Positions 1 to 64,000 of a DNA stretch of 64,000 nt are shown one piece after another. This DNA is from Microgenomates group bacterium Gr01-1014_7. Lineage in GTDB: Bacteria; Patescibacteriota; Microgenomatia; Daviesbacterales; UBA10151. The notes beneath the pieces were generated by a model. That model was not told where the DNA came from and did not search any database. It was given only the letters and a program-made list of their open reading frames with translations. The number at the start of each line of letters is the position of its first letter. Within the stretch, counting starts at the first letter, position 1. The stretch spans positions 2,372-66,371 of the forward strand of contig VMGD01000005.1 of the NCBI GenBank assembly GCA_007376405.1, given 5' to 3'. The translations under genes and the position numbers were made by a program.

Positions 1-490
1 AGGCTCTGGCATGACCCTCGGTTGTAGCCCCGGACATTAAGGCATCTTTTAGCGCATCCGGCAAGGTCAAAAGTCTAATGGTATTGGAAATATATGAAGG
101 ACTCTTCCCCACTCTGGTGGAAATTTCTGCATTAGTTAAACCAAACTCCTCCATTAATCTTTTATAAGCTTGAGCCCGCTCCAGAGGATTAAGATCAATT
201 CTCTGGACATTTTCCACAATGGCCATCTCCAGCATTCCTTGAGGAGAAGTTTCACGGATTATGACCGGGACTTTGGGCAAACCAACCACTTTAGAAGCTC
301 TCCAACGCCGCTCCCCGGCAATAATTTGATATCCGGCCGGAGTTTTGGCTACTACCAAGGGCTCCAATACTCCATGAGTTCTAATTGAATCCGCCAGTTC
401 GGCTAATGACTCAGGAGTGATCAATCCTCTGGGTTGAAGGGGATTCGGTTGCAAGAAATCTATTTCCAACTCGTAAATTTTCTCATCCAT
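1..490 (-). CDS. parB: ParB/Spo0J-like partition protein, N-terminal part (C-terminus lies beyond the window start)
   Basis: Manual minus-strand translation from the ATG at 490..488 gives MDEKIYELEIDFLQPNPLQPRGLITPESLAELADSIRTHGVLEPLVVAKT...IIAGERRWRASK...LNPLERAQAY. The ParB-box-like GERRWRA and NPLERA motifs are present. The frame stays open to position 1, so the ORF track did not list it. Confidence 0.7.
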   Translation of the reverse strand, partial: MDEKIYELEIDFLQPNPLQPRGLITPESLAELADSIRTHGVLEPLVVAKTPAGYQIIAGERRWRASKVVGLPKVPVIIRETSPQGMLEMAIVENVQRIDLNPLERAQAYKRLMEEFGLTNAEISTRVGKSPSYISNTIRLLTLPDALKDALMSGATTEGHARA

Positions 491-493
491 AGG

Positions 494-739
494 CTAAATA
501 ATATTTATTAAAGTTTTACCTAATCTCTTTTGAGATTGAACTTTTCCGGATGTAATTGCAAAAATTGTATAATCATTTCCCTGCTTTACTCCCAAACCCG
601 GGTAAACTTTGTTTCCTCTTTGCCTAACTATGATATTTCCGGCTACCACTTTTTCTCCGCCATATTTTTTGACTCCCAGTCTCTTGGAAATAGAATCACG
701 ATTCTTTTTAACTGTACCGCCGCCTTTTTTATGAGCCAT
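494..739 (-). CDS. rpmA: 50S ribosomal protein L27
   Basis: 81 aa beginning [16 protein letters not shown]...; the N-terminus is typical of L27 and the gene lies directly downstream of L21. Confidence 0.9.
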
Positions 740-779
740 GAGTTGGAGTATATATTCTGTGAAAACCTAAGTCAAGAGT

Positions 780-1085
780 TTAATTTTTCACATCCGCAAT
801 AACTTTTGTTAACTTACGCCTAAATCCTATTGCTTTTCTGAAGTTTGCTTTGGCATGAAATTTTCTGACAGTTATCTTCGTACCCTTTTTATTCTCCAAG
901 CGTTTTAGGATTATTTTATCTTTAAGAAAAGATTTTCCGATTTGAACTTTTCCATCCTTGACCAAAAGCAGCACCGCAACCTCTATTTTATTATCTTCCT
1001 CACCCATACAATCAACTTCCATGGATTTTTCCGGTAAAACTTTATATTGCTTACCCGCAATTTCACAAATAGCATAATCAAACAT
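780..1085 (-). CDS. rplU: 50S ribosomal protein L21
   Basis: 101 aa beginning MFDYAICEIAGKQYKV, an L21 signature, in the conserved rplU-rpmA arrangement. Confidence 0.9.
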   Translation of the reverse strand: MFDYAICEIAGKQYKVLPEKSMEVDCMGEEDNKIEVAVLLLVKDGKVQIGKSFLKDKIILKRLENKKGTKITVRKFHAKANFRKAIGFRRKLTKVIADVKN

Positions 1086-1094
1086 GCGGCTATT

Positions 1095-2141
1095 TTACAC
1101 TTTCTTTGTTACCGATGCAACAAACCCCAAGCAAATATAAGTAGAAACAAGTGAACTTCCCCCATAAGAAATAAGCGGTAAAGTAATACCGGTAATCGGC
1201 AAAATCCCAACATTCATACCTATATTAACAGTTATTTGAAAGGCAAGCTGTGAGAAAACTCCGATAACCACTAGAAAATTAAAACTTCCCCCTACTCTAT
1301 CCGCCACTCTTAAACAAAAGAAAAGCAAATAAAAATAAATTATAAGTATTAGTATTGACCCTAAAAATCCCATCTCCTCCGCAATCGAGGCAAAGATAAA
1401 ATCTGTTCTATACTCAGGTAAAAATTGCAGTCTTGATTGAGTTCCTCTACCCAAACCCCGCCCAAAAAGCTGTCCTGACCCAACAGCTATAGTTGATTGA
1501 ATCTGATTATAACCTCTCCCCAAAGGATCTACCTGAGGTGCAATAAAACCCATGAATCTTTGCCTTTGATAATCTTTCAAGAATAACCAGCCTGAGGGAA
1601 ATATTAAACAAGCCACAATTGTTAAAATAACTAATTTTTTGACAGACACTCTTGATGCAAAAAGCATACCAGTCCAAATGGCTATTAGAGTAAGTGTTGT
1701 GCCTAAATCGGGCTGTCTGAATACAAGTAGTAGAATCGGTAAACTAAACCCCAAACTTTTAAAAATATTTATCCATGAGGGAGGATTTTTCATCCAAAAT
1801 TGCGCCAGTATTAAAATTAAAACCGGTTTGGCAAATTCAGACGGCTGGATATTAAAAAAGCCCAGAGGTATCCACCTGATAGCACCTCTGGTTTCTACAC
1901 CCAAAATTGCTACAACTGCCAAAAGTAAAATTATCAGAAGATATAAAGGCTTAACAAATTTTGCCAAAGCGTGGATATCAAACTGTGATAACAATAAAAA
2001 AAATATAAATCCAACTCCCGTAAAAACGAGCTGTTGAAAGGCAAGCTCTTTTGAGGACGAATAGATAACCAGTGTCCCGATAGAGATTAAAGATAAACTC
2101 GAAAGAGTGATCGGCCAATTAAGAACCTTTAGAATCTTCAT
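1095..2141 (-). CDS. SEDS-family peptidoglycan glycosyltransferase (RodA/FtsW-like); a second SEDS copy outside the dcw cluster, so probably RodA
   Basis: 348 aa multi-TM protein with the SEDS-type motifs GSGQLFGRGLGRGTQ and ...PLISYGGSSLV. Confidence 0.7.
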   Translation of the reverse strand: MKILKVLNWPITLSSLSLISIGTLVIYSSSKELAFQQLVFTGVGFIFFLLLSQFDIHALAKFVKPLYLLIILLLAVVAILGVETRGAIRWIPLGFFNIQPSEFAKPVLILILAQFWMKNPPSWINIFKSLGFSLPILLLVFRQPDLGTTLTLIAIWTGMLFASRVSVKKLVILTIVACLIFPSGWLFLKDYQRQRFMGFIAPQVDPLGRGYNQIQSTIAVGSGQLFGRGLGRGTQSRLQFLPEYRTDFIFASIAEEMGFLGSILILIIYFYLLFFCLRVADRVGGSFNFLVVIGVFSQLAFQITVNIGMNVGILPITGITLPLISYGGSSLVSTYICLGFVASVTKKV

Positions 2142-4956
2142 CTTCTTTTATAATTTGTAAAATTTCGCTTTGCGAAATAGAAACAGAAGCGGTATTTTTT
2201 AAAATTAATTCTTCAAAATCTTTTGGCCAAACTGGTGCCAGAATTTTTGTTTTATCTGCCAAAGTCAAACCTTTCTCTTTGCGCAACTGTTGTATCTGTC
2301 TTATCAAATCCCGTGCCTTCCCCTCTTCTGCAAGTTTGGGGGTAATTTTTGTATCCAATTCGATTGCAGGCTCAATATTAGAGGACTTTTGATACCCAAT
2401 TAGCTTAACGTTAACTTCATCCGCCAGAATTTTTTCCAACTCATCCGGCAATTTCTCTTTAATTTTATATTTTAGTAAGGGAAGTGGCTGTCTTAGCTTA
2501 ATACCGTCTTCTTTTCTTTTAGCATGAGCCTTTTCCGCTATTTCCCTGACTATCCCCATCTCTCCTATTAACTCTTCATCTAGCATATTTTTATTACCAG
2601 TTGGGTAATCTTGTAGATGTACCGATTCTCTATCGGTTAAACTGCGGTAAATTTCTTCAGCTAAAAATGGGGTGAAAGGGGCCAGAAGTTTGGATAAAGT
2701 CAGCAAAACCTCATACATTACCGATAAACAGGTATTTCTGTCTTCACTGTCTGCTTCCGGGCCAACCCGATCCCTTGATCTTCTTATATACCAGGTAGAA
2801 AAATCCGAAACTACAAAATCCTCAATCGCACGGGAAGAATTGTAAGCATCATATTTTTCTAAACCATCATTTACCTTTAATACAACTTCACTAAGTCTTG
2901 CCAAAATCCATTTATCTAAAATGCTTAAAGTCCGTTTTTCTTCATCTTTCCAATTTGAGATCATTGCATAGTCAACAAAAAATTTATAACAATTCCAAAA
3001 AATCAAGTTAAATCTTCTGTGTTTTTCTAAGAGATGTTCTTTTGAAAAAAGATAATTCCCCCCTGCCGGAGCTTGTGTATACATATACCATCTCATTGTA
3101 TCTGCTCCGCTGATTGAAAACATTTCCATCGGGTCCACAATGTTACCTTTTGATTTGCTCATTTTCTGTCCTTTATCATCCAAAATTAGCCCAGTGGAGA
3201 TAACATTTTTGAAAGGGGATGGGGGAGTATCACCCAAAAGCATAGCTTCTGCCATCAAGGTAAAAAACCAACCTCGAGTTTGGTCAATACCCTCAACTAT
3301 ATAATCTGCAGGATACCACTGCTTGTAAATATCCTCATTCTCAAAAGGGAAGTGCCATTGGGCAAATGGCATGGCCCCGGAATCCATCCAAACGTCAGCA
3401 ACATCCTCAATTCTTTTCATTTCTTCTTCACAATCCGGGCATTTAAAAATAACCTGATCTATAAACGGCCTATGTAAATCTTCAAGTACCTCTCCCCCAA
3501 ATTCCCTAATTTCCCCAACCCCCCCTATTACCCTAATATGCCCTTTTGAGCATTGCCAAATAGGAAGCGGTGTCCCCCAAAACCTATTTCTTGAAATATT
3601 CCAATCAATTAAAGTTTCCAGCCAATTTTTCATTCTTCCGTTTTTGACTACTTTAGGAACCCAGTTAATTTTTTGGTTATCTTCCAAAAGTTTCTCTTTA
3701 ACAGCAGTAGTTTTTATAAACCAGGAATCAAGAGCATAGTAAAGAATCGGTGTGTCACATCTCCAACAAAAAGGGTAAGTATGTTTTATTGTTTCTGCAT
3801 TATTATAGAGTAATTTTCTTTTTCTTAGATTATCTATTATTTTGGGATCTGCTTCTTTCACGAACAAACCAGCAAAATCAGTTACTTCCTCAACAAACTC
3901 GCCTTTTGTATTTACTAAATGTTTCATTGGAAGGTCTAGTGTCTTGCCCAGCTTAAAGTCATCTTCTCCATACATAACAGCCGTATGGACAATACCGGTT
4001 CCTTCTTCCAGTGACACAAAGTCAGCAGGATAAACTTGATAAGCTCTTTCATTATCTGAAAAGAAATCGAATAGAGGTTTATATTTTTTCCCAATAAGAT
4101 CACTACCTTTAAATTCAACATTATCTTTTGTACTTTCAGGTACACCCAAAGTGTGACCCTTGGAATAAATTAATGTTTCACCTTTCACATGTCCTTTAAC
4201 ATAGTAAGCGTCCGGGTTTACCACTAATGCTACGTTACCTGGTAGTGTCCATGGAGTTGTTGTCCAAGCTAAAAGGTAGGTACCTGGCTCATCTTCCAAT
4301 TCAAACTTTACATAAACAGAAGGGTCTTCAACATCATCCTTGTAACCTAGCGCCAGTTCATGTGAGGATAAAGAAGTGCCGCAACGAGGACAATATGGCA
4401 CAACTTTATAATCTTTATAAAGCAATCCCTTTTTGTAAACCTCGCTTAAAAACCACCAGACGCTTTCAATATAATTATTGTCATAAGTAACATAAGCGCT
4501 GTCAAAATCTATCCAGAAACCAATCCTTTTTGTTAAATTAATCCAATCATCAACATATTTGAAAACAGATTCCTTACATTTCTGGTTAAAAAATTTTATA
4601 GACTCAAACTCCGTATCTTTCAAAACCAGAATGTCTTGTTTTCCTTTTAACCCCAACTCTTTTTCAACTTCTATCTCTACAGGTAAGCCATGTGTATCCC
4701 AGCCAGCCCGGCGCTCTACCAAAAAACCTTTCATTGATCTAAATCGCAAAATTAAATCTTTAAGGGAACGTTGCAAAACATGACCCATGTGGGGTTTACC
4801 ATTTGCAGTAGGTGGTCCTTCATACCAGACAAATCTAACTTTACCCTTGCGGTTTTCTATAGATTTTTCAAAAATTTTATTTTCTTCCCAAAACTTTAAT
4901 ATTTCCTCCTCTAAAGAGGGAAGATTAACTTGTGCCGAGACCGGTTTGAAACTCAT
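2119..4956 (-). CDS. ileS: Isoleucyl-tRNA synthetase (Thermus-like / type 2 form)
   Basis: 945 aa with the class I HIGH region YEGPPTANGKPHMGH, the KMSKS motif (KMSKSKGN) and the editing-domain motif WTTTPWTLPGNVALVVNPD characteristic of IleRS. Confidence 0.8.
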   Translation of the reverse strand: MSFKPVSAQVNLPSLEEEILKFWEENKIFEKSIENRKGKVRFVWYEGPPTANGKPHMGHVLQRSLKDLILRFRSMKGFLVERRAGWDTHGLPVEIEVEKELGLKGKQDILVLKDTEFESIKFFNQKCKESVFKYVDDWINLTKRIGFWIDFDSAYVTYDNNYIESVWWFLSEVYKKGLLYKDYKVVPYCPRCGTSLSSHELALGYKDDVEDPSVYVKFELEDEPGTYLLAWTTTPWTLPGNVALVVNPDAYYVKGHVKGETLIYSKGHTLGVPESTKDNVEFKGSDLIGKKYKPLFDFFSDNERAYQVYPADFVSLEEGTGIVHTAVMYGEDDFKLGKTLDLPMKHLVNTKGEFVEEVTDFAGLFVKEADPKIIDNLRKRKLLYNNAETIKHTYPFCWRCDTPILYYALDSWFIKTTAVKEKLLEDNQKINWVPKVVKNGRMKNWLETLIDWNISRNRFWGTPLPIWQCSKGHIRVIGGVGEIREFGGEVLEDLHRPFIDQVIFKCPDCEEEMKRIEDVADVWMDSGAMPFAQWHFPFENEDIYKQWYPADYIVEGIDQTRGWFFTLMAEAMLLGDTPPSPFKNVISTGLILDDKGQKMSKSKGNIVDPMEMFSISGADTMRWYMYTQAPAGGNYLFSKEHLLEKHRRFNLIFWNCYKFFVDYAMISNWKDEEKRTLSILDKWILARLSEVVLKVNDGLEKYDAYNSSRAIEDFVVSDFSTWYIRRSRDRVGPEADSEDRNTCLSVMYEVLLTLSKLLAPFTPFLAEEIYRSLTDRESVHLQDYPTGNKNMLDEELIGEMGIVREIAEKAHAKRKEDGIKLRQPLPLLKYKIKEKLPDELEKILADEVNVKLIGYQKSSNIEPAIELDTKITPKLAEEGKARDLIRQIQQLRKEKGLTLADKTKILAPVWPKDFEELILKNTASVSISQSEILQIIKEDEDSKGS

Positions 4957-4988
4957 GGAATTATTCTATCAGAATATATAGTTTGTAG

Positions 4989-6140
4989 CTAGCGGTTGGA
5001 ACGTAAAAATGCCGGGATTTCCAGATCATCTTCTTCCTCTTCAATTTTCTCTTGCGGTTGTTCTTCCGGAGTTTCCTCGGAAGATTCTGTGGTTTGGGTT
5101 ATTTCATCAGTCGGAGTTGCGCTCCATCCGGGTTGCAAAGAAGCAGAGCCTATTCCAGCCCCTACAAATTCTCGGAGTCTTCTGCGAGTCTCATCAAACC
5201 CGGTAGCAATAACCGAAATTTTAACCTGATCCAATTGGTCTTCTTTAATTGTTGCTCCAAAAATAATATTGGCATCAGGATCGGCAGCCTGGGCAATAAT
5301 TTGAGCTGCCTCATTAACCTCGGTCATTGATAGATCTGATCCGCCTACAATATTAAATAACACTCCTTTAGCTCCCTCAATTGAAACTTCAAGTAGAGGA
5401 GAGGCAATTGCCATTCTGGCGGCGGCGGCGGCTCTGTTTTCCCCACCTGCCACTCCAATTCCCATCAAAGCCGATCCGGCATTGCTCATGATGGTTTTAA
5501 CATCGGCAAAATCAACATTAATCAGTCCTGGCATGGTGATTAAATCGGAAATTCCCTGAACCCCCTGGCCCAAAACCGAATCTGCCAGCTTAAATGCTTC
5601 CTGCAAAGTCATATTTTTCTCAACAGTTTCCAAAAGCCTCTGATTGGGGATAATAATTAAAGCATCAACTTTATCCTTTAGTTTCTCCATACCCTCTTCT
5701 GCCACTACCATTCTCCTTGTTCCTTCAAAGCTGAAGGGTTTGGTCACAACCGCCACAGTCAGCGCCCCGATATTCTTGGCAATTTGAGCAACAATTGGGA
5801 TACCTCCTGTTCCTGTACCTCCACCCATTCCTGCTGTCAAAAAAACCATATCCGCATCCTGCAAGACATCTTCCAGTTTTTGGGTTGATTCCTCTGATGC
5901 TTGTCTTCCAACCTCCGGATCCCCTCCTGATCCCAAACCCCGGGTTAAGCTTTCTCCAATTTGAACCTTGGTGGGGGATTGATTGTTCATCAAAGCTTGA
6001 GCATCGGTATTAACAGCCACAAACTCTACCCCTTGAATTTGTTGCAGGGAAATCATGGAGTTTAAGGAGTTTGAACCGCCACCACCCAGTCCCATGACCT
6101 TAATCTTAGCAAATCTTTGTACATCAGGTTTGATTAACAT
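4989..6140 (-). CDS. ftsZ: Cell division GTPase FtsZ
   Basis: Tubulin signature GGGTGTGGIPIVAQIAK and an acidic C-terminal tail. Confidence 0.95.
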   Translation of the reverse strand: MLIKPDVQRFAKIKVMGLGGGGSNSLNSMISLQQIQGVEFVAVNTDAQALMNNQSPTKVQIGESLTRGLGSGGDPEVGRQASEESTQKLEDVLQDADMVFLTAGMGGGTGTGGIPIVAQIAKNIGALTVAVVTKPFSFEGTRRMVVAEEGMEKLKDKVDALIIIPNQRLLETVEKNMTLQEAFKLADSVLGQGVQGISDLITMPGLINVDFADVKTIMSNAGSALMGIGVAGGENRAAAAARMAIASPLLEVSIEGAKGVLFNIVGGSDLSMTEVNEAAQIIAQAADPDANIIFGATIKEDQLDQVKISVIATGFDETRRRLREFVGAGIGSASLQPGWSATPTDEITQTTESSEETPEEQPQEKIEEEEDDLEIPAFLRSNR

Positions 6141-6206
6141 AAAAATTATCCTGGCAGCATATTAACAAAAAAAACTCAAAAATAGCAAGACCTTAATTTA
6201 AGTCTG

Positions 6207-7496
6207 CTATGGCAGAAGTGACTTAACTAAAGAAATTCCTTTTTGTATCATTCCCTTAATTGGAAGGTTACCGGACAAAACAGGGATATGCAGCTGACCG
6301 CCGGTCCTTTGTGTTGCTCCGTACATAATTAAACCTGCTCCACTGGCAAATGAGGGAGAATCAATTTCATCCACCATTCCGGAAAAACCTTCAATTTGTC
6401 CGATTCTTGCGGGAAACCCTAAAACGTATTTTGCCTGCTCCGGTACCCCCACAGTTTGTGCCCCACCTCCGCAAATTACCAGTCCTGATGGAATTTGTGC
6501 CCCAAAGCCACTCTTTTTAATCTCTCTTCCAACATACTTAAATATCTCTTGAAGCCTTGGCCGAATAATCCCGTCCACCACAGATTTGGTGGAAATCTTT
6601 TGAATATCCTCCTCAAGCCCCAAACTCTTAATATCCAAAAACCCTTCTTCTTTTTTCTTAATTTCCACCACCTCTGCCAAAGCTGGAGTTTTCTCTTTCT
6701 TACCCAAAGATAATTTGATCTTTTCTGCAGATTCTAAAGATACACGGAGTCCAACTGCCATATCAGAGGTGATATGGCGCGCGCCAATCGGTACAACCGA
6801 GGAGAAAGCAACGGAACCATCAATAAAGATCACCACATCTGTTGTTTCCCCACCAATATCAACCAAAACCACGCCCAGTTCTTTTTCCGTATCGGAAAGC
6901 GTAGCAACAGATGAAGCAATTCCGGAAAAAACCAATTCCAATACATCAATTCCCACCTCGGAAACACATTTGACCAGATTTTTCATTGACGTTGTAGAAC
7001 CGGTAATAATATGAGTCTCCGTTTCCAGCCTGACACCTGTCATGCCGATCGGGTCTTTAATCCCCTCTTGGCCGTCAACAGTAAAAGTGCGCGGAATAAC
7101 ATGAAGAATCTCCCGGGAAGTTGATAAGGGTAGGGCTCTTGCCGCATCATTAACCCTTTGAATGTCACTTTCTTTAATTTCTCCTTCCGGCTCGGAAACA
7201 GCCACCACCGCATGTTGATTAACACTTTCAATTTGCGGCCCGCCCAAAGAAACAAAGGCAGAGGAAATGGAATAACCGGCCATCCTTTCTGAGGCTTCAA
7301 CCGACTCGGTTATCGCTTTGACTGCTTCTTCAATATCAACCACCTGATTTTTTCTCACTCCACGAGAGGGAGTACTGGAAACTCCAATAAGATTTATTTT
7401 TGTTCCGGCAGAACCAGATTCATCAATAGATGCAATCAGGGTGGCGATTTTTGATGAACCAACATCTATTCCGCAAATAACTCGATCTTTAGCCAT
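6207..7496 (-). CDS. ftsA: Cell division protein FtsA (start probably at MAKDRVICGIDVGSS rather than the upstream ATG at 7532)
   Basis: Actin-like ATPase N-terminus ICGIDVGSSKIATLIA, located between ftsQ and ftsZ. Confidence 0.88.
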   Translation of the reverse strand: MAKDRVICGIDVGSSKIATLIASIDESGSAGTKINLIGVSSTPSRGVRKNQVVDIEEAVKAITESVEASERMAGYSISSAFVSLGGPQIESVNQHAVVAVSEPEGEIKESDIQRVNDAARALPLSTSREILHVIPRTFTVDGQEGIKDPIGMTGVRLETETHIITGSTTSMKNLVKCVSEVGIDVLELVFSGIASSVATLSDTEKELGVVLVDIGGETTDVVIFIDGSVAFSSVVPIGARHITSDMAVGLRVSLESAEKIKLSLGKKEKTPALAEVVEIKKKEEGFLDIKSLGLEEDIQKISTKSVVDGIIRPRLQEIFKYVGREIKKSGFGAQIPSGLVICGGGAQTVGVPEQAKYVLGFPARIGQIEGFSGMVDEIDSPSFASGAGLIMYGATQRTGGQLHIPVLSGNLPIKGMIQKGISLVKSLLP

Positions 7497-8256
7497 GTTT
7501 TTTGGGGGCAAATTTAACCACGGGTTTATCAAATCGTAAATCGATAAACTCCAATATCTCTCCGTCTATTTTAGCTTTATTCAGAATGAGTTGTAAAGAT
7601 GCAATTTGAGTATCAATATTATCTGACAATTTAAAAATTATTCGGGGCATGGCACCAGTTAAAAGTAAGCTATTCGAGTATATTTTTGTTTCTTTAACAT
7701 CCACTCCAAAACTCTTAAGTTTCTCCAGTATCTTTAGAATCTTGCCAATGAAATCGTCTTTTATTTTTTGACCCACCGTTAAATTTAGTCCACCGGCATA
7801 AATATACGGGGCATTAATTTGTTCAATACTATTGGAATATACTACTCCCTCATTATCAACTACAAAACCTTCTGCAGAGGATGAGGCTTCGGCGCTTGGA
7901 GTAGCTTCAGCAGATTCCGTAGCTTCCCCGTCTTTTAACACTATCAGAATAGCAGCCGGTTCTCTGCCAAAAATAAAAAGCTTAACTTTGTTTGGAAAAT
8001 ATCTCGATAGATTCACTTTGTGAATACAAACATACTTATTTTTTAAATCATTTTCCAGCTTAGAAGAATTTAAAAGGAAAAAATTTTGTCCCAAAAGATT
8101 GGATGCATCCCTGATTTTATCTGATTCTACACAGCCAACTTTTTCAATTTCCACTTCAATCGAGGTTATAGTAAATATATTAGAGCGAAAAAGAAATACT
8201 CCCATTGAAATAATTAGCAAAATGGAAAGAAACAAAATTAATTTGAATGGATTCAT
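7489..8256 (-). CDS. ftsQ: FtsQ/DivIB-like cell division protein
   Basis: Single N-terminal TM helix followed by a POTRA-like region. It sits between murG and ftsA, and its start overlaps the murG stop (ATGA). Confidence 0.6.
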   Translation of the reverse strand: MNPFKLILFLSILLIISMGVFLFRSNIFTITSIEVEIEKVGCVESDKIRDASNLLGQNFFLLNSSKLENDLKNKYVCIHKVNLSRYFPNKVKLFIFGREPAAILIVLKDGEATESAEATPSAEASSSAEGFVVDNEGVVYSNSIEQINAPYIYAGGLNLTVGQKIKDDFIGKILKILEKLKSFGVDVKETKIYSNSLLLTGAMPRIIFKLSDNIDTQIASLQLILNKAKIDGEILEFIDLRFDKPVVKFAPKKHG

Positions 8257-9341
8257 ACCATAAGTATAGTTTCCAAGGCCAATCTTTTGGCAGCATCAGG
8301 GATGACAATTTTTTTAGCATTCTCTGCCTTCTTTTTTAACATATCCAAATTATCAACCATTAGTCTAATATTTTCCAACAGACTTTTTCCGGATAATTTT
8401 GATTGGGGTAAAATTTTAGCTAGTCCCAAACCTTCAAAATATTTGGCATTTTTATTTTGCTCGTTTTCAAAAAGATAAGGGATAGGAATAACTAAAGCAG
8501 GTATTCCCAAATAAGCAAGTTCATTTAAAGTGTTTATTCCTGCTCTTGAAACAACCAAATCTACTTTTTTAAGTATTTGTCCCCACTCTTCTCCGATCCA
8601 TTTTTTGACTATATATTTTTCGCTCCGGCGCTTCTCTAACCTTTCAAAATCACCAAATTTATTGTCTCCAGTTACATGAATAATAGATGCTATTTTAATT
8701 AATTTATCTAAGGACTCCTCAACTGCTAGATTAATAACATGCGATCCCTGATTCCCGCCTGTAACTAAAATATTCACACCCCGCTCCGCCGGCATAGCCT
8801 CTGGCGACGCATGGCTGGGGTGGGGTAGCTTCACACCGTCTAGCATTTTCCTCCTGAGAGGGTTCCCAGTCAAAATAGCTTTTGGGTTTTGAGTTGGAAA
8901 GGATACTGCAATTTTATCTGCAAATACAGAACTAATTCTGTTGGCCAAACCGGAAACTATACCTTGCTCATGAATTATTATAGGAATTGAAAAAAGCCAG
9001 CCTGCCAATAATGTCGGCACTGCCACATATCCTCCGAAAGATAAAATCACGTCAGGTTTTTCAGAGAGGATTATATATAAAGCCTGCAGTAATCCAATAG
9101 GAATTTTTAAAAGTGAAGGGATAGTATAGATTGTAAAAGATCTCTGCAGTCTCCCGGTAATTATTGGAATAAATTTTACTCCCAGACCGGGCAAGATTTG
9201 CGACTCCGCAGATTGCGCCTTATCCCCTTCCAAAGTAGTTTTTCTTCCAACGTACACAACTTCCGTATCTTTATATTTTTTTAGCTCATTTATAACAGCC
9301 ACAGCCGGCGTAAAATGCGCCCCAGTAATGAGAACCTTCAT
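8253..9341 (-). CDS. murG: UDP-GlcNAc:undecaprenyl-PP-MurNAc-pentapeptide GlcNAc transferase MurG
   Basis: 362 aa GT28-like protein (MKVLITGAHFTPAVAV..., C-terminal ...SRAGINTLNELAYLGIPALVIP) in the conserved position after ftsW. Confidence 0.85.
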   Translation of the reverse strand: MKVLITGAHFTPAVAVINELKKYKDTEVVYVGRKTTLEGDKAQSAESQILPGLGVKFIPIITGRLQRSFTIYTIPSLLKIPIGLLQALYIILSEKPDVILSFGGYVAVPTLLAGWLFSIPIIIHEQGIVSGLANRISSVFADKIAVSFPTQNPKAILTGNPLRRKMLDGVKLPHPSHASPEAMPAERGVNILVTGGNQGSHVINLAVEESLDKLIKIASIIHVTGDNKFGDFERLEKRRSEKYIVKKWIGEEWGQILKKVDLVVSRAGINTLNELAYLGIPALVIPIPYLFENEQNKNAKYFEGLGLAKILPQSKLSGKSLLENIRLMVDNLDMLKKKAENAKKIVIPDAAKRLALETILMV

Positions 9342-9362
9342 GTTTTTAATTATATATCAGGG

Positions 9363-10457
9363 CTATGTAGTTTGCTTGGAAATGTTAAGAAGTATACCCA
9401 CTGCAGTTAAGTTGGCAACCAGAGCTGAGCCGCCGTAAGAAATAAATGGCAAGGGGACACCGGTTAAGGGCAAAAGTGCTGTCATGGAAGATAAATTAAT
9501 AATAACTTGTATCCCCAACCAACAGGTTAATCCCAGAGCTAAAATCTTACCAAAAGGATCAGTGCAATTTTGGGCAATTTTGAAACCTCTTATGATAAGA
9601 ATTACAAATAAACTTATTAAAAATGTGGATCCCACAAATCCCAGTTCCTCCCCCACAATGCCAAAAATAGAATCTGTTGTAACCTCCGGTATGTATTCAA
9701 ATTTTTGTCTTGAATGACCCAGTCCTAAGCCAAACAGTCCTCCCGACCCCAAGGCTATTAAAACTTGCGAAATATGATAAGTAAATCCCTGCGTGTCGGA
9801 AAAGGGGTCTAAAAAAGCCAAAATTCTTTTGCTTCTGTAATCAGATGTGAAAATTAACAGGGCCAGTGAAGCTGCTGCAAAAGGGATACTAACAAGGATC
9901 TGCCAAATCGGCCCCCCGCTCGCAAAATAAATAAGCGCTGATGTAGCCACAAATACAATTGTTGATCCCAAATCTTTTTGCAAAACCGCTGTCACTACTG
10001 TTACTACCCCAACAAGGATCAAAAACGGGATTAGCCTGACACCTTTTTCAAAAATAGCAGCCAAAAATATTACTCCTGTTAGTTTGATAATTTCTGCAGG
10101 CTGAATAGTGACAGGTCCAAACTTTAACCATCTATGAGCTCCTCCTCCCGATACTCCTAAACCCGGAATAAAAACAGCCAGAAGAATAATAAATGACATT
10201 AAAATAAGCGGCAAAGCCAGAAGTTTAAATCTCCTGTAATCAAATCTGTTAAAAAAAACCAAAGATAGTAACCCCACTCCTACCCAGATCCCCTGCTGCC
10301 TGATGTAATAATAGCTATCCTTAAAATCCTTTAACCCTTGAACAACCGATGCATCATAAACCATGATCAAACCAAAAATCACCAAGCCCAAAACCGTCAG
10401 CAGTAGGCCTAAATCTAACCCGCTTTTTTGTGACTGAAGGCGAGCTTTTTTAATCAT
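9363..10457 (-). CDS. ftsW: SEDS-family lipid II flippase/polymerase FtsW (start moved to the internal ATG at 10457, which overlaps the mraY stop as ATGA)
   Basis: Multi-TM protein with SEDS motifs (..GSGGLFGLGLGHSRQK.., ..PFISYGGSALV..) in the dcw position between mraY and murG. Confidence 0.85.
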   Translation of the reverse strand: MIKKARLQSQKSGLDLGLLLTVLGLVIFGLIMVYDASVVQGLKDFKDSYYYIRQQGIWVGVGLLSLVFFNRFDYRRFKLLALPLILMSFIILLAVFIPGLGVSGGGAHRWLKFGPVTIQPAEIIKLTGVIFLAAIFEKGVRLIPFLILVGVVTVVTAVLQKDLGSTIVFVATSALIYFASGGPIWQILVSIPFAAASLALLIFTSDYRSKRILAFLDPFSDTQGFTYHISQVLIALGSGGLFGLGLGHSRQKFEYIPEVTTDSIFGIVGEELGFVGSTFLISLFVILIIRGFKIAQNCTDPFGKILALGLTCWLGIQVIINLSSMTALLPLTGVPLPFISYGGSALVANLTAVGILLNISKQTT

Positions 10458-11461
10458 CGTGAAAGAAGAGCTATCCAAAGACCAAAGATGGCAAAAAGTC
10501 CTTGGGCCAACCAAAACCTGGTGACTATTTTGGACTCCTCCCATCCAATATATTTAAAGTACATATGGACAGGGGTAATCGGCAAAATTTTCCTATGTAA
10601 AAATTTTTTGGACAGAATCTGAAAAAGTGATGAGGCAGCAATAATTACAAACATACCTCCAATAATTGCCAACGCCAAAATTTTACCTGTTAGGAGTCCC
10701 GCCACAGCCAGAGTTGCCCCAAAAGCCAAACTTCCCGCATCCCCCAAAAAGATCCTGGCCGGCCAGATATTGAAATAAAGAAATGCAAAAAGGGCACCAA
10801 TCCAAATTCCAATAAATGAGGCAAGAGTTAAGTCTAGCGACCTGGAAGAAAGCGCCAAAAAGGCAAATAAGCAAATAAGCAAAAGTCCCGCTGCTAAACC
10901 ATCCAGCCCGTCTGAAATATTATAAGCATTGGCAAAAGAAATAATAATGAAAGCAGCCAGTGGGATATACCACCCGCCAATTATAAAATTTCCCAAACCT
11001 GAAATGTAAATATTGTTTAGTCCACCCCACAGGTATAACATCCCCCCAATTGACAGCGCCAAAAGTGATTGTATAAAAAGCATCCTCCTTCTACTTAAAC
11101 CGAAAAATTTTCCTGTCCTTTTGGTAATAATAGATTTAATATCATCAGTAAGCCCCAGGAGTCCGAATGAAGCCAAGCTGAGTAGCAGTATTTTTAAGCT
11201 AATTTTATCGGGAGTCCCACTAAATATTCCGTATCCTGCACTTAAAATAATCAGTATCAAGATAATTAAAATACCTCCGCCAGATGGGGTTTTTAAATCT
11301 CCTTTCATTAACTGATCATGTATTGGTGTTTCTGATTTTTTAAAATCTTGCAATTTTTTTTGAAATCTTCTTTTCAGAAAATAGAGCAGTTCAATAAAAG
11401 GGACCATAAAAACGCAAGTCACTGCAAATGATAATAGAACCAGACCCAGCAGTTGTGACAT
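10454..11461 (-). CDS. mraY: Phospho-N-acetylmuramoyl-pentapeptide transferase MraY
   Basis: 335 aa polytopic membrane protein with the conserved MraY motifs NAYNISDGLDGLAAG and LGDAGSLAFGATLAVAGLLTGK. Confidence 0.9.
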   Translation of the reverse strand: MSQLLGLVLLSFAVTCVFMVPFIELLYFLKRRFQKKLQDFKKSETPIHDQLMKGDLKTPSGGGILIILILIILSAGYGIFSGTPDKISLKILLLSLASFGLLGLTDDIKSIITKRTGKFFGLSRRRMLFIQSLLALSIGGMLYLWGGLNNIYISGLGNFIIGGWYIPLAAFIIISFANAYNISDGLDGLAAGLLLICLFAFLALSSRSLDLTLASFIGIWIGALFAFLYFNIWPARIFLGDAGSLAFGATLAVAGLLTGKILALAIIGGMFVIIAASSLFQILSKKFLHRKILPITPVHMYFKYIGWEESKIVTRFWLAQGLFAIFGLWIALLSR

Positions 11462-11462
11462 A

Positions 11463-12662
11463 CTAGCCTTTCTTAGCTATTCTCCTTACAACTTCATCCA
11501 ATCTTAGTGCACGGGAACCCTTAATTAAAACCACATCTCCTTTTCCCAAATTTTTTAATAATTTGCCTACAATTTGGGAATTTTGCAAATTAGACTCAAC
11601 TCTTTCTTCCCAAAAACCTAAACGATTTAGTTCATCAGCAATAATTTGGGCATCTCCCTGACCCAAAAAACATAAATCAATTTTTTCCTTAAATATTTTC
11701 CGGGCAACTTGCCGATGCAACTCGTCCGAATATTTACCAAGCTCCCTCATCTCGCCCAAAACCAAAACCCTTCTTCTGGCGCTTATTTGCAAAAGAGTAT
11801 CTATTGCCGCCTCAACCGCATCAGGGGATGAATTGTAAGTATCATCCAAAATTATAGAGCCGTTAGGCCCGCTAACAGCCTGCATGCGGTGTTGGGATGG
11901 CTCCATCTTCTCAAGTGCCAGCTTTATTTTGGTCAAAGGTATATCATTAACTACTCCCAAAGCCGCAGCAGCCAAAGCCGGATAGATAAAATGTAAACCT
12001 AACAGTTTAAAATTTACCTTAACTCTTTCAACTCCGAAATTTAACTCAAAACTGGTTTTAAAATCCTCAATTTTAATATTACCCGCCCAAACTGTGCAGT
12101 TCTCCTGATCTGTTCCAAAATAAAAAATTGCCCCCTTACATTTTTTTGCCAACTTCCTGCAAGAGGGATCATCCCAGTTTAAAATAGCCACTCCATCCTG
12201 GTCTAACTGTTCGATAAGTTTCCCCTTTTCTTCAATTATTTCATCCAAATTACCTAGATATTCACTGTGAGCAAGGGAGATTTTGGTAAAAAGTACGGTT
12301 TTGGGTCTTACCAGAGAAAGATAAAAATCCATTTCTCCCGGATACTCAATTCCCATTTCAAGCAAAACTTTTTTTACTGTCGGTTTTACTTTCAAAATAG
12401 TTGAGGGGATATTTAAAATCGGGTCCAAATTAGGCAGGGTAGCCAGAGTCTTATATTTTTGTGATAACACAATACCTGCTGCCTCAGTACAAGTAGTTTT
12501 CCCCACAGATCCGGTTACCCCAATAAATATTTCCCTGGATAAGAGTTTGGCATATTGCCTGGCCAGATAAATTCTAAGTAGGTGCAGGGGTTTTTTAAGG
12601 GCGGGAATTTTAGTTTTGTAGGGAGTAAGCTGCTCCCAAATCGGATGAGAAACAATATCCAT
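11463..12662 (-). CDS. murF: UDP-MurNAc-tripeptide--D-alanyl-D-alanine ligase MurF
   Basis: Mur ligase P-loop GVTGSVGKTT and the MurF-type motifs DDTYNSSPDAVEAAI and VLGEMRELGKYS..H. Confidence 0.75.
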   Translation of the reverse strand: MDIVSHPIWEQLTPYKTKIPALKKPLHLLRIYLARQYAKLLSREIFIGVTGSVGKTTCTEAAGIVLSQKYKTLATLPNLDPILNIPSTILKVKPTVKKVLLEMGIEYPGEMDFYLSLVRPKTVLFTKISLAHSEYLGNLDEIIEEKGKLIEQLDQDGVAILNWDDPSCRKLAKKCKGAIFYFGTDQENCTVWAGNIKIEDFKTSFELNFGVERVKVNFKLLGLHFIYPALAAAALGVVNDIPLTKIKLALEKMEPSQHRMQAVSGPNGSIILDDTYNSSPDAVEAAIDTLLQISARRRVLVLGEMRELGKYSDELHRQVARKIFKEKIDLCFLGQGDAQIIADELNRLGFWEERVESNLQNSQIVGKLLKNLGKGDVVLIKGSRALRLDEVVRRIAKKG

Positions 12663-12670
12663 AATGCCCC

Positions 12671-13936
12671 TTATTTTAACACTTCAATCTTTTTTATGTC
12701 TGCTCCCAGACTCAATAATTTCCCAACCACATCCTCATAACCTCTTTCAATCAGTTCTGCCTGATTGATCACGCTTTCCCCTTTGGCCACAAGAGAGGCC
12801 AAAACCAAAGCCATGCCGGCTCTTATATCCGGTGTTGCCAATTCCCGCCCTTTCAACCTGTCAGGACCATACACCAATACCCTGTGTGGATCTGCAATGG
12901 TAATCTTTGCTCCCATTGATATAAGCTTGTCAACAAAAAACATTCTTGATTCATACATCCAGTCGTGGCAAATCGTTACACCCCTGGACTGGGTTGCCAG
13001 CACAATTATTACACTCATCAAATCTGTCGGTAAACCGGGCCAAATATTGGTGGTAATCTTTGATGGAGATTTAAGTTTTTCGGCTGTTGCGAAAATAGCT
13101 TTGGCGCCGTGTTCTATCTTAATACCGAATCTTTTAAGAGGTTCCAAAACCGGATCCAAATCTGTTGAATCAATTCCGGAAACAATAATTTTCCCCCCGG
13201 TTATGGCAGCTGCCACCGCATAGGTTGCTACTTCTATATAGTCAATTCCAATTGTAAATTTCGTCCCTTTTAATTTTTTTACACCCGTAACTTTTAATGT
13301 ATCCGTACCTATCCCTTCTATTTCTGCTCCCATTTGCAAAAGCATTCTGCACAGATCAACCACGTGCGGTTCTTTAGGACAATTTTTTAAAATTAAACTT
13401 TTATCCCCCAAAACTGTTGCTAAAATTAGATTTTCACAGGCTGTAACAGATGATTCAGAAAGAAAAATATTGTACTCCCCTTCCTTTCCGCCATTAAAGT
13501 TTAGAGTAAATTTTACATCCTCCCTTTTCAAACTTGCCCCCAGAGCTTTAAACCCGTCCAGATGCGCTTCGATACTTCTTTGTCCTATTACATCGCCGCC
13601 CGGATGATAAAAATGAACTTTTCCTGCTCTTCCCAAAATAGCGCCTACCAAAACCATTGAACCACGCAGCTTAGTCATTAACTCTTTGGGTAAGGTGGCA
13701 GATTTCAACTCTTGAGCCTGCAGTTTCAGAGTTGATCCCGTCTTTACAACCTTTACTCCCAGTTTTTTCAAAATTTGTATTAAAACTTCTGTATCTCTAA
13801 GATCGGAAATATTTTCCAGTATGACTTCTTGGTCAGTTAAAAGAGCAGCAGCCACGCAAGGAAAAACCGAGTTTTTGTTCCCGGATATACTAATTTTTCC
13901 TTCCAGTTTCTTTCCACCAGTAATAATATATTTCAT
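12671..13936 (-). CDS. murA: UDP-N-acetylglucosamine 1-carboxyvinyltransferase MurA
   Basis: 421 aa with the EPT-fold N-terminus MKYIITGGKKLEGKISISGNKNSVFPCVAAALLTD... and ...PGLPTDLMS. Confidence 0.9.
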   Translation of the reverse strand: MKYIITGGKKLEGKISISGNKNSVFPCVAAALLTDQEVILENISDLRDTEVLIQILKKLGVKVVKTGSTLKLQAQELKSATLPKELMTKLRGSMVLVGAILGRAGKVHFYHPGGDVIGQRSIEAHLDGFKALGASLKREDVKFTLNFNGGKEGEYNIFLSESSVTACENLILATVLGDKSLILKNCPKEPHVVDLCRMLLQMGAEIEGIGTDTLKVTGVKKLKGTKFTIGIDYIEVATYAVAAAITGGKIIVSGIDSTDLDPVLEPLKRFGIKIEHGAKAIFATAEKLKSPSKITTNIWPGLPTDLMSVIIVLATQSRGVTICHDWMYESRMFFVDKLISMGAKITIADPHRVLVYGPDRLKGRELATPDIRAGMALVLASLVAKGESVINQAELIERGYEDVVGKLLSLGADIKKIEVLK

Positions 13937-13938
13937 AG

Positions 13939-14523
13939 TTACACTTTTGCCTTTATCCTAAAAACAGCTGATAGAATTATATGCTTTTTGGGACTTAAGG
14001 CTTCAGATGAAACTTCTTCAATTTCAGATACAAGATCTAATACTTTAATACTTTTAACCCTTGATTGCAAAAATCTGCTCAAAAAAAGATTGCCTCCAAT
14101 ACTTCCGGGCATCCCCTTAAACTCAGTTGCTGCCAGACCTTGAGAATCCAAATACTCACAAAATTTGTTTATACTCACTCCGGAATCTACCTCAATTAAA
14201 GCCTCTTCCACGCCAATTCCAAATTTGGAAACTTTTCCTTTCACGGAGACAGTCTTGATATTTTTGGTCCTGTTTTTAATAACCAGTCCGGCAAATCCAT
14301 GATCGGAAATCAAAATTTTGCTGCCGGTGCCAAAAATAAAAAAGAGTAGTTTAAGTTGTCTGCACATCTCAATAATTTTGATAAGTTCCGGGACGGTGAA
14401 AGCTATAAAAAATAAAGAGACAGGCCCTCCCGCGTTTAAAGCGGTATAATCTCTTAAAGGCTCGTTAAATTTAAACCTGTCCTTGCCGAAAGAATCAATG
14501 ATTAGTTTGTACTTGCTATCCAT
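13939..14523 (-). CDS. murB: UDP-N-acetylenolpyruvoylglucosamine reductase MurB-like; unusually short (194 aa, essentially the FAD-binding part)
   Basis: The motifs YTALNAGGPV...FIFGTGSKILISDHGFAG...GMPGSIGGNL resemble the MurB PCMH/FAD domain, and the gene sits between murA and murE. Its length is about two thirds of a typical MurB. Confidence 0.5.
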   Translation of the reverse strand: MDSKYKLIIDSFGKDRFKFNEPLRDYTALNAGGPVSLFFIAFTVPELIKIIEMCRQLKLLFFIFGTGSKILISDHGFAGLVIKNRTKNIKTVSVKGKVSKFGIGVEEALIEVDSGVSINKFCEYLDSQGLAATEFKGMPGSIGGNLFLSRFLQSRVKSIKVLDLVSEIEEVSSEALSPKKHIILSAVFRIKAKV

Positions 14524-15748
14524 TCAATACCTTTTCTACAGCTTTTCTATCTGACCAGGGGATCTCTTGTTTCCCGTCTAAATTCATAGAATTCTCATGC
14601 CCTTTACCAAAAATCCCAATAACATCGCCCTTTTTTGCCAGCTTATTTATGGCAAAATTTATAGCTTCCTGCCGATTTTCAATGATGAAACATAGCTCCT
14701 TTAAAACTCCTCCAGCTTTTTTAATACCTGTTAATATTTGTTTATTAATTTCTTTTATTTGTCCCCGCGGGTCAACAGAGGTCACAATAACAATATCGGA
14801 AAGTTTTTGGGCAATCTCCCCCATCATTGCTCTTTTCCCAACATCTCTAAAACCTTCACAACCAATTAGTGAGATCAGTCTCCCCCGATGACTATCGGGG
14901 GAGCGTAAAGTCTTCAAAGCTTGTTCCAACCCATTAGGAGTATGGGCAAAATCAATAAAAATTTTAATGCCACGATTGTTTTTAACCTCCTCCATTCTTC
15001 CTGTTATGCCTTCAAAATTCTCAAGTGCTTTTCGGGCAACTGTTTTATCAATTCCCAACACAAAGGCAACAGCCATTGCCGCCAAAGCATTTTCAACATT
15101 GTATTCTCCCGGAATCTTAAGTTTTAATCTGGCCTCTTTTTGATTTAAATCTCCCTCTATCAAACCAAAAGTGACAACTTTGTTGTCATCCTGAGCGAGC
15201 GTAGCGAGTCGAAGGATCTCTTGATTTAGTACAGCATGCTTTACACCTTTAATAAGTTTTATCTTAGTATTAAAATAGTTCTCAAAAGTTTTGTGATAAT
15301 CCAGATGCTCATGGGTAATATTGGTAATAACCCCGACATCAAATTTTATACCCCAGAATCTGTATTGATCCAGAGCATGCGATGTTACTTCAAGAATTAA
15401 ATACTCGTCCCCGTTATCTGCTGCCTGCCTGGCAAATTTTTGGATCATAAATGGATCAGGGGAGGTAACATGAAATCCTGTGTCATAAGATTTACCTCCG
15501 ACAACAACATTTATAGTTGAAACCATGGAAACTTTTTTACTTGCCTCGCCGCTAGGCGGGCCGGCAGCTTTTAGAACCTGATAAATCATATTAACTGTGG
15601 TGGTTTTTCCGTCAGTCCCGGTCACCCCGATCACCTTCAATCCCCTGGTGGGGGAGCCATAAAAAACATTGGCCAAAATAGCCCGCGGCAAATGATAAAA
15701 ATTATTAATTGCGCTCTGTGGAAAAAGTGAACGTAATAGATTTTTCAT
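14516..15748 (-). CDS. murE: UDP-MurNAc-L-Ala-D-Glu--2,6-diaminopimelate (or L-Lys) ligase MurE; no long N-terminal domain
   Basis: Contains VIGVTGTDGKTTT, EVTSHAL, TNITHEHLDYH, GEYNVENALAA, DFAHTPNGL and GKGHE, which are Mur ligase and MurE-type motifs. Confidence 0.75.
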   Translation of the reverse strand: MKNLLRSLFPQSAINNFYHLPRAILANVFYGSPTRGLKVIGVTGTDGKTTTVNMIYQVLKAAGPPSGEASKKVSMVSTINVVVGGKSYDTGFHVTSPDPFMIQKFARQAADNGDEYLILEVTSHALDQYRFWGIKFDVGVITNITHEHLDYHKTFENYFNTKIKLIKGVKHAVLNQEILRLATLAQDDNKVVTFGLIEGDLNQKEARLKLKIPGEYNVENALAAMAVAFVLGIDKTVARKALENFEGITGRMEEVKNNRGIKIFIDFAHTPNGLEQALKTLRSPDSHRGRLISLIGCEGFRDVGKRAMMGEIAQKLSDIVIVTSVDPRGQIKEINKQILTGIKKAGGVLKELCFIIENRQEAINFAINKLAKKGDVIGIFGKGHENSMNLDGKQEIPWSDRKAVEKVLNG

Positions 15749-15796
15749 TTGAAGCTAATTATAGCAGAAGTCTATCCAACCTCAATCAGGCAACCT

Positions 15797-15834
15797 GGGG
15801 TGTTGTACACCCTTAGGGTGGGTTAGCTCGACAC
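15797..15834. promoter_or_regulatory. Two perfect 13-bp palindromes (ACACCCTtAGGGTG twice, centres 24 bp apart) in the murE upstream region
   Basis: Read directly: acacccttagggtg at 15797-15810 and acacccttagggta at 15821-15834. CACCCT-T-AGGGTG is self-complementary. Confidence 0.3.
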
Positions 15835-15854
15835 CCTTAGGGTATTCACTCACT

Positions 15855-15895
15855 TGGTGCTATTTTGTAGTAGGTAAAAAGTTCTTTGGCTATTT
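15855..15895 (-). other. Degenerate, frame-broken copy of the last ~15 codons of ftsI (3'-end remnant)
   Basis: gctattttgtagtaggtaaaaagttctttggctatttca is ~85% identical to ftsI 16768-16805 (gctattttgtagtaagaaaaaagctccctggctatttca), with a 1-bp indel that breaks the frame. Confidence 0.5.
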
Positions 15896-15985
15896 CAGTA
15901 AAGAAATGAATGTATAACCTGGGAAGTTCTTGTTTCATTTAACACCTGACAGTTTACTGTTAAGTATTTTATGTAACTATACAAA

Positions 15986-16019
15986 TGACAAGATAGCGCT
16001 ATGGCGTAATAATGTCCAA
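15986..16019 (-). promoter_or_regulatory. 34-bp partially dyad-symmetric direct repeat R1, promoter/operator-like, pointing into murE
   Basis: TGACAAGATAGCGCTATGGCGTAATAATGTCCAA. On the minus strand it reads TTGGACA-N17-TATCTT. It is a direct repeat of 16721-16754. Confidence 0.4.
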
Positions 16020-16022
16020 GAC

Positions 16023-16718
16023 TTAAACTCCGAAAAACTCCTTGAATAGTTTATCATTCTCAATTTTAGAAATGCTAAAAATTCTCACATATTCAACAAC
16101 GCCTAAATATGCTCTTAAAAATTCGACCTGTTTTTCACAGGGATAAGCATGTAAGTAAACACTTTCATGCAAAGGATAAAATCCCCAAGCTTTTAAATAT
16201 TCCTGTAAAATCCTCCTTATAGTTTTGAAGTTAGTAGGTATATCATAACTTACCAGCGTCCATTTACCATCCCAAAATTTTGGTTTCTCAACTGCCAGCT
16301 CATCAATAGCAAATTTCAAGATCTTTCGTTGTCCAGCTCCTGTAATCTTTATAGTCTGTATTCCGCTCTCTTCAGAAATTTCTACAAGCTTTTGACTCTC
16401 AAGTCTCCTTAAGGTTCGTTTTAAATTAGGTATATTAAATCTTTTCCATATTTCATATTCCTTCTTCCTTTGATTATTCAAAAAAGGTTTTAACGCCAAG
16501 GGTAAATTTGGCATAATTACCGATGCAGCAACAAAAACACCCATTCCTACAAGCTTTAACACATCTGCTGTACGGGCATACTTATCAGTAAAATTTTCCC
16601 AATCTATTTGTTTCGTTAGGGTTTTAGAAATATCTCTAAAAAGGGCTTCCGGTATATTTGTCACCAAATCTTCTATACACACCTTTTGCTTTCTAGTTTT
16701 TAATTTCTCAAAAGGCAT
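16023..16718 (-). CDS. PaaX-family-like transcriptional regulator (winged-helix N-terminus plus PaaX-type C-terminal domain), inserted between ftsI and murE
   Basis: The C-terminal KPKFWDGKWTLVSYDIPTNFKTIRRILQEYLKAWGFYPLHESVYLHAYP fits the PaaX pattern W-G-W-LV...R..LR..L...GF..L..SV...P, and the upstream KRTLRRLESQKLVEISE looks wHTH-like. The assignment rests on pattern recognition only. Confidence 0.55.
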   Translation of the reverse strand: MPFEKLKTRKQKVCIEDLVTNIPEALFRDISKTLTKQIDWENFTDKYARTADVLKLVGMGVFVAASVIMPNLPLALKPFLNNQRKKEYEIWKRFNIPNLKRTLRRLESQKLVEISEESGIQTIKITGAGQRKILKFAIDELAVEKPKFWDGKWTLVSYDIPTNFKTIRRILQEYLKAWGFYPLHESVYLHAYPCEKQVEFLRAYLGVVEYVRIFSISKIENDKLFKEFFGV

Positions 16719-16720
16719 AC

Positions 16721-16754
16721 TGACAAAATAACGCTATGGCGTAAGTTTGTCAAC
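16721..16754 (-). promoter_or_regulatory. 34-bp dyad-symmetric direct repeat R2 (14-4-14 inverted repeat), promoter/operator-like, 2 nt upstream of the regulator ATG and abutting the ftsI stop codon
   Basis: TGACAAAATAACGC-tatg-GCGTAAGTTTGTCA(AC), arms 12/14 complementary. On the minus strand it reads gTTGACA-N17-TATTTT-N6-ATG, which implies a leaderless or near-leaderless transcript. Confidence 0.45.
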
Positions 16755-18451
16755 TATTCTGTTGGAGCTATTTTGTAGTAAGAAAAAAGCTCCCTGGCTA
16801 TTTCAAAAAAGGTGGGAGCGGCGGTTTCGGCGCCGAAAATTGAGGCAGATGGCTGGTCAAAACGAACCAGCATAACAAATTTCGGATCATCAGCCGGTGC
16901 AAACCCGACAAAGCTGGCAATGGTTTTATTGGGATCATAATGTCCGGCCACCGGGATTTGGGCAGTGCCGGTTTTCCCTGCTACCTTAAATCCTTTTAGT
17001 TTTGTCCATTTTGCCTCTCCTTCCTCAATTGCCGCCACCATCATCTCGGTCATAATTTTGGCAGTTCCCTCTTTTACTACTTGCCTTATTATTTTGGGTT
17101 TTATTTCAAAGCTTTGCTTTTCATCTCTGATTTCTTTAACTATATGCGGTTCCATTAAATAGCCCCCATTGGCAATGGCTGAAACTGCCCTGACCATTTG
17201 GATGGCAGTCACGGCAATCCCCTGCCCAAATGAAGCGGTAGCCAGATCAATTTCTCTCCAACTGCCTTTGGCTCTCAAATCCGGAGATGACTCATCCTGC
17301 AAATCAATCCCGGTTTGACTCCCAAGGCCAAAATTCTCAAGATATTCATAAAATTTATCAAGGCCCAGTTTTTGTCCGGTAAATACCATACCGGTATTAT
17401 CCGAATGAATAATTACATCCTTCATTGTAGTATCAGGATAATATTTATTATTCCAGGTCCGGATTGAAAATCCTCCCAGCTGTATTGGACCACCGCATAT
17501 ATCACACTTCGTATCCGGCGCTACCTTATCCTCATTTAGCGCAGCAGACATAACCAACACTTTAAAAGTTGATCCCGGCTCAAATTGATCCGCCACGATT
17601 GGGTTTTTATAATATTCTTTTGGGAAATTAAAAAACTGAAGCGGATCATAGTTCGGGTATGAAGCCAGGGCTAAAATAGCTCCCGACTTAGGATCCATCA
17701 CCACGGCCGATGCAGCTTTTGCCCCGTATTTTTCCAAACCCTCCTTTAATTTCTGTTCAACAATAAACTGAATTGACCTGTCTAAATTTAGCGTTAAATC
17801 TTTGCCGTTTTTAGCCTCGGAATTCAGAAAATTCCCGATCAAAATAGGCAGACCCAAAGCATCCTTTTCGTGCCGTAGTAACCCTGAAACCCCTCTCAGT
17901 TCCCCATCAAAATAGCCTTCAACCCCGAAATACCCTTTGCTGTCACCCTTAGTGTCAGATCCGACAAACCCTAAGATGTGAGCCGAAGATGAACCCTCAG
18001 GATAAAATCTGCTACTGGATGTTTCAAACCCGATTCCGGTCAAACTTAAATCCTCAATCTCTTTCTTTGTTTCAAAAGAAATCTGCTTTTTCAAAGGAAT
18101 CCAGAATAAATCCGAGGAAAGTTTATTTATGAAATCTTTAGCTAAATCACCAACGCTCTCATCTTCTTCCGCCAAAATTTTAGCCAACATATAACCGGTA
18201 TTGGTCTTCTGTTCTTTTGTCAGGATTTTAGGTTGTCCAAAAAGTAAAAAAGAAGGGTTGGAAGATGCAAGGATAGAACCGTCGCTAAAATAAATATTGC
18301 CTCTTTTTGCCTGCACTTTAATATCGGTAAAGTGCTGTCCCTCGGCCTGAGCCTGCAAATAATCAGCCTTAATGATCTGCCAGAAATATAGTCTGGCTAA
18401 AATGGCTGCAAAAAAAATCAGAAAAAAAACTTTTATCCAGAAAATCCGCAT
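16754..18451 (-). CDS. ftsI: Peptidoglycan D,D-transpeptidase FtsI (class B PBP)
   Basis: N-terminal TM helix, PBP dimerisation region and transpeptidase motifs (STFK in ...FEPGSTFKVLVMSAAL, SDN in HSDNTGMV, KTGT in ..VAGKTGTAQI). Confidence 0.9.
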   Translation of the reverse strand: MRIFWIKVFFLIFFAAILARLYFWQIIKADYLQAQAEGQHFTDIKVQAKRGNIYFSDGSILASSNPSFLLFGQPKILTKEQKTNTGYMLAKILAEEDESVGDLAKDFINKLSSDLFWIPLKKQISFETKKEIEDLSLTGIGFETSSSRFYPEGSSSAHILGFVGSDTKGDSKGYFGVEGYFDGELRGVSGLLRHEKDALGLPILIGNFLNSEAKNGKDLTLNLDRSIQFIVEQKLKEGLEKYGAKAASAVVMDPKSGAILALASYPNYDPLQFFNFPKEYYKNPIVADQFEPGSTFKVLVMSAALNEDKVAPDTKCDICGGPIQLGGFSIRTWNNKYYPDTTMKDVIIHSDNTGMVFTGQKLGLDKFYEYLENFGLGSQTGIDLQDESSPDLRAKGSWREIDLATASFGQGIAVTAIQMVRAVSAIANGGYLMEPHIVKEIRDEKQSFEIKPKIIRQVVKEGTAKIMTEMMVAAIEEGEAKWTKLKGFKVAGKTGTAQIPVAGHYDPNKTIASFVGFAPADDPKFVMLVRFDQPSASIFGAETAAPTFFEIARELFSYYKIAPTE

Positions 18452-18458
18452 AGGAACC

Positions 18459-18755
18459 CTAGCGAATATATTTTATACTCTGTTGGGATGAAAAACCAAG
18501 TTGGGCGGATTTTGAAGATATATTAAAAAGTGAAGAATCTTTGGCAATCTCATTTTCCAGAATCTGGTTTTCCATCACCAGATTGGTCTGCAGAGCTGCC
18601 AGTTCTTCAAACTTTTCACCATAAACTACTACGGTATTACTAACCCAAATCTCAACTAAAGTTAAGACAAACAAAATTCCCAAAGTTAGTCCGATTATTT
18701 TTTTGGGAAATTTTCTTTTTGGTTCTTCCGGCTCAAACTTTTTAATTATAGTCAT
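18459..18755 (-). CDS. ftsL: FtsL/DivIC-like small bitopic division protein
   Basis: 98 aa with one TM helix (IIGLTLGILFVLTLVEIWV) followed by a coiled-coil-like segment, between rsmH and ftsI. Confidence 0.5.
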   Translation of the reverse strand: MTIIKKFEPEEPKRKFPKKIIGLTLGILFVLTLVEIWVSNTVVVYGEKFEELAALQTNLVMENQILENEIAKDSSLFNISSKSAQLGFSSQQSIKYIR

Positions 18756-19654
18756 AGTCTAAATACTCTCATCTTTGCTGATCTCGCTCTCGGATTCTCA
18801 TTTATCTCCTGTGCATTAGGTAAAATCGGCTTCTTGGTTAAAACCTGACCCCATCCTTGATCTTGCCACCTTGCAAAAGTATCCTTAACGATCCGGTCCT
18901 CAAGTGAGTGAAAACTAATAATCACAATGTGACCATTTTTTTCTATTAAATCTTTTACTTCCTCCAAACCTGTCTCTAAAGCACCCAGTTCATCATTGAC
19001 TGCAATCCGCAAAGCCTGAAATACTCTGGTAGCCGGATGTATTTCCCAGTTCCTTGTCCCAACCCTCCGATAAACTCCTTCCACCAAACCAGCCAGTTCT
19101 TTTGTGGTCCTTACTCCACGGGAGCTGACCAAAGCAGAAGCCACCTGCCAAGAATACTTTTCTTCACCAAAATTAGAAAATAATTCATACAACTCCTTTC
19201 TTGTTAAAATTTTAATCAGATCCAGTGCCCTAACTCCTAAACCCGGATCCATTCTCATATCCAAAGGGCCATTCTTAGCAAAAGAAAAACCCCTTTCGGG
19301 GCTCATCAGTTGCAAACTGGATACCCCTAAATCAAAAATTGCACCTGCAAACTTCTGATCCGCCCTGAGCGAAATCGAAGGGTCCGTCTGCTTATTTAAT
19401 AAATCTTTTAATTCTCTAAAATTACCCTGAATAAGCTTGTACTTACTCTCATCTATCCCTAAATCTTTAAATCTTTTTTGCACTCTTTTAAGGGCTTGCG
19501 GGTCAATGTCTAAACCAACGACCCTCCCACCCCGCGCGATTAGTTCTATACAGTGCCCTCCGTCGCCTAAAGTACAATCTATATACCAGGCATCTCGGAC
19601 CGAGAGTGCATCTATCGCTTCCCTAAGAAGAACGGGCTTGTGATATCCTTCCAT
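18752..19654 (-). CDS. rsmH: 16S rRNA (cytosine1402-N4)-methyltransferase RsmH (MraW)
   Basis: MEGYHKPVLLREAIDAL...YIDCTLGDGGHC...FDLGVSSLQLMSPERGFSF are the typical MraW motifs, and the gene follows mraZ. Confidence 0.9.
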   Translation of the reverse strand: MEGYHKPVLLREAIDALSVRDAWYIDCTLGDGGHCIELIARGGRVVGLDIDPQALKRVQKRFKDLGIDESKYKLIQGNFRELKDLLNKQTDPSISLRADQKFAGAIFDLGVSSLQLMSPERGFSFAKNGPLDMRMDPGLGVRALDLIKILTRKELYELFSNFGEEKYSWQVASALVSSRGVRTTKELAGLVEGVYRRVGTRNWEIHPATRVFQALRIAVNDELGALETGLEEVKDLIEKNGHIVIISFHSLEDRIVKDTFARWQDQGWGQVLTKKPILPNAQEINENPRARSAKMRVFRL

Positions 19655-20048
19655 AGTCTCTTTCTATGTTCGCTAAATGCTTTTTCCAAATCTTATTATT
19701 CCAAACCTCAAAATGATCACCCGCGCCAATTATCGCCACATCCTCTTTTACGCTAGCGAAATCAAGCAGGGCCGACGGTATAATTATCCGACCTTGGCTA
19801 TCAAGCTCCACCGATTCGCTGCCGGAAAACAGGTATCTGCGCAAATACCTGGCCCGTTCTTCCGTTGCTGAAATTTCAAGTTGCTTTTTCGCTTCTACCT
19901 CGAAATCTAATATGTCAAATCCCCAAATGCATCCTTCAAATCCCCTGCTTAAAATAACTTCCTTGCTTTTTAACTCTTGCCTGAATTTTCGAGGTAAAAT
20001 TATTCTTCCTTTTCCGCTAAACTTTGTTTGATATTCGCCCAAAAACAT
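19623..20048 (-). CDS. mraZ: Division/cell wall cluster transcriptional regulator MraZ
   Basis: 141 aa beginning MFLGEYQTKFSGKGRIILPRKFRQEL with a second DXXXR-type repeat (SQGRIIIPSALLDFA); it is the first gene of the dcw cluster. Confidence 0.9.
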   Translation of the reverse strand: MFLGEYQTKFSGKGRIILPRKFRQELKSKEVILSRGFEGCIWGFDILDFEVEAKKQLEISATEERARYLRRYLFSGSESVELDSQGRIIIPSALLDFASVKEDVAIIGAGDHFEVWNNKIWKKHLANIERDYGRISQARSS

Positions 20049-20074
20049 GAGGTCATCCTCTTTTATCTCGTCGA

Positions 20075-20233
20075 AGTCCCGATCATTCGGGACAAAGGCG
20101 GACTTTCTGGGCAGAATATTGTGTCCCTCGAAGTCCCGATCATTCGGGACGTAGTGGGATCACCTTAAATCACCATCTATCTCCATTTTGAACCATTATA
20201 AACCCACTTGTCAAGTCCCAATTTTATTGGGAC
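20075..20233 (-). promoter_or_regulatory. mraZ upstream region holding three related palindromes: GTCCCGAtcatTCGGGAC twice (20075-20092 and 20132-20149, inside 23-bp direct repeats tcgaagtcccgatcattcgggac) and GTCCCAATtttATTGGGAC (20215-20233)
   Basis: Read directly from the sequence. All three share GTCCC..GGGAC half-sites. The first lies about 20 nt upstream of the mraZ RBS (AAGAGGA). Confidence 0.4.
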
Positions 20234-20375
20234 GCAGACCCTGAGTTGATCGAAGGGTCAAGGGGTATTTTTTACAAAAATATCCCGCAGACCCCGTAAA
20301 ATCGCAGCACGAACCGTGAACGAATAGTTCTGAAAAGGTGAGTGCTGAGATTAGATGGGGTCAAGAACAGATTTA

Positions 20376-21266
20376 TTATTTCTTGGGGATTAAAACAGCA
20401 AATATGCCGGCACCGGAGGCTTTCCCGGTAAACTTACTTCCATCAAGCGCTGCCTCCGGCTCCACCCATTTATTTTGCGAATCATCATATCTTGCCAGTT
20501 TTGCGCCAAGTGGCGGATTTTCAGCCAGCTCCAAGCTAACATTTCCTCCGGGCAAACTCTTGGCAATTGGCACATTCAAAGCGTAAACCTTTCCCAAAAC
20601 TATCTTACCTTCCGGCAGTTTTGGCACTCCTGTTAAATCATTAATTATAGAAAAACCTATATTGGATAAGGCTTGCCTGTCTGCATTTATTTTATAAACA
20701 AAATGTCCATCTCCGGAGGTTAAATTCCCCAAAGCCACATCAGGTTTTTGCAAATGCCACTGTGTTACCATTCTGTATGCCTTACTACCCTTTCTAATGT
20801 GCAGAGTTAAGGTGCCATTCTCAACTCCTTTATCATATTTACAAACATTTTGACTGCAGGTCCCGAATAAAATCTCCTGTTCATATTCTCCTTTTTTATC
20901 TTTGGTATCAATTGTTCCCTGCACTCCCCTGTCAATACTACCGGAGCCCGTAGCGGATTCTTCTTCCCGGTTTCCGGCAACCCTAATCTCCATTACTTTT
21001 GAGGTATAGGCCAGCTCATATGTTATGGCATCATAACTGGCAGTTCTTTTAAGGTTTAAAACTAAAGCATTGCCGTCGCGGCGGGGGTAAAGTAGCGCAT
21101 ATGGTCCTTCCGCATCAAAAGTTAAATCAACTCCTTCCACCGGCCCGGAATCTTTATTAATGAAGTTTTGAAAACCTAATATCCCTAATACCCCCACTAT
21201 CCCTAATACCCCAATCAGAGTAGCTGTAACCTTATGCGCAGCAAACCAGACTTTCAGTTTATCCAT
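20376..21266 (-). CDS. Hypothetical membrane-anchored extracytoplasmic protein
   Basis: 296 aa with an N-terminal signal-anchor (VTATLIGVLGIVGVLGILGF); the rest is hydrophilic with no recognisable motif. Confidence 0.5.
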   Translation of the reverse strand: MDKLKVWFAAHKVTATLIGVLGIVGVLGILGFQNFINKDSGPVEGVDLTFDAEGPYALLYPRRDGNALVLNLKRTASYDAITYELAYTSKVMEIRVAGNREEESATGSGSIDRGVQGTIDTKDKKGEYEQEILFGTCSQNVCKYDKGVENGTLTLHIRKGSKAYRMVTQWHLQKPDVALGNLTSGDGHFVYKINADRQALSNIGFSIINDLTGVPKLPEGKIVLGKVYALNVPIAKSLPGGNVSLELAENPPLGAKLARYDDSQNKWVEPEAALDGSKFTGKASGAGIFAVLIPKK

Positions 21267-21267
21267 C

Positions 21268-22572
21268 TCACGTTATCTTATCATCCAGGTACTTCCTTAA
21301 GTCAACTATTTTTACCCTGTCCTGTTTGGCGCTGTCCCTATCTCTTACTGTCACCATCTCATCCTCCAGACTCTGAAAATCTACGGTAATACAAAATGGG
21401 GTCCCTATCTCATCCTGAGAAGCATACCTTCCCCCAATATTCCCCCTGTCATCCCAAACTACCATGAAATCTTTCTTTAAATCAAGGTAGATTTCTTTTG
21501 CTTTTTTCACCAGCTCGGGCTTATTAGCTAGAAGCGGAAAAACAGCTGCTTTAAATGGAGCAAGTTTTGGATGAAGTTTCAAAATTACTTTACCGTCTTT
21601 TTCACTATAAGCATCAATCAGGAAAAACAATGCAGCTCTGTCAACTCCGCCCGAGGTTTCTATAACCCATGGCAGATATTCATCACCCGAATCAGGATCG
21701 CGGTATTTCATACTCTGTCCGCTATACTGCTCATGGCGGGACAAGTCCCAATCACCTCTGTTGTGTATCCCTTCAAATTCAGACCACCCGAATGGAGAAT
21801 TATATTCTATATCACATGCTGCTCGGGCATAATGAGCTCTCTCGTGTTCCTCATGATCTCTAAAGCGCAAATTTTCTTTTTTTATTCCCAGCTTCAAATA
21901 CCAGTCCATTCGCATTTTTTTCCAGTATTCAAACCACTTCTCTCCTTCTTTCTCTTTTGGCTCAATATAAAATTGATTTTCCATCTGCTCAAATTCTCTT
22001 GACCTGAAAGTAAAATTTCCCGGGGTAATCTCATTTCTGAATGCTTTTCCAATTTGGGCAATGCCAAAAGGAATCCGGACTCTGGTTGAATCCAATACGT
22101 TTTTAAAATTAACATGCACCCCCTGGGTAATTTCTCCCCTTAAGTATATTTCTGATTGTTTCTCTTCTAAAACACCTAAATAGGCTTTCACCAAAAGATT
22201 AAATTTCCGGGCCTCTGTAAACTCATGTTGGGAATTACCCTCAATACATTTCTCTGCAACATCGAGCTTATCGGCCCGGAATCTTTTGTGGCATTTTTTG
22301 CATTCCACCAGAGGATCTGTAAAAGCTTCGACATGGCCGGATGCTTCCCAGGTTTTGGGATTCATCATAATGGCCGCGTCCAATCCCACAATATCTTCGC
22401 GAAGCTGCACCATATCTTTCCACCACTGATTCTTTATATTTCTTTTTAGTTCTGTTCCAAGTGGTCCATAGTCCCAGGTTCCAGCCAGCCCCCCATAAAT
22501 TTCCGAGCCGGGGTAGATAAATCCCCGCCTTTTACATAAAGCCACAATTTTTTGCATTAAATCATTATCCAT
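21268..22572 (-). CDS. glyQS: Glycyl-tRNA synthetase, dimeric (alpha2) class II type
   Basis: MDNDLMQKIVALCKRRGFIYPGSEIYGGLAGTWDYGPLGTELKRNIK is a typical GlyRS N-terminus. The C-terminal anticodon-binding region is present and T-box leaders lie upstream. Confidence 0.9.
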   Translation of the reverse strand: MDNDLMQKIVALCKRRGFIYPGSEIYGGLAGTWDYGPLGTELKRNIKNQWWKDMVQLREDIVGLDAAIMMNPKTWEASGHVEAFTDPLVECKKCHKRFRADKLDVAEKCIEGNSQHEFTEARKFNLLVKAYLGVLEEKQSEIYLRGEITQGVHVNFKNVLDSTRVRIPFGIAQIGKAFRNEITPGNFTFRSREFEQMENQFYIEPKEKEGEKWFEYWKKMRMDWYLKLGIKKENLRFRDHEEHERAHYARAACDIEYNSPFGWSEFEGIHNRGDWDLSRHEQYSGQSMKYRDPDSGDEYLPWVIETSGGVDRAALFFLIDAYSEKDGKVILKLHPKLAPFKAAVFPLLANKPELVKKAKEIYLDLKKDFMVVWDDRGNIGGRYASQDEIGTPFCITVDFQSLEDEMVTVRDRDSAKQDRVKIVDLRKYLDDKIT

Positions 22573-22640
22573 ATTATTAATTTCATTCTACCATAATTGG
22601 TGCGTCTCCTAGAAAGACGCAATAATCTTTCACTATTATC

Positions 22641-22970
22641 TTAGTTGTTTTCGTTATTTTCAGGTTTTGCACCCTCATAAGGTTTAGTCATATCCAAGTT
22701 TAACTTTTCTACCGATTGATCTCTTGACTTATTTTTTTCATCAGAGAAAAGTCTTTGTCTAATTACTTCTTCTGATATACCATCATCCTCTAAAAGTTTA
22801 ACTTCTATTAGAGTCAACATTGATGTCATACATCTAAAAGCATTAGAACATCTTATATCTGGACAGGTTGGTTGACGAACATTATCATCCCAACAAGGAA
22901 AATTCAGTTGGTACTTTCTTATAGTTGCTCTCGTTTCCTCTTCTGTCCTAGGTTTTGGCATTCTTTCCAT
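22641..22970 (-). CDS. Small hypothetical Cys-containing protein (109 aa) downstream of the T-box leaders and upstream of glyQS
   Basis: Strong RBS gcagaAAGGAGGTGtttaggATG. The protein begins MERMPKPRTEEETRATIRKYQLNFPCWDDNVRQPTCPDIRCSNAFRCMTSML and then turns acidic. The ORF track's 134-aa version extends into the T-box. Confidence 0.4.
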   Translation of the reverse strand: MERMPKPRTEEETRATIRKYQLNFPCWDDNVRQPTCPDIRCSNAFRCMTSMLTLIEVKLLEDDGISEEVIRQRLFSDEKNKSRDQSVEKLNLDMTKPYEGAKPENNENN

Positions 22971-22974
22971 CCTA

Positions 22975-23149
22975 AACACCTCCTTTCTGCACATAAAAAT
23001 ATGCAAAAGGGACGGAGAATATCTAGGATATCTGCGCGGTTCCACCCAACTTTAGTCTTAAATGATTTCCATTAATAAGACTACACTCTTTTTGCTAAAA
23101 ATTACTCCATCATTGCCAGTGACTTCACAGCAATTTTCAGCAAAGTAAA
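22975..23149 (-). promoter_or_regulatory. T-box leader element 2 (proximal): GGGUGGAACCGCG, an antiterminator-like helix and a U-rich tract; its 3' strand can alternatively pair with the downstream SD
   Basis: Minus-strand RNA reads AAGUUGGGUGGAACCGCGCAGAUAUCCUAGAUAUUCUCCGUCCCUUUUGCAUAUUUUUAUGUGCAGAAAGGAGGUG. The T-box 13-mer sits at 23037-23049 and GGCA occurs upstream at 23125-23128. Confidence 0.55.
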
Positions 23150-23285
23150 TATTTAATTGTAAAAATGAAAATAGGGACGAGGTAACTCGCGGTTCCACCC
23201 TAATTGTTTAACTGGTCAAATTGCTTAAGTTAAACCCCTTAATGTAGTATAGCTCAGGGGTGCCAATATCCCCATCAACGCTAAC
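23150..23285 (-). promoter_or_regulatory. T-box leader element 1 (distal): AAUUAGGGUGGAACCGCG, a compact antiterminator, a U-rich tract, and GGC in an upstream hairpin loop
   Basis: Minus-strand RNA reads AAUUAGGGUGGAACCGCGAGUUACCUCGUCCCUAUUUUCAUUUUU (T-box at 23188-23201). A1 helix AGGG/CCCU, bulge UGGAACC, A2 helix GCGAG-UUAC-CUCGU. The upstream hairpin GGGGAUAUUGGCACCCC (23258-23274) carries GGC followed by A. Confidence 0.6.
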
Positions 23286-23290
23286 TATCT

Positions 23291-23320
23291 ATTTATATCA
23301 TATCTTTAAATTTTTTTCAA
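23291..23320 (-). promoter_or_regulatory. Near-consensus sigma-70-type promoter for the T-box leader, overlapping the recO stop codon
   Basis: On the minus strand: TTGAAA (23320-23315), a 17-nt spacer, then TATAAAT (23297-23291). Confidence 0.35.
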
Positions 23321-23923
23321 GAATTTTCTACTTTTTAATTGTCCTTCTATTACTCTTTCTACATGATATCTCAATACTCTTTCTAGTTCCAGAGCCTGTT
23401 TTTGATTTATTTCCATTTTCTCAATCTCATTCCAGGATTTTGTTTCCAATTCCTCCAGCAATTTTGTATTGGACGCCTGAAAACTAACAAAGCCCAAGTT
23501 GGATAAAATTTTAACTTCAAATGCCCGGATCAGAATTTGGCGGGGGTTGATAGATAATCTATTTAATACTTCCACCAGATGTTGATATAAAATCCTGTTT
23601 TCCTGATTTTCCGCAGTCATCTTACAAGTAAGTTCAATAATATGAAATGCATAAGTTGAAAGAGTCAAATTTGCCTTTAGTTTTGGATAAGTATCTAAGC
23701 TTTCCGCCTCTGTTAAAACCGGCATGCCTTTTCCCTGATGTAAATACAGCGAAACCCGGTTTAGAAGTTCAACATTGCCGGCCCTTCTGGAAGTAATCCT
23801 TCTTACTCCCTTACCAACCACAGAGATTTTACCCCGCTGGAGACTAAAAACAGTTAAAATCCGATCCGCCTCCCCAAAATTTTTCCTCTTTAAAATAATT
23901 CCTTCAACTTTAAACCCCGGCAT
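23306..23923 (-). CDS. recO: DNA repair protein RecO
   Basis: 205 aa beginning MPGFKVEGIILKRKNFGEADRILTVFSLQRGKISVVGKGVRR, a RecO N-terminal OB-fold signature. Confidence 0.8.
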   Translation of the reverse strand: MPGFKVEGIILKRKNFGEADRILTVFSLQRGKISVVGKGVRRITSRRAGNVELLNRVSLYLHQGKGMPVLTEAESLDTYPKLKANLTLSTYAFHIIELTCKMTAENQENRILYQHLVEVLNRLSINPRQILIRAFEVKILSNLGFVSFQASNTKLLEELETKSWNEIEKMEINQKQALELERVLRYHVERVIEGQLKSRKFLKKI

Positions 23924-23931
23924 GGAGAGAA

Positions 23932-25788
23932 TTATATCCCAAACTTGAACTCTTTATCCTGATCTAATTTAAAATCAGCTTTTTGGGAACCGTTGATTTT
24001 AATTTTATACTGAAAATCTTTGGCTCCGGGTTGTTTTTGAATTAACAGCTTATATTGATCCTGTGGAGAATATGGAATTTCATATTCTATTTCCAGCTTT
24101 CTGCTATTTTGCGGCCTGACCTGGATAAATGCTTCAAAAACGGTTTTTCCCAGATCTGCTATGGTATTAACAGTATCCTCCGACCCTTTGGAAGAAATAA
24201 GCTTACTGCCAGCCGGCACATAAAATCTGACATAATCCCGGTTAATCCCGTTTAGCCAGATATTAAAAGCCTGGGGATTTTTATATTCAACCGTAATTTT
24301 TTTGGTAACTTTCCCCCCGCTTATTTTAATTTCCTGAGTAACTGCCTGCTCAACATATAAATTTGATTTCCCCCCGGCAAAATTGGAATCATTAATATGC
24401 AAATAGTCTCCGTCAAACTCTTTTATCTGCCCTGTCCAGTTTAACTTGGCCAAACCACTCTGCAAAGCTTTATCATGCATATAAAACATGATGTGCTTGT
24501 GGTTTGCCAGCCTTGCCACAGTTTCAATAAGGGCGGGAAGTTTTTCAACATCCGCTCCCAAAGCTTTGGCCAGAATTTGCTGCATCAAAACTCCCAACAC
24601 TGCCTTTCTGTCCTTTTCTCCTTTGGCAGCAATTTCCGCATAAGATTCCAGTTCATAAATAACGTTCGGACAATTGCATCTTTTATCTATTTCTGCTGAG
24701 TATTTGGTTCCAAAAACATCAATAGGACCAGTTACTTCAATTAATTCTTCTACTACTTGCGAGTCTATATAAATAATCCCGTCAAAAGGTAAACCTTCTC
24801 CCAAAAGCTGATACATTCTTTCAAACTCTTTGGCCGAGGTTGGCACATCAGGAGAAATATTAGAATCCCTCATACTCCAGGCAGACCGGGGCTTACCGGA
24901 GACTTCAGGCAAATATTTAACAATAGGGGACGGGGGAGTCAGAGGACAAATTTTCGTCAGACAAACATTCAATAATTTTTCATCCAGCCTGTAAATATCA
25001 TCGGAGGTGGTAGCACTAACTTGCCCGTTTTTAAGCTGCAGCGTGGCAAAAGCGGTCATAAATCCCCCTGTTGCCCGGATTTCTTTGTCATTTTGAAAAA
25101 GCAGCAGATAGTTTTTCTGGGAGGGAATTCCCAAAGCAGAAGGAGCCAGAGTTAAGGCTACTTTGCCCTCTTCCACTGCCACTGCCGCACCGGCTATAAA
25201 ATTTTTAGCCAATTCTATGTTCTTTCTGATCTTTTTATTGCCAAAGCTCTCCGGGTATTTACCGGTATTGATATTTTTAACTGCCTGCGCGCCTCTTTTT
25301 AAATTATTTTCCACTTTATCCAAAAGAGTTACGGATTTATCCAGAATTTTAAGCGCTTGCGAAACCCGGTCCGGTCCGCTTTTTGGATGACCATCAAATC
25401 CCAACTCTACTTTACTTGATTCTAAATTAGTAAGGATTGTACTGAGCGCAGTTAAATCCTCAACCCCTCCTGACACTAAACCCTTAACATCTGAATAATA
25501 ACCACCCACCAAAGGAACAGCCTTCAACCAGATTAAAAAGGTCAAGGCAAAATTCATTTTCTGCAAACCATTTTTTGTGGCTGTAGTTTCGTTTTTTAAC
25601 TGGTCATAATTTTGGGCTTTGTATGCGGATATCAAACTTTTACTGTGAGATGAAACTTCTTTAAAACCAAGATAGATAAATATTGAGGGAATAATTAACA
25701 GTATTGCCAAAACAACCGGAATTCTAATCAGATTTTTCTTAAATCCGGACATCCGTTTCTTTTTAAAACTGTAATTTTGTCTATCCAT
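23932..25788 (-). CDS. DUF4012-like membrane-anchored protein (start taken at the internal ATG at 25788, abutting the sugar-transferase stop)
   Basis: N-terminal TM helix. The motif LLLFQNDKEIRATGGFMTAFATLQLKNGQV resembles the DUF4012 NNAE(L)R-TGG signature, and the gene lies next to an initiating sugar transferase. Confidence 0.55.
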   Translation of the reverse strand: MDRQNYSFKKKRMSGFKKNLIRIPVVLAILLIIPSIFIYLGFKEVSSHSKSLISAYKAQNYDQLKNETTATKNGLQKMNFALTFLIWLKAVPLVGGYYSDVKGLVSGGVEDLTALSTILTNLESSKVELGFDGHPKSGPDRVSQALKILDKSVTLLDKVENNLKRGAQAVKNINTGKYPESFGNKKIRKNIELAKNFIAGAAVAVEEGKVALTLAPSALGIPSQKNYLLLFQNDKEIRATGGFMTAFATLQLKNGQVSATTSDDIYRLDEKLLNVCLTKICPLTPPSPIVKYLPEVSGKPRSAWSMRDSNISPDVPTSAKEFERMYQLLGEGLPFDGIIYIDSQVVEELIEVTGPIDVFGTKYSAEIDKRCNCPNVIYELESYAEIAAKGEKDRKAVLGVLMQQILAKALGADVEKLPALIETVARLANHKHIMFYMHDKALQSGLAKLNWTGQIKEFDGDYLHINDSNFAGGKSNLYVEQAVTQEIKISGGKVTKKITVEYKNPQAFNIWLNGINRDYVRFYVPAGSKLISSKGSEDTVNTIADLGKTVFEAFIQVRPQNSRKLEIEYEIPYSPQDQYKLLIQKQPGAKDFQYKIKINGSQKADFKLDQDKEFKFGI

Positions 25789-26423
25789 TACACTGCTCCT
25801 TTGCCGGATAAAACAGCCGGAATAGTTTTTAGAAGAAGCCAAAGGTCATAAATGATTGAGCGTTTCTCTACATATGAAGCATCCATTTGTACTCTTTTAT
25901 CAAAATTAATCTCCGATCTTCCGGAAACCTGCCAAATACCGGTAATTCCCGGTTTGCCGGATAAAATAATCTTAACATATTTTCTGGATGAGGGATATTT
26001 TACCTGTTGATGTTCCAGCTCATCCGGATAATACGCACGCGGTCCAACCATACTCATCTCCCCTCTGAGCACATTCAAAAGCTGAGGTAGCTCATCCAGC
26101 GAATGCTTGCGGATAAACTTACCAACCGGTGTAATTCTGGGATCATTATAAAGTTTATAACTTCCCTTTTTATATTCTTCATAAAGAGCTTGAAATTTTG
26201 GATCTTTGCGCAAAAGATCATGCGCATTGGCAATCATTGAACGGAATTTATACATTTTGAAAAGCTTGCCTCCTTTTCCCACTCTCATTGGGGTATCTGC
26301 AAAAATAGGGCCTGTCGAGTCAACTTTTATGGCCAGTGCAACTAGTAAAAGTATCGGCAATAAGAAGATTAAACCTAGAACTGAACCAATGACATCTATA
26401 AATCTTTTTACAAATTGATACAT
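25788..26423 (-). CDS. Polyprenyl-phosphate phosphoglycosyl transferase (initiating sugar transferase, small PglC/WbaP C-terminal-domain type)
   Basis: KRFIDVIGSVLGLIFLLPILLLVALAIKVDSTGPIFADTPMRVGKGGKLFKMYKFRSM...ELPQLLNVLRGEMSMVGPR are the bacterial sugar transferase motifs. Confidence 0.85.
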   Translation of the reverse strand: MYQFVKRFIDVIGSVLGLIFLLPILLLVALAIKVDSTGPIFADTPMRVGKGGKLFKMYKFRSMIANAHDLLRKDPKFQALYEEYKKGSYKLYNDPRITPVGKFIRKHSLDELPQLLNVLRGEMSMVGPRAYYPDELEHQQVKYPSSRKYVKIILSGKPGITGIWQVSGRSEINFDKRVQMDASYVEKRSIIYDLWLLLKTIPAVLSGKGAV

Positions 26424-26448
26424 ATGCAGAATAAAGACATTCTATATA

Positions 26449-27486
26449 CTACACCAAAGATACAACTGCCTGCTTAAAATTTTTAACAAAGTTTTCTTTA
26501 CTAAAACGGTCCGCATTTTCTTTGCAGTCAGCAGGGTTAATTTTCTTTGAATCTAATTTTTTAATTGCGCCTGCTAATGATTCTACCGATTGAGTATCAA
26601 AAAAAAGTCCCGTTTTATTATCAATAACGGTTTCCACAACTCCTCCATCACGAAAAGCGATCACCGGTTTACCTAAAGCCTGTGCTTCCAGCACGACTAA
26701 CCCAAAATCTTCAATTCCAGGAGTAATTAATGCTCTGGCACCGGCCAAAATATTAACAACCATTTCATCGCTTAAATTTCCCTGTATAATTTTTAATTCT
26801 ACTCCTAAATTTTTGCACGCTGCCTCTGCCAGATCAAATCTTTTATAAATATTGGGCCTTCCTACTACTACAAAATATCCTCCGTCCCAGCCAGGGGCTG
26901 GTCCGCCTCTGGTGGAAAAAGTTTCTATATTTTTAAATCTTGCTAGATCTATAAAAGGATAAACTACTTTTGAATCTAACCTGTAAATTTTTTTTATTCT
27001 TTTTCTGGCATTTTCCGACCCGGCTAAAAAGAAATCCACACGGCGTGCAGCCACCTGATCGTAAATCCGCAGCTTAGTCATTAACAATTCTCCAATTCCA
27101 TAATTCCCTTCGCCTGAAAAATGCCATAAAAACCGTGGGGGGGTATGACAGTAACTTATATGTATTGTTCCGGGCTTTGTAATTACTGATTTGGCAAATC
27201 TGGTGGTGTGAGAAATTACCAGATCATATCCGGAAAAATCAAACTGTTCAAAAGCAATCGGATAAAAGGGGAGTAATGCCTTATAAAGACTCCTCCACCC
27301 GGGAATTTTCTGTAAAAAAGACGTGATAATTTTTTTTGATCCAAATCTTTTTACTAACTCCTGATTAGAAGCATCATAAACCGAAGTAAAAATTGGTGCA
27401 TCAGGATATATTTCACAAATCCCCTCCAAAATCCTCTCCGCCCCACCCCACTGCACCAGATCATCATGGACTATTGCAACCCGCAT
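26449..27486 (-). CDS. Glycosyltransferase family 4
   Basis: N-terminal RVAIVHDDLVQWGGAERIL and C-terminal ...EDFGLVVLEAQALGKPVIAF (EX7E-type). Confidence 0.8.
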   Translation of the reverse strand: MRVAIVHDDLVQWGGAERILEGICEIYPDAPIFTSVYDASNQELVKRFGSKKIITSFLQKIPGWRSLYKALLPFYPIAFEQFDFSGYDLVISHTTRFAKSVITKPGTIHISYCHTPPRFLWHFSGEGNYGIGELLMTKLRIYDQVAARRVDFFLAGSENARKRIKKIYRLDSKVVYPFIDLARFKNIETFSTRGGPAPGWDGGYFVVVGRPNIYKRFDLAEAACKNLGVELKIIQGNLSDEMVVNILAGARALITPGIEDFGLVVLEAQALGKPVIAFRDGGVVETVIDNKTGLFFDTQSVESLAGAIKKLDSKKINPADCKENADRFSKENFVKNFKQAVVSLV

Positions 27487-28586
27487 TTTGTGTATACCTC
27501 CAAAGTCTGTCCTGCCATCTTTTTCCAGCTAAAAAGCTTCACTCTGTTTTTGCCTTTTTCTATTAACTTTTTTCTTAAATTAACATTTTTCAGAACCTGA
27601 GAAATTTTGTTGACCATATCGTCTATCTTATTAGGGTCAAAATAAATCGCCGCTTTCCCTGCCACCTCCGGCAACGAGGCTGTATTGGAAGTTACAACGG
27701 GACAACCAAGCGCCATTGCCTCTAAAACAGGTAATCCAAATCCTTCTTCAAAAGAGGGGATTATCAAACACTCTGCATTTTTATACAAAGCAACAAGTTC
27801 TTCATCCGTCACAAATCCTGCATAAATTATCCCTTTCTCCTGCTGATCTTTTTTTATTCTTTGCCAAAAATAACTATCCCCTCCTGCCAAAATAAGTTTC
27901 AAATCCGGATTTGTCTCTCTTAATTTCAAAAACGCGGTAATCAACCCCTCCACATTTTTATGCGGATGGGCATTACCAACATAAAATGTATATGGAGGTT
28001 TTATATCAAATTTATCCAAAACTTTTTTACTTTTTACTTTTGACTTTAAACTTATTATTCTTTCATCAACCGCTTCCGGTGTAACGACTATTTTTTCAGA
28101 ATCCACCCGCCATTCATTAATTAGAAGCTCTCTCACGGAGTTTGATGGAACTAGAATTTTGCAGGATTTGGTTACAGCATTCTTAAAAACTCTTTTATAT
28201 CCAAATTGCTTTATTTTAAAAGTAAAAGGATTAAGGGTGGTTGCTCTTTTCATCTGATGATGCTGGTGAATAAGATCATGAATTGTTACCACAAATTTTC
28301 CGCTGTAAAAAATAGGGACATTAAAATGGGGAAAATGTACCAGATCAAACCGGTGTTTTTTTAACAGTTTAGGCAATTGAAACTGTTCGGCAAACCCATA
28401 CCATTTAAAATTAGCCTCTGACTTATTAAAGTTTCCTGCTTGTTTAAAATTATCCAGGTCTTTTGGCAAAAGAAATATAAAATACTCATTCTCTTTATCC
28501 AGCACCTGAAGATTACTAATAAGATTGCGCAAATACCTGCCTACTCCGGACTCATTTAAAAACCTGGCATCAATACCAATTTTCAT
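27471..28586 (-). CDS. Glycosyltransferase family 4
   Basis: C-terminal EEGFGLPVLEAMALGCPVVTSNTASLPEVAG. Confidence 0.8.
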   Translation of the reverse strand: MKIGIDARFLNESGVGRYLRNLISNLQVLDKENEYFIFLLPKDLDNFKQAGNFNKSEANFKWYGFAEQFQLPKLLKKHRFDLVHFPHFNVPIFYSGKFVVTIHDLIHQHHQMKRATTLNPFTFKIKQFGYKRVFKNAVTKSCKILVPSNSVRELLINEWRVDSEKIVVTPEAVDERIISLKSKVKSKKVLDKFDIKPPYTFYVGNAHPHKNVEGLITAFLKLRETNPDLKLILAGGDSYFWQRIKKDQQEKGIIYAGFVTDEELVALYKNAECLIIPSFEEGFGLPVLEAMALGCPVVTSNTASLPEVAGKAAIYFDPNKIDDMVNKISQVLKNVNLRKKLIEKGKNRVKLFSWKKMAGQTLEVYTKCGLQ

Positions 28587-29774
28587 TTATTTTTTGCCCA
28601 ATTCTTCATAAATCTGAGAGAGTTTTCCGGCTATTTGATCCCAGTTGTATTTCTGTTTTACTAATTTTCTTGCATTGTCTGCAATTTTTTTGGCAAAAGA
28701 TGGATTTTTAATTAGCTCAATTGCCGCCCTGGCAATATCTTCCGGGGTATCCCTGATAATTACTTCAACCCCATCTCTGGCATTTGTTCCCCCAATCCCA
28801 ATCGATGTTGTTACAACCGGCAAACCGGAAGCAAATGCCTCAAAGTTTTTATATCTGGTACCACCTCCCCCGTAAATTGGTGCAACCAAAACCCTAGCAG
28901 CTTGATAAACTTCTCTTACATCTACTACTTCATCAACCCTAATATCTGACGACTTCAAACTATTAAAGAAATTTTTGGCATCTTTGCCAATGATCCATAG
29001 TTTTGCATTGGGCATTTCTGCAGAAATAACAGGCCAAATCTTACTTACCAGAACCTTAACTGCTTCTCTATTTTGCAGCCAGGTGAAATTTCCCAGATAT
29101 AAAATAATTGGATTTTTTGATCTGTTTGCAACAGCAGTATTAAAATAATCTATATCCACCCCGTTCGGGACAATATCCGCATCCAGGCCGGGTAACTGAA
29201 ATTTCATAGTTTTTTTGTCCTCCTCGGACATAGCCACAACTTTTGCCGATTTATCCCAGAATTTCTTCTCCCAGAATTTAAGCTTTGCCACATCCACATA
29301 TAAAAAAGGTTTTAATGGAAAAACAGGAAACTCATCAACAAAATGTTTATAAACTAAATATTCAATAGTTTGCTCAACCAGCAGAATTGGAATTTGTGTC
29401 TTTGGAATATGCGGCATAACATAAAAAGTTTCCGCGTGAATTAAGTCAAAATCTTCTTTTTTTAATCTTTCCTCAATTGCTCCCCTTTCTCCCCTGGCCC
29501 AATTTCTGATAACTAAAAACGGGTAAACCGAGAAAGCAGTTCTTAAAATATTGTTTAATGTCCAGGGTCTTTCCGGTCTATTAAAAACTCTAACCTCTTT
29601 ACAGAATTTCTCCAGTTCCGATACATACTCTTTTTCATTTTCATTTTTTACCAGACAAAAAAGGGTAATCTCATGACCCAAAGCAGATAATCTTTTAATC
29701 AGGTTATATGACCTGGTCTGTCCACCGGTCAAAAGAGGGTAAGGTAAGTATGGAGTTAACATTAACACCTTCAT
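28587..29774 (-). CDS. Glycosyltransferase family 4
   Basis: N-terminal MKVLMLTPYLPYPLLTGGQTRSYNL and C-terminal GGGGTRYKNFEAFASGLPVVTT. Confidence 0.8.
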   Translation of the reverse strand: MKVLMLTPYLPYPLLTGGQTRSYNLIKRLSALGHEITLFCLVKNENEKEYVSELEKFCKEVRVFNRPERPWTLNNILRTAFSVYPFLVIRNWARGERGAIEERLKKEDFDLIHAETFYVMPHIPKTQIPILLVEQTIEYLVYKHFVDEFPVFPLKPFLYVDVAKLKFWEKKFWDKSAKVVAMSEEDKKTMKFQLPGLDADIVPNGVDIDYFNTAVANRSKNPIILYLGNFTWLQNREAVKVLVSKIWPVISAEMPNAKLWIIGKDAKNFFNSLKSSDIRVDEVVDVREVYQAARVLVAPIYGGGGTRYKNFEAFASGLPVVTTSIGIGGTNARDGVEVIIRDTPEDIARAAIELIKNPSFAKKIADNARKLVKQKYNWDQIAGKLSQIYEELGKK

Positions 29775-31267
29775 GGTTCTGAATCCTCTGGTGTCAGTGG
29801 ATTAGTTATTACTCTTAAATCGGCTATGACAAAACGTGGATTATCTTCCAGTATTTTAAAATGCCTTAGTACCCAGTTTGTTTTATTATCTCTATTTACA
29901 GAAATATAGTGAGTAACTCCGTAATCCGTAACAAGTTCCATTAAGGGTAGTGCCTCTACAGCCCATCCGGGCCTATTAATCTGATATAAAAAAGCTGTGT
30001 CACCGTTATATGGAGCAACCACCATTGCTTCTTTTGGCAAAATTTGGTCGGCAAATTTTCCCGCCTCTATTATGGGCGGATTATTAATTTTATAAAGCTC
30101 TTTTACTTGAGTCCATGTAAAATAAAATGTAAGAATTAAAAATAAGGTGGCAAGTAGTATTGTCCAAATCCGGGGAAGAAAAGTATTTGCTCCTTTAATT
30201 AAACTGACAAATCCCAAACTAACAAAAACGGAAGCAATCGGAGTAAAGATAAATTGGTAATAATCATGACGGACATTGCCGGTTGCAAAAATTACAAAAT
30301 ATAAAAACATAGCTAGTGCCCAAACATGTAGAAAGAAACTGCCGTTTCTGGGACGCATAATAAGACCCAAAAAGAATAAAAATGCTCCGGTTACCCCCAA
30401 GATTTCCCTGCCTATCCTTTCCGATACAATCCACCACCAGAAAGCAGGACGGAAACGAATCCCGTCGCCATTCATAAGCCAACTTGAAGCCGGAATTCCC
30501 TCAGGAAAATTTAGTATCCAAAATCTCCATAATATAAACGGCATTAGAGAAAGTACTGCAAAAAGAATAAAACTCTTCGGAATTTTTTTAATAGAACCAT
30601 ATTTAACAAATAAAGAATAGATAAGCGGAGGTACAAAAAAGATCGCCCATGGTTTAATTAAGAAGGCAATTGCCGTAAAGATAAATCCCCAAAACCCCCA
30701 TTTTCCCCCTCCTTCCCATATCCATCTATCCACAAAGCAAACCATCCCTAAAGCAAAGAATAAAAAAGTTGGCTCAGGAAGGGTTGTCCTTGAAAAAAAT
30801 ACATTAAATGGCAACAATGCATAAATTGCCGCCGTCAGTAAAGATACTGCAACTCCCAAATATCTTTTACAAATTAAATATAGAAAAACTATACTGCCCA
30901 GAGAAAACAGAATAGAAACCAGCCGGTCATATTTAATATCTATTCCATAAATCAAATACAGAGGATAAACTGCAATATTATAAACAGGAAATTCAACAAA
31001 ACGGAAACGGTTTAAATTGGCAATAGGATTTTCGGAAACCCCTGACATATCATCATACTTTGGAAAAAAAGGATTAAATCCTTCCTTGATAAAGTTTCTG
31101 GTAACCGAGGCTGTATCCACCTGTCTCCATGAATGCCAATCTGCCACAGGTGAATCAATCTTATAAATCCTTACAATGAAAGCTAAAATTAATATTAATG
31201 CTAACCAAAAAAATTGATTCTTAAAAAGATTTAACATATTTTTCAAATCTGGATGCAGCCAGTGCAA
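29771..31267 (-). CDS. GT-C-type integral-membrane glycosyltransferase (ArnT/PMT-like)
   Basis: 498 aa with about 11 TM helices, a first loop containing ADWHSWRQVDTASVTRNF, and a soluble C-terminal domain. Confidence 0.5.
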   Translation of the reverse strand: MHWLHPDLKNMLNLFKNQFFWLALILILAFIVRIYKIDSPVADWHSWRQVDTASVTRNFIKEGFNPFFPKYDDMSGVSENPIANLNRFRFVEFPVYNIAVYPLYLIYGIDIKYDRLVSILFSLGSIVFLYLICKRYLGVAVSLLTAAIYALLPFNVFFSRTTLPEPTFLFFALGMVCFVDRWIWEGGGKWGFWGFIFTAIAFLIKPWAIFFVPPLIYSLFVKYGSIKKIPKSFILFAVLSLMPFILWRFWILNFPEGIPASSWLMNGDGIRFRPAFWWWIVSERIGREILGVTGAFLFFLGLIMRPRNGSFFLHVWALAMFLYFVIFATGNVRHDYYQFIFTPIASVFVSLGFVSLIKGANTFLPRIWTILLATLFLILTFYFTWTQVKELYKINNPPIIEAGKFADQILPKEAMVVAPYNGDTAFLYQINRPGWAVEALPLMELVTDYGVTHYISVNRDNKTNWVLRHFKILEDNPRFVIADLRVITNPLTPEDSEP

Positions 31268-32657
31268 GACCTAAAATCATCCAGAAAAGCGATGCCACCT
31301 TTGATGCCTCAAAAACATCAATGAATAACCCATTTACCAAAAATGCTATCAACATAGACAGTACGCCTGCAGAAAAAAATTTAATTAATTTATTTTCATT
31401 TTTAAGACTTTGAAAAATCCTCTTTGCTATTTCAGTTAAAATTAATATAAAAGCCAGAGTTCCCAAAATGCCAACTTCTCCCAAAGACCTCAAAATATCA
31501 TTATCGGTTGCTATATCAATTGAGGAATATCCGCTGCCAAGTAGCGGATTTTTTGTAAAAGCTGCAATGGCCCTGGGCCATTCTATGTTAAGTCTTATCT
31601 GAAAGGATCTATAAACACCCAATTGTGTTGTATCTATAGGTTCTCCCGGAGTAATATCTGTAGCAATACCGGAAGATGTAGCAAATGTTGAAGTTTGGGC
31701 TGAAGTACTCGATGTTTTTACTGCCAAAGTGGGAATGTTTAGTTTACTTCTAATTTGTTGGTCTTCTGTTTTACCTTCATATCTTTGGCCCTGATGAAAT
31801 AAATTAACAGTCACAGTAGAAACAAGTCTGTCCCGGAGCTGTGAAGGATAAATTAAAAGGGCTAGGGCAACAATAGCTATAACCAAAATATATTTTTTCT
31901 TTTTTGAAAATAAAAGGGCTGCAGCAATCCCTACAAAAGCAGCCACAAACGAGATCCTTGCCGCAGTCATTATCAAAACCAGGAGGGAAAATAAGCCTAA
32001 TATTAAAATCCAAAATTTAATGGCATAATTTTTAAAAGCAAAAAACAAAGCTGTGACACAAGTTAAAACCATGGCCAGAAAAACTGCCAGATCATAATGT
32101 CCGGCAAAGGTTGAGTTAACTCTTGCATCAGGAGTAAGGCGCAAAATTAAACCCTTTGAAAACTCGGAATTGGTGGTAGAAATAACAGGCCAGTCAAGAT
32201 ATTGCTGACCCAGCGCGTATAAATTAACTGCCAAAACAGTTAGAAATAAAAATACCAGTATCCAATTAAATTTCTTTTTGCTTTTTATTACTGAGACCAC
32301 AACAGGCAAAAGCATCATAAACTCCACTCTTCTTAAAAAGTGAAATATTGTCAGATTAAAACTAACAGTATGTGTTAGAAATACTGCGGAAAATGAGGAA
32401 ACTGCGCCTATGAAAAAAAATACCAGTATCGCCTGATTTAGTTTATCCCTTAAAAAAACTCTTAGCTGATTTGATAACACTAAATAAATTCCCCAAAGCG
32501 AAACTGTTAAACCGATAATTAAATCCTCTAATCTTATGGCTACAAATGTGCCTTGGATATTTAATAGAGGAAATTTCGGATAAAGCGGAATAAAAACAAA
32601 CAGGAATAAAACAAGATAAAATAATACATTTTCGAGAATTAACAGACGTTTTCCCAT
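31221..32657 (-). CDS. O-antigen ligase / Wzy-like polymerase family membrane protein
   Basis: N-terminal ...PLYPKFPLLNIQGTFVAIRLEDLIIGL is typical of O-antigen-ligase-family proteins; the protein is polytopic with a large periplasmic loop. Confidence 0.55.
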   Translation of the reverse strand: MGKRLLILENVLFYLVLFLFVFIPLYPKFPLLNIQGTFVAIRLEDLIIGLTVSLWGIYLVLSNQLRVFLRDKLNQAILVFFFIGAVSSFSAVFLTHTVSFNLTIFHFLRRVEFMMLLPVVVSVIKSKKKFNWILVFLFLTVLAVNLYALGQQYLDWPVISTTNSEFSKGLILRLTPDARVNSTFAGHYDLAVFLAMVLTCVTALFFAFKNYAIKFWILILGLFSLLVLIMTAARISFVAAFVGIAAALLFSKKKKYILVIAIVALALLIYPSQLRDRLVSTVTVNLFHQGQRYEGKTEDQQIRSKLNIPTLAVKTSSTSAQTSTFATSSGIATDITPGEPIDTTQLGVYRSFQIRLNIEWPRAIAAFTKNPLLGSGYSSIDIATDNDILRSLGEVGILGTLAFILILTEIAKRIFQSLKNENKLIKFFSAGVLSMLIAFLVNGLFIDVFEASKVASLFWMILGLALAASRFEKYVKSF

Positions 32658-32659
32658 AT

Positions 32660-33205
32660 TTAAATTAAAATTTTCCTTCCCAGTTTATAAAGAAAATAAA
32701 TCGAAGCAATGATTCCCATCCAAACTATAATTCTGACAAAATAATTTGATGGATAAAATCTCAAGGTTGTCTTGGTAAACCAGCCATGTCCGTTAACCTC
32801 AAATTTAGTGGATCCCCAAAATTTTGGAGTTCCATCAGAGTAAAACGGTTCAAAACCATTGACATAGAAAGAATTTCTTAGGGGATACACTAATTCTTCA
32901 AGAAAAGTTGAGTCTGTATGTTTTTTTATGGCAATCCATGAATATTCAGGCGGACGGTTTATTCTAATGGGCGGGAAAGGTAGTCTTGATTTTTCCTGAT
33001 AATTTGAAACATAAAAAGGTACTATAAATTCCCGGAAATTATTGGAAAAATATCCTGCAACATTTGGAATTTGCCAAGTATCTCCTGCTAAATCTGATTT
33101 ATCAGAGCTGGGTAATGATTTGAAATCGGAAATTTTGGAGGGTCCCGGCCAAAGCATATAGACAAGAAGAAACGCTGAAAAGATTATATATAGCTTTTTT
33201 GTCAT
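32660..33205 (-). CDS. Hypothetical bitopic membrane protein
   Basis: 181 aa with TM helices at both ends and no recognisable motif. Confidence 0.4.
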   Translation of the reverse strand: MTKKLYIIFSAFLLVYMLWPGPSKISDFKSLPSSDKSDLAGDTWQIPNVAGYFSNNFREFIVPFYVSNYQEKSRLPFPPIRINRPPEYSWIAIKKHTDSTFLEELVYPLRNSFYVNGFEPFYSDGTPKFWGSTKFEVNGHGWFTKTTLRFYPSNYFVRIIVWMGIIASIYFLYKLGRKILI

Positions 33206-33822
33206 TGAAACAACCTTGCTCTCCCAACTCTATATTTGGGATCTTTTAACTTTCTTTCGCCTATTATCTCTGCCGGTATTCCTCCAACAATTACAAACTC
33301 CGATACATCTTTTGTCACTACTGCTCCGGCTGCTACAACTGCTCCTTTACCAATCCTGACACCAGGAAGGATAATTGCTCTTGGTCCGATAAAGACGTAA
33401 TCCCCTATTTCTACAGAGCCGGTTATAGCACGAAAATCTTCCGAGTTTATATCATGTTCGGAAGTATAAATCATCACCTCGGATGCAATATCAACATGGC
33501 TACCAATCGTAATCTTATCTCGCCCATCCAAAAATACGCCATATCCAATAACTGAATCTTCTTCTATTTTAAGTTTTTTTAAAGAAAAAAAACGGCAATC
33601 CATGTGGATGCTTGAATATTTACCGATTTTTGCGCCGGCAATCCTCATTAAAAATCGGCGTAGGTGATGAGAAGGAATATTTACCAATAAGTGAAGCACG
33701 AACAGACTGAAATCAGCCATATAATTATACAATCTGTTGCCCACCTTTCCCTGAGCTTCTTCGAGAGTTAATTCTCTGCCCATCCGATCATGAAATATAG
33801 CCATAGGTAAATTATATCGCAA
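33202..33822 (-). CDS. Hexapeptide-repeat (left-handed beta-helix) acetyltransferase, WcaF/WbbJ-like sugar O-acetyltransferase
   Basis: IGYGVFLDGRDKITIGSHVDIASEVMIYTSEHD...IGDYVFIGPRAIILPGVRIGKGAVVAAGAVV contains hexapeptide repeats. Confidence 0.8.
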   Translation of the reverse strand: MRYNLPMAIFHDRMGRELTLEEAQGKVGNRLYNYMADFSLFVLHLLVNIPSHHLRRFLMRIAGAKIGKYSSIHMDCRFFSLKKLKIEEDSVIGYGVFLDGRDKITIGSHVDIASEVMIYTSEHDINSEDFRAITGSVEIGDYVFIGPRAIILPGVRIGKGAVVAAGAVVTKDVSEFVIVGGIPAEIIGERKLKDPKYRVGRARLFQ

Positions 33823-33844
33823 AGCGATACAAGAAGTGAAACGA

Positions 33845-34966
33845 TTATATCAGTTCGAAGACTTTCAAAACAGTTTTCGTTGTTTTTTCCCAGGAAAATT
33901 TTTTGGCTTGCTCAATTCCTGCTTTCGAATATTTTTGTTGCAGCTTTTTATCGCTGATTATTGTTCTTACTGCCTGCTCTATTTGATCAACAGAATATGG
34001 ATCAACTAAAAATCCGGCATTGCCCACCAGCTCAGGTAGTGAGGAAACATTAGAAACAATAACCGGGGTTCCACAAGCCATGGCTTCCAAAACAGGTATA
34101 CCAAATCCCTCCCAAAGAGAGGGTAAACAAAAAGCTGTTGCACCCGATATTAGATATGGCAATTCCTTTATCGGTACAAAACCCGTAAAGATTACTTTAT
34201 CCTCTATTCCTAATCTTTTGGGAGTCTGCAAAATATCCTCATACATCCAACCCTCTCTACCCTCTCCTTTTGTTTTTCCCACCACCACCAGATTTAGTCC
34301 CTCAATCCTTGAAACCGCCTCTATCAATCTTATTAAATTTTTTCTTGGCTGAATAGTCCCTATATATATTATGTAGCTATCTTTTATCTTATATTTCTTT
34401 TTTATTTGCTTAATTCTTAATTCTGAATTCTTAATTCTAAATTCTTCTCTATCATATCCCGGATAAGCCACAGTTATTTTATCTTTGCTTATTCCATATT
34501 GCTTCATAATATCCTGCTTTGAGAAATTGGAAATAGTAACAATATGATCGGCGTTTTCAATAGAAAATTTAGTCCAGTTTTTAAGCTGCCACAAATCTTT
34601 TTTTGTAAACATTTCGGGAAAATGCAGGAAAGATAAGTCAAAAATAGTACATATCCGTTTTATTCCTGATGGGCAAAATCCGGGAATATAATGAGTAGGA
34701 GAAAAAAGTATATCCGGTCTTTTGCGATTTAAATACAATGCTGCAGGCAAAGCAATTCTTGTCCAAAGTCTTAAAGGCTTAAGAATTTTATACTTCCATC
34801 CCGGCCGCTCTGGTGGCAGGTCCCCAAGCGGGGGAGAGGGAAGTAAAATTGTATAGTCATTTTTACTGTCAATACGCTCAAGTGTGCGAATTAACTCAAA
34901 CGCAACCTGCGATGATCCAAGTCGCTGCCCCACATTAGCCTCATATCCATCAATCCAAATTTTCAT
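33845..34966 (-). CDS. Glycosyltransferase family 4
   Basis: C-terminal WEGFGIPVLEAMACGTPVIVSNVSSLPELVG. Confidence 0.8.
   Translation of the reverse strand: MKIWIDGYEANVGQRLGSSQVAFELIRTLERIDSKNDYTILLPSPPLGDLPPERPGWKYKILKPLRLWTRIALPAALYLNRKRPDILFSPTHYIPGFCPSGIKRICTIFDLSFLHFPEMFTKKDLWQLKNWTKFSIENADHIVTISNFSKQDIMKQYGISKDKITVAYPGYDREEFRIKNSELRIKQIKKKYKIKDSYIIYIGTIQPRKNLIRLIEAVSRIEGLNLVVVGKTKGEGREGWMYEDILQTPKRLGIEDKVIFTGFVPIKELPYLISGATAFCLPSLWEGFGIPVLEAMACGTPVIVSNVSSLPELVGNAGFLVDPYSVDQIEQAVRTIISDKKLQQKYSKAGIEQAKKFSWEKTTKTVLKVFELI
34405..34439. repeat. Imperfect heptanucleotide tandem repeat ([T/G/A]AATTCT x5) inside the GT4 coding sequence
   Basis: taattct taattct gaattct taattct aaattct; encodes ...EFRIKNSELRIKQIK... 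on the minus strand. Confidence 0.6.
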
Positions 34967-35979
34967 CCTACAAGCCTCCTGTAAACTTCTGCTGTTTGCT
35001 GGGCTGTTTTTTCCCAGGAAAATTTCTTAACTTGCTCAAAGCCTTTTTTAACAAATTCTTTTCTCAAATCTTTATCCTCCATCAGTATCTCCAACTTCCT
35101 TTTCATTTCAGTGGTATTTAGTGGATCAACATAGATAGCAGCTGCTCCGCCTACTTCAGGCATTGAGGAAACATTGGAAGTTATAACAGGAATGCCACAA
35201 GCAAATGCATCAACTATTGGCAGTCCAAATCCCTCATAAAGGGAGGGGTAAAGCAGCACTGTTGCACCACTGTACAAAAGTTCCAGCTCATCAATACTTA
35301 ACCAGGGGATAGTTTGCCCGGAAATTACCAGATTATAATCTTTAGCAGCTTCTTTAACTGCTTTTAAATTTCTCCTCTCCCCTATCCCTCCAATTGCCAA
35401 AATATAGGCTTCAGGCAATCCGTATTTTTTTCTAAATTTTTCTATTTTTACTTTAGCTTGAGGTTTAAAATCGGAAGTTGGCGCCTCATAAATAACAATA
35501 ATTTTTTCTTCCGGAATATTGGAAACTTCCATCAGGTCTCTTTTTGTAGACTGCGAAACGGCAATTACAATATCTATTTCTTTTTCTACAATCTTCAGTC
35601 TTCTTTTATGAACAGCCACAATTTTGGGGTGTGACCACCGGGGGTATTTTAAGGCTACAACATCATGATAAGTAGTAACTTTCTTAGCTTTGGCAGGAGG
35701 CTGTGTCCAATCGGATGAATGAAAAATATCAAGTGGACCTAAAAACTTCTCAATAGGAACATTTCTCCATCTGTTAAAAAGCATTTCAAAAAATGTTGGA
35801 GGCAATCTATATCTCTTAACATTTTTAAGTTTTCCCGAGTATGGCTTTCTTAAAGAAGAATAAAAATAAACCATTTCCAGCTCTTTAATTTTAGAAAGCT
35901 CGCGGGTTAAATTTTGAGTATAGGTAACTACTCCACCCAAATGAGCAATTTGTGAAATGTCCATACCAACCCGTAACAT
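34963..35979 (-). CDS. Glycosyltransferase family 4
   Basis: C-terminal [31 protein letters not shown]. Confidence 0.8.
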
Positions 35980-35996
35980 CAGTCAATTGTATCAGA

Positions 35997-37397
35997 TTAC
36001 TGTGGTTTTCGGCGCAAAATATCCGTTGTTCCAACTTGGTCTATTGGCTCGTAATTTTGCTGAATATATTGATCAATTTCCTTTGCAAATTCGGTAATCG
36101 GCTGATCTTCTATCTTAACAGTTCTATCAGAAACTATAATTTCCGGCTGATCCTTCTTAATACCCTCTAAAATTCTTTTCTCCGCCACTTTATAAAACCA
36201 TGGGAATTGAAATACAAAAACATCTCCTGCGGGTAAAACTTGAGACATCTGATAAAGATGAGGCGCTGCTCCAAAAACAAATATCTTATCATTCGGTTTT
36301 GTATGCTGCATGACTTTATTTGCTATTGCATAAGTTGATTGATCAAAAAAGAAAACTTTATCGCCTAAATGTCCTTTATAAGCGGAGCTTGCAACATCTT
36401 TGATGTTATAAAAAATATTTAACCACCATATTGCAATCAGCATATAGCCAATTATCAAAATTTTCCCTAATTTACCCAATCCCCCTAATTTCCCTAATCC
36501 ATACACCGTTGCCAAAACAGCAAAAGGTAATGCCGGCTGAAAATGGACAAAATCAAATCTTGTTGAGAGTCCCATCAAACTACCAACCAAAAAAATCAAA
36601 AGTATCGTAACTGATCTCTCTTTGATTCTAAGTAGTGCAATAAAAGCGCTACCAAAAACCAAAGCTACCCTTGAAAGATGGGCAAACGAAGGCATTTCCC
36701 CTCTGCCATATTGGGCAAAAACTGTTAAGTTAAAAATTACTGTCCAATAAAAAAAATCACTAAACACTCCTATGCTTATTAAATAAATTATCATTAGAAA
36801 AATAGGTATCACTAAACCAATAAAAAAGTCTCTCATTTTTTTAAACTCTCTACTCTCCCACCAAACATAAAATGCTAATAAAGCAGCGAGGGGAATCATC
36901 ACTTGCTTAAAAACAACTACTAAACCTATTAGTATCCCGCTAATGAAAAACTTTCTGTTATATAGAGAATAAAAGGCCGGTAATAAAATAAGTGGTAAAA
37001 AAGAGTCTATCCACAAAACCCATCCTTCAAAGAAAGGCTGCCACAAAAAGTATAAAAGATTTACTAATAGAGCTTTATAACCATTTTTTAAAATAGATCT
37101 TGATATAAAAAATAAAAATAGATGAGTAATTAATACAATACTTATTAACCAAATTCTTGCACTAATTTCATTTGTCATTCCCAGGTTATCAAAATTAATT
37201 GGCAAGAACATTAAACCCGGGAAATGCTGATCCAAAATTTGAAAGTAGGGCAGAAGTCCATGGTTTGTTAAATACGGATAAATAAAAAGTTCAGGATAGG
37301 GGAAAAATATTAGTTTAGTAAGTAAAAAGCCGTGAACCAGTAAGATTAAACCAAGTAAAAAATATTGTAAATTATTCTTTGACATAGTGATATACAA
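35997..37397 (-). CDS. Polytopic membrane protein with a C-terminal soluble domain (possibly a GT-C-like glycosyltransferase)
   Basis: 466 aa with about 9 TM helices and an internal GLGKLGGLGKLG tandem duplication. Confidence 0.4.
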   Translation of the reverse strand: MYITMSKNNLQYFLLGLILLVHGFLLTKLIFFPYPELFIYPYLTNHGLLPYFQILDQHFPGLMFLPINFDNLGMTNEISARIWLISIVLITHLFLFFISRSILKNGYKALLVNLLYFLWQPFFEGWVLWIDSFLPLILLPAFYSLYNRKFFISGILIGLVVVFKQVMIPLAALLAFYVWWESREFKKMRDFFIGLVIPIFLMIIYLISIGVFSDFFYWTVIFNLTVFAQYGRGEMPSFAHLSRVALVFGSAFIALLRIKERSVTILLIFLVGSLMGLSTRFDFVHFQPALPFAVLATVYGLGKLGGLGKLGKILIIGYMLIAIWWLNIFYNIKDVASSAYKGHLGDKVFFFDQSTYAIANKVMQHTKPNDKIFVFGAAPHLYQMSQVLPAGDVFVFQFPWFYKVAEKRILEGIKKDQPEIIVSDRTVKIEDQPITEFAKEIDQYIQQNYEPIDQVGTTDILRRKPQ

Positions 37398-38811
37398 ATC
37401 CTACTCCATGAAAATCTTTTGTCTCAGAAATCTTATAACCCAAACTCTTAAGTTTCCCATCAACCAATCTATCAGGATCACTAATTTCAACTAAATAATC
37501 AACTAAAAATATATCTTTTGAACTCTGAGAAATATCTTCCAGATTAATTAAATCCTTGTTACTTCCAGCAGGGAATTCTTTCAATGCCCCCAAAGCATTA
37601 ATACTATTTTTGGCATAATAATCAAAAGGAGGTAAGGTACCTGAACTTTCAAATAAGACCTGGGAATTTTTCATAGATTTTAGGTAATTCACAACTCCTC
37701 TCCAATCTTCTCTTTGATATGAGCTATTAAACAAATAAACCGAGGCTGAGAATAATTGAACTGACAAAACTGCCCCTAAAAATAAATACCTTAGTTTAGA
37801 TTGAAATGAAATAATACCCAAGGAAGTTAAAATAATAAAGGCCGGAAGAGTAAAGAGCATCCTAAAGTAACTGTATATAGGCACTGCAATTGAAATAACA
37901 GTTGCTAAAATTATGGGGATAGATATCCAGAATATAAGTAATTTTCTTTCAAAATTTTTGATAGATTTTATTCCTCCTAAGATAAGGTATGAAAATAAAA
38001 CACTAACCGGTAATAAGACTATTGCATAAATTAGTTTATCAGGATAACTTATCCTTCCAATTACAAATTTGATAAAAGTTAGCGGTACGGCTTTAAAATC
38101 AAATCCTCCTACAATAAACTTCCATACTGGTAAATGAGCTGATGCTACTGATCCAACATTTAATTGATCCAAAAAAACTGGTACCCACCAAACCCCTAGT
38201 AAAATTGCCAGACTTAATCCTGTCAGCCATCTTTTAATAATTTTCTTTTGTTTAAGAAGTAACAAAAAAATCAGTTGGGCGGGGAAAATAAGATAGGCAA
38301 CATAATCTGAGGATAATATAAGTAGATTACCAATTATTAAAATAAATAAATTTAATTTTTCTTCTTTGACTAATTTGATTAAAAGAAAAAAGTTTAAGGC
38401 AACAGCTAGAGTAGCCAGGGCATACATTCTGGCTTCTTGGCTATAATATATATGCAGAGGATTAACGGATAAAAGTAATGCAGCTATTATCCCAAGTTCT
38501 TTGGAGATTAATTTCTTGCCTATCAAGTAAATTATCCATATAGTTAAAACTCCAAAAATTACAGAGGGCATTCTGACTGCGATTTCAGAGTAACCAAAAA
38601 GTTTCCCCCAAAACCATAAAATTATAAACCAACCAGGTGGATGAAAATCGGCCCTGGCATATTGGGTTACTAAATCTACTAAAGAATAACTTTTAACAGC
38701 CAAGGTATTAATTGCTTCATCCAACCAAAGACTTTGATTTAAACTAAAAGATCGGAGTATTAATCCTAAAATTAAAATAATCCATATCATTTGTTTTGCT
38801 CCAATTCCCAA
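37372..38811 (-). CDS. GT-C glycosyltransferase family 39/83-like (ArnT/PMT-type)
   Basis: First periplasmic loop SLWLDEAINT (DE motif), ...NPLHIYYSQEARMYAL, 479 aa, polytopic. Confidence 0.65.
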   Translation of the reverse strand: MGIGAKQMIWIILILGLILRSFSLNQSLWLDEAINTLAVKSYSLVDLVTQYARADFHPPGWFIILWFWGKLFGYSEIAVRMPSVIFGVLTIWIIYLIGKKLISKELGIIAALLLSVNPLHIYYSQEARMYALATLAVALNFFLLIKLVKEEKLNLFILIIGNLLILSSDYVAYLIFPAQLIFLLLLKQKKIIKRWLTGLSLAILLGVWWVPVFLDQLNVGSVASAHLPVWKFIVGGFDFKAVPLTFIKFVIGRISYPDKLIYAIVLLPVSVLFSYLILGGIKSIKNFERKLLIFWISIPIILATVISIAVPIYSYFRMLFTLPAFIILTSLGIISFQSKLRYLFLGAVLSVQLFSASVYLFNSSYQREDWRGVVNYLKSMKNSQVLFESSGTLPPFDYYAKNSINALGALKEFPAGSNKDLINLEDISQSSKDIFLVDYLVEISDPDRLVDGKLKSLGYKISETKDFHGVGFVYHYVKE

Positions 38812-39542
38812 AGTTTAATCAAAACTTGCAATTGATAAACCATCATTAAAAAAGTTAGGGACAAACCTAAAAAACCATCTAAAAATCCTGCATGTCTTAT
38901 GTATCTAACTATAAATTCCCTGAAGGGGTTCCAGAAAAAACTAAACCATGAAAATCTGACGCCCGACTCATATAAATTTTGAGCTTTAATGGTTGAGTAT
39001 CTACTCTGCCTATCAATAAATTGTTCTATGCTCTGATAACCAAAGTGTATAATTGCCAAATCCTCTCTTGCAGGTAAATCTAAAACTTTTCCATCAACCC
39101 TGGGATAAAAATGAATTCTGTCTTCCCATTTAACTTTTCCTTTTTTAAAAAATCTAACATGTCTATCCGGCCACCAATTAGTATGAGCAATCCATTTACC
39201 AAAGAAAATATTTTTCCTGGGGATATTAACTGCTGCATATTTATCTTCTAAGGTTACATCTTTTAACTTTTTTGCTAAATCATCTGTAATTTGTTCATCA
39301 GGATCCAATACTAAAATCCAATCTCCATTTGCCTTGGATACGGCAAAATTTCTGATGATCTCAACATATGGCACAAATTTGTGTTGTATAAAAATTGCAT
39401 TAAATTTTTTTGCCACTTGTTGAGATTGATCTGTAGACCCCAAATCCACTACCAATATTTCATCTGCAAAATTCTGTACACTTTTTAAACAGTCCTCCAG
39501 TTTATTACTCTGATTATAATTAATTACTACTGTTGAAATCAT
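38787..39542 (-). CDS. Glycosyltransferase family 2
   Basis: MISTVVINYNQSNKLEDCLKSV...VVDLGSTDQS...DWILVLDPDEQ (GT-A fold, DXD). Confidence 0.75.
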   Translation of the reverse strand: MISTVVINYNQSNKLEDCLKSVQNFADEILVVDLGSTDQSQQVAKKFNAIFIQHKFVPYVEIIRNFAVSKANGDWILVLDPDEQITDDLAKKLKDVTLEDKYAAVNIPRKNIFFGKWIAHTNWWPDRHVRFFKKGKVKWEDRIHFYPRVDGKVLDLPAREDLAIIHFGYQSIEQFIDRQSRYSTIKAQNLYESGVRFSWFSFFWNPFREFIVRYIRHAGFLDGFLGLSLTFLMMVYQLQVLIKLWELEQNK

Positions 39543-40477
39543 AATAAACCCTCAAAGGCCTCCTCATATTGTTTAGCAATTTTTTCCCAGGAAAACTTTT
39601 TTGCCTGGTTTAAAGCTTTTTCCCCCCAATTCATATTCAGTGCTTTGTCAATCGCCTGAGCGTATTTTTGCGGATTTGATACATCAGTTAATATTCCTGC
39701 TTCTCCTATTATCTCACTTCTGTCTGAATCATCAGGGGCAACAATCCCTAAACCTGATGCCATTGCCTCAAGATAAACTATCCCAAATGCTTCCCTATCC
39801 CAAGAGGGGAGTGTGAAAAGATCGCATGACCTGTAAACCTTTGGCATTTCTTCATATGAATAGGAAGAGATTTTAAATCTATCTGGTAGTAACTTCTCTC
39901 CCTTTTTTTGTAAATCTTCTTTTAAGGGTCCCTCCCCGATTATTAAAACCGATCCTTTATTTAGTCTTGATACGGCTTCTATGACTCTTTCATGATGTTT
40001 ATACCAAACTAGAGCTCCTACAGATAAAATAATCGGCTTAGGCAGAGAAATTTTTATTGCCTCCCCAAATGGTGTAAACTTTTCTAAATCTATACCATTG
40101 GGAATTTTTACCACCCTTGATCCCCAGGCATATTTTTTTGCCCATTTTGTTAAATCATCAGTCAAAGCCACAAAAACATCAGGCTTAACCAAGATATTTA
40201 AAATATCATCCCAACCTCTTCCGCTATGACCTGTAATCAACATTTTACAACCGCCCAATAATCTTCCCACCGATATCTTTAAACTCTGCATTCTGCCATT
40301 AATTGGAATAACTACCTGTGGTTTAAAACTTAAAACCTTAGATAAAGAATCCGCATCACTGCCAGAAAATACTTTTACTTCGTGATTGTTGGATAATCTT
40401 TCCGATATTTCAAAGACAAAGGTTTCAGCACCTCTATCCATAATATTTTGATATCTGCTTAGAAAAGCTATTTTCAT
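39539..40477 (-). CDS. Glycosyltransferase family 4
   Basis: C-terminal REAFGIVYLEAMASGLGIVAPDDSDRSEIIGEAG. Confidence 0.75.
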   Translation of the reverse strand: MKIAFLSRYQNIMDRGAETFVFEISERLSNNHEVKVFSGSDADSLSKVLSFKPQVVIPINGRMQSLKISVGRLLGGCKMLITGHSGRGWDDILNILVKPDVFVALTDDLTKWAKKYAWGSRVVKIPNGIDLEKFTPFGEAIKISLPKPIILSVGALVWYKHHERVIEAVSRLNKGSVLIIGEGPLKEDLQKKGEKLLPDRFKISSYSYEEMPKVYRSCDLFTLPSWDREAFGIVYLEAMASGLGIVAPDDSDRSEIIGEAGILTDVSNPQKYAQAIDKALNMNWGEKALNQAKKFSWEKIAKQYEEAFEGLL

Positions 40478-41187
40478 TAGTCTGTGAATCTATATTTTAT
40501 TAAAGCCCATACTGCAAAAATTCCATCCAGCCAGCCAATTTTTTTACCTTCTTTATAAGTTCTGGGTTTTACTTTAATTGGAACCTCAACAATATCATAA
40601 CCTAACTTTAGAACTTTAGCAGTTATCTCAGGTTCGAATTCAAAACGGTTAGACTTAAGATTAATTTCCTTTAAAACATCACTACTTATAAGTTTGTAGC
40701 ATGTCTCCATATCAGTAAGGGACGATCCATACAATAAATTTACGAGTCCTGTTAGGCATTTGTTAGCTATCAAATGCATCGGGAGAACAGTTTTATCTAT
40801 ACCCCACAGTTTTAATGGGTAATCAATTAATCTTGTCCCATAAACCACTTTAGCTTTACTTTCTAATACTGGTTTTAATAATTTCGGATAATCATTTGGA
40901 TCATACTCCAAATCAGCATCCTGAATAATAATTAAATCTCCAAGTGCTCTACTGATACCAACTCTTACAGCAACTCCTTTACCCAAATTTCTATCTTGAT
41001 AAATATATTCAAATTTAATATTTTTTATAGATTTAAGGATTTTAGATGTCCCGTCATTAGAACAGTCATCAACAACAATTATTTCTTTCACCACACCATT
41101 TGGCAGTTTTACTCTATATACCCTTTCCAAAAGTTGCTTTATAGTTTTTTCCTCATTAAAAACTGGGATTATAACTGATAGAATCAT
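40477..41187 (-). CDS. GT2 polyprenyl-phosphate glycosyltransferase (DPM1/ArnC/GtrB-like lipid-linked sugar donor synthase)
   Basis: MILSVIIPVFNEEKTI...VVDDCSNDGT...GKGVAVRVG...IQDADLEYDP; a short soluble GT2 of about 236 aa. Confidence 0.7.
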   Translation of the reverse strand: MILSVIIPVFNEEKTIKQLLERVYRVKLPNGVVKEIIVVDDCSNDGTSKILKSIKNIKFEYIYQDRNLGKGVAVRVGISRALGDLIIIQDADLEYDPNDYPKLLKPVLESKAKVVYGTRLIDYPLKLWGIDKTVLPMHLIANKCLTGLVNLLYGSSLTDMETCYKLISSDVLKEINLKSNRFEFEPEITAKVLKLGYDIVEVPIKVKPRTYKEGKKIGWLDGIFAVWALIKYRFTD

Positions 41188-41876
41188 GGCTTTTGAGCTA
41201 TTACTAAAATTGATGTACCAAGTGGTGGTTCAAAAAGATTTTCCAAAGGTAGATAAAAGGGTGCTATTAGATTAAATAATGCGATATTTCCTTTTTTAAC
41301 TTTATTATCTTTTAAAACATTCGAGAAAAACCACCAGCCTAATGCTCCAAGTAAATTTATTTTTCTATTTTTGATTATTTTAAAACCTGCAGCTATAAGT
41401 TTATTAATAATCTCTTCGGCCTCATAGCGTCTGTAGTGTCCAATTGATTCATCGATTTTCCCGTATAAAAATTTATGAGCCGGAACAAGTAAAATTAAAT
41501 GTCCTCCTCTTTTTAAGAATTGGCATAGATTCTTAAGCGATTTTCTATCATTTTCTATATGCTCCAATACATTGATACAAACAATGCTATCGAAATCGAA
41601 ATCTTTAAAAAAATATTTTCCCTTTTCAATATCTCCAAAACCTACATTTGCAATATTACCGACTAATTTTTTTGTTTCCTTCAGATAATCATCTCTTATG
41701 TCGATTGCCACAACTTCCCCGTACTTCGTAAGAGTCTTTGTAAAATTACCTATACCGCAACCAACTTCCAAAATTTTTCCAAAAAGATAATTATCAAACA
41801 AATCCAAAGTCCATTGGTTATACCAAGCCGCTTGACTCATGGATTCTAAAGTTGCTGCACCTGCAATATTTTTCAT
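41184..41876 (-). CDS. Class I SAM-dependent methyltransferase
   Basis: Motif I ILEVGCGIGNF and motif II-like ...DSIVCINVLEHI. Confidence 0.75.
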   Translation of the reverse strand: MKNIAGAATLESMSQAAWYNQWTLDLFDNYLFGKILEVGCGIGNFTKTLTKYGEVVAIDIRDDYLKETKKLVGNIANVGFGDIEKGKYFFKDFDFDSIVCINVLEHIENDRKSLKNLCQFLKRGGHLILLVPAHKFLYGKIDESIGHYRRYEAEEIINKLIAAGFKIIKNRKINLLGALGWWFFSNVLKDNKVKKGNIALFNLIAPFYLPLENLFEPPLGTSILVIAQKP

Positions 41877-42670
41877 TTTAATTTCCTTTTAATTTTCCTT
41901 AGAGACGATAATAATTTTGCCTTTATTAGGTCAATGCCGGATATTTTATTAAAAGGAGCTGGAACTATTTCTGGATGAGGTTTATAAAAAATTTCAGGTA
42001 ACTTATCATTTGGAAAATCTTGACCTAATTCAGATTTATATTTATCATATTTTCTTTTTACGCTGGAGCGTTTTAGGTGCGTAACATGTAAATAAGGCGC
42101 ATCTAAAAAAATAATTTTTTCTCTTTCCTGTACAGGTAAATTATTTTCGTCAAGATAACTTTCTTTGCCATATGGCCAATCAACATGCAAACCGGTTATT
42201 TTTTTATTTATTGCCCTTAGGCTGTAATGTCCAACTCTCCCTAAAAGATTATATTTACCAGCCTTTTCCTCTTGAGAGTGATAAATATCGCCAATAGATA
42301 CAACCATTGGTACAACTATCCCATCAATTTTTTCTCCCTTTTTTTTAATCTCATCTTTTAATAATGTTATAGATTTTTCCCACCATATTTCATCGCCATC
42401 TAAGACTAGTATCCAATCAGCCTGTGAAACATCTAGCATTTCCTGTCTAACCTTAGGAAATTCATTTGTATCAACTTCTCCAACTTGCTTAAGAATTATT
42501 TTATTTACCTTAAGAGCGATTATCTTTTTAATTATTTCAACTGTTTTATCTGTAGATCCAGTGTCATAAATTAAAACTTTATCTACATGATCAATAACGC
42601 TCATTACTGAAAACCAGATAAAATTTTCTTCATTATTAACAATCGTATTTACCCAAATTGTTTTCTTCAT
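41873..42670 (-). CDS. Glycosyltransferase family 2-like
   Basis: ...VLIYDTGSTDKT...WILVLDGDEIW (GT-A DXD). Confidence 0.6.
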   Translation of the reverse strand: MKKTIWVNTIVNNEENFIWFSVMSVIDHVDKVLIYDTGSTDKTVEIIKKIIALKVNKIILKQVGEVDTNEFPKVRQEMLDVSQADWILVLDGDEIWWEKSITLLKDEIKKKGEKIDGIVVPMVVSIGDIYHSQEEKAGKYNLLGRVGHYSLRAINKKITGLHVDWPYGKESYLDENNLPVQEREKIIFLDAPYLHVTHLKRSSVKRKYDKYKSELGQDFPNDKLPEIFYKPHPEIVPAPFNKISGIDLIKAKLLSSLRKIKRKLK

Positions 42671-42682
42671 CTTAAAAACCTT

Positions 42683-44197
42683 TCATTCTTTTTCTAGAAT
42701 ATAAGCTGTAAACCCTCTATTAACTATCTTATAAGCTTTTTGGATATCATAACCATAATCAAGAGGTGCATTAGTTTCAGAAACAATAACAGTATATTGG
42801 GCCTTTTTATCCGTAATTTCCTCAGGATACAGCCAACCTAGAACCGGATCAGTAGAACTCCTCTCGGGTCTTTTGCCATAAATGGAAAAGAGATAACGCC
42901 AACCCTCGTATTTATGACAAATACCATTTTCATAAAGCTCAAACGGTTGATCAACAATTACTCCCATTACTTTAGAAATTAATTCTTTCTTAGTCTTAAA
43001 ACTAAAATCCATGTTAGTATCCATAATAGTGTATATTCCTAGTACTGGAAATGATAGCACTATCCCTACCATTATAATCGCACCCCAGTGTTTAACGTTT
43101 TGTAACAGAATACCTGGTAAGAATAGAAATAATGGAAAAAATCCTAATAAATAATATTCAAAAGCTCCTCCGGGAAAAAGCAAAAATGGGATTATTATTA
43201 CTAAAATCGAAAGTGCCAAAAGTCTATGTAGCCTCTCCTTCCATGTCACTCTTTTTGTTAGAAACCAACCAAGAAGTACCAAAGATGCAGTTGATAATAA
43301 AACACTTGGTTTGGTTCTGGTAGATGTAGTATTATCACATGCGAAAGGTATTTCATCAGAAATTACTGAACCAGGATTTAAGTACCATAATCTGCCAAGG
43401 CTTTCGAATAAAGATTTTGAGTGTACCTGTAAGTTTATATAAAAAGGCTTTGTATTAATTATCTTGAGTAATCTGAAAGGTACGGTAATATTACTCCATT
43501 TATGGAAATAGTCAAAGGCAATTAATGGGGAAACTATCATAAGAAATACAATGAAACTGATAACAACAACTTTCTTCGACAAGGTTTTTCTATCTCTAAT
43601 CAAAAAGTAAAATCCAATCAGTCCAAAAAAAATTAATGATAGGTGTGTATGAAATACTAATCCATATGCTGCTGCAAAGAAAATCCACCATTTGTCAGAA
43701 TATCTAGTTTGATATAAGGAAAATAGCATAATTAAAGAGAGTGATGGCACTAAGGTAGGTGTTAGATATTTCCTGTCAAAGAAGACCATCAGAGGTAGCG
43801 ATGCATACAGAAGACTGGCTATTAACCCTACTTTTACACCGAATAACTTTTTACCAACAAAAAATATGAGTAGTGTAGTTAAAACGCCAATTGTGGATGC
43901 TACAAAACCAGTGATTAGAGGGTCGCCTTTTGATAAAAATAACCAAAAGGCAGTAAAGTAAACCCAGAAAGGCCCAAGATAAAAATCCAAATTAGCTGCA
44001 CTTACACCTATCCAAATTATATGAAAATCCTTCACTATCGTCATTGCCAAAGCTGTTTGGTGCTCTTCATCAGCCCCAAAAATAAATAAATCTTGTAAAT
44101 TATAAAATCTTAAAAATATTGATAGAGCTAAGATTAAAATAATAAGGATAACTAGATATTTAGAACTCATTGTTTGCATATTCTTTTTGCAACTCAT
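42683..44197 (-). CDS. GT-C-type integral-membrane glycosyltransferase (ArnT-like)
   Basis: 504 aa, polytopic, first loop FGADEEHQTALAM (D/E-E motif), with a C-terminal soluble domain. Confidence 0.55.
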   Translation of the reverse strand: MSCKKNMQTMSSKYLVILIILILALSIFLRFYNLQDLFIFGADEEHQTALAMTIVKDFHIIWIGVSAANLDFYLGPFWVYFTAFWLFLSKGDPLITGFVASTIGVLTTLLIFFVGKKLFGVKVGLIASLLYASLPLMVFFDRKYLTPTLVPSLSLIMLFSLYQTRYSDKWWIFFAAAYGLVFHTHLSLIFFGLIGFYFLIRDRKTLSKKVVVISFIVFLMIVSPLIAFDYFHKWSNITVPFRLLKIINTKPFYINLQVHSKSLFESLGRLWYLNPGSVISDEIPFACDNTTSTRTKPSVLLSTASLVLLGWFLTKRVTWKERLHRLLALSILVIIIPFLLFPGGAFEYYLLGFFPLFLFLPGILLQNVKHWGAIIMVGIVLSFPVLGIYTIMDTNMDFSFKTKKELISKVMGVIVDQPFELYENGICHKYEGWRYLFSIYGKRPERSSTDPVLGWLYPEEITDKKAQYTVIVSETNAPLDYGYDIQKAYKIVNRGFTAYILEKE

Positions 44198-45785
44198 CTA
44201 AAATTTCCTGTTCGAAAGTTAACGAGGTATTATTCAATATTGTTGCTTGAATATTTCCTATTCTTTCTCGACCATAAATCTGATCTTTAAATTTGGTACT
44301 ACTAAACGGATCTTCAGAGGTATCGTGAAAGATAACTATTCTTTTCCCTTCTCCTTGATCGGGGTTAGTGGTGTATAGACTATGAGTTCTATATATCCAA
44401 TCCCATCCTCCATTTAGATGACTTCTGCTTGGATGATGATCTTTCCTAATAAAAAAGGTTGTCCATCCTCCATCAGTCATCCTTTTACCTCCATAGCCAT
44501 AAACAGAAAAAGAGGAATTTTCTATGTAGGGAATTATTCTATAAATCAATTCCATCTTCTGGGAAACTGGATATTTAAAAGTAGAATTAAAAAGGGAAAA
44601 AAGGTTAACAAAAATAAAACCCAAAAGAAAAACCCAACTAAATATTGCAGCCCTTGTCCTTAGTACTCTATCAAGTGTAAATGCAGCAAGCAGAATAAAT
44701 GTTGGAAAAATCGTTACAAAATAATGTTGATAAACTAAATACCCAGAAGTTACGCTGTATAAAATAATTCCTAAGAGGAATGCAAATAAAAAAATAAACA
44801 ATACTTTGATGCTATCTCTTAATTGCCTCTGATCATTGGCACGAATAAGCCAAAAAAGTGCATACAAAATAAAAGCAGTTGTTAAAACTTGCGGAAGAGG
44901 TGAAAAAGGTGGATTTGGATAAAATTTACAATAACAAAAATATTGGTCAATAGAATTAGATGCTGCTATAGCTATACTTCGACTGGTATTTTCTACAATG
45001 GCAAGTGGGTGTATTGATAATAGATTCATTACATTACTTAAAGATGATTCTGATCTAGACAGTAGGTGTAATATCAATGGACGAAAAATTGTTCCAGGGT
45101 GCCTTAGTTCAAAGATTAGTAATGGAAGAATAGCAAAAGTTAAGTATATCAAAGCAGGTATGTATTCTCTTCTTAAGATAGGTAAACGTAAAAAAATAAA
45201 GGATAAAAAAATTGCAACCAGTATTACAGCATTAGTAGGATCTGCTTGCCAAGCAAAACTTGCAGGTATAGCTAACATAAGTGCGTATTTATATTTCTTT
45301 CTTGTTAACTGAATAAGAGCTGCTATCGCCAAGATTGATAGTAGAGGATCCGGTGTTAAAGGCCAAAAACGTCTGTCAAAAAGCGATATCAGAAAAGATC
45401 CTCCGTAAAGAATCCCTGCAAAAAAACCCATTAAATGTCCAAGAATCATTCGACCCACAAAATATATTGCAACTGTAGTCACTATCCCTAAAGCAGAACC
45501 AAACAGTTGTACTAAAGAAGGGTTACTATTGGTCAAATAAAAGATAGGAACAGACAGCACATGAAAAAGGGATCCAATACTGCCGCCTATTTGAGCATTA
45601 GGAATTACCAAAGCGGGTTTTCCTTCAACTACCATTCTTCTTAAAATGGCATGCAATATTTCCTCATCCCCTGAAAAATATTGCAGATTATTAAAATTGT
45701 AAAACCGCATCAAACTTGAAAGAATAACCACTAATACAAAAAGAAAAATAGTTATATATTTGTTACCTAAAGATTGCATTTTCAT
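44160..45785 (-). CDS. GT-C-type integral-membrane glycosyltransferase (ArnT-like)
   Basis: 541 aa, polytopic, first loop FFSGDEEILHAIL, paralogous in architecture to 42683..44197. Confidence 0.5.
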   Translation of the reverse strand: MKMQSLGNKYITIFLFVLVVILSSLMRFYNFNNLQYFSGDEEILHAILRRMVVEGKPALVIPNAQIGGSIGSLFHVLSVPIFYLTNSNPSLVQLFGSALGIVTTVAIYFVGRMILGHLMGFFAGILYGGSFLISLFDRRFWPLTPDPLLSILAIAALIQLTRKKYKYALMLAIPASFAWQADPTNAVILVAIFLSFIFLRLPILRREYIPALIYLTFAILPLLIFELRHPGTIFRPLILHLLSRSESSLSNVMNLLSIHPLAIVENTSRSIAIAASNSIDQYFCYCKFYPNPPFSPLPQVLTTAFILYALFWLIRANDQRQLRDSIKVLFIFLFAFLLGIILYSVTSGYLVYQHYFVTIFPTFILLAAFTLDRVLRTRAAIFSWVFLLGFIFVNLFSLFNSTFKYPVSQKMELIYRIIPYIENSSFSVYGYGGKRMTDGGWTTFFIRKDHHPSRSHLNGGWDWIYRTHSLYTTNPDQGEGKRIVIFHDTSEDPFSSTKFKDQIYGRERIGNIQATILNNTSLTFEQEILDELQKEYANNEF

Positions 45786-45786
45786 C

Positions 45787-46485
45787 TTATGGTGATCCCT
45801 TTTTTAAAATAAAAATAACCTCCATACCAAAATGAGAGAAAATTTTTTTATCAAGTTTAAAGCCAGATAAGCTTAGTAATCTCTCAAGCTTATCGTGGTG
45901 AAAAGGATGTAAGTGTGCCCCTTGCCAAACCGTCCCTTTGGTATGTTCCCATATAAACCAAATAATCCTAAATAAAAAACTTCCTGAATCCATTGCTAAA
46001 ATTAATATCCCATCCTTATTTAGAACCCTTCTTAATTCTTGAAATACTGTAAGTGGGTTCTCTACATGCTCAATGGTCTCATAACAGATAATTAAATCAA
46101 AATTATTGGATGGAAATGGCAATTTATCTGCAGGTGCAACAAAAAATTTTATATCAGGATACATACTTTTAGCATATTCTATGGCCTTATCATAAACATC
46201 AACTCCAAAATACTTTCGATGAGGATAAGCTTTAGCAATTTCAGAAATCATATATCCACTAGCACAACCAACATCTAAACAATTTCTAAAATTTAAGTCT
46301 TTGAGTAATTTTTTAGCAATGTTAATTTTGTGTGTATGCCAAATCCATTGAAAAATATTATCTTTAACACCTCTCTGATAATATATTACCGGCACCTGAC
46401 TCCAGGTATTATAAAGTCTATGATTTTTCATATATTTTTTTAAGAAACCAAATAAACGGATACAGAAAATTAAAAATTGTACCAA
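45787..46485 (-). CDS. Class I SAM-dependent methyltransferase
   Basis: Motif I LDVGCASGYM and ...LIICYETIEHV. Confidence 0.7.
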   Translation of the reverse strand: MVQFLIFCIRLFGFLKKYMKNHRLYNTWSQVPVIYYQRGVKDNIFQWIWHTHKINIAKKLLKDLNFRNCLDVGCASGYMISEIAKAYPHRKYFGVDVYDKAIEYAKSMYPDIKFFVAPADKLPFPSNNFDLIICYETIEHVENPLTVFQELRRVLNKDGILILAMDSGSFLFRIIWFIWEHTKGTVWQGAHLHPFHHDKLERLLSLSGFKLDKKIFSHFGMEVIFILKKGSP

Positions 46486-47683
46486 TAAGTACTGTTATAG
46501 AAGCACCAACTATTCCATAATTTGAAATCAGCAAATATCCTAAACCCCCTATTATCAACAAATGCCCAATTGAAATCCAAATAAAAATATCCGGTCTGGC
46601 AAAATAAAAAATAACGCTAATATGTACCGGGACAGAGAATAAAAATACCAGCATGGCGAGAAATAAAAATATAAAAGGTATGACAGCTCCTTGATACCCT
46701 TGCCCGTAAATTATAGGAATGAGATATACCAAAAGAGGAATTGATAAAATCCCCAGTAAACATAAACCCGAAATTAACAACTGAAACTTTTTAAAATATG
46801 TCAGCATCTGATTTAAACTTTGAAAGCCGGCGAACTTTGGCGCAGCCACCAGTCCCAAAGCCGCAACCAGCTGAGGTACAACTTGCGCCAGTTGACTGGC
46901 AGCTCCATAAATGCCCACCTCTCTTGAAGAAAGCAAAGCAGCATTCAAAAAAGTATCCAGTCTGGCCGAGAAAGCGGAAATTATAGTGAATATAGCAACC
47001 GGAATATTATATTGTAAAAGAACTTTCGATAAACTAAATTCATTTCTGCTGGCAAATATTTTTCTGGCCGGAACAATTAACAAAGTTATTGCGAATCCGA
47101 ATAAGGGCAGTATTATATAAACAGCCAGGCTGCTTTCAACATTAAGCGCCAGGAAGTATCCTAAGACCAATATTAAAACCAGTCTTAAGAGGTTGGTTAA
47201 AACATTTACCACACTCCAGAGAAAATATTTTTGATATGCTTGAAGCATTGAGGTAGCAAAGGTAAAAAGAAGTGCCGCTCCTGCTCCAAATGCCACCAGG
47301 CGCAAAGGTAAAATAAGCTCCTCCTTATGAAAAACCTGGGTTGCCAGGAGAGGTGAAAGATAGAAAATTACAAAAAAAGATATCAGCCATGCTATCAATT
47401 TAATTTCCAAACTCAACTTCAAAAATCTGTAAGCTTTTTCGCTGTCTACTGCCAAATTGAGAGAAACAAAACGGACTAAACCCGTATTGGTTCCAATATC
47501 CGCTATATCCGCAATCAGCACAAGGCTAGCAAGGGAAACAGTCAATAACCCAAAATCCGAAGGACCCAAAAACCTTGCCAATACTATATAAAATAAAAAC
47601 CCCAATGCGCCATTTATAACTGTTCCCAAAATGGTAATTTGTGACTGCCTGAATGTGGCTGTTTTTAGTATAGATTTCCACAT
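46418..47683 (-). CDS. Wzx-like oligosaccharide flippase (MOP/polysaccharide biosynthesis protein family)
   Basis: 421 aa with about 12 TM helices; the N-terminus ...ILGTVINGALGFLFYIVLARFLGPSDFGLLTVSLA is typical of the PST family. Confidence 0.7.
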   Translation of the reverse strand: MWKSILKTATFRQSQITILGTVINGALGFLFYIVLARFLGPSDFGLLTVSLASLVLIADIADIGTNTGLVRFVSLNLAVDSEKAYRFLKLSLEIKLIAWLISFFVIFYLSPLLATQVFHKEELILPLRLVAFGAGAALLFTFATSMLQAYQKYFLWSVVNVLTNLLRLVLILVLGYFLALNVESSLAVYIILPLFGFAITLLIVPARKIFASRNEFSLSKVLLQYNIPVAIFTIISAFSARLDTFLNAALLSSREVGIYGAASQLAQVVPQLVAALGLVAAPKFAGFQSLNQMLTYFKKFQLLISGLCLLGILSIPLLVYLIPIIYGQGYQGAVIPFIFLFLAMLVFLFSVPVHISVIFYFARPDIFIWISIGHLLIIGGLGYLLISNYGIVGASITVLIGTIFNFLYPFIWFLKKIYEKS

Positions 47684-47702
47684 ATAGCCATTATAGAAGA
47701 AA

Positions 47703-50360
47703 TTATGGATGTTTGCTGGATCTTATTAGAAGTAAAATCAAACCAACTGCGGTTATCGTAGAAATTAGGAGGCCGGGAAAAACATATTTTTGAGGTTCAA
47801 ATTCAACCGTATACTGCCCATTTTTTTCTATTTTAAATCCATTTAACAGACTATACACTGGTAGGAAAGTTTGACCATTCATTTTCCACAAACCATCATA
47901 ACTTTGGGAAAATACCAAAAATGCAGGTTTTGTTAAACCGCTAATATCAACTATATACTTGGTAGGATTTATTTTGTTATAAGAGACTTTAGGATTATTA
48001 TCGCTTTGGATATTCTTCTCATCAAAATTTACGATCCTTCCCTGCAACTTCTGAGTTTTATCCTGATAACTTACCCATTCAACTTTATCCAAAACCGAAA
48101 GTGCATTAACAACGTTAATATCACCGGAAGATTTAATTTCCAGTTCTCCTCCATCTTTTTGCAACTGTCCAACCTCAAACCACCTAATATTATTTCCAGG
48201 TTTCTTCGTATCAATTTGACCAATCAATTTGCCATCCTGAGAAAAACTTAAATTGCCACTTCTCGTACTTTCCAAAACTCTTGCCAGCAGGACTTTCCCT
48301 TTTGTAAATTGTAAATTGTAAATTGTAAATTCTCTCTCCCCTTCTCCCACTGCCCATCCTCCTCCTAGATCAAAGTCCTGATTATCTATACCGTATTTGA
48401 TTTGTAGAAACTCTCTCCACCTAATCAAATCCGCAGCTTCTCTTTTCCACCAACCGGATTGATCTGGATCCTGTTTTAATTTTTTTGCAGGAAAAATTAA
48501 ATCATTGCTGTCTATAAAACTGGCTGAGAAATCTATAAATGTTTTATTGTTAAGAACAATATTTGCATTTGGTAATTCATCTATTCTTTTCCCAAGTCCG
48601 GAAAACTCTTCAACAAATATTAAAGAATTTTTAGATAAAGCTAATTCACTACTTTTTGTGGCCTCCTTATAGATATCATCTGAACCAATCACCCACCAAA
48701 TATTCTGTGTGATAAAAAATTTGTCCTGATGTTGTTTTACTTTCCATAAAGGAATCAATGAATTTTCAACTTTAGATAGCCAGGATAGTTTAGATAATTG
48801 ATCTGAAAATATAGATTGGTATTTAACATTATCTGGATGTAGATTATCTCTTCTTGGATCAAGATAAGGATAAGCTATATATTCTATTCCAGCCACATCG
48901 AATATTTCACCCATATACTGTGCCTCCCTAAGGAAATTAAATATTTCATATGTACCTAGGGTACCTATTGCAAAAGTTCTTCTTTGAACCAAACGGGCAG
49001 CTTCTATCCTGGGATGCGTCAGGCTCGAATAACCTAAAGAGGGAAAAGACGGAATCCAAAATACTCTACTAAAACTTTTATCTTTTTCTATAAATTGACT
49101 AAGTCCTGCAAACTCTTGTTGAAATAAAGGCTGAGAAAATGTACCAGTCATTTGTCCAAACCAAACTGGCCTTATCAAAAATATAAAATAGCTAGATAGT
49201 ATTATTAAAAAAAATATTTTTAGCTTTGGAAATTTTATTGCCTTCTTAAGAATCTCGTCTGTAGTTATCCCTAATAAAACACTGTACGAAAAGGCTTCTA
49301 GAAAGAAAAATTTTGATGAATCGCGGAATAATGAAAAACCTGGTATGTGCGAAAAAAGCCAAGGATAGATTTGTGGCAAAGGCTCTGAGGCGCCTTTAGT
49401 TAAGAAAATGGAAAATATAGAGACTAATAACCAGAATCCAACAACACGGTCTTTAGGTCGCAGGATGGGTGCAAGAAATACAAGTATAGGAATAAAAACA
49501 AATTCAGGACGAAGAGTTGTGATATTACCAAAGACATTTTTAAACCAGTGGGGGGCAAGTAGCAATATGCTATGACCTAAATCTATAAGGCTTAAAAAAG
49601 AGGCTTGAGTAAAAAAAGCATAAGTACCAGAGGAAATGGGGGCTTTAAATAAAGGTAATAACCAATAAATATTTAATCCTAGCACTACTGTACCGATAAT
49701 TACTCCGCTACTTATCCAGTCCAAAAACAAAGAGACCCTTTTTTTAGGATCCAATAATAATTGGTAAAAAAACAGTACTAAGCTAAGGAGAAATAAAACA
49801 TAAATAAATCTAAAATCAAAAAAACCTAAAATTGAGACTGATAAACCTGCAAAGACTTTTTTATTAAATCCTCCCTTAATAGATTTTTCTACTGCCAGGA
49901 AGGCTATTGGAAACCAGGCATAGGTAAGTGCTATTGATAATTGTCCACCATCAATAACTAAGAGAATATAGGTCGTCGTTAAATAAAATAAAGATGCAAT
50001 AAATTTAGCATCATCAGTTAGCTTAACACTTCCACAAAATTTCCAAATACCTATCCCTCCCAAAAGTAAAAACGGTATAAAAAGAAGCACTCTTTCTATA
50101 ATAGAAAAACCTAAACCAATATTTGCGAGAATACCTGCTATAAATGACAATGGCCAAGACCAAAGAAAGAATGTCGAATACTCCCCCAGTCCCTCAGCCC
50201 CACTCTCTGACCAAACGAAAGGCAAATTCATAGAAGATTTAAGTAAAGATTCTGAAATTATTGGAAAATCATTAGCAACCCTTGCCCCTGGTAAAAACCA
50301 CTGCCAATAAACTGTAACCAGTAAAAGCAGTAGAATTATTACCAGAAATTTATTTTTCAT
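47703..50360 (-). CDS. Large polytopic membrane protein (885 aa): N-terminal multi-TM GT-C-like domain, large extracytoplasmic domain, C-terminal TM anchor
   Basis: Its architecture parallels the two giant paralogs downstream, and it contains the heptanucleotide repeat at 48312-48339. Confidence 0.5.
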   Translation of the reverse strand: MKNKFLVIILLLLLVTVYWQWFLPGARVANDFPIISESLLKSSMNLPFVWSESGAEGLGEYSTFFLWSWPLSFIAGILANIGLGFSIIERVLLFIPFLLLGGIGIWKFCGSVKLTDDAKFIASLFYLTTTYILLVIDGGQLSIALTYAWFPIAFLAVEKSIKGGFNKKVFAGLSVSILGFFDFRFIYVLFLLSLVLFFYQLLLDPKKRVSLFLDWISSGVIIGTVVLGLNIYWLLPLFKAPISSGTYAFFTQASFLSLIDLGHSILLLAPHWFKNVFGNITTLRPEFVFIPILVFLAPILRPKDRVVGFWLLVSIFSIFLTKGASEPLPQIYPWLFSHIPGFSLFRDSSKFFFLEAFSYSVLLGITTDEILKKAIKFPKLKIFFLIILSSYFIFLIRPVWFGQMTGTFSQPLFQQEFAGLSQFIEKDKSFSRVFWIPSFPSLGYSSLTHPRIEAARLVQRRTFAIGTLGTYEIFNFLREAQYMGEIFDVAGIEYIAYPYLDPRRDNLHPDNVKYQSIFSDQLSKLSWLSKVENSLIPLWKVKQHQDKFFITQNIWWVIGSDDIYKEATKSSELALSKNSLIFVEEFSGLGKRIDELPNANIVLNNKTFIDFSASFIDSNDLIFPAKKLKQDPDQSGWWKREAADLIRWREFLQIKYGIDNQDFDLGGGWAVGEGEREFTIYNLQFTKGKVLLARVLESTRSGNLSFSQDGKLIGQIDTKKPGNNIRWFEVGQLQKDGGELEIKSSGDINVVNALSVLDKVEWVSYQDKTQKLQGRIVNFDEKNIQSDNNPKVSYNKINPTKYIVDISGLTKPAFLVFSQSYDGLWKMNGQTFLPVYSLLNGFKIEKNGQYTVEFEPQKYVFPGLLISTITAVGLILLLIRSSKHP
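48312..48339. repeat. Perfect heptanucleotide tandem repeat (TTGTAAA)x4 inside the 885-aa coding sequence
   Basis: ttgtaaattgtaaattgtaaattgtaaa, read directly; encodes EFTIYNLQFTK on the minus strand. The 7-bp unit is not a multiple of 3. Confidence 0.85.
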
Positions 50361-50523
50361 TTTTTAGCTCAAATATATAGAGTAACGATCCTCCTACTAT
50401 AATCCAAAATGATAAAACAATAAGTCTTAATGCAAAACCTGAATGGTTTAAAAAAGCAGCTAAGCCGCTTAACAAAATAAAAAACAATCCTACTAAAAAT
50501 GTATGTTTACTCAAAATTCTCAT
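50350..50523 (-). CDS. Unannotated small two-TM ORF (57 aa) whose stop overlaps the start of the 885-aa gene
   Basis: Manual translation gives MRILSKHTFLVGLFFILLSGLAAFLNHSGFALRLIVLSFWIIVGGSLLYIFELKNEK. No clear SD is present. It resembles the small partners of the giant genes only weakly. Confidence 0.3.
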   Translation of the reverse strand: MRILSKHTFLVGLFFILLSGLAAFLNHSGFALRLIVLSFWIIVGGSLLYIFELKNEK

Positions 50524-50562
50524 TTAAAAGATTATATTACATTTTGATATATAATTTAGTGT

Positions 50563-52047
50563 ATGCTAAAGAAAATATTTCCATTCCTCATTATATTTAC
50601 AGTTATCCTTTTTCTATATTACCCAGCTCTATTTACTTATTTTTCTCAGGATGATTTTTTTCACTTTAAAGTAAGTTTAACTGACGGAAGCATCAGGAAA
50701 TTTGTTAATCTATTTGGTTTCTACTCTTTTTCCGACAGAGGAATTGCTTTTTATAGACCAATTTTCAGGGAGGCTCTTTTTAATACTTTTTATTCGCTAT
50801 TTGGATTAAATGCTTACCCTTTTAGAATTTTTCAATTTCTAATTCTATTCTTAAATTCAATTCTTGCTTATCATTTAATTCAGAAAATTTTTAAAAATAA
50901 ATTTCTTTCTTTTTTTGTGGCTTTCTTTTATGCTATTTGTTCTGCCCAAGTTTCCCCTCTTTATTATCTGGCAGGGGGAATACAAGTATTAGGCGCAACT
51001 ACTTTTTTGCTTCTCACTTTAATCTTTATCCTTAAGAATTCAATTCTTTCCTATATTACATTTCTTTTGGCTCTAGGTTCTCATGAACTAGCTTCTATAA
51101 TACCCTTTCTAATTTCAGCATTACTTTTTATTCAATATCCTTTTAAAAAATTCCTAAGAAAAATTTGGATAGCTTGCCCTTTCTTTTTTATCTTACTGGT
51201 TTATTTATATTTAGAAATTACTAAGATAGGTTTTTCTGCAACAGAAAAAGAATACCAGGCAATATTTAGCCTAAAAACTATTCTTAATTCCTATATGTGG
51301 TATGCAGGCTGGGCTCTAGGATTACCCGAAATGTTAATAGATTTTGTGTTACCTGGATTTAAACTTAATCCAACGCTTCTTAGATATTGGGGGAATTATT
51401 ACATGATTATTTTCTCAACTTTTTTGACAATTTTTTTTCTACTAACAGCAGCTATTATCTACTTATCAATCAAAAAAAGAAATTTCTTTACAAAGCAGCT
51501 TTTGTTTTTCATTTCCTGGTTCCTATTAAGCCTACTTCCCATTATCTTACTTCCACTTCATAAATCAACTCAGTACCTGGAAACAGGCCTAGTCGCCTTC
51601 TGGACTATAATAGGACTAATTATTTTAAATGTACACCAGGCATCCAAACTACAGCTCGTCAGGTGGGAACGTAAAGTTGTTAGCATTTTCTTGTTTATTT
51701 TAATATCATCCCTTTTTATCCTATCTGCAACATCAGCAATCTTACAAAGAACTACTTATTGGGCAGCTGAAAGAGGAAGATATGCAGAAAAGCTGATAAA
51801 ACAAGTTACTACCACTTATCCTATTTTGCCAAAAGGATCTGTAATATACATTGAAAATGACCCGAACTATCCATTTGTTGCAACTGAGTGGGGATCCAGT
51901 TCCAAACAAGCAGCTTTTATTTTAAATAATGCGGATGCATTAAGACTTGTTTATAAAGATTCGACAATAACAGTTTATTACGAAGATCTGGAAAAACCTG
52001 ACCTTTCGGAAAACAACATTTATTTTGTGGTGGCTAGAATCTATTAA
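50563..52047 (+). CDS. GT-C-type integral-membrane glycosyltransferase-like protein; one of the few plus-strand genes
   Basis: 494 aa, polytopic, first loop ...FTYFSQDDFFHFKV (DD motif), with a C-terminal soluble domain. Confidence 0.5.
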   Translation: MLKKIFPFLIIFTVILFLYYPALFTYFSQDDFFHFKVSLTDGSIRKFVNLFGFYSFSDRGIAFYRPIFREALFNTFYSLFGLNAYPFRIFQFLILFLNSILAYHLIQKIFKNKFLSFFVAFFYAICSAQVSPLYYLAGGIQVLGATTFLLLTLIFILKNSILSYITFLLALGSHELASIIPFLISALLFIQYPFKKFLRKIWIACPFFFILLVYLYLEITKIGFSATEKEYQAIFSLKTILNSYMWYAGWALGLPEMLIDFVLPGFKLNPTLLRYWGNYYMIIFSTFLTIFFLLTAAIIYLSIKKRNFFTKQLLFFISWFLLSLLPIILLPLHKSTQYLETGLVAFWTIIGLIILNVHQASKLQLVRWERKVVSIFLFILISSLFILSATSAILQRTTYWAAERGRYAEKLIKQVTTTYPILPKGSVIYIENDPNYPFVATEWGSSSKQAAFILNNADALRLVYKDSTITVYYEDLEKPDLSENNIYFVVARIY

Positions 52048-52385
52048 AATTTTTCTACAAAACCTTCTTTAATAATCTGTGGAATATATGAGGATATAAC
52101 AATCAGTAATAAAGCAAATCCAAAGCTTCCAATGATATTTGCCAGATTTAATTCATTGAGTAAATATAGAAATATCATAAGGAAAAGTATAGATAAAGAC
52201 AGAGATAAAAATAATTTTCTTAGTTTGGAAACGAAAAAAATAATTAAAGTTACAAGCGTTAATACTATTGGATAGATAAATTGATCAGGTCTATTCCATT
52301 CAAAACCATATTCTAAAAAATTAAAAAAACTCATTAAGATAAGCGGTAGTATTAAAAATTTAATCAATAATCTCATGACTTTCAT
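52044..52385 (-). CDS. Small polytopic membrane protein (113 aa), partner of the 1137-aa protein and paralog of 55782..56105
   Basis: The C-terminus LNELNLANIIGSFGFALLLIVISSYIPQIIKEG aligns with LDFIDIANFFGSLGFGILIISSLFYLPKLLKYG of the other small protein. Confidence 0.5.
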   Translation of the reverse strand: MKVMRLLIKFLILPLILMSFFNFLEYGFEWNRPDQFIYPIVLTLVTLIIFFVSKLRKLFLSLSLSILFLMIFLYLLNELNLANIIGSFGFALLLIVISSYIPQIIKEGFVEKF

Positions 52386-55300
52386 AAGTTTTTCTTAATT
52401 TTTGATCTTACAATCAATAAAATAACTCCCAACAAACCAGCTAAGCCTAGGTAAATTCCTAAAGTCACTTTCTGTTGAGGTTTAAATTCTATTTTAAAAT
52501 TATACTCTCCCGGTTCTTCAACCCACCAGGCATTACCATAAAGATAACCTATATAATGTTGATACGGCTTAAAAACTTTATTATCTCTTCTCAATTCTAA
52601 TTCCCATCCTGGATCATAGGCTTCTTTAAAGAAGACAAATCCTGGACGTGTCAATCTCAAATTTCCTTCATATTCTACGGCATTTTTTCTTTTAAAATCT
52701 ATCGTTCCAACTATTTTTTTTTCATTATTTAATTCCACGGCTCTTAAGAGAATTTGATTATTAAGTATTCTAATTAATCGTAAATTTTTAATCTCTACCG
52801 ATGTAGTATTAAAATTGGATACCTCGGGGGGGATTAAAGCAATTAATCTAATCTTGGCTTCTCTGGTCGATATTGAAAGAGCCGGTAATTTGATGTTATA
52901 GCTTCCCTGCCAATCAAATTGATTGAGATGTTGCAAGAAACTTATTCTCGGAACCTTTTGACCATTCTGCTCATTATCAGTATCTTGAATTATCTGAATA
53001 TATAGCCCAACATTTGCTGGTATTATCGCATCAAAACTTAACTTAAAGATATCTTCGCCACTTGTTTGAAGTAGCGGACCCCCAATTGCTGAAGGGTTAT
53101 TTTTAGAAACCGACATCTCAATTGTCTCCTTGAGAATATTAATATTTCCAATTTTTGTTAAACTGTTTGGAGAAGAGATTAAATTAGCTGCGGAAGGAGT
53201 ACTCAAACTTATTTCATTTAATCCTTTTTTAAAGCCAATTTCCCCAAAAGTTAAAATATTCCCAACCTCTTTACCTGATAAGGTAACGGCTTCATTGTTA
53301 ATCTGCAAATTAAGTTTACTTAACTTGTCCAAATAAGCATCTTTTATCTTAGAATTTGTTAAAATTAATTCATACCTACCATCAGAATTTATTGAGAAAT
53401 TATAAAGTTGTCTTTCGCCTGCTTCACTAACATTACCCTTATACACGAAGAGAGGAAACGTTTTTTCTTTAATTAGGAACTCTCTTATTCTATTTAAAGT
53501 ATCGGGTCCCTTTCCTATAACCGATAAAGTAATCTCATGAAGTTTTAATATATCTCCTATGGTGGTCTTAGCTACATCAAAGTATAATGTTGAATTATCA
53601 TCCAATTCTGGAAAAATTTTATCTATCAAATTTGAGTATTCATCAATTGAGGCTTCTCTGATAGTCCCCTCTATTAACTTTTGACTGGCTAAAATGATAT
53701 TTTGCACTGTTGCTTCGGTTTTTGTATGCATTGTTCCCAGTTGTTTGACGTATTGTGCTGCTCCTAATAAAATATTCAATTGAGTAGTGAGCTGCTTTGT
53801 TGTATTTTCTAAACTGCTTGATGAAGCTTGCGGATAGGAAAAAGCATTTTCAGGAAAAATTAGAGTTTCAGAAGCTTTAGATTTTAAAGTTTCATCCACT
53901 CTATCATTAACTGGTGAAAGAAAATTAGCATCTTTCTCACTTGCTAGCCATGGCCAAAGTTGCATACTACTTTTTTGAGGATAGACCAAAGAAATATTAT
54001 TTGGAATCTCGATTTTAGATCCAAAAAATTCCTCAGCTACTTTATACACCACTAAATTACCAAATTCAGCTTCTTTTTTTATAAAACTCAAATTGTTCAG
54101 GACTTTTTCAGCCTCAAACGGATTATATGTATCACCCCCCAACCAATCCATATCTTTATGAAGAATTATAAACCTAACATTAAAATCCTGGAGTAATTTT
54201 AGGATTTTACTGGTGTCTTCATAATATGGTTTATGAAAAATTAGTGATAAAGCTGTTAAAGGATCATCTATCCTCTTAAGATTAACTCCGTGAGAAATTG
54301 AAGGTAAGGCGGTAAAGAGGGAAGCAGATGACTCAATACCATGATAACCATTTTTCCATCTATATGTTGCTACATCACTTCTTGTTAGTGGTAAATGAAG
54401 AATCTTACCATCAGTTATAGAGTCTTGATTGACTTTTTGGTTTAACCATAAATTTGCATCTAAATAAGTTTGGGGGATCTCAACATAATTTGGTTTCCCT
54501 ACAATTCCAAAAATTGTCCCCTTGTACATGGGCCAATAATAGACTCCCATAACTGTAATTAGCATCAATAAAACCATCTTTTTGCCTAAATTACCTAAAT
54601 ATTTACCGAACCAGCTAAAAAGTCCTTCTATTCCCAAGACAAATAATATGCTACTTACAAGGGGTAAAAGAATACCTAATTTTTCAAATGGATTTCGGAG
54701 TAACCCCAAGGCAAAAAATTTACTAAAAAGCAATAAAAAAGGCTGACCAAAAGGGGTTGACGTACCTTTTGCTAACATAATTATGACCAAATAAATCAAT
54801 ACCAGCGAAGCAAGATACTTTCTTTTAAGTGCACAAATTATGCCATAAAATATTATGCTTACCCCTAACCAAGGAATCAGGCGGAAGAAAAAACTCTTAT
54901 ATATTTCTCCTAGTTCTGCTTGATCAAAGACATAATAAGAATTAACCATCTGCAGGCTATAAGGGAGGATTGCCTGTTTGCTGATAGCTACCAGTGTAAA
55001 TATACTCCCCCTGATATCGTGTTGCTGTGAAGCTACACCTGAGCCAATTGTAGCAACTGGCATTAGCCACCAGCTATTAACTAGAATCCAAATAACTAAC
55101 CCAAATAAAGATCTCCAAAGTACTTTTAAAGAGCGGGATTTATTTTCCCAGGGTAGGAATATTTCAGAAACGGTAAAAAGAGACATTATTAACCAAAATG
55201 GAAATACAAAAGCAATTGTTCCAAACATATAGCTTGCTAAAAGGTTTACAAGTAGAAAATATAGCAAGTATAAGTAATTACCACTTTTTATCCAAAGCCT

Positions 55301-55795
55301 CCAAAAAAGAATTAAAAATGGTAAAGCTGCTACAAAAAACATTGATGTATGAGTGAAACGGTGCCAGATTTGAGTCATCATATATGGGTTAAACATATAA
55401 AATAATCCTGCTAAAGTGGCGTATATTTTTTTATCTCTACCTATAATTGAAAGGGTTAACAAATACATTCCAAATCCCATAAAGAAAAGTAGGGTACAGA
55501 ATAAAATCGCTTGAATACCTAGAGGCCCTAGACCAAGGAGTTGAAAGAAGGAAAGGAAGAAGTATAAGGTAATTGATGTAATTGCCTGAGGAATTAGGAA
55601 TCCGGGTGCTACAGCTTCCCACCAGATATATCTGGCTATTTGAAATATCCTGATGGGGTTATATGTTGGTAAGCCTACATCTCCCCCACCATAGAGGTGG
55701 CCATCTTTAAACCATGCAAATATTAATAATAAAGATAAGATCAGAAAAAATAAGGCTGGAAGATAGTATTTATTAACCTTTTTATATATAACCAT
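52382..55795 (-). CDS. Giant polytopic membrane protein (1137 aa): N-terminal GT-C-like multi-TM domain of about 430 aa, an extracytoplasmic domain of about 650 aa, and a C-terminal TM anchor. Possibly AftD/DUF3367-like arabinofuranosyltransferase family
   Basis: N-terminus ...AWFKDGHLYGGGDVGLPTYNPIRIFQIARYIWWEAVAPGF...; clear paralog of 56089..59583. The family assignment is tentative. Confidence 0.55.
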   Translation of the reverse strand: MVIYKKVNKYYLPALFFLILSLLLIFAWFKDGHLYGGGDVGLPTYNPIRIFQIARYIWWEAVAPGFLIPQAITSITLYFFLSFFQLLGLGPLGIQAILFCTLLFFMGFGMYLLTLSIIGRDKKIYATLAGLFYMFNPYMMTQIWHRFTHTSMFFVAALPFLILFWRLWIKSGNYLYLLYFLLVNLLASYMFGTIAFVFPFWLIMSLFTVSEIFLPWENKSRSLKVLWRSLFGLVIWILVNSWWLMPVATIGSGVASQQHDIRGSIFTLVAISKQAILPYSLQMVNSYYVFDQAELGEIYKSFFFRLIPWLGVSIIFYGIICALKRKYLASLVLIYLVIIMLAKGTSTPFGQPFLLLFSKFFALGLLRNPFEKLGILLPLVSSILFVLGIEGLFSWFGKYLGNLGKKMVLLMLITVMGVYYWPMYKGTIFGIVGKPNYVEIPQTYLDANLWLNQKVNQDSITDGKILHLPLTRSDVATYRWKNGYHGIESSASLFTALPSISHGVNLKRIDDPLTALSLIFHKPYYEDTSKILKLLQDFNVRFIILHKDMDWLGGDTYNPFEAEKVLNNLSFIKKEAEFGNLVVYKVAEEFFGSKIEIPNNISLVYPQKSSMQLWPWLASEKDANFLSPVNDRVDETLKSKASETLIFPENAFSYPQASSSSLENTTKQLTTQLNILLGAAQYVKQLGTMHTKTEATVQNIILASQKLIEGTIREASIDEYSNLIDKIFPELDDNSTLYFDVAKTTIGDILKLHEITLSVIGKGPDTLNRIREFLIKEKTFPLFVYKGNVSEAGERQLYNFSINSDGRYELILTNSKIKDAYLDKLSKLNLQINNEAVTLSGKEVGNILTFGEIGFKKGLNEISLSTPSAANLISSPNSLTKIGNINILKETIEMSVSKNNPSAIGGPLLQTSGEDIFKLSFDAIIPANVGLYIQIIQDTDNEQNGQKVPRISFLQHLNQFDWQGSYNIKLPALSISTREAKIRLIALIPPEVSNFNTTSVEIKNLRLIRILNNQILLRAVELNNEKKIVGTIDFKRKNAVEYEGNLRLTRPGFVFFKEAYDPGWELELRRDNKVFKPYQHYIGYLYGNAWWVEEPGEYNFKIEFKPQQKVTLGIYLGLAGLLGVILLIVRSKIKKNL

Positions 55796-56105
55796 ATTTT
55801 AAAAGTTTTGGCAGATAAAATAAACTTGAGATGATTAATATGCCAAATCCCAAACTACCAAAAAAATTTGCAATATCAATAAAGTCTAAAATGAAAAAAA
55901 CAACCATAATAAAAAATAATATCATTGACAAGACAACGAAAGCTTTTTTTAACCATGGTTGGGATATTAAAAGCAGTGTCATCAATGTAAAAAATAAAGT
56001 TTGAAATAGAGAAACCCACGAATCAAATTTAAAACCGGAGTTTATTATCAAGAAAAATCCAAAGACAAACAAATATAAAGTTATTTTCTTAATTGCTTTT
56101 TTCAT
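55782..56105 (-). CDS. Small polytopic membrane protein (107 aa), partner of the 1164-aa protein
   Basis: Four hydrophobic segments; paralogous to 52044..52385. Confidence 0.5.
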   Translation of the reverse strand: MKKAIKKITLYLFVFGFFLIINSGFKFDSWVSLFQTLFFTLMTLLLISQPWLKKAFVVLSMILFFIMVVFFILDFIDIANFFGSLGFGILIISSLFYLPKLLKYGYI

Positions 56106-59100
56106 GGCTCCATTTTAAATATTTGCCAACTAAATGAACTATTGTAAAAATTAATAAACTGAATACGCTAATGTATATACCTAAATATAAATACTTATCC
56201 CCTGAAAATCTAATTCTAAATTTATAGTTTCCTTTTTTATCTATAAACCATCCATTACCATACATATTAGCAAAGAAGTGTTTTGGTACCATATACTCTT
56301 TTTCACCGTCAAACAAGGTTAACTTCCAGTTATCGTTAAACGTTTCGCTGAAAATCATGTAGCTTGGCTTATCCAAAACTATATTCCCTTCATATTCCAA
56401 TGGAGCCTTTTTAGTGTAATTCAAACTTACAATTTGAGATGTCTGATTTGCAGAAATGCTCCTAAGGAATAACAGGTTATCTAAAATTCTAAATACCCGA
56501 ATATTACGGATAGATATGCTCGAAGTCTTTTGAAAATTAAATTTCACTTCCTGTTTATCACATAGCCATTTCTCTGCTATGATAGATTTACAATCATCCC
56601 AAGGGATTGATACAACTTGGAATGAAAAATTGGCGGAATTTTTTCTGGGAGATATATAAAGGTTATAAGTTTTCCAATATTTATTGTAAGGATCGAACTC
56701 TACTGGTTTTATAAATTGATAAGATCTCTGCTTAATTAATGCATCAGCCACTAAATAATCATCTGGATCACTATCTTGCAGTATCCTTACAATTGGGTCA
56801 CTTCCTTTCTGTGTCCAATATTCAAAAGATAGTAAGTAGGTGCTGTTGGGATGGAAAGGCTCTACCTTTATCTCGTACGAATTTGGATTGTGTTGTCCAG
56901 AGACTATCCGTATCTCTCCTTGCTTATCTTTGATTAAATTTACAGAATTTTGCATATTAAAACTAATCTCATGCAGACCTTCATTTAAAGGTATTGTCCC
57001 ATAAGATATTAGATCATCCTTTATTTGACCAGTTCTTGACTGAACTGTTTTGTCTACTTGTAAATCTAATTGACTTAAATTTTTTTGATAAATTGGAGAT
57101 ACCTTTGAATCTGCCATCAATATCTCATATTCTCCGTCGACTGGTATAAAAAACCTATGTACTTGCCTATTGTATCTGGCCAGTTCTCTTTCACTTATCA
57201 ATTCGTAAATTGGTTGCATTTTCATATCGATCATTCTCATTCTTAAAGTTTCTATTGCTTGACTTAATACCGCTTTATCTTGATCTTTTGCTCTTTGATA
57301 AATTTGTCTCAAAACTACTTCATGACGGGAAAATAATATTTTAAATTCAGTAGGTGCTTCAACACTAATTAATCCATCTTTAAAGATTTTATCGACCGCT
57401 TTATTTAGATGTTGTATATATCTTTGAATTATTGGAGATACTGATTTATTTGGATCTTTATCCTGCATCCTATATATCTCTACTAACCTCTTTCCTGCAA
57501 ATGTGAGATGAATATTTTCTTTTGTTTTTTGATACCCACTAGCCTGAATAAACTCCTTTAAAATTATCATTGGATATAGTGGTAAATCAGGCAAAAATCT
57601 AGCTGGTGGTAACTCCTTTAAGGAATTCTCTTCTGATGCTAATTGTGTTGAAGAGATTTTCACAATAGTGGTGGGGATCAAAATTGTTTGTTTATAACCA
57701 GATAAATTTGTAAGCTCGTTACTATCTGATTTATCAGACAGTAGTATTCTAGTTGGATCGCTTCTTAAAAACCAGAACCAAGTGTCATAATTTGAACCAA
57801 GTTTTAGATAATTAAAGTAAGAAGCGGTGTAGATTTTACTTAAAAAGCTTTTTTCATCCATTTCATATACAGTTACTTCCTCAATCTCTTTTTGTTTTTT
57901 TAAAAAAGGCAGCGAGTCTAAAATTTTCCCTATTTCTTCAGGCGATTGAACCCCTGAAGCTTGCCAGTTAATATCGTAATGAAGAACGATAAATCGGACA
58001 TTAAAAGCTCTGAATAGTTCCTTCAAATATTCAGCATATTTTATCTGATCAAAGCTAGTCATCAGATCAAACCCCTGCAATGCATCGTCCAAATAAGATA
58101 AATTAAAACCCATGGATATTGAAGGATTTGATGTAAAAAAACCAGCATTTGACTCTGCTCCAGAATAACCATATTGCCACCTATAGGTAGAGGCATCAGT
58201 AATAGCTAAAGGTAAATGTAAAATATTACCGTCTTTTTTTTGATTCTTAATCCAAAGATTCGCTTGCTGGTAATAGGGAGGAATCTCTACAAAATTCCTT
58301 TTCTCCAAGGTCCCAAACAGTGTCCCTGTCCAAAAAGGCCAATGATAAACTCCAAAAAATAATCCAAAACTTAAAATTAAAACTGCCTTGCCTGCTAAAT
58401 TATTCCTCTTCCAAAAATAAGTAGCAAGATTAAAAAAGCCGACTGAAAAAAGTACACTACCTGCAAAAGGAATTAATAATCCGAATTTTTCAAATGGATT
58501 TCTTAATACTCCCAAAAAAAAGAATTTTTCAAACATATAAGGATAAAAATAGCCTAACGGAGGGGCAACTCCTTTTGCTAAAAAGACTGCTAAAATAAAA
58601 AGTATGCTCCAAAAAATCAATTCTCTACTCTTTTTCGTATAATAAATACCGATTATGGTAAACGAAACCCCTATCCAGGGAATAAATAAAAAAAGCGGAT
58701 GCTTAAAAACTTCCCCTAATTCTTGTCTTTGGAATAAATAAAAGGAATTTAACCCGGGAAGTGAATATGGGATAATACTTTGCTCACCAATTGCAAACAA
58801 GGTCGAAAGAGTATCACCTACTGCATGTTGAGCAGAAGCCAAAGTAGGCAAAATAAAAAACGCTGGAAGAATCCACCAGGTATTGGTTAATACCCAAAGT
58901 ATCAACCCTAAACTGAAGGATGCCGAAATTTGAGAAGCTTTTTTCCATCCAATCCATGGAATGAATATTTCAAAGAGGGTGTACATACCAAGAAGAAACC
59001 ATAAGGTAATAGCGTAAGCCAATGTGCCGAACATATAGGAAAAAATTAAATTGACTGCTATAAATATGATTAAACTTGTAAATTCTTTCTCTCTCATCCA

Positions 59101-59583
59101 TTTTCTCCAAAAGAGTAAAAGTAATGGCAAAGAAGCTACAAAGAAAAATGTGGTGTGGGTGAATCTATGCCAGACCAAAACCATCATATAGGGATTGACC
59201 ATATAAAAAAGGCCTGCAAGTATTGCCATCCCCCTATTTTCATTCTTCATAATATTTTTAGCCAGCAAATACATTCCAAAACCCATTAGAAATAGCAAAA
59301 TACCAAAGATTACTGCTTGGATCATAAAAGCAGGAAGACCCAAGTTTTGAAGAAATGCAAAAAAAACATAAGCAGGCAGAGCAGTCAAATTTTGAGGTCT
59401 AGGAAAACCCGGCGCGGTTTCAGTCCACCATGGCTGCGATGCCATCTGAAGTACTCTTTGGGGATTATGTGTCGGTAAACCTACATCTCCTCCGCCATAC
59501 ATCAACCCATAATGAAACCATGAAAACATCACGACTAGAGTGATAAACAGGTAAAGAGAACCAGCTAGTATATTTCTCTTCAT
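56089..59583 (-). CDS. Giant polytopic membrane protein (1164 aa), tandem paralog of 52382..55795
   Basis: N-terminus ...SWFHYGLMYGGGDVGLPTHNPQRVLQMASQPWWTETAPGF... is colinear with the 1137-aa protein and has the same domain architecture. Confidence 0.55.
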   Translation of the reverse strand: MKRNILAGSLYLFITLVVMFSWFHYGLMYGGGDVGLPTHNPQRVLQMASQPWWTETAPGFPRPQNLTALPAYVFFAFLQNLGLPAFMIQAVIFGILLFLMGFGMYLLAKNIMKNENRGMAILAGLFYMVNPYMMVLVWHRFTHTTFFFVASLPLLLLFWRKWMREKEFTSLIIFIAVNLIFSYMFGTLAYAITLWFLLGMYTLFEIFIPWIGWKKASQISASFSLGLILWVLTNTWWILPAFFILPTLASAQHAVGDTLSTLFAIGEQSIIPYSLPGLNSFYLFQRQELGEVFKHPLFLFIPWIGVSFTIIGIYYTKKSRELIFWSILFILAVFLAKGVAPPLGYFYPYMFEKFFFLGVLRNPFEKFGLLIPFAGSVLFSVGFFNLATYFWKRNNLAGKAVLILSFGLFFGVYHWPFWTGTLFGTLEKRNFVEIPPYYQQANLWIKNQKKDGNILHLPLAITDASTYRWQYGYSGAESNAGFFTSNPSISMGFNLSYLDDALQGFDLMTSFDQIKYAEYLKELFRAFNVRFIVLHYDINWQASGVQSPEEIGKILDSLPFLKKQKEIEEVTVYEMDEKSFLSKIYTASYFNYLKLGSNYDTWFWFLRSDPTRILLSDKSDSNELTNLSGYKQTILIPTTIVKISSTQLASEENSLKELPPARFLPDLPLYPMIILKEFIQASGYQKTKENIHLTFAGKRLVEIYRMQDKDPNKSVSPIIQRYIQHLNKAVDKIFKDGLISVEAPTEFKILFSRHEVVLRQIYQRAKDQDKAVLSQAIETLRMRMIDMKMQPIYELISERELARYNRQVHRFFIPVDGEYEILMADSKVSPIYQKNLSQLDLQVDKTVQSRTGQIKDDLISYGTIPLNEGLHEISFNMQNSVNLIKDKQGEIRIVSGQHNPNSYEIKVEPFHPNSTYLLSFEYWTQKGSDPIVRILQDSDPDDYLVADALIKQRSYQFIKPVEFDPYNKYWKTYNLYISPRKNSANFSFQVVSIPWDDCKSIIAEKWLCDKQEVKFNFQKTSSISIRNIRVFRILDNLLFLRSISANQTSQIVSLNYTKKAPLEYEGNIVLDKPSYMIFSETFNDNWKLTLFDGEKEYMVPKHFFANMYGNGWFIDKKGNYKFRIRFSGDKYLYLGIYISVFSLLIFTIVHLVGKYLKWSHEKSN

Positions 59584-60620
59584 TTTGCCCTCACAAAGGA
59601 CAGGAAACTTTTAAACAAAGGCGTATTTGACAGCAAGTTTAACATACTTTCTTCTCCCTTTTGATTTATATCCCCTCTTATAGTAAATCTTTTCCTAAGT
59701 AAACTGGGAAGATTCCTTAATATCCAAATTATAGCTGTGAATCTTGTAAACCCCAGACTAAATTTCCTCTTTATAAGAATTTCCCATAGGCCGGCTGCAA
59801 TATACAATAGGATTGTTATAGGTAAAGCTTTAAGCAAAAGAAAAACTGGATAATTTTTAATCATAGTTGCAAGTCTATTCTTGTTAAAATGCCATCTCAC
59901 CTTAACTCTGACTATGTTAGACAAATCTGTTTTTCCCCTCTTGTGATAAATTACTGCATCTGGCTGATATAAAACCTTTAAACCTTTTAGTCTTATCCTT
60001 AAAGCAAAATCCATATCTTCATACCCAATACCGAAATCTGGATCAAAGTCTCCCACAATATTTACAACACTTCGGCGTATGGCTGATGCAGATCCGCTAG
60101 CAGAAAGAATCTTTGTTTGTCGGTCATACTGACCCAAATCTTTCTCCCCTGCCCCAATTGTTATTGGATTACCATATATATCCATGGTTTCTCCAGCGCT
60201 ATCTATCATTTTATGATCATAAAAATATAATAATTTTCCTTGTATCAAAGCTGCTTTTGGCTCCTTTTGAAAAAGATTAATAATCTTTTGTAAATATCCG
60301 GACTTAAATTCAATATCATTATTAAAAAAAGCTATATATTCTCCAGTGGCATTTTCCAAACCAAGATTAAGACCCTGGCTGTACATATTGATAGGATTGC
60401 GAATTATTTTAAGCCTTCGATTCTTACCAAACTTTCGCTTTATAATTTGTACACTTCTGTCCATCGAAGCGTTATCCACCAAAAAAACCTCATAATTTGG
60501 GTAGTCACAATTTAAAACTGAAGTTAATGAGTCAATCACCAAATTAAGCTGCAAACCATTGTAGTTAGAGATAATGATAGACACTTTAGGCCACTTCCCA
60601 ACCCATAAACTTTTTCTCAT
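59580..60620 (-). CDS. Glycosyltransferase family 2 with C-terminal TM segments
   Basis: VSIIISNYNGLQLNLVIDSL...VFLVDNASMDRS...FFNNDIEF (GT-A) plus C-terminal hydrophobic helices. Confidence 0.75.
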   Translation of the reverse strand: MRKSLWVGKWPKVSIIISNYNGLQLNLVIDSLTSVLNCDYPNYEVFLVDNASMDRSVQIIKRKFGKNRRLKIIRNPINMYSQGLNLGLENATGEYIAFFNNDIEFKSGYLQKIINLFQKEPKAALIQGKLLYFYDHKMIDSAGETMDIYGNPITIGAGEKDLGQYDRQTKILSASGSASAIRRSVVNIVGDFDPDFGIGYEDMDFALRIRLKGLKVLYQPDAVIYHKRGKTDLSNIVRVKVRWHFNKNRLATMIKNYPVFLLLKALPITILLYIAAGLWEILIKRKFSLGFTRFTAIIWILRNLPSLLRKRFTIRGDINQKGEESMLNLLSNTPLFKSFLSFVRAK

Positions 60621-61276
60621 TTTATATTTTTAATACACAAAATTCCAGCTGCAATCTTGGGAATGAAGTAGACAATTGGCGACAATAAAAAGGATACTGC
60701 AAAATAGAATGAAATTAATACTCTGTTGTGATTAATACGAATTAAACCTGCTTCCGACCAAAGTGGAGAAAATCCTATCCCAAACACTTTATAACCCCTT
60801 TTCCTAAAATCTTCTTCTGACCATCCTGATTTATGAACCTGATGAGGATTGTCTCCAAGATAACCATGGGGCTGCTTCATAAATTCTCGTGGTGTACCTA
60901 TTATAACTCTTTGCCTGGCTATTGACTCTATTAAAGACAGTAACTCTTCTCCCCTCTTATAATCTAAATGCTCGATTACTTGTGAGCAGAAAACTACATC
61001 ATATTTCTTTCTTTTTATAATTTCTTGCTTGACAAATTTTACTATATCCGCTTTATAAACTTTTGTAAAAGTACTTCTTTTTGATGCAATTTTGACATTT
61101 TTTGCATATAGATCTACTCCTGTAACCTGCCATTCTTTCCCATCCGCCAAAAGTTCCATTAGATTGCCGTCACCACACCCGAGATCTAAAATAGTCTTTG
61201 GGTTACCTAAACTCTGCCTTAGTAACCACATATATGAGAATGGTATGGTAACTATTAATCTATTGATGAATTTCAT
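60617..61276 (-). CDS. Class I SAM-dependent methyltransferase
   Basis: Motif I ILDLGCGDGNLMELL and ...VVFCSQVIEHL. Confidence 0.7.
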   Translation of the reverse strand: MKFINRLIVTIPFSYMWLLRQSLGNPKTILDLGCGDGNLMELLADGKEWQVTGVDLYAKNVKIASKRSTFTKVYKADIVKFVKQEIIKRKKYDVVFCSQVIEHLDYKRGEELLSLIESIARQRVIIGTPREFMKQPHGYLGDNPHQVHKSGWSEEDFRKRGYKVFGIGFSPLWSEAGLIRINHNRVLISFYFAVSFLLSPIVYFIPKIAAGILCIKNIK

Positions 61277-62468
61277 TGAAAATTTCTTCTGCTCGTTTAT
61301 CCCAAGACCAATTCTTTTTTAGCATGTCCAATCCTTCTGCACCTATCCTATCTCTCATTAATTGGTCATTTAATAAACTTATAACCACATTGGCAAATTT
61401 TTCTAAATTACCAATATCTACTTTAATCATTCCTTTAGGATAATACGATTTGTAAGAATCTAGGTCAAATCCGATGCAAGGTAATCCAAAAGCCATAGCT
61501 TCGCCAGCTGCCATACCCCCTGAATCATAAAATGAAGGGTGTAGTACAATTTTACTTTGGGAAAAAATCTTATACTTATCTCCCCCATCAAATAGATAAC
61601 CCTTAACAATAATGTTCTTTTCTAATTTTAAATTTTTAATTTTTATTTTTAGATTTTTCATTAACGGACCGTCTCCTATCATAATCAATCTGGCATCGCT
61701 CTTTTGATCTACCACATATCTCCATATATCAATGAGCTCTATAACACCTTTCTGTGGGTGAAAGCGGCCTTGAAAAACAGCATCATAAATTTTAGGCAAT
61801 TTTTTAAATTTAACTTTCCATTTTCTAATTTGTTCTAAATCTACAGCACCATAGACAATGATTACTCGTCCCATTTTATTTAGTCTTGGAAAATTTAGCC
61901 TCTCATTTTCATTATTAACTAAAACAAAATCTGCAAATTTGTTAATCAAGTTTCTAGTAGGCAATTGGATAAACCAGTAAACAAGGGCGCTTAATTTATA
62001 AGTATTATCTCTTTTCCCCTCGGTAAAACCTACCCAAGGTTTGGGAGCTGTTTGATACCATGCTGCTACCCACTTTATTTTGGGAAATCGTAACTTTAAA
62101 ATCCATGCCGGAATTGAATCCATCCAAAATTCTGATGCTGAGTAAACTATCGTTTTGGGTTGATTGTCCAAACTCACAGTCAACCCAACTCTAATTCCTT
62201 CAAGAATCCTTGCTAAGTAATTTATCAAAAAACCAAAATTTCTCCATGGTTTCATACTTGATACAAGATAGTTGACACCTGATAGACTTAACTGCTGTCT
62301 TTTACATAATTCGTATCCTTCTTGAGAAACCCAAATACTAACCTTAGCACGTTTATTCCAACGTCGGGCAAATTCTATAAAGATTCGGTCACTTCCTGAC
62401 AACCCCTGACCATAAGCAGCTAAGGCAAAGATGTGTATTTTTTTAATTCCCATACTTTTATATGACAA
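61260..62468 (-). CDS. Glycosyltransferase family 4
   Basis: C-terminal ...HPSFYDSGGMAAGEAMAFGLPCIGFD. Confidence 0.75.
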   Translation of the reverse strand: MSYKSMGIKKIHIFALAAYGQGLSGSDRIFIEFARRWNKRAKVSIWVSQEGYELCKRQQLSLSGVNYLVSSMKPWRNFGFLINYLARILEGIRVGLTVSLDNQPKTIVYSASEFWMDSIPAWILKLRFPKIKWVAAWYQTAPKPWVGFTEGKRDNTYKLSALVYWFIQLPTRNLINKFADFVLVNNENERLNFPRLNKMGRVIIVYGAVDLEQIRKWKVKFKKLPKIYDAVFQGRFHPQKGVIELIDIWRYVVDQKSDARLIMIGDGPLMKNLKIKIKNLKLEKNIIVKGYLFDGGDKYKIFSQSKIVLHPSFYDSGGMAAGEAMAFGLPCIGFDLDSYKSYYPKGMIKVDIGNLEKFANVVISLLNDQLMRDRIGAEGLDMLKKNWSWDKRAEEIFNEIHQ

Positions 62469-62558
62469 ACCTCAGCTGTGAAGTATAACATTATTTTTGC
62501 CTAAATGTAATTTCTATATTGGATATAACAATTCAAAGTCCTTGACACAAAATCGTCA

Positions 62559-63038
62559 TTGGACCTTTTTGAGAAGTCTTATCCAGATTACATGAGGGAA
62601 TCCGAACTTAGGGTTAATAGAACATATAATTGGCTAATGCATAAGGCAGGAATATTGCCCAAAGATCAAAACTTTGATTGGTTTTTTGGTCCGCTAGTTT
62701 TCAAAAACGATCCAGAGATTGTCTCATACTTCTTAAAAGAATATAGCCTTAAGTCTCCAATTAGAAGTCGTGTAGGAGCTCAACCAAATCCAGAACAACA
62801 TTCTGACGGCCATTATTTTCCCATTATTGAGGCTCTTTTTAATGGAAAGAGAGTAGTTAGTGTAGAAATACCCTTTGTTTATCCTAAAACTCAAAGAGAC
62901 AACGAAATGTCACCTGAAAGATTGGCACAATTTCAACAAAGAAGAAAATTGGACGCTTCTGCGTACCGCTTGGAAGCACTCCATTTCTTAGAATACCTAA
63001 GAGGTAATCCCAATAGCAAAATTCAACAAATTAGCTGA
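62559..63038 (+). CDS. Hypothetical protein (159 aa as tracked, TTG start; the true start may be the internal ATG of ...DYMRESEL...)
   Basis: Open frame only; no recognisable motif. The tracked start codon at 62559-62561 is TTG. Confidence 0.3.
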   Translation: MDLFEKSYPDYMRESELRVNRTYNWLMHKAGILPKDQNFDWFFGPLVFKNDPEIVSYFLKEYSLKSPIRSRVGAQPNPEQHSDGHYFPIIEALFNGKRVVSVEIPFVYPKTQRDNEMSPERLAQFQQRRKLDASAYRLEALHFLEYLRGNPNSKIQQIS

Positions 63039-63082
63039 AGAAATAACTCTTTTTTGTGAGGTATAATGCTAAAGGAGTTAAT

Positions 63083-64000
63083 ATGATAAAAAAAATTAGG
63101 CCTCTTGTAATAGGAATAGGTGTTGCCGGAAGAAGACATTTGGAAGCTCAACTTAATTTAGGGATAAAAACTGGTATATACACTACCAATCCTCAAACTG
63201 CCAAATCCTTAAGAGCACAAAATAATATAATTGTTTTTGATAATTTTGAAGACGGTTTAGATTGGTCTAATCTTGTCCATGTTTGTACACCTGATGATAA
63301 ACATACCGAATTTGTGGCTAAGGCTTTAAAAAAAAGAAAAGTTGTCCTTTGTGAAAAATCTTTTACTACCAACCTTTCAGATGCTCTATATTTGCAAAAG
63401 TTAGCTCATCAATATGACGTCGTGATAATAGTAGGCCAAAATTACCGTCTTACCCCCACATTTGCAGAAACTAGAAAACGAGTTTTAGAAGGACAACTTG
63501 GTACTATTACTCAAATTGAAACAACCTACTTTCATGATAGAAATGACTACCAACGAAGATATTCGGATAGAAATTTTCTTTATATTGGAGGCTCTCATGC
63601 TCTTGATTTAGCTTGTTGGATAGCAGGAGAACAAGTAGTCAGCATTAAAGCGTCCTCAGAAAATAAATTAAATTATCAAATAATAGTCAAATTTTCTTCA
63701 GGACTTAAAGGTGATATTAAATTAGACGCAAGTTCACCCAGATCTATTAGTGGAACAGATTTAATAGTTTATGGAGAAAAGGGGAAATTAGTCAGTCATA
63801 ATAAATTAGATAAACTCCTATTTTATAAAAAAGGGGCTAAATTACCTCAATCAATACTTTTACCAAATACCAAAACTTTTACTATTCCACAGGAGGTAAA
63901 AATTGTGGATGACTATCTTTTGGGTAAAGTAACTTCTCATTGGCCCTTACCTGCAGTGGATGAGGCTGTAAATCTTATAAAAGTATTGGACGCTATAAAA
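63083..64000 (+). CDS. Gfo/Idh/MocA-family NAD(P)-dependent oxidoreductase (sugar dehydrogenase-like); 3' end beyond the window
   Basis: RBS aAAGGAGtta is followed by ATG at 63083. The protein begins MIKKIRPLVIGIGVAGRRHLEA (Rossmann GxGxxG) and contains ...VLCEKSF (the EKP-like motif). The frame stays open to position 64000. Confidence 0.7.
   Translation, partial: MIKKIRPLVIGIGVAGRRHLEAQLNLGIKTGIYTTNPQTAKSLRAQNNIIVFDNFEDGLDWSNLVHVCTPDDKHTEFVAKALKKRKVVLCEKSFTTNLSDALYLQKLAHQYDVVIIVGQNYRLTPTFAETRKRVLEGQLGTITQIETTYFHDRNDYQRRYSDRNFLYIGGSHALDLACWIAGEQVVSIKASSENKLNYQIIVKFSSGLKGDIKLDASSPRSISGTDLIVYGEKGKLVSHNKLDKLLFYKKGAKLPQSILLPNTKTFTIPQEVKIVDDYLLGKVTSHWPLPAVDEAVNLIKVLDAIK

Follow-up and report, generated by a model that had tools for sequence, protein, structure and literature searches.

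A heptanucleotide array inside a gene for a predicted GT-C-type glycosyltransferase, carried on the 64,000-nt stretch of DNA analysed here (hereafter the window) from an uncultured, Daviesbacteria-related Microgenomates bacterium of groundwater, is well supported as a site of slippage-driven frameshifting. Our main reading, to which we would give a probability of roughly 0.6, is that this slipped-strand microsatellite serves as a low-frequency contingency switch. The coordinates of the array and of the features around it are collected in Table 1.

Table 1. Features of the array-bearing gene, of simulated slipped alleles and of the sister arrays, in window coordinates.
Feature	Position	Strand	Basis or remark
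885-aa gene with array (TSC87767.1, Microgenomates group bacterium Gr01-1014_7)	47703..50360	minus	ORF and gene call
Heptanucleotide array	48302-48329, plus TT 48330-48331	minus (sense)	4.3 copies, 100% match
Predicted N-terminal multi-helix membrane core (~residues 1-430)	49071..50360	minus	model helices, alignment, fold matches
Predicted beta-hairpin (strands 676-681, 690-698)	48267..48335	minus	DSSP on model, pLDDT 84-90 in these blocks
Two predicted C-terminal beta-sandwich domains (residues 669-757, 791-854)	47799..48356	minus	model, fold search
Predicted C-terminal transmembrane helix (residues 855-882)	47715..47798	minus	model helix and hydrophobic sequence; absent from frame-shifted alleles
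TAA stop after one-unit loss (3 or 6 units)	48248..48250	minus	701-aa product (simulation)
TGA stop after one-unit gain (5 or 2 units)	48211..48213	minus	718-aa product (simulation)
Sister array GAATTTA GAATTAA GAATTCA GAATTAA GAATTAA	34409..34446	minus	GT4 gene 33845..34966; peptide EEFRIKNSELRIKQ
Sister array AAGTTTA AAGTCAA AAGTAAA AAGTAAA	28019..28053	minus	paralogous GT4 gene 27471..28586; peptide SLKSKVKSKK

On the sense strand the unit reads TTTACAA (TTGTAAA on the plus strand), and four perfect copies stand head to tail; in the register that applies to orthologues the same sequence is GAATTTA followed by three copies of CAATTTA and a terminal CAA. The array begins 76% of the way into the gene, at phase 0 of codon 678, and encodes F678-T687 within the peptide EFTIYNLQFTK. 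Such an array cannot be attributed to chance: it gives 23 consecutive matches at lag 7, whereas 200 shuffled versions of the window averaged 8.4 and never went beyond 13, runs at the remaining lags between 4 and 12 likewise stay at or below 13, and it is the sole perfect repeat with at least three copies of a 5-9 nt unit in the 64 kb. Since this tandem repeat lies within an ORF and its 7-nt unit is not divisible by three, it satisfies the corresponding criterion for phase variation by simple-sequence repeats (SSRs). The original prediction, a candidate slipped-strand phase-variation site, was right about the four perfect TTGTAAA copies and about the peptide, and wrong about the interval: 48312-48339 lies 10 nt too far to the right and overlaps only 18 nt of the array. 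Its slippage and frameshift part is supported by what follows; high-frequency reversible switching remains an inference only.

Sequence searches gave the 885-aa protein no name, with no Pfam match at E<=5 and nothing in a PDB profile search; it has more than 240 full-length homologues, and fold search alone was informative as to its identity. The AlphaFold model, with a pLDDT of only 71.7, finds its best solved-structure match in AftD (6wby; Foldseek E 8.6e-9, TM-score 0.41 on the query), the next matches being to STT3/AglB at E about 5e-4. We take the protein to be a membrane GT-C-type glycosyltransferase (AftD/STT3-like), a prediction from the model from which function is inferred. The predicted N-terminal core is presumed to be the catalytic GT-C module, catalysis likewise being inferred; it is unaltered in frame-shifted alleles. 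Invariant residues in the homologue alignment are D31, located in the first loop, D137-G-G-Q and D182/R184. The two C-terminal beta-sandwiches are predicted to resemble CBM6/CBM36 modules (8j3x, 1o8p, 7ay3 and 1ux7; ~100 aligned columns, rmsd ~3 A). That they bind carbohydrate is inferred, keeping in mind that matches to 8j3x, 1o8p and 7ay3 reach an E of only 1e-3 to 1e-2 and that binding residues were unchecked. In the model, the array encodes the first strand and the turn of the first hairpin of the first sandwich, and some orthologues carry insertions of 8-9 aa at this turn.

The gene was said to lie in a glycan island, which held (its neighbours include GT-C, PMT_2, GT2 and GT4 enzymes, a flippase and methyltransferases), and to encode a large surface-exposed protein, which held in part: the product is predicted to be a membrane glycosyltransferase with carbohydrate-binding-like domains and not a surface antigen. 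Together, the predicted GT-C fold, the CBM-like domains and the island satisfy the criterion that the gene acts on a surface structure, although here too function is inferred. One nearby gene, at 56089..59583, matches Pfam GT-C_AftD by sequence.

How would a change in copy number affect this protein? In simulations the reading frame is kept at 1, 4 and 7 units, while losing or gaining a single unit leads to one of the two stops in Table 1. The resulting products of 701-718 aa retain the entire membrane GT-C core and lack both beta-sandwiches and the C-terminal membrane helix, so that the criterion of a slip abolishing the product, usually met by a 5'-proximal tract, fails. With the array so far into the gene (76%), a switch to OFF would shorten the protein at its C-terminus without necessarily inactivating it: the truncated enzyme might stay active, and any alteration or loss of its function is inferred. 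The position is also atypical of on/off contingency loci, an observation that weighs against the main reading.

That unit loss shifts the frame, as had been predicted for gain or loss alike, is borne out both by simulation and by a natural allele. Within the Daviesbacteria lineage, loci L016 and L097 carry an identical TTTACAA x4 array, whereas L157 (contig ERZ27254763 k141_1398694) has three units. Over the 2663-nt gene, L157 shows no mismatch to its four-unit relatives and one 7-nt gap; over longer stretches it differs by one mismatch in 6.5 kb from L097 and by five in 8.1 kb from L016. Loci L159 and L160 are 100% identical between ERZ27254763 and the four-unit source, JGI 3300025317 / Ga0209541, both from Rifle-type samples. 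In L157 the reading frame breaks where predicted, giving products of 696 aa (ending ...EFTIYNLQKGRFCLQG*) and 190 aa, the first stopping nine codons past the array; the two frames overlap at TGATG, where translation of the second might re-initiate. The deletion of exactly one unit in this relative is a plain fact of the sequence; that it is no assembly artefact is inferred, since the contig appears from its name to come from an assembly at k=141, in which an assembler could not collapse a 28-nt array. The criterion of whole-unit, frame-changing polymorphism between close strains is satisfied for the sequence-identical array of a related species. The check proposed with the original prediction, a search for copy-number variants, did turn up a three-unit allele, but in that species, at 50% protein identity, and not in the organism's own population. 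No variant was found in the window organism itself, whose protein cluster has one member, the identical protein occurring on two contigs.

Out-of-frame alleles are rare. Length is fixed in 103 of the 104 alleles that have both anchors, L157 being the exception. Ten more clusters at 90% protein identity, made up of full-length members and contig-end fragments alone, yielded no further out-of-frame allele, nor did the 78 metagenome loci, and a five-unit allele was not observed at the orthologous site among the alleles examined. The single OFF allele among 104 points to either a low switching rate, itself an inference, or strong selection for the ON state. Copy number is 4-5 and never 7-8, although the loop tolerates insertions of 8-9 aa, and there is therefore no sign of selection for faster switching. 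Four units had been described as the low end for slippage; we agree that copy number is low and count it as a caveat.

The array is conserved as an array. Across 65 unique orthologous alleles the segment has a constant length of 51 nt, and the period of 7 resides in the DNA, not in the peptide. Mean lag-7 identity is 0.56, with further peaks at lags 14 and 21, compared to a background of about 0.28; lag 3 scores lowest, at 0.23. In 46/65 alleles no lag scores better than 7, and in 34/65 no other part of the gene reaches a higher lag-7 score than the array site. When alleles are recoded synonymously, lag-7 identity falls to 0.41; the observed value lies above the recoding mean in 57/65 alleles, at p<=0.05 in 39/65. 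Compared with L016, the longest exact DNA match anywhere in the gene is the array, at 39 nt including 12 synonymous positions; the next longest is 17 nt. Orthologues lacking the repeat while conserving the peptide would have refuted the prediction, and the opposite is found: the 7-nt array is kept in place whereas peptide and unit change. In many orthologues the array has decayed, with lag-7 identity down to 0.23. The number of decayed arrays is compatible with a birth-and-death process without function and, like the position in the gene, speaks against the main reading.

What changes between lineages is the unit (CAATTTA, GAATTCA, AAGTTCA, AAATATC and others), and perfect x4 arrays have been built from four different ones: CAATTTA, AAGTTCA, AAATATC and GAATTCA-type. 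Units within a genome share an identity of 0.648, compared to 0.505 +/- 0.006 under column shuffling. Among 351 pairs of good arrays, paralogous units resemble each other more closely than orthologous units do in 316. Units are thus homogenised in each genome while lineages diverge, that is, they evolve in concert. Once stop-avoiding changes are excluded, arrays deviate from perfection by ~1.2-1.3 nt in 28. The enrichment of stop-avoiding changes is itself partly trivial, as an open gene cannot hold a stop, and only the scarcity of other deviations is informative.

Under the main reading, these patterns would arise as follows. Four units give the full 885-aa enzyme. Loss or gain of a 7-nt unit during replication would shift the frame and stop translation 14-31 codons on, sparing the membrane GT-C core and deleting the two CBM-like beta-sandwiches together with the C-terminal membrane helix, until a second slip restored the frame. 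Recurrent contraction and expansion would keep the units of a genome alike while lineages drift towards different units, and selection on the protein would fix the consensus length and disrupt those units that would otherwise create an in-frame stop. The likely role would be that of a low-frequency switch between ON and truncated states in one step of cell-envelope glycan synthesis, with comparable heptamer arrays occupying other glycosyltransferase genes of the island. Slippage as the mechanism is inferred throughout. That slips reverse over evolutionary time is inferred from the concerted change of units at constant length; fast, reversible and adaptive switching has not been shown, there being no read-level data, and its adaptive value is inference alone.

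The rival that survives best is an incidental hot spot, which remains possible. Here, a bias in replication or repair would make and homogenise 7-nt microsatellites in permissive surface loops; L157 would be a recent loss-of-function mutant, and arrays would arise, persist by molecular drive and decay without there being any selected switch. Consistent with this, out-of-frame alleles number just one in 104, arrays have no more than 4-5 units, orthologous arrays form a continuum from perfect to fully decayed, the array site is an insertion-tolerant loop, and sub-clades have gained arrays elsewhere (CTTACTT x4 at codon ~390-400; five arrays in L048). Three observations argue against it. First, orthologues with protein identities as low as 50% keep the array at a single site, along with the 39-nt identity and its synonymous positions noted above. 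Second, homogenisation at constant length needs repeated frame-shifted intermediates, which must then be frequent or tolerated. Third, all arrays examined lie in glycan-synthesis genes, a weak argument since the DNA sampled consists almost entirely of glycan loci.

Alternatively, the heptamers might be an embedded nucleic-acid signal, conserved as an internal promoter or as repeated binding sites for a protein that recognises DNA or RNA, and not for their mutability. In favour of this view, many units have the form nAATTnA with its palindromic AATT core, this form recurs in three unrelated glycosyltransferase genes (GT-C, GT4 and the GT2 gene of L008/L044), and TTnAnA and nAnAAT can be read in the sequence in the 17-bp register of -35/-10 hexamers. 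We nevertheless consider it very unlikely. Orthologous units such as AAATATC, AAGTTCA, ATATACA, TCATTAA and CGATTTA leave no common recognition sequence, and arrays differ in position, at 20%, 47% and 76% of their genes, with a second array located inside a membrane helix. An internal promoter was rejected as the main explanation: a consensus scan of 47600-50600 returned 16 sites compared to 11.6 +/- 3.6 in shuffles, which is no enrichment, with no sense-strand site in the array and one 9/12 antisense match touching its edge.

The weakest rival, that period 7 is a by-product of protein selection for an amphipathic beta-hairpin in AT-rich codons and the perfect repeat a coincidence, can appeal to the conserved hairpin pattern (x-hydrophobic-x-I/V-x-N/S-x-x-hydrophobic-x, with polar-hydrophobic alternation and N/S at the turn) and to a recoded lag-7 identity still above background, but it is all but excluded by the excess over recoding with lag 3 lowest, by covariation, within genomes, of nucleotides that belong to different residues and differ in codon position, by the negligible chance expectation of a perfect array and by the fact that the sole indel between near-identical strains is exactly one unit. 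An origin in protein or codon bias alone was rejected on the recoding control and on the covariation across codon positions. A target-site-duplication footprint left by a small inserted element is likewise unsupported: L007 and L083 carry a 24-nt GC-rich insert between units, without an extra unit.

Returning to the contingency-switch reading, the closest known counterpart is neuO of E. coli K1, a capsule O-acetyltransferase gene on the CUS-3 prophage that phase-varies through an intragenic heptanucleotide, (AAGACTC)n (PMC13001214). Both systems place a 7-nt unit inside the coding sequence of a surface-polysaccharide enzyme, allow full-length translation at one residue class modulo 3 and, by inference in ours, slip by single units (PMC13001214). 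The neuO array, however, comprises 3-53 units placed 5' in the gene, leaves 65.6% of genomes OFF, tunes activity by its length and is prophage-borne in one species (PMC13001214), whereas the Microgenomates array has 4-5 units at a nearly invariant length far into the gene, codes for a predicted structural hairpin, lies on the chromosome and has been kept in many species with changing units. By the criteria of a neuO-type VNTR it fails: there is no long variable 5' array that encodes a heptad-repeat domain, the predicted fold is GT-C and not that of an O-acetyltransferase, and the proteins are unrelated. Like LOS and capsule loci of Haemophilus, Neisseria and Campylobacter, the locus has several glycan genes with repeats that are not multiples of three, and each organism favours one unit class, which in H. 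influenzae is the tetranucleotide. Heptanucleotide SSRs, detected at a threshold of >=3 units, occur in that species as well; one of them, an intragenic (AATTTTG)14, lies in hmw1A and is associated with a frameshift there (PMC2651432). Tracts in those genera are usually long, 5'-proximal and strain-variable, with switching measured, whereas ours are short and switching is inferred; to our knowledge, no such system is described as retaining a tract at the same place in distantly related species while its unit changes in concert. As with the 3'-end repeats of Helicobacter canadensis, a late slip would swap or remove the C-terminal part without abolishing the protein (PMC2823697), although those tracts are homopolymeric and the heptamer would remove two domains and a membrane anchor. 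Mycobacterium AftD (6wby) has the same order of a membrane GT-C core followed by soluble CBM-type beta-sandwich modules as the model, but the 885-aa protein is shorter, has a C-terminal membrane helix and lacks detectable sequence similarity to Pfam or PDB entries, and AftD is not known to contain a frame-shifting repeat.

Nearly all known cases of slipped-strand phase variation come from host-adapted pathogens of which cultured strains exist, whereas CPR bacteria (Patescibacteria) are uncultured, ultra-small and probably episymbiotic, and variation of their surface is little understood. The full-text literature we searched contained no report of frame-shifting repeat switches in this group. 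The only slippage-type repeat variation found there in a CPR bacterium is a Gracilibacterium gene with a hypervariable 9-mer (PTD) repeat, whose 9-nt unit stays in frame and varies protein length without switching the frame (PMC6851277). It is unusual to find a 7-nt array at one codon position in species down to 50% protein identity with units homogenised per genome, and the conserved array together with a one-unit deletion in a natural near-clonal population makes an unusually clear footprint of recurrent slippage. Unit counts in existing groundwater read sets would offer a testable marker of population heterogeneity in envelope glycans.

A bolder reading, which we think less likely than not, is that Daviesbacteria-type Microgenomates keep a set of intragenic heptanucleotide switches in envelope-glycan glycosyltransferase genes (the GT-C enzyme, two GT4 enzymes and, in relatives, a GT2), each array long held at one site while its unit turns over by concerted evolution. 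If true, a frame-shifting simple-sequence 'phasome' would be on record for CPR bacteria for the first time, and what selection preserves would be the repeat and not the peptide that it encodes. In the first of the two GT4 genes in Table 1, the third unit disrupts an otherwise in-frame TAA, and orthologues have arrays of their own units at the same site (AAATTCA x4 in L158, GAGTTCA x4-5 in L159); the array of the paralogous GT4 gene is less perfect and occupies the same loop of the fold. Why period 7 alone builds such arrays in these genomes is a further question, and a dedicated mechanism or a polymerase bias favouring exactly 7-nt units is conceivable and not excluded. Among units of 5-13 nt, arrays of at least four copies occur at period 7 only, both in the window, where there are three, and in 1.04 Mb of related loci, where there are 35 unique ones.

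The heptamer array is real, not a product of chance. On the forward strand, four copies of TTGTAAA occupy 48302-48329 without a single mismatch and are followed by TT; Tandem Repeats Finder scores the tract as period 7, with 4.3 copies and 100% matches. Consecutive lag-7 identities (matches of the DNA to itself shifted by 7 nt) reach a run of 23 in the array; 200 shuffles gave 8.4 on average and 13 at most, and lags from 4 to 12 other than 7 never exceed 13 in the real sequence. No other perfect repeat with a 5-9 nt unit and at least three copies exists in the window. The original prediction had described four perfect 7-bp copies encoding EFTIYNLQFTK in an 885-aa gene, all of which held, but had placed them at 48312-48339, 10 nt too far right. 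Starting in phase 0 at codon 678, the array supplies the FTIYNLQFT of that peptide. Only 1, 4 or 7 units are in frame: three units lead to a TAA stop at 48250-48248 (701 aa), five to a TGA stop at 48213-48211 (718 aa).

The gene product corresponds exactly to TSC87767.1 from the metagenome-assembled Gr01-1014_7 (ENA ERZ27284378, contig k139_32958, 78.7 kb) and is encoded in a same-strand island with GT2, GT4, PMT_2/GT-C, flippase and methyltransferase genes. Sequence searches of the 885-aa protein against Pfam and PDB returned no match. An AlphaFold model built with 40 homologues (mean pLDDT 71.7, pTM 0.67) predicts the domains listed in the table. Because Foldseek against PDB matches this model best to mycobacterial AftD (6wby, E 8.6e-9), then to STT3/AglB oligosaccharyltransferases and AftA, and the C-terminal sandwiches to CBM6/CBM36 modules at ~3 A rmsd, we infer a GT-C-type glycosyltransferase with carbohydrate-binding-like domains; both fold and activity remain predictions. 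In the model, the array codes for strand 676-681 and the next turn, in the hairpin that opens the first sandwich (pLDDT 84-90), and a one-unit slip is therefore predicted to spare the membrane core and to remove both sandwiches along with the C-terminal anchor.

Coordinates of period-7 arrays in the window and in loci of relatives, and of predicted parts of the 885-aa protein
Feature	Sequence	Position	Strand	Detail
Heptamer array	Window, ORF 47703..50360 (885 aa)	48302-48331	minus (sense)	sense unit TTTACAA
GT4 array	Window, gene 33845..34966	34409-34446	minus	GAATTTA GAATTAA GAATTCA GAATTAA GAATTAA; peptide EEFRIKNSELRIKQ, aa 173-186
Third array, less perfect	Window, GT4 gene 27471..28586	28019-28053	minus	AAGTTTA AAGTCAA AAGTAAA AAGTAAA; SLKSKVKSKK at aa 178
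Orthologous array	L005, L016/L097			CAATTTA x4
Orthologous array	L019			AAGTTCA x4
Orthologous array	L082			AAATATC x4
Orthologous array	L002			GAATTTA x2 + GAATTCA x3
Orthologous array	L003			CAATTGA x2 + CAATTTA x2
Orthologous array	L008			AAGCTCA x2 + AAGTTCA x2
CTTACTT-type array	L024	5074-5101
CTTACTT-type array	L113/L114	2625-2652
CTTACTT-type array	L026	3655-3682
CTTACTT-type array	L118	2604-2631
GT2 array	L008	8459-8486
GT2 array	L044	8491-8518
GT2 array	L015	9381-9408
Helical membrane core	885-aa protein	about residues 1-430		AlphaFold model
Middle part, modelled poorly	885-aa protein	between core and sandwiches		AlphaFold model
Two beta-sandwiches	885-aa protein	residues 669-757 and 791-854		AlphaFold model
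C-terminal membrane helix	885-aa protein	residues 855-882		AlphaFold model

A natural allele with three units exists in a relative. The P0107 90% protein cluster, representing the Daviesbacteria RIFCSPHIGHO2_01_FULL_40_11 lineage, carries an array identical to that of the window, and has among its members proteins of 696 aa, ending in EFTIYNLQKGRFCLQG, and of 190 aa, starting with MESSRSG. The two reading frames adjoin on ENA ERZ27254763 k141_1398694 (71.7 kb; locus L157), where the stretch between conserved anchors measures 44 nt and holds three units, compared with 51 nt and four units in the Daviesbacteria loci L016 and L097. L157 and L016 align across the 2663-nt gene without a substitution, one 7-nt gap being their only difference; when the comparison is extended to 8.1 kb, five substitutions accompany the gap, and over 6.5 kb of L097 just one. 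A second ERZ27254763 contig is 100% identical to a contig of the JGI sample that yielded L097, and the two alleles therefore come from one sample or from closely related samples. Assembler collapse appears unlikely given that the contig name suggests k=141, far above array length. Stop/start overlaps of the form TGATG are typical of translational coupling. The shifted frame of L157 stops at just such a TGATG (5089-5093), overlapping the ATG of the 190-aa frame, so that the frame-shifted (OFF) state in this lineage might give an enzyme in two pieces, not a truncated one, through a re-initiated C-terminal part; the window has Leu (TTG) at the position of that Met. Overall, one of 104 alleles is out of frame (L157), and ten further clusters checked for such alleles contained none.

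Full-length members of the GT-C family, of ~880 aa, number more than 240; most are named Candidatus Daviesbacteria, and identity is 50-75%. In the protein alignment the array segment is free of indels in most members and variable in its residues (EFTIYNLQFTK, LEFRIQNSEFRK, KYQISNIKYQK, LKLKVKSEKLKK and others). We compared the DNA of 77 genome and 78 metagenome loci, cutting out the stretch bounded by anchors at query residues 673 and 691. The 103 loci with both anchors (104 with the window) yielded 65 unique alleles whose length is exactly 51 nt. Many have a heptamer array of their own in an unchanged register. At lags 7, 14 and 21, mean identity across the 65 alleles is 0.56, 0.53 and 0.52, respectively, compared with 0.23-0.43 at other lags, the usual coding periodicity of 3 scoring lowest of all. 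Of the 65 alleles, 46 score best at lag 7, and the array site has the top lag-7 score of the entire gene in 34 and ranks within the top 1% in 40. When peptides are recoded with the gene's own codon usage, lag-7 identity falls to 0.41; 57 of the 65 real sequences score above the recoded mean, 39 significantly so, and the signal therefore resides in the DNA. The repeat, then, is conserved among orthologues and the peptide is not.

Units are also more alike within a genome than between genomes. Identity among units of one genome is 0.648, against 0.505 +/- 0.006 when columns are shuffled among genomes (maximum 0.528, 2000 shuffles) and 0.532 for same-index units of different genomes; for well-kept arrays, orthologous identity is below both within-genome identities in 316 of 351 pairs. 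The consensus units AAGTTAA, CAATTGA and GAATTAA contain a stop in one of three frames, and the unit where translation would meet that stop is exactly the one that is altered (AAGTGAA, CAATGGA, GAATTCA or GAATTAT). Setting such forced changes aside, arrays are only ~1.2-1.3 nt in 28 from perfection. The simplest explanation for homogenisation that leaves array length unchanged overall is that units were lost and regained many times, which would imply that lineages passed through frame-shifted states and back, repeatedly. L016 has 50% protein identity to the window gene, and the longest stretch of the gene's DNA that is identical in both is a 39-nt block holding the array; outside it, the next longest is 17 nt. 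This block (AGAATTTACAATTTACAATTTACAATTTACAAAAGGGAA, window 48290-48331) is compatible with ancestral retention, convergence and local transfer alike. Separately, locus L014 has 57 nt between anchors, 6 nt over the standard 51, and reads as one extra unit (+7) with the A-run just 3' of the array 1 nt shorter (protein P0097, NLKLKVKNEKLKVKKDD), conceivably a compensated frameshift and fossil of unit gain.

Period 7 dominates elsewhere too. Requiring at least four units at 85% lag identity or more, the window holds three arrays, all of period 7 (the GT-C array and those of the two GT4 genes, which by this criterion span 34409-34436 and 28024-28051); periods 5, 6 and 8-13 are absent. In 1.04 Mb of relatives' loci (L002-L156) there are 35 unique period-7 arrays, 16 at the orthologous site and 19 elsewhere, along with three of period 4 (at least four copies, at least 85% identity); again, no array has a period of 5, 6 or 8-13. 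Homologues of the GT4 protein encoded at 33845..34966 (68-79% identity) have lineage-specific peptides with 7-aa periodicity, and their DNA in four loci shows own units at the array site (AAATTCA x4 in L158, GAGTTCA x4-5 in L159, mixed in L161/L163). Some are ~14 aa shorter at the array, family length ranging from 359 to 409 aa. In the fold, the 28019 array and that of its GT4 paralogue occupy one and the same loop.

How might the array work? We propose that it slips by one unit at replication: four units would give the full enzyme, three or five the shortened enzyme without CBM-like domains and C-terminal anchor, and a second slip would restore the frame. That slippage drives frameshifting here is likely. 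Less certain, with a probability of roughly 0.6, is that the array acts as a contingency switch in envelope glycan synthesis, flipping at low frequency; switching rate and reversibility are inferred. The original prediction of slipped-strand phase variation is thus supported by a frame-changing variant in a relative: the copy-number variant it called for was found (three units in L157), and orthologues keeping the peptide without the repeat, which would have counted against it, were not, many of the 65 unique alleles carrying 7-periodic arrays while residues vary.

The main rival sees in the array a hot spot without adaptive value, its homogeneity maintained by molecular drive. OFF alleles are rare, copy number is low and expansion never seen, the array sits late in the gene, and arrays grade continuously from perfect to decayed, all of which favour this view; on balance we lean against it. 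A cis-acting signal is unlikely because units differ too much among orthologues and a promoter scan was unremarkable. A purely protein-level origin is contradicted by the single 7-nt gap of L157, the recoding control and the concerted evolution of units.

As a contingency switch, the array would belong to a mechanism class that is already known. Its unit length is no multiple of 3, a frame-changing whole-unit polymorphism is seen in a relative (L157) and its host gene is inferred to act on glycan; the usual 5' position is absent. Among known mechanisms, that of neuO in E. coli K1 comes closest. This gene for a capsule-modifying enzyme has an intragenic heptanucleotide (AAGACTC) array and is fully translated only if unit number is divisible by 3; unlike our array, that of neuO is 5'-proximal, has 3-53 units, is OFF in 65.6% of genomes and is phage-borne (PMC13001214). 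Heptanucleotide repeats in H. influenzae include an intragenic (AATTTTG)14 with frameshift (PMC2651432), and late tracts in Helicobacter canadensis switch C-terminal sequence (PMC2823697). An in-frame 9-mer was the sole case of slippage in a CPR bacterium found in the literature searched (PMC6851277). What is new is the lineage (CPR), the combination of a deeply conserved array position with units that turn over in concert, and the exclusive use of period 7 by several glycan genes.

Several further arrays deserve mention. The L048 orthologue (1081 aa; 2950-6195) has five heptamer arrays, including a perfect ATCAAAA x4, while the orthologous site holds ATATACn x4. The 885-aa protein lacks the stretches in which several of the five lie, suggesting that expansion by three units adds loops of 7 aa. 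A Woesebacteria-type GT-C sub-clade carries another array, (CTTACTT)x4, at codon ~390-400 in a membrane helix (LLLTSYFLLL), with variants in which two units are changed alike (CTTACTA x2 + CTTACTT x2); the window gene has no array at these codons. Downstream of the GT-C orthologue, a GT2 gene contains (AATTCAA)x4 directly past its DDGSxDN motif (DNSKFKIQNSKL), its unit belonging to a family common to GT-C and GT4 arrays. A weak period-7 tract at 61619-61662 (minus; 79% matches, 10% indels; NLKIKIKNLKLEK) in the GT4-type gene 61260..62468 falls in a Lys-rich low-complexity stretch and may be mere AT-rich low complexity. Finally, GC-rich in-frame inserts of 24-36 nt interrupt the GT-C array site in L007/L083, L012/L013, L100 and L135, and similar inserts occur mid-array in the GT4 homologues P0238, P0251, P0252, P0255 and P0288, whose gene is unrelated to GT-C. 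Examples are TCCCTCGACTTCGCTCGGGACAGG in L007, where the flanks lack an additional 7-nt unit, and the peptides PSTSLGTG, FDFAQGK and VPDSRSGRGG; window gene 18752..19654 has a related motif, CCTTCGATTTCGCTCAGGGC, in its reading frame at about 19358-19385 (minus).

Follow-up and report, generated by a model that had tools for sequence, protein, structure and literature searches.

A duplicated pair of genes for an AftD-like glycosyltransferase and a small four-helix membrane protein in a Daviesbacteria genome: a possible split form of AftD

The closest described system to the locus analyzed here is AftD, an essential cell-wall enzyme of mycobacteria (Rv0236c / MAB AftD; PF11847, formerly DUF3367; PDB 6W98, 6WBX and 6WBY). 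AftD re-enters the membrane with a single helix, TM12, which is followed by an 18-residue loop and then by a C-terminal four-helix membrane bundle, TM13-16 (bioRxiv 10.1101/2019.12.22.885152). AftD loses its function when a stop codon at T1285 cuts off the bundle, inside which the stretch from F1324 to R1389 lies (bioRxiv 10.1101/2019.12.22.885152). Since R1389 is still part of the bundle, the bundle must comprise at least about 105 residues. In mycobacteria, TM13-16 is fused to the enzyme and essential, binds the phosphopantetheine arm of the acyl carrier protein (ACP) and gates a loop of the active site; no other solved GT-C enzyme has such an ACP-binding bundle. The active site of AftD is surrounded by essential residues, acidic and basic (K39, D41, E251, K361 and D474).

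The DNA considered here is a stretch of 64,000 nucleotides (the window) from the genome of a groundwater bacterium of the Microgenomates/Daviesbacteria in the CPR, AT-rich in the region of interest (~32% GC). The window encodes three AftD-like proteins and, besides them, seven membrane proteins that are GT-C-like, with a pass in Pfam PMT_2 for five of the seven, and so many GT-C-like proteins point to extensive glycan assembly outside the membrane. Two of the AftD-like proteins are very large (giants A and B), and each is followed by a small membrane protein, its partner (Table 1). An earlier note on this DNA had described giant and partner as a duplicated module; this observation was confirmed as real and far beyond chance. 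Judged from its architecture, the region could represent two paralogous two-subunit enzymes, each a naturally split AftD in which the bundle is a separate, co-evolving subunit, a proposal whose chances of being right appear evenly balanced.

Table 1. Features of the module and its surroundings, with positions in the window
Feature	Position	Strand	Description
Giant A	56089..59583	-	1164 aa; very probably an AftD-like GT-C glycosyltransferase
Small partner A	55782..56105	-	107 aa; four TM helices; predicted N-in/C-in
Giant B	52382..55795	-	1137 aa; paralog of giant A with a like architecture
Small partner B	52044..52385	-	113 aa; four TM helices; paralog of partner A
885-aa third paralog	47703..50360	-	GT-C core, shorter soluble region, one C-terminal TM
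Mini-protein	50350..50523	-	57 aa; two TM helices; N-H-S-G-F-A turn motif
GT2 glycosyltransferase	59580..60620	-	346 aa, C-terminal TM; Pfam Glycos_transf_2, 96.6 bits
Wzx-type (Polysacc_synt) flippase	46418..47683	-	Pfam PF01943, 77.8 bits
Polytopic membrane protein	50563..52047	+	494 aa; about 11 predicted TMs
GT2	40477..41187	-	236 aa; resembles polyprenyl-phosphate sugar synthases

The earlier note took the two giants for clear paralogs, and a full-length pairwise alignment bears this out, with 35% identity end to end (E=0) and with the colinear N-termini it had pointed to, marked by the motif YGGGDVGLPT(H/Y)NP, inside the aligned region. Hydropathy and an AF2 model agree with the layout it had given: the N-terminal ~420 aa form a domain with multiple TMs, a large soluble region follows, and a single TM closes the protein at its C-terminus. 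In giant A, the multi-TM GT-C core carries the YGGGDxG motif in its first outside loop and is followed by a soluble GT-C domain, a helical insert with a sub-threshold match to DUF5667, beta-sandwiches resembling carbohydrate-binding modules (CBM) and finally the single TM. In the numbering of the giants, D33, which lies in YGGGDxG just after TM1, is nearly invariant, which speaks for an AftD-like identity, and H139/R140, H253, K337, R361 and E365/K366 are invariant. Exactly one C-terminal TM is present in 111 of 120 database giants, with a median tail of 8 aa; in the other nine no C-terminal TM passes the hydropathy threshold, and more than one is found in none. The nearest relatives of giant B are the position-2 giants of other genomes.

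The resemblance of the giants to AftD/DUF3367 enzymes, also proposed in the earlier note, is supported by a match of giant A to PF11847 (GT-C_AftD) with 34.6 bits over residues 38-567, above the gathering score of 26 bits. By that score giant A is the only family member of the three AftD-like proteins, giant B reaching 14.2 bits, below the threshold, and the 885-aa paralog having no match; many database orthologs of the giants carry a precomputed PF11847 match. Fold comparison assigns a GT-C fold to the giants and places AftD as the closest solved structure and as the best match over the full length of the giant. Sequence searches of all PDB chains, with giant A alone or with a profile of 22 giants, did not find AftD, so the link to AftD draws on Pfam and the fold comparison, from which the giants are very likely to be AftD-like GT-C enzymes. 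Their soluble region contains CBM-like beta-sandwiches, and a TM12 continued by a TM13-16 bundle within one polypeptide is absent. The literature searched held nothing relevant on AftD-like enzymes in CPR or Daviesbacteria, and the families of the decaprenyl-phospho-arabinose (DPA) pathway had no Pfam match among the window ORFs of >200 aa, all of which were scanned.

The start of each partner gene overlaps the stop of its giant, as had been stated before, by 17 nt in pair A and by 4 nt (ATGA) in pair B, and a GGAG lies upstream of the start of partner A. The two partners are homologous, again as proposed, with 31% identity over their full length (E 1e-11). The AF2 model of partner A consists of four helices (pLDDT 91), and the positive-inside rule predicts an N-in/C-in topology. 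Partner A has 38 homologs with 41-100% identity. For the family as a whole, databases contain 93 homologs, whose lengths span 88-113 aa and nearly always fall within 104-113 aa, and a set of 1.84 billion representative proteins yields 95 clusters at 50% identity; the conserved motifs are ANxFGSxGFG and YLPxLIKxG(Y/F)(I/V)EK. Neither window partner matched any family of Pfam or NCBIfam at E values up to 1, GtrA and SMR included, and the database homologs listed are all without a precomputed Pfam domain. A profile of 62 partners, searched against all PDB sequences, retrieved only KCP2 at a non-significant E of 1.9; a fold search gave no transporter-specific match and no detectable homology to AftD; and hhalign of the N-terminal against the C-terminal half did not find an internal duplication. 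The partner family is undescribed, with no Pfam, NCBIfam or source annotation and with nothing on it in the literature searched.

The coupling of giant and partner, which the earlier note considered conserved, holds across genomes. Within a comparison set of 20 related genomes, the partner is found directly downstream of the giant in 29 of the 36 giants that could be assessed, and three further giants have a divergent multi-TM ORF of partner-like size in the downstream slot. The divergent ORFs behind a third class of giants are similar in size to the partner and have no detectable homology to its family (hhalign probability 2.4%). Seen from the side of the partner, every match to the partner HMM in the first 24 loci and the window lies directly after a giant (35/35), as do all six partner ORFs in five loci obtained by a metagenome scan with a single partner sequence as query. 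The similarity matrices of partners and giants are correlated (r = 0.71; Mantel 0/2000) and the position-1 and position-2 classes are mostly kept, the exception being window partner B, whose nearest partners are not position-2; conservation among the orthologs of partner A is equal to or above that of the giants. This mirroring of the giants' pattern argues that the pair was duplicated as one unit, which may have happened early in Daviesbacteria. A four-TM partner is absent from five giants (the second giants of L001, L017 and L019, the giant of L023 and the partial giant of L022), so the subunit is dispensable, or shared, in some lineages. On the whole, the partner is probably an obligate and stoichiometric membrane subunit of the giant.

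With giants that lack the bundle and a separate four-helix protein encoded immediately downstream, the locus is called here a split variant of AftD. The giant's tail and the partner's N-terminus together amount to about 17-18 residues. A full-length fusion of giant and partner, which would connect split and fused forms as an intermediate, was not found, the longest match to the partner profile being <=139 aa in 1.84 billion representative proteins; one database fragment (P0281) joins the C-terminal anchor of a giant in frame with partner TM3-TM4 and may be an artefact of assembly or gene calling. In the proposed mechanism, the giant would act at the outer face of the membrane, taking sugar from a polyprenyl-phosphate-linked donor for the extension or branching of a cell-surface glycan, as family membership and the surrounding glycan island suggest, and its CBM-like domains would hold the polymer. 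The polypeptide ends just past the single C-terminal TM, a putative counterpart of AftD TM12, and the translationally coupled next gene encodes a membrane bundle of four helices and ~110 aa, predicted N-in/C-in, which may dock on the TM core of the giant in the role of AftD TM13-16. An equivalence of the partner to TM13-16, in structure and in function, is put forward tentatively; the link is one of architecture, and neither sequence nor fold searches connect the partner with AftD. The earlier note did not assign the coupling to a described system; a candidate can now be named from architecture, the AftD bundle.

The third AftD-like protein, of 885 aa, is a distant paralog of the giants, in line with the weak similarity noted before: it is found by the giant HMM (E 1.6e-23) and by BLASTP with a giant (E 4e-10; 478 aa aligned at 23% identity), and a second alignment joins the two in the C-terminal beta-sandwich and anchor (E 7e-6). 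Its orthologs (879-901 aa) occupy the equivalent position in other loci. The 57-aa ORF previously seen at its start overlaps it by 11 nt, and among the seven related loci in which the 885-class gene is fully resolved (L002, L003, L017, L019, L021, L023 and L024), a two-TM ORF of 53-62 aa lies directly upstream in all but L024, where it is within 30 bp. The mini-proteins share an invariant Gly, usually within the motif (N/G/D)-H-x-G-F. By hhalign, their family aligns weakly to the C-terminal half of the partner (TM3-TM4; probability 24-45%, with E 2e-4 at 45%) and nothing was found with the N-terminal half; judging from these profiles, the mini-protein is possibly a half-size relative of TM3-TM4.

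Other genes for glycan assembly surround the module. The stop of the 346-aa GT2 overlaps the start of giant A by 4 nt, and in L001, L002 and L003, too, the first giant is immediately preceded by a GT2, either by itself or as a fusion with a methyltransferase; searched against the PDB, this protein finds generic GT2 enzymes only, and an identity as a polyprenyl-phosphate sugar synthase is not supported. The 236-aa GT2, about 11 kb from the module, has its best PDB sequence matches in ArnC, an archaeal Dol-P-Man synthase and GtrB (E 6e-13 to 5e-12) and is a candidate supplier of lipid-linked donor for the GT-C enzymes of the island. The Wzx-type flippase is encoded directly downstream of the 885-aa paralog, a position kept in L002 and L003. 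The 494-aa protein, encoded on the opposite strand between partner B and the mini-protein, has no Pfam match; a homolog with a near-identical N-terminus is found at the equivalent opposite-strand position in L023, and the protein is probably another GT-C-like enzyme.

The evidence for a coupled subunit fits equally well with an accessory protein that is obligate but of independent invention, unrelated to AftD TM13-16, and that binds elsewhere on the enzyme to stabilise or regulate it, much as the small subunits of eukaryotic oligosaccharyltransferase (OST) or the predicted small partners of mycobacterial GT-C enzymes. This account is rather unlikely, although homology of the partner to AftD is not detectable, the non-homologous ORF behind the third class of giants (2.4%) suggests that partners are replaceable, and most mycobacterial GT-C enzymes are reported in a 2026 preprint to have partners, which are often small proteins (10.64898/2026.07.15.738315). 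It has to put down to chance both the absence from the giants of the very element by which AftD differs from its GT-C relatives and the agreement of the partner with this bundle in the number of helices, approximate size, predicted topology and the position of its gene immediately behind the TM12 equivalent. The idea that the small ORFs are chance or non-functional frames can practically be dismissed: their shortness, their hydrophobicity and the ~32% GC of the DNA around them would suit it, but with 93 homologs, conserved motifs, 95 clusters at 50% identity, a position and reading-frame overlap kept in about 20 genomes and a confident four-helix model, it is refuted by conservation.

The size and four-TM layout of the partner are also like those of GtrA and the SMR-type flippases, and the partner could be dedicated to flipping the lipid-linked sugar donor, as a functional analogue of GtrA, GtcA or ArnE/ArnF in extracytoplasmic glycosylation systems of three components (a GT2 synthase, a small flippase and a GT-C transferase). 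The GT2 directly upstream of giant A, the synthase-like GT2 of the island resembling ArnC, DPMS and GtrB, and the wide occurrence of three-component systems (PMC11127046) agree with such a role, but it is improbable. The partners match neither GtrA (PF04138) nor SMR, the fold search has no transporter-specific match, the GT2 adjoining giant A is not specifically synthase-like, and the island already has a Wzx-type flippase. Moreover, the giants have one partner each, and partners and giants have diverged alike (31% and 35% identity between paralogs, respectively), the pattern expected of a co-evolving interface and not of a flippase that supplies donor to both. A GtrA- or SMR-type flippase was unsupported in every test run, by family and by fold. 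Quite doubtful, too, is a new family of channels or flippases for lipid-linked donors, handing polyprenyl-phosphate sugar directly to the cognate giant, in which case the partner would be neither a remnant of the AftD bundle nor passive; if true, the gene pair would be a self-contained machine for flipping and transfer, and the mini-protein with the 885-aa protein a reduced version of it.

If the split-AftD proposal is true, a natural split of the enzyme would offer a direct way to test the role of the bundle, and AftD-type enzymology would extend beyond Actinobacteria to the CPR, whose cell envelope is almost unknown. The partner family and the two-TM mini-protein family, both unannotated, are possible markers of this system in databases.

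Compared with mycobacterial AftD, the giants share the GT-C fold, the N-terminal TM core, the soluble GT-C domain, the CBM-like beta-sandwiches, the re-entry into the membrane by a single helix, an acidic residue in the first outside loop and the very large size. They differ in sequence (only 10-13% identity) and in host (Daviesbacteria of the CPR versus Actinobacteria), in the helical insert with the sub-threshold DUF5667 match, in their tandem gene duplication and in that the polypeptide stops after the TM12 equivalent, without TM13-16, and a separate four-TM gene comes next. The locus also resembles the three-component systems GtrA/GtrB/GtrC, CsbB/GtcA/YfhO, ArnC/ArnE-F/ArnT and PPPRS/MATE/GT136 (Kelly et al., 2024), in which a GT-C transferase is clustered with a GT2 and a small polytopic membrane protein in a surface-glycan locus. 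Unlike in those systems, the small protein is neither GtrA nor SMR and is present 1:1, translationally coupled to each GT-C and co-diverging with it. The concept of a small membrane protein in stable complex with a catalytic GT-C subunit is shared with the OST subunits Ost4 and KCP2 and with the predicted partners of mycobacterial Pmt, MptB, AftB and AftC; the proteins described here have no homology to these (KCP2 at E 1.9 is not significant) and are distinguished from them as operon-encoded, four-TM proteins of bacteria.

The two giant membrane proteins of the window, giant A and giant B (see table), are paralogs that share 35% identity over their full length, and by hydropathy each has 10-11 N-terminal transmembrane (TM) segments, then ~700 aa of soluble region and finally a single C-terminal TM. 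The resemblance to AftD/DUF3367 proposed in the earlier note was borne out by HMM for giant A, which passes the gathering threshold of PF11847 (GT-C_AftD, formerly DUF3367), but not for giant B, which falls under it. A DUF5667 match in the helical insert of giant A is just sub-threshold (25.6 vs 27 bits). PDB sequence searches with the giants did not reach AftD. With an AF2 model of the giant built from a 22-sequence alignment (pLDDT 79, pTM 0.70), Foldseek placed three entries of AftD, the mycobacterial GT-C enzyme, at the top with whole-chain alignments (E 1.6e-17 to 1.6e-16), and STT3 and PglB ranked far behind (about 1e-6 and weaker). The giants also carry a near-invariant YGGGDxG motif on the outer side, ~10 residues past TM1; at the level of the region, this is where GT-C enzymes, including AftD (K39/D41), bear their catalytic acidic residue. 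A database search with giant A yielded 227 homologs, the named ones being Daviesbacteria, Microgenomates or Patescibacteria, and many homolog contigs contain two giants. Many records with a Daviesbacteria-type cluster (loci L005, L009, L011-L013, L015, L017, L019, L020, L023 and L024) are titled 'uncultured Gammaproteobacteria bacterium', and one homolog is named as Nanoarchaeota by one protein source; both labels look wrong. Several genomes also encode AftD-like proteins of smaller size (483-712 aa; E 1e-27 to 1e-84 with the giant HMM), upstream of the two giants at a distance of a few kb; the window, which ends at 64000, contains no equivalent.

Giants A and B are identical to "Uncharacterized protein G01um10147_459" and "_457", respectively, of Gr01-1014_7, a metagenome-derived candidate-phyla-radiation (CPR) genome. 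The GC content of the window is 31-42%, nearly all genes lie on the minus strand, and searches of its whole length for tRNA and Rfam RNA were negative. A division and cell-wall cluster occupies one end. The giants belong to a single long surface-glycan island of ~38 kb (at least to ~62.5 kb). The island is unusually rich in lipid-donor-dependent enzymes, which suggests extensive extra-membrane glycan assembly in a CPR bacterium. The stop of the upstream GT2 gene overlaps the start of giant A by 4 nt. One GT2 of the island matches ArnC, DPMS and GtrB, which are polyprenyl-phosphate sugar synthases, so supply of a lipid-linked donor is plausible. A 494-499-aa polytopic protein, found in two genomes, has a YFSQDDFF motif conserved after TM1 and no Pfam match; its gene sits, in opposite orientation, between the giant modules and the pair formed by the mini-protein and 885-aa genes. 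The protein probably represents a further, uncharacterised enzyme of GT-C-like type.

Features of the window and of related loci fetched from other genomes (L numbers)
Feature	Locus	Coordinates	Strand	Remarks
Division and cell-wall cluster	window	1..23000	-	two FtsW/RodA, third SEDS gene, FtsZ, FtsA, MurG, MraY, two Mur ligases, MurA, class B PBP, MraW; also IleRS, class II tRNA synthetase, RecO
Surface-glycan island	window	23932..62468		Bac_transf priming transferase, nine GT4 (group 1), five GT2, DUF4012 protein, Wzy_C protein, hexapeptide acyltransferase, four methyltransferases, Wzx-type flippase, three AftD-like and seven other GT-C-like polytopic proteins (5/7 above Pfam PMT_2 threshold)
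Giant A	window	56089..59583	-	1164 aa
Partner A	window	55782..56105	-	107 aa
Giant B	window	52382..55795	-	1137 aa
Partner B	window	52044..52385	-	113 aa
885-aa paralog	window	47703..50360	-	
Other GT-C-like	window	29771..31267		
Other GT-C-like	window	31221..32657		Wzy_C protein
Other GT-C-like	window	35997..37397		
Other GT-C-like	window	37372..38811		
Other GT-C-like	window	42683..44197		
Other GT-C-like	window	44160..45785		
Other GT-C-like	window	50563..52047	+	494-499-aa protein
494-499-aa protein	L023	9360..10859	-	
Mini-protein	window	50350..50523	-	57 aa
Mini-protein	L002	17609..17773		
Mini-protein	L003	13706..13867		
Mini-protein	L017	12950..13117		
Mini-protein	L019	13316..13489		
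Mini-protein	L021	3486..3653		
Mini-protein	L023	10888..11076		
Mini-protein	L024	3516..3686		
Third-class downstream ORF	L020	5661..6014		
Third-class downstream ORF	L021	3146..3460		
Third-class downstream ORF	L024	3170..3508		
Shorter AftD-like protein	L003	1..23		
Shorter AftD-like protein	L005	247..1938		
Shorter AftD-like protein	L012	21..1679		
Shorter AftD-like protein	L013	27..1697		
Shorter AftD-like protein	L016	53..1504		
Shorter AftD-like protein	L018	46..1704		

Each giant is followed by a small partner whose start overlaps the giant's stop, by 17 nt (A) or 4 nt (ATGA; B), and the two partners are homologous (31% identity over full length, E 1e-11). Both have four TM by hydropathy, and they are predicted to be N-in/C-in because basic residues lie at the N-terminus, in the TM2-TM3 loop and in the C-terminal tail, the last being conserved as YLPxLIKKG(Y/F)(I/V)EK. 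A database search recovered 38 close homologs of the small protein and a profile query 93 (104-113 aa in nearly all cases, 88-113 aa overall); none of the 93 has a Pfam domain or informative name. The partner family and the mini-protein family are both unannotated. One entry of the representative library, P0281 (135 aa), reads as ~75 C-terminal residues of a giant (the end of the beta-sandwich and the anchor) joined in frame to partner TM3-TM4, with a consistent topology; its origin is either natural, through fusion or deletion, or an error of assembly.

The coupling described in the earlier note is conserved across genomes. HMM scanning of 24 loci fetched through the giants gave, after duplicates were collapsed, 36 assessable giants, and a partner-family ORF starts -55 to +9 nt from the stop of 29 of them; a divergent ORF with several TM, 104-117 aa long, holds the partner position after three of the 36. 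Five giants have no partner (giant 2 of L001, L017 and L019, the giant of L023 and the partial one of L022), and in L017 and L019 the mini-protein directly follows the second giant, where the four-TM partner otherwise stands. L002 and L003 both repeat the order GT2, giant 1, partner, giant 2, partner, mini-protein, 885-class protein, Wzx, and tandem giant-partner pairs were found again in most remaining loci. Because the first loci had been picked through giants, a reverse test was run: the small-protein query led to five metagenome loci, all with a giant C-terminus immediately upstream. The pairwise identity matrices of giants and partners (24 pairs) are correlated (Pearson 0.71; 0/2000 Mantel permutations as high), and nearest neighbours are mostly position-true for giants and partners alike, the exception being partner B of the window, whose nearest partners are not position-2. 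Matrix correlation and position-true neighbours therefore indicate that the pair was duplicated as a unit before the species split, its genes staying in step since. Among close orthologs, paired through equal length of the longest contig, partner A is conserved at least as much as giant A (for example 86% vs 79%, 83% vs 71%, 87% vs 73%). In a third giant class (998-1161 aa), the next ORF is again multi-TM and 104-117 aa long but of another kind, marked by an I-Y-W-W/L motif; size and position are kept without sequence similarity, no homology to the main partner family being detected (hhalign probability 2.4%).

The 885-aa protein proved to be a genuine, distant paralog with the giant layout and a shorter soluble region. 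The two-TM mini-protein ORF overlapping its start is kept in related genomes, lying directly upstream of the 885-class gene (overlap or <=30 bp) in 7/7 related loci with the gene fully resolved. Members of this family have 53-62 aa, two TM and an invariant Gly, usually within an (N/G/D)-H-x-G-F turn motif. The family shows profile similarity to the four-TM partner, weak and restricted to the TM3-TM4 half (probability 24-45%), and could be a half-size relative. Residues 292-373 of the 885-aa protein weakly match the NCBIfam MmpA trehalose-lipid delivery family (29 bits vs cutoff 210), probably through no more than a common membrane segment. Alignments, overlaps, TM layout, 885-aa paralogy and 57-aa conservation thus confirm the earlier observation in every element.

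In AftD, a single helix (TM12) re-enters the membrane past the soluble domains and is followed by an 18-residue loop and a chain-terminal four-helix bundle, TM13-16, packed on TM8 and TM9 (bioRxiv 10.1101/2019.12.22.885152). This bundle, which includes residues F1324 to R1389, is found in AftD alone among Aft/Emb proteins, is missing in other GT-C enzymes of known structure and binds ACP by its phosphopantetheine arm; function depends on the bundle, as its removal by a stop codon at T1285 prevents complementation of an aftD depletion mutant (bioRxiv 10.1101/2019.12.22.885152). From the published description we deduce that the TM13 start and TM16 end are both cytoplasmic. The giants, in contrast to AftD, end 1-23 residues (median 8) past their lone C-terminal TM, and four TM in 107-113 residues come from the next, translationally coupled gene; giant tail and partner N-terminal segment together span about 17-18 residues. 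By analogy, the simplest reading would be a split AftD, in which this lineage encodes the AftD-type bundle as a separate subunit. That the partner is equivalent to TM13-16 is a serious possibility, at slightly under even probability. Its basic tail lies on the predicted cytoplasmic side, where AftD R1389 touches the acidic ACP, a parallel that is suggestive only. When 1.84 billion representative proteins were scanned exhaustively with the partner HMM, only 95 clusters came up, all of 59-139 aa; a full-length giant-partner fusion is therefore absent from that set, and no fused intermediate was found there. Some giants manage without a four-TM partner, which counts against this reading.

An accessory subunit unrelated to the AftD bundle would accord with an emerging picture in which protein partners, often small membrane proteins, are general among GT-C enzymes (10.64898/2026.07.15.738315); this explanation is less likely than the split reading. 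A dedicated donor flippase, as in three-component systems (PMC11127046), is disfavoured and improbable, since the partner shows no GtrA or SMR signal, co-diverges 1:1 with each giant and shares the island with a Wzx-type flippase. The split-AftD reading would offer the GT-C and mycobacterial cell-wall fields a tractable handle on the role of the AftD bundle. Searches of the literature brought up nothing about such enzymes from CPR or Daviesbacteria. AftD-type GT-C enzymes in glycan islands are already known as a class; new are the putatively split architecture, a four-helix partner that co-evolves with the giant, the pair in tandem duplicate and the phylum.
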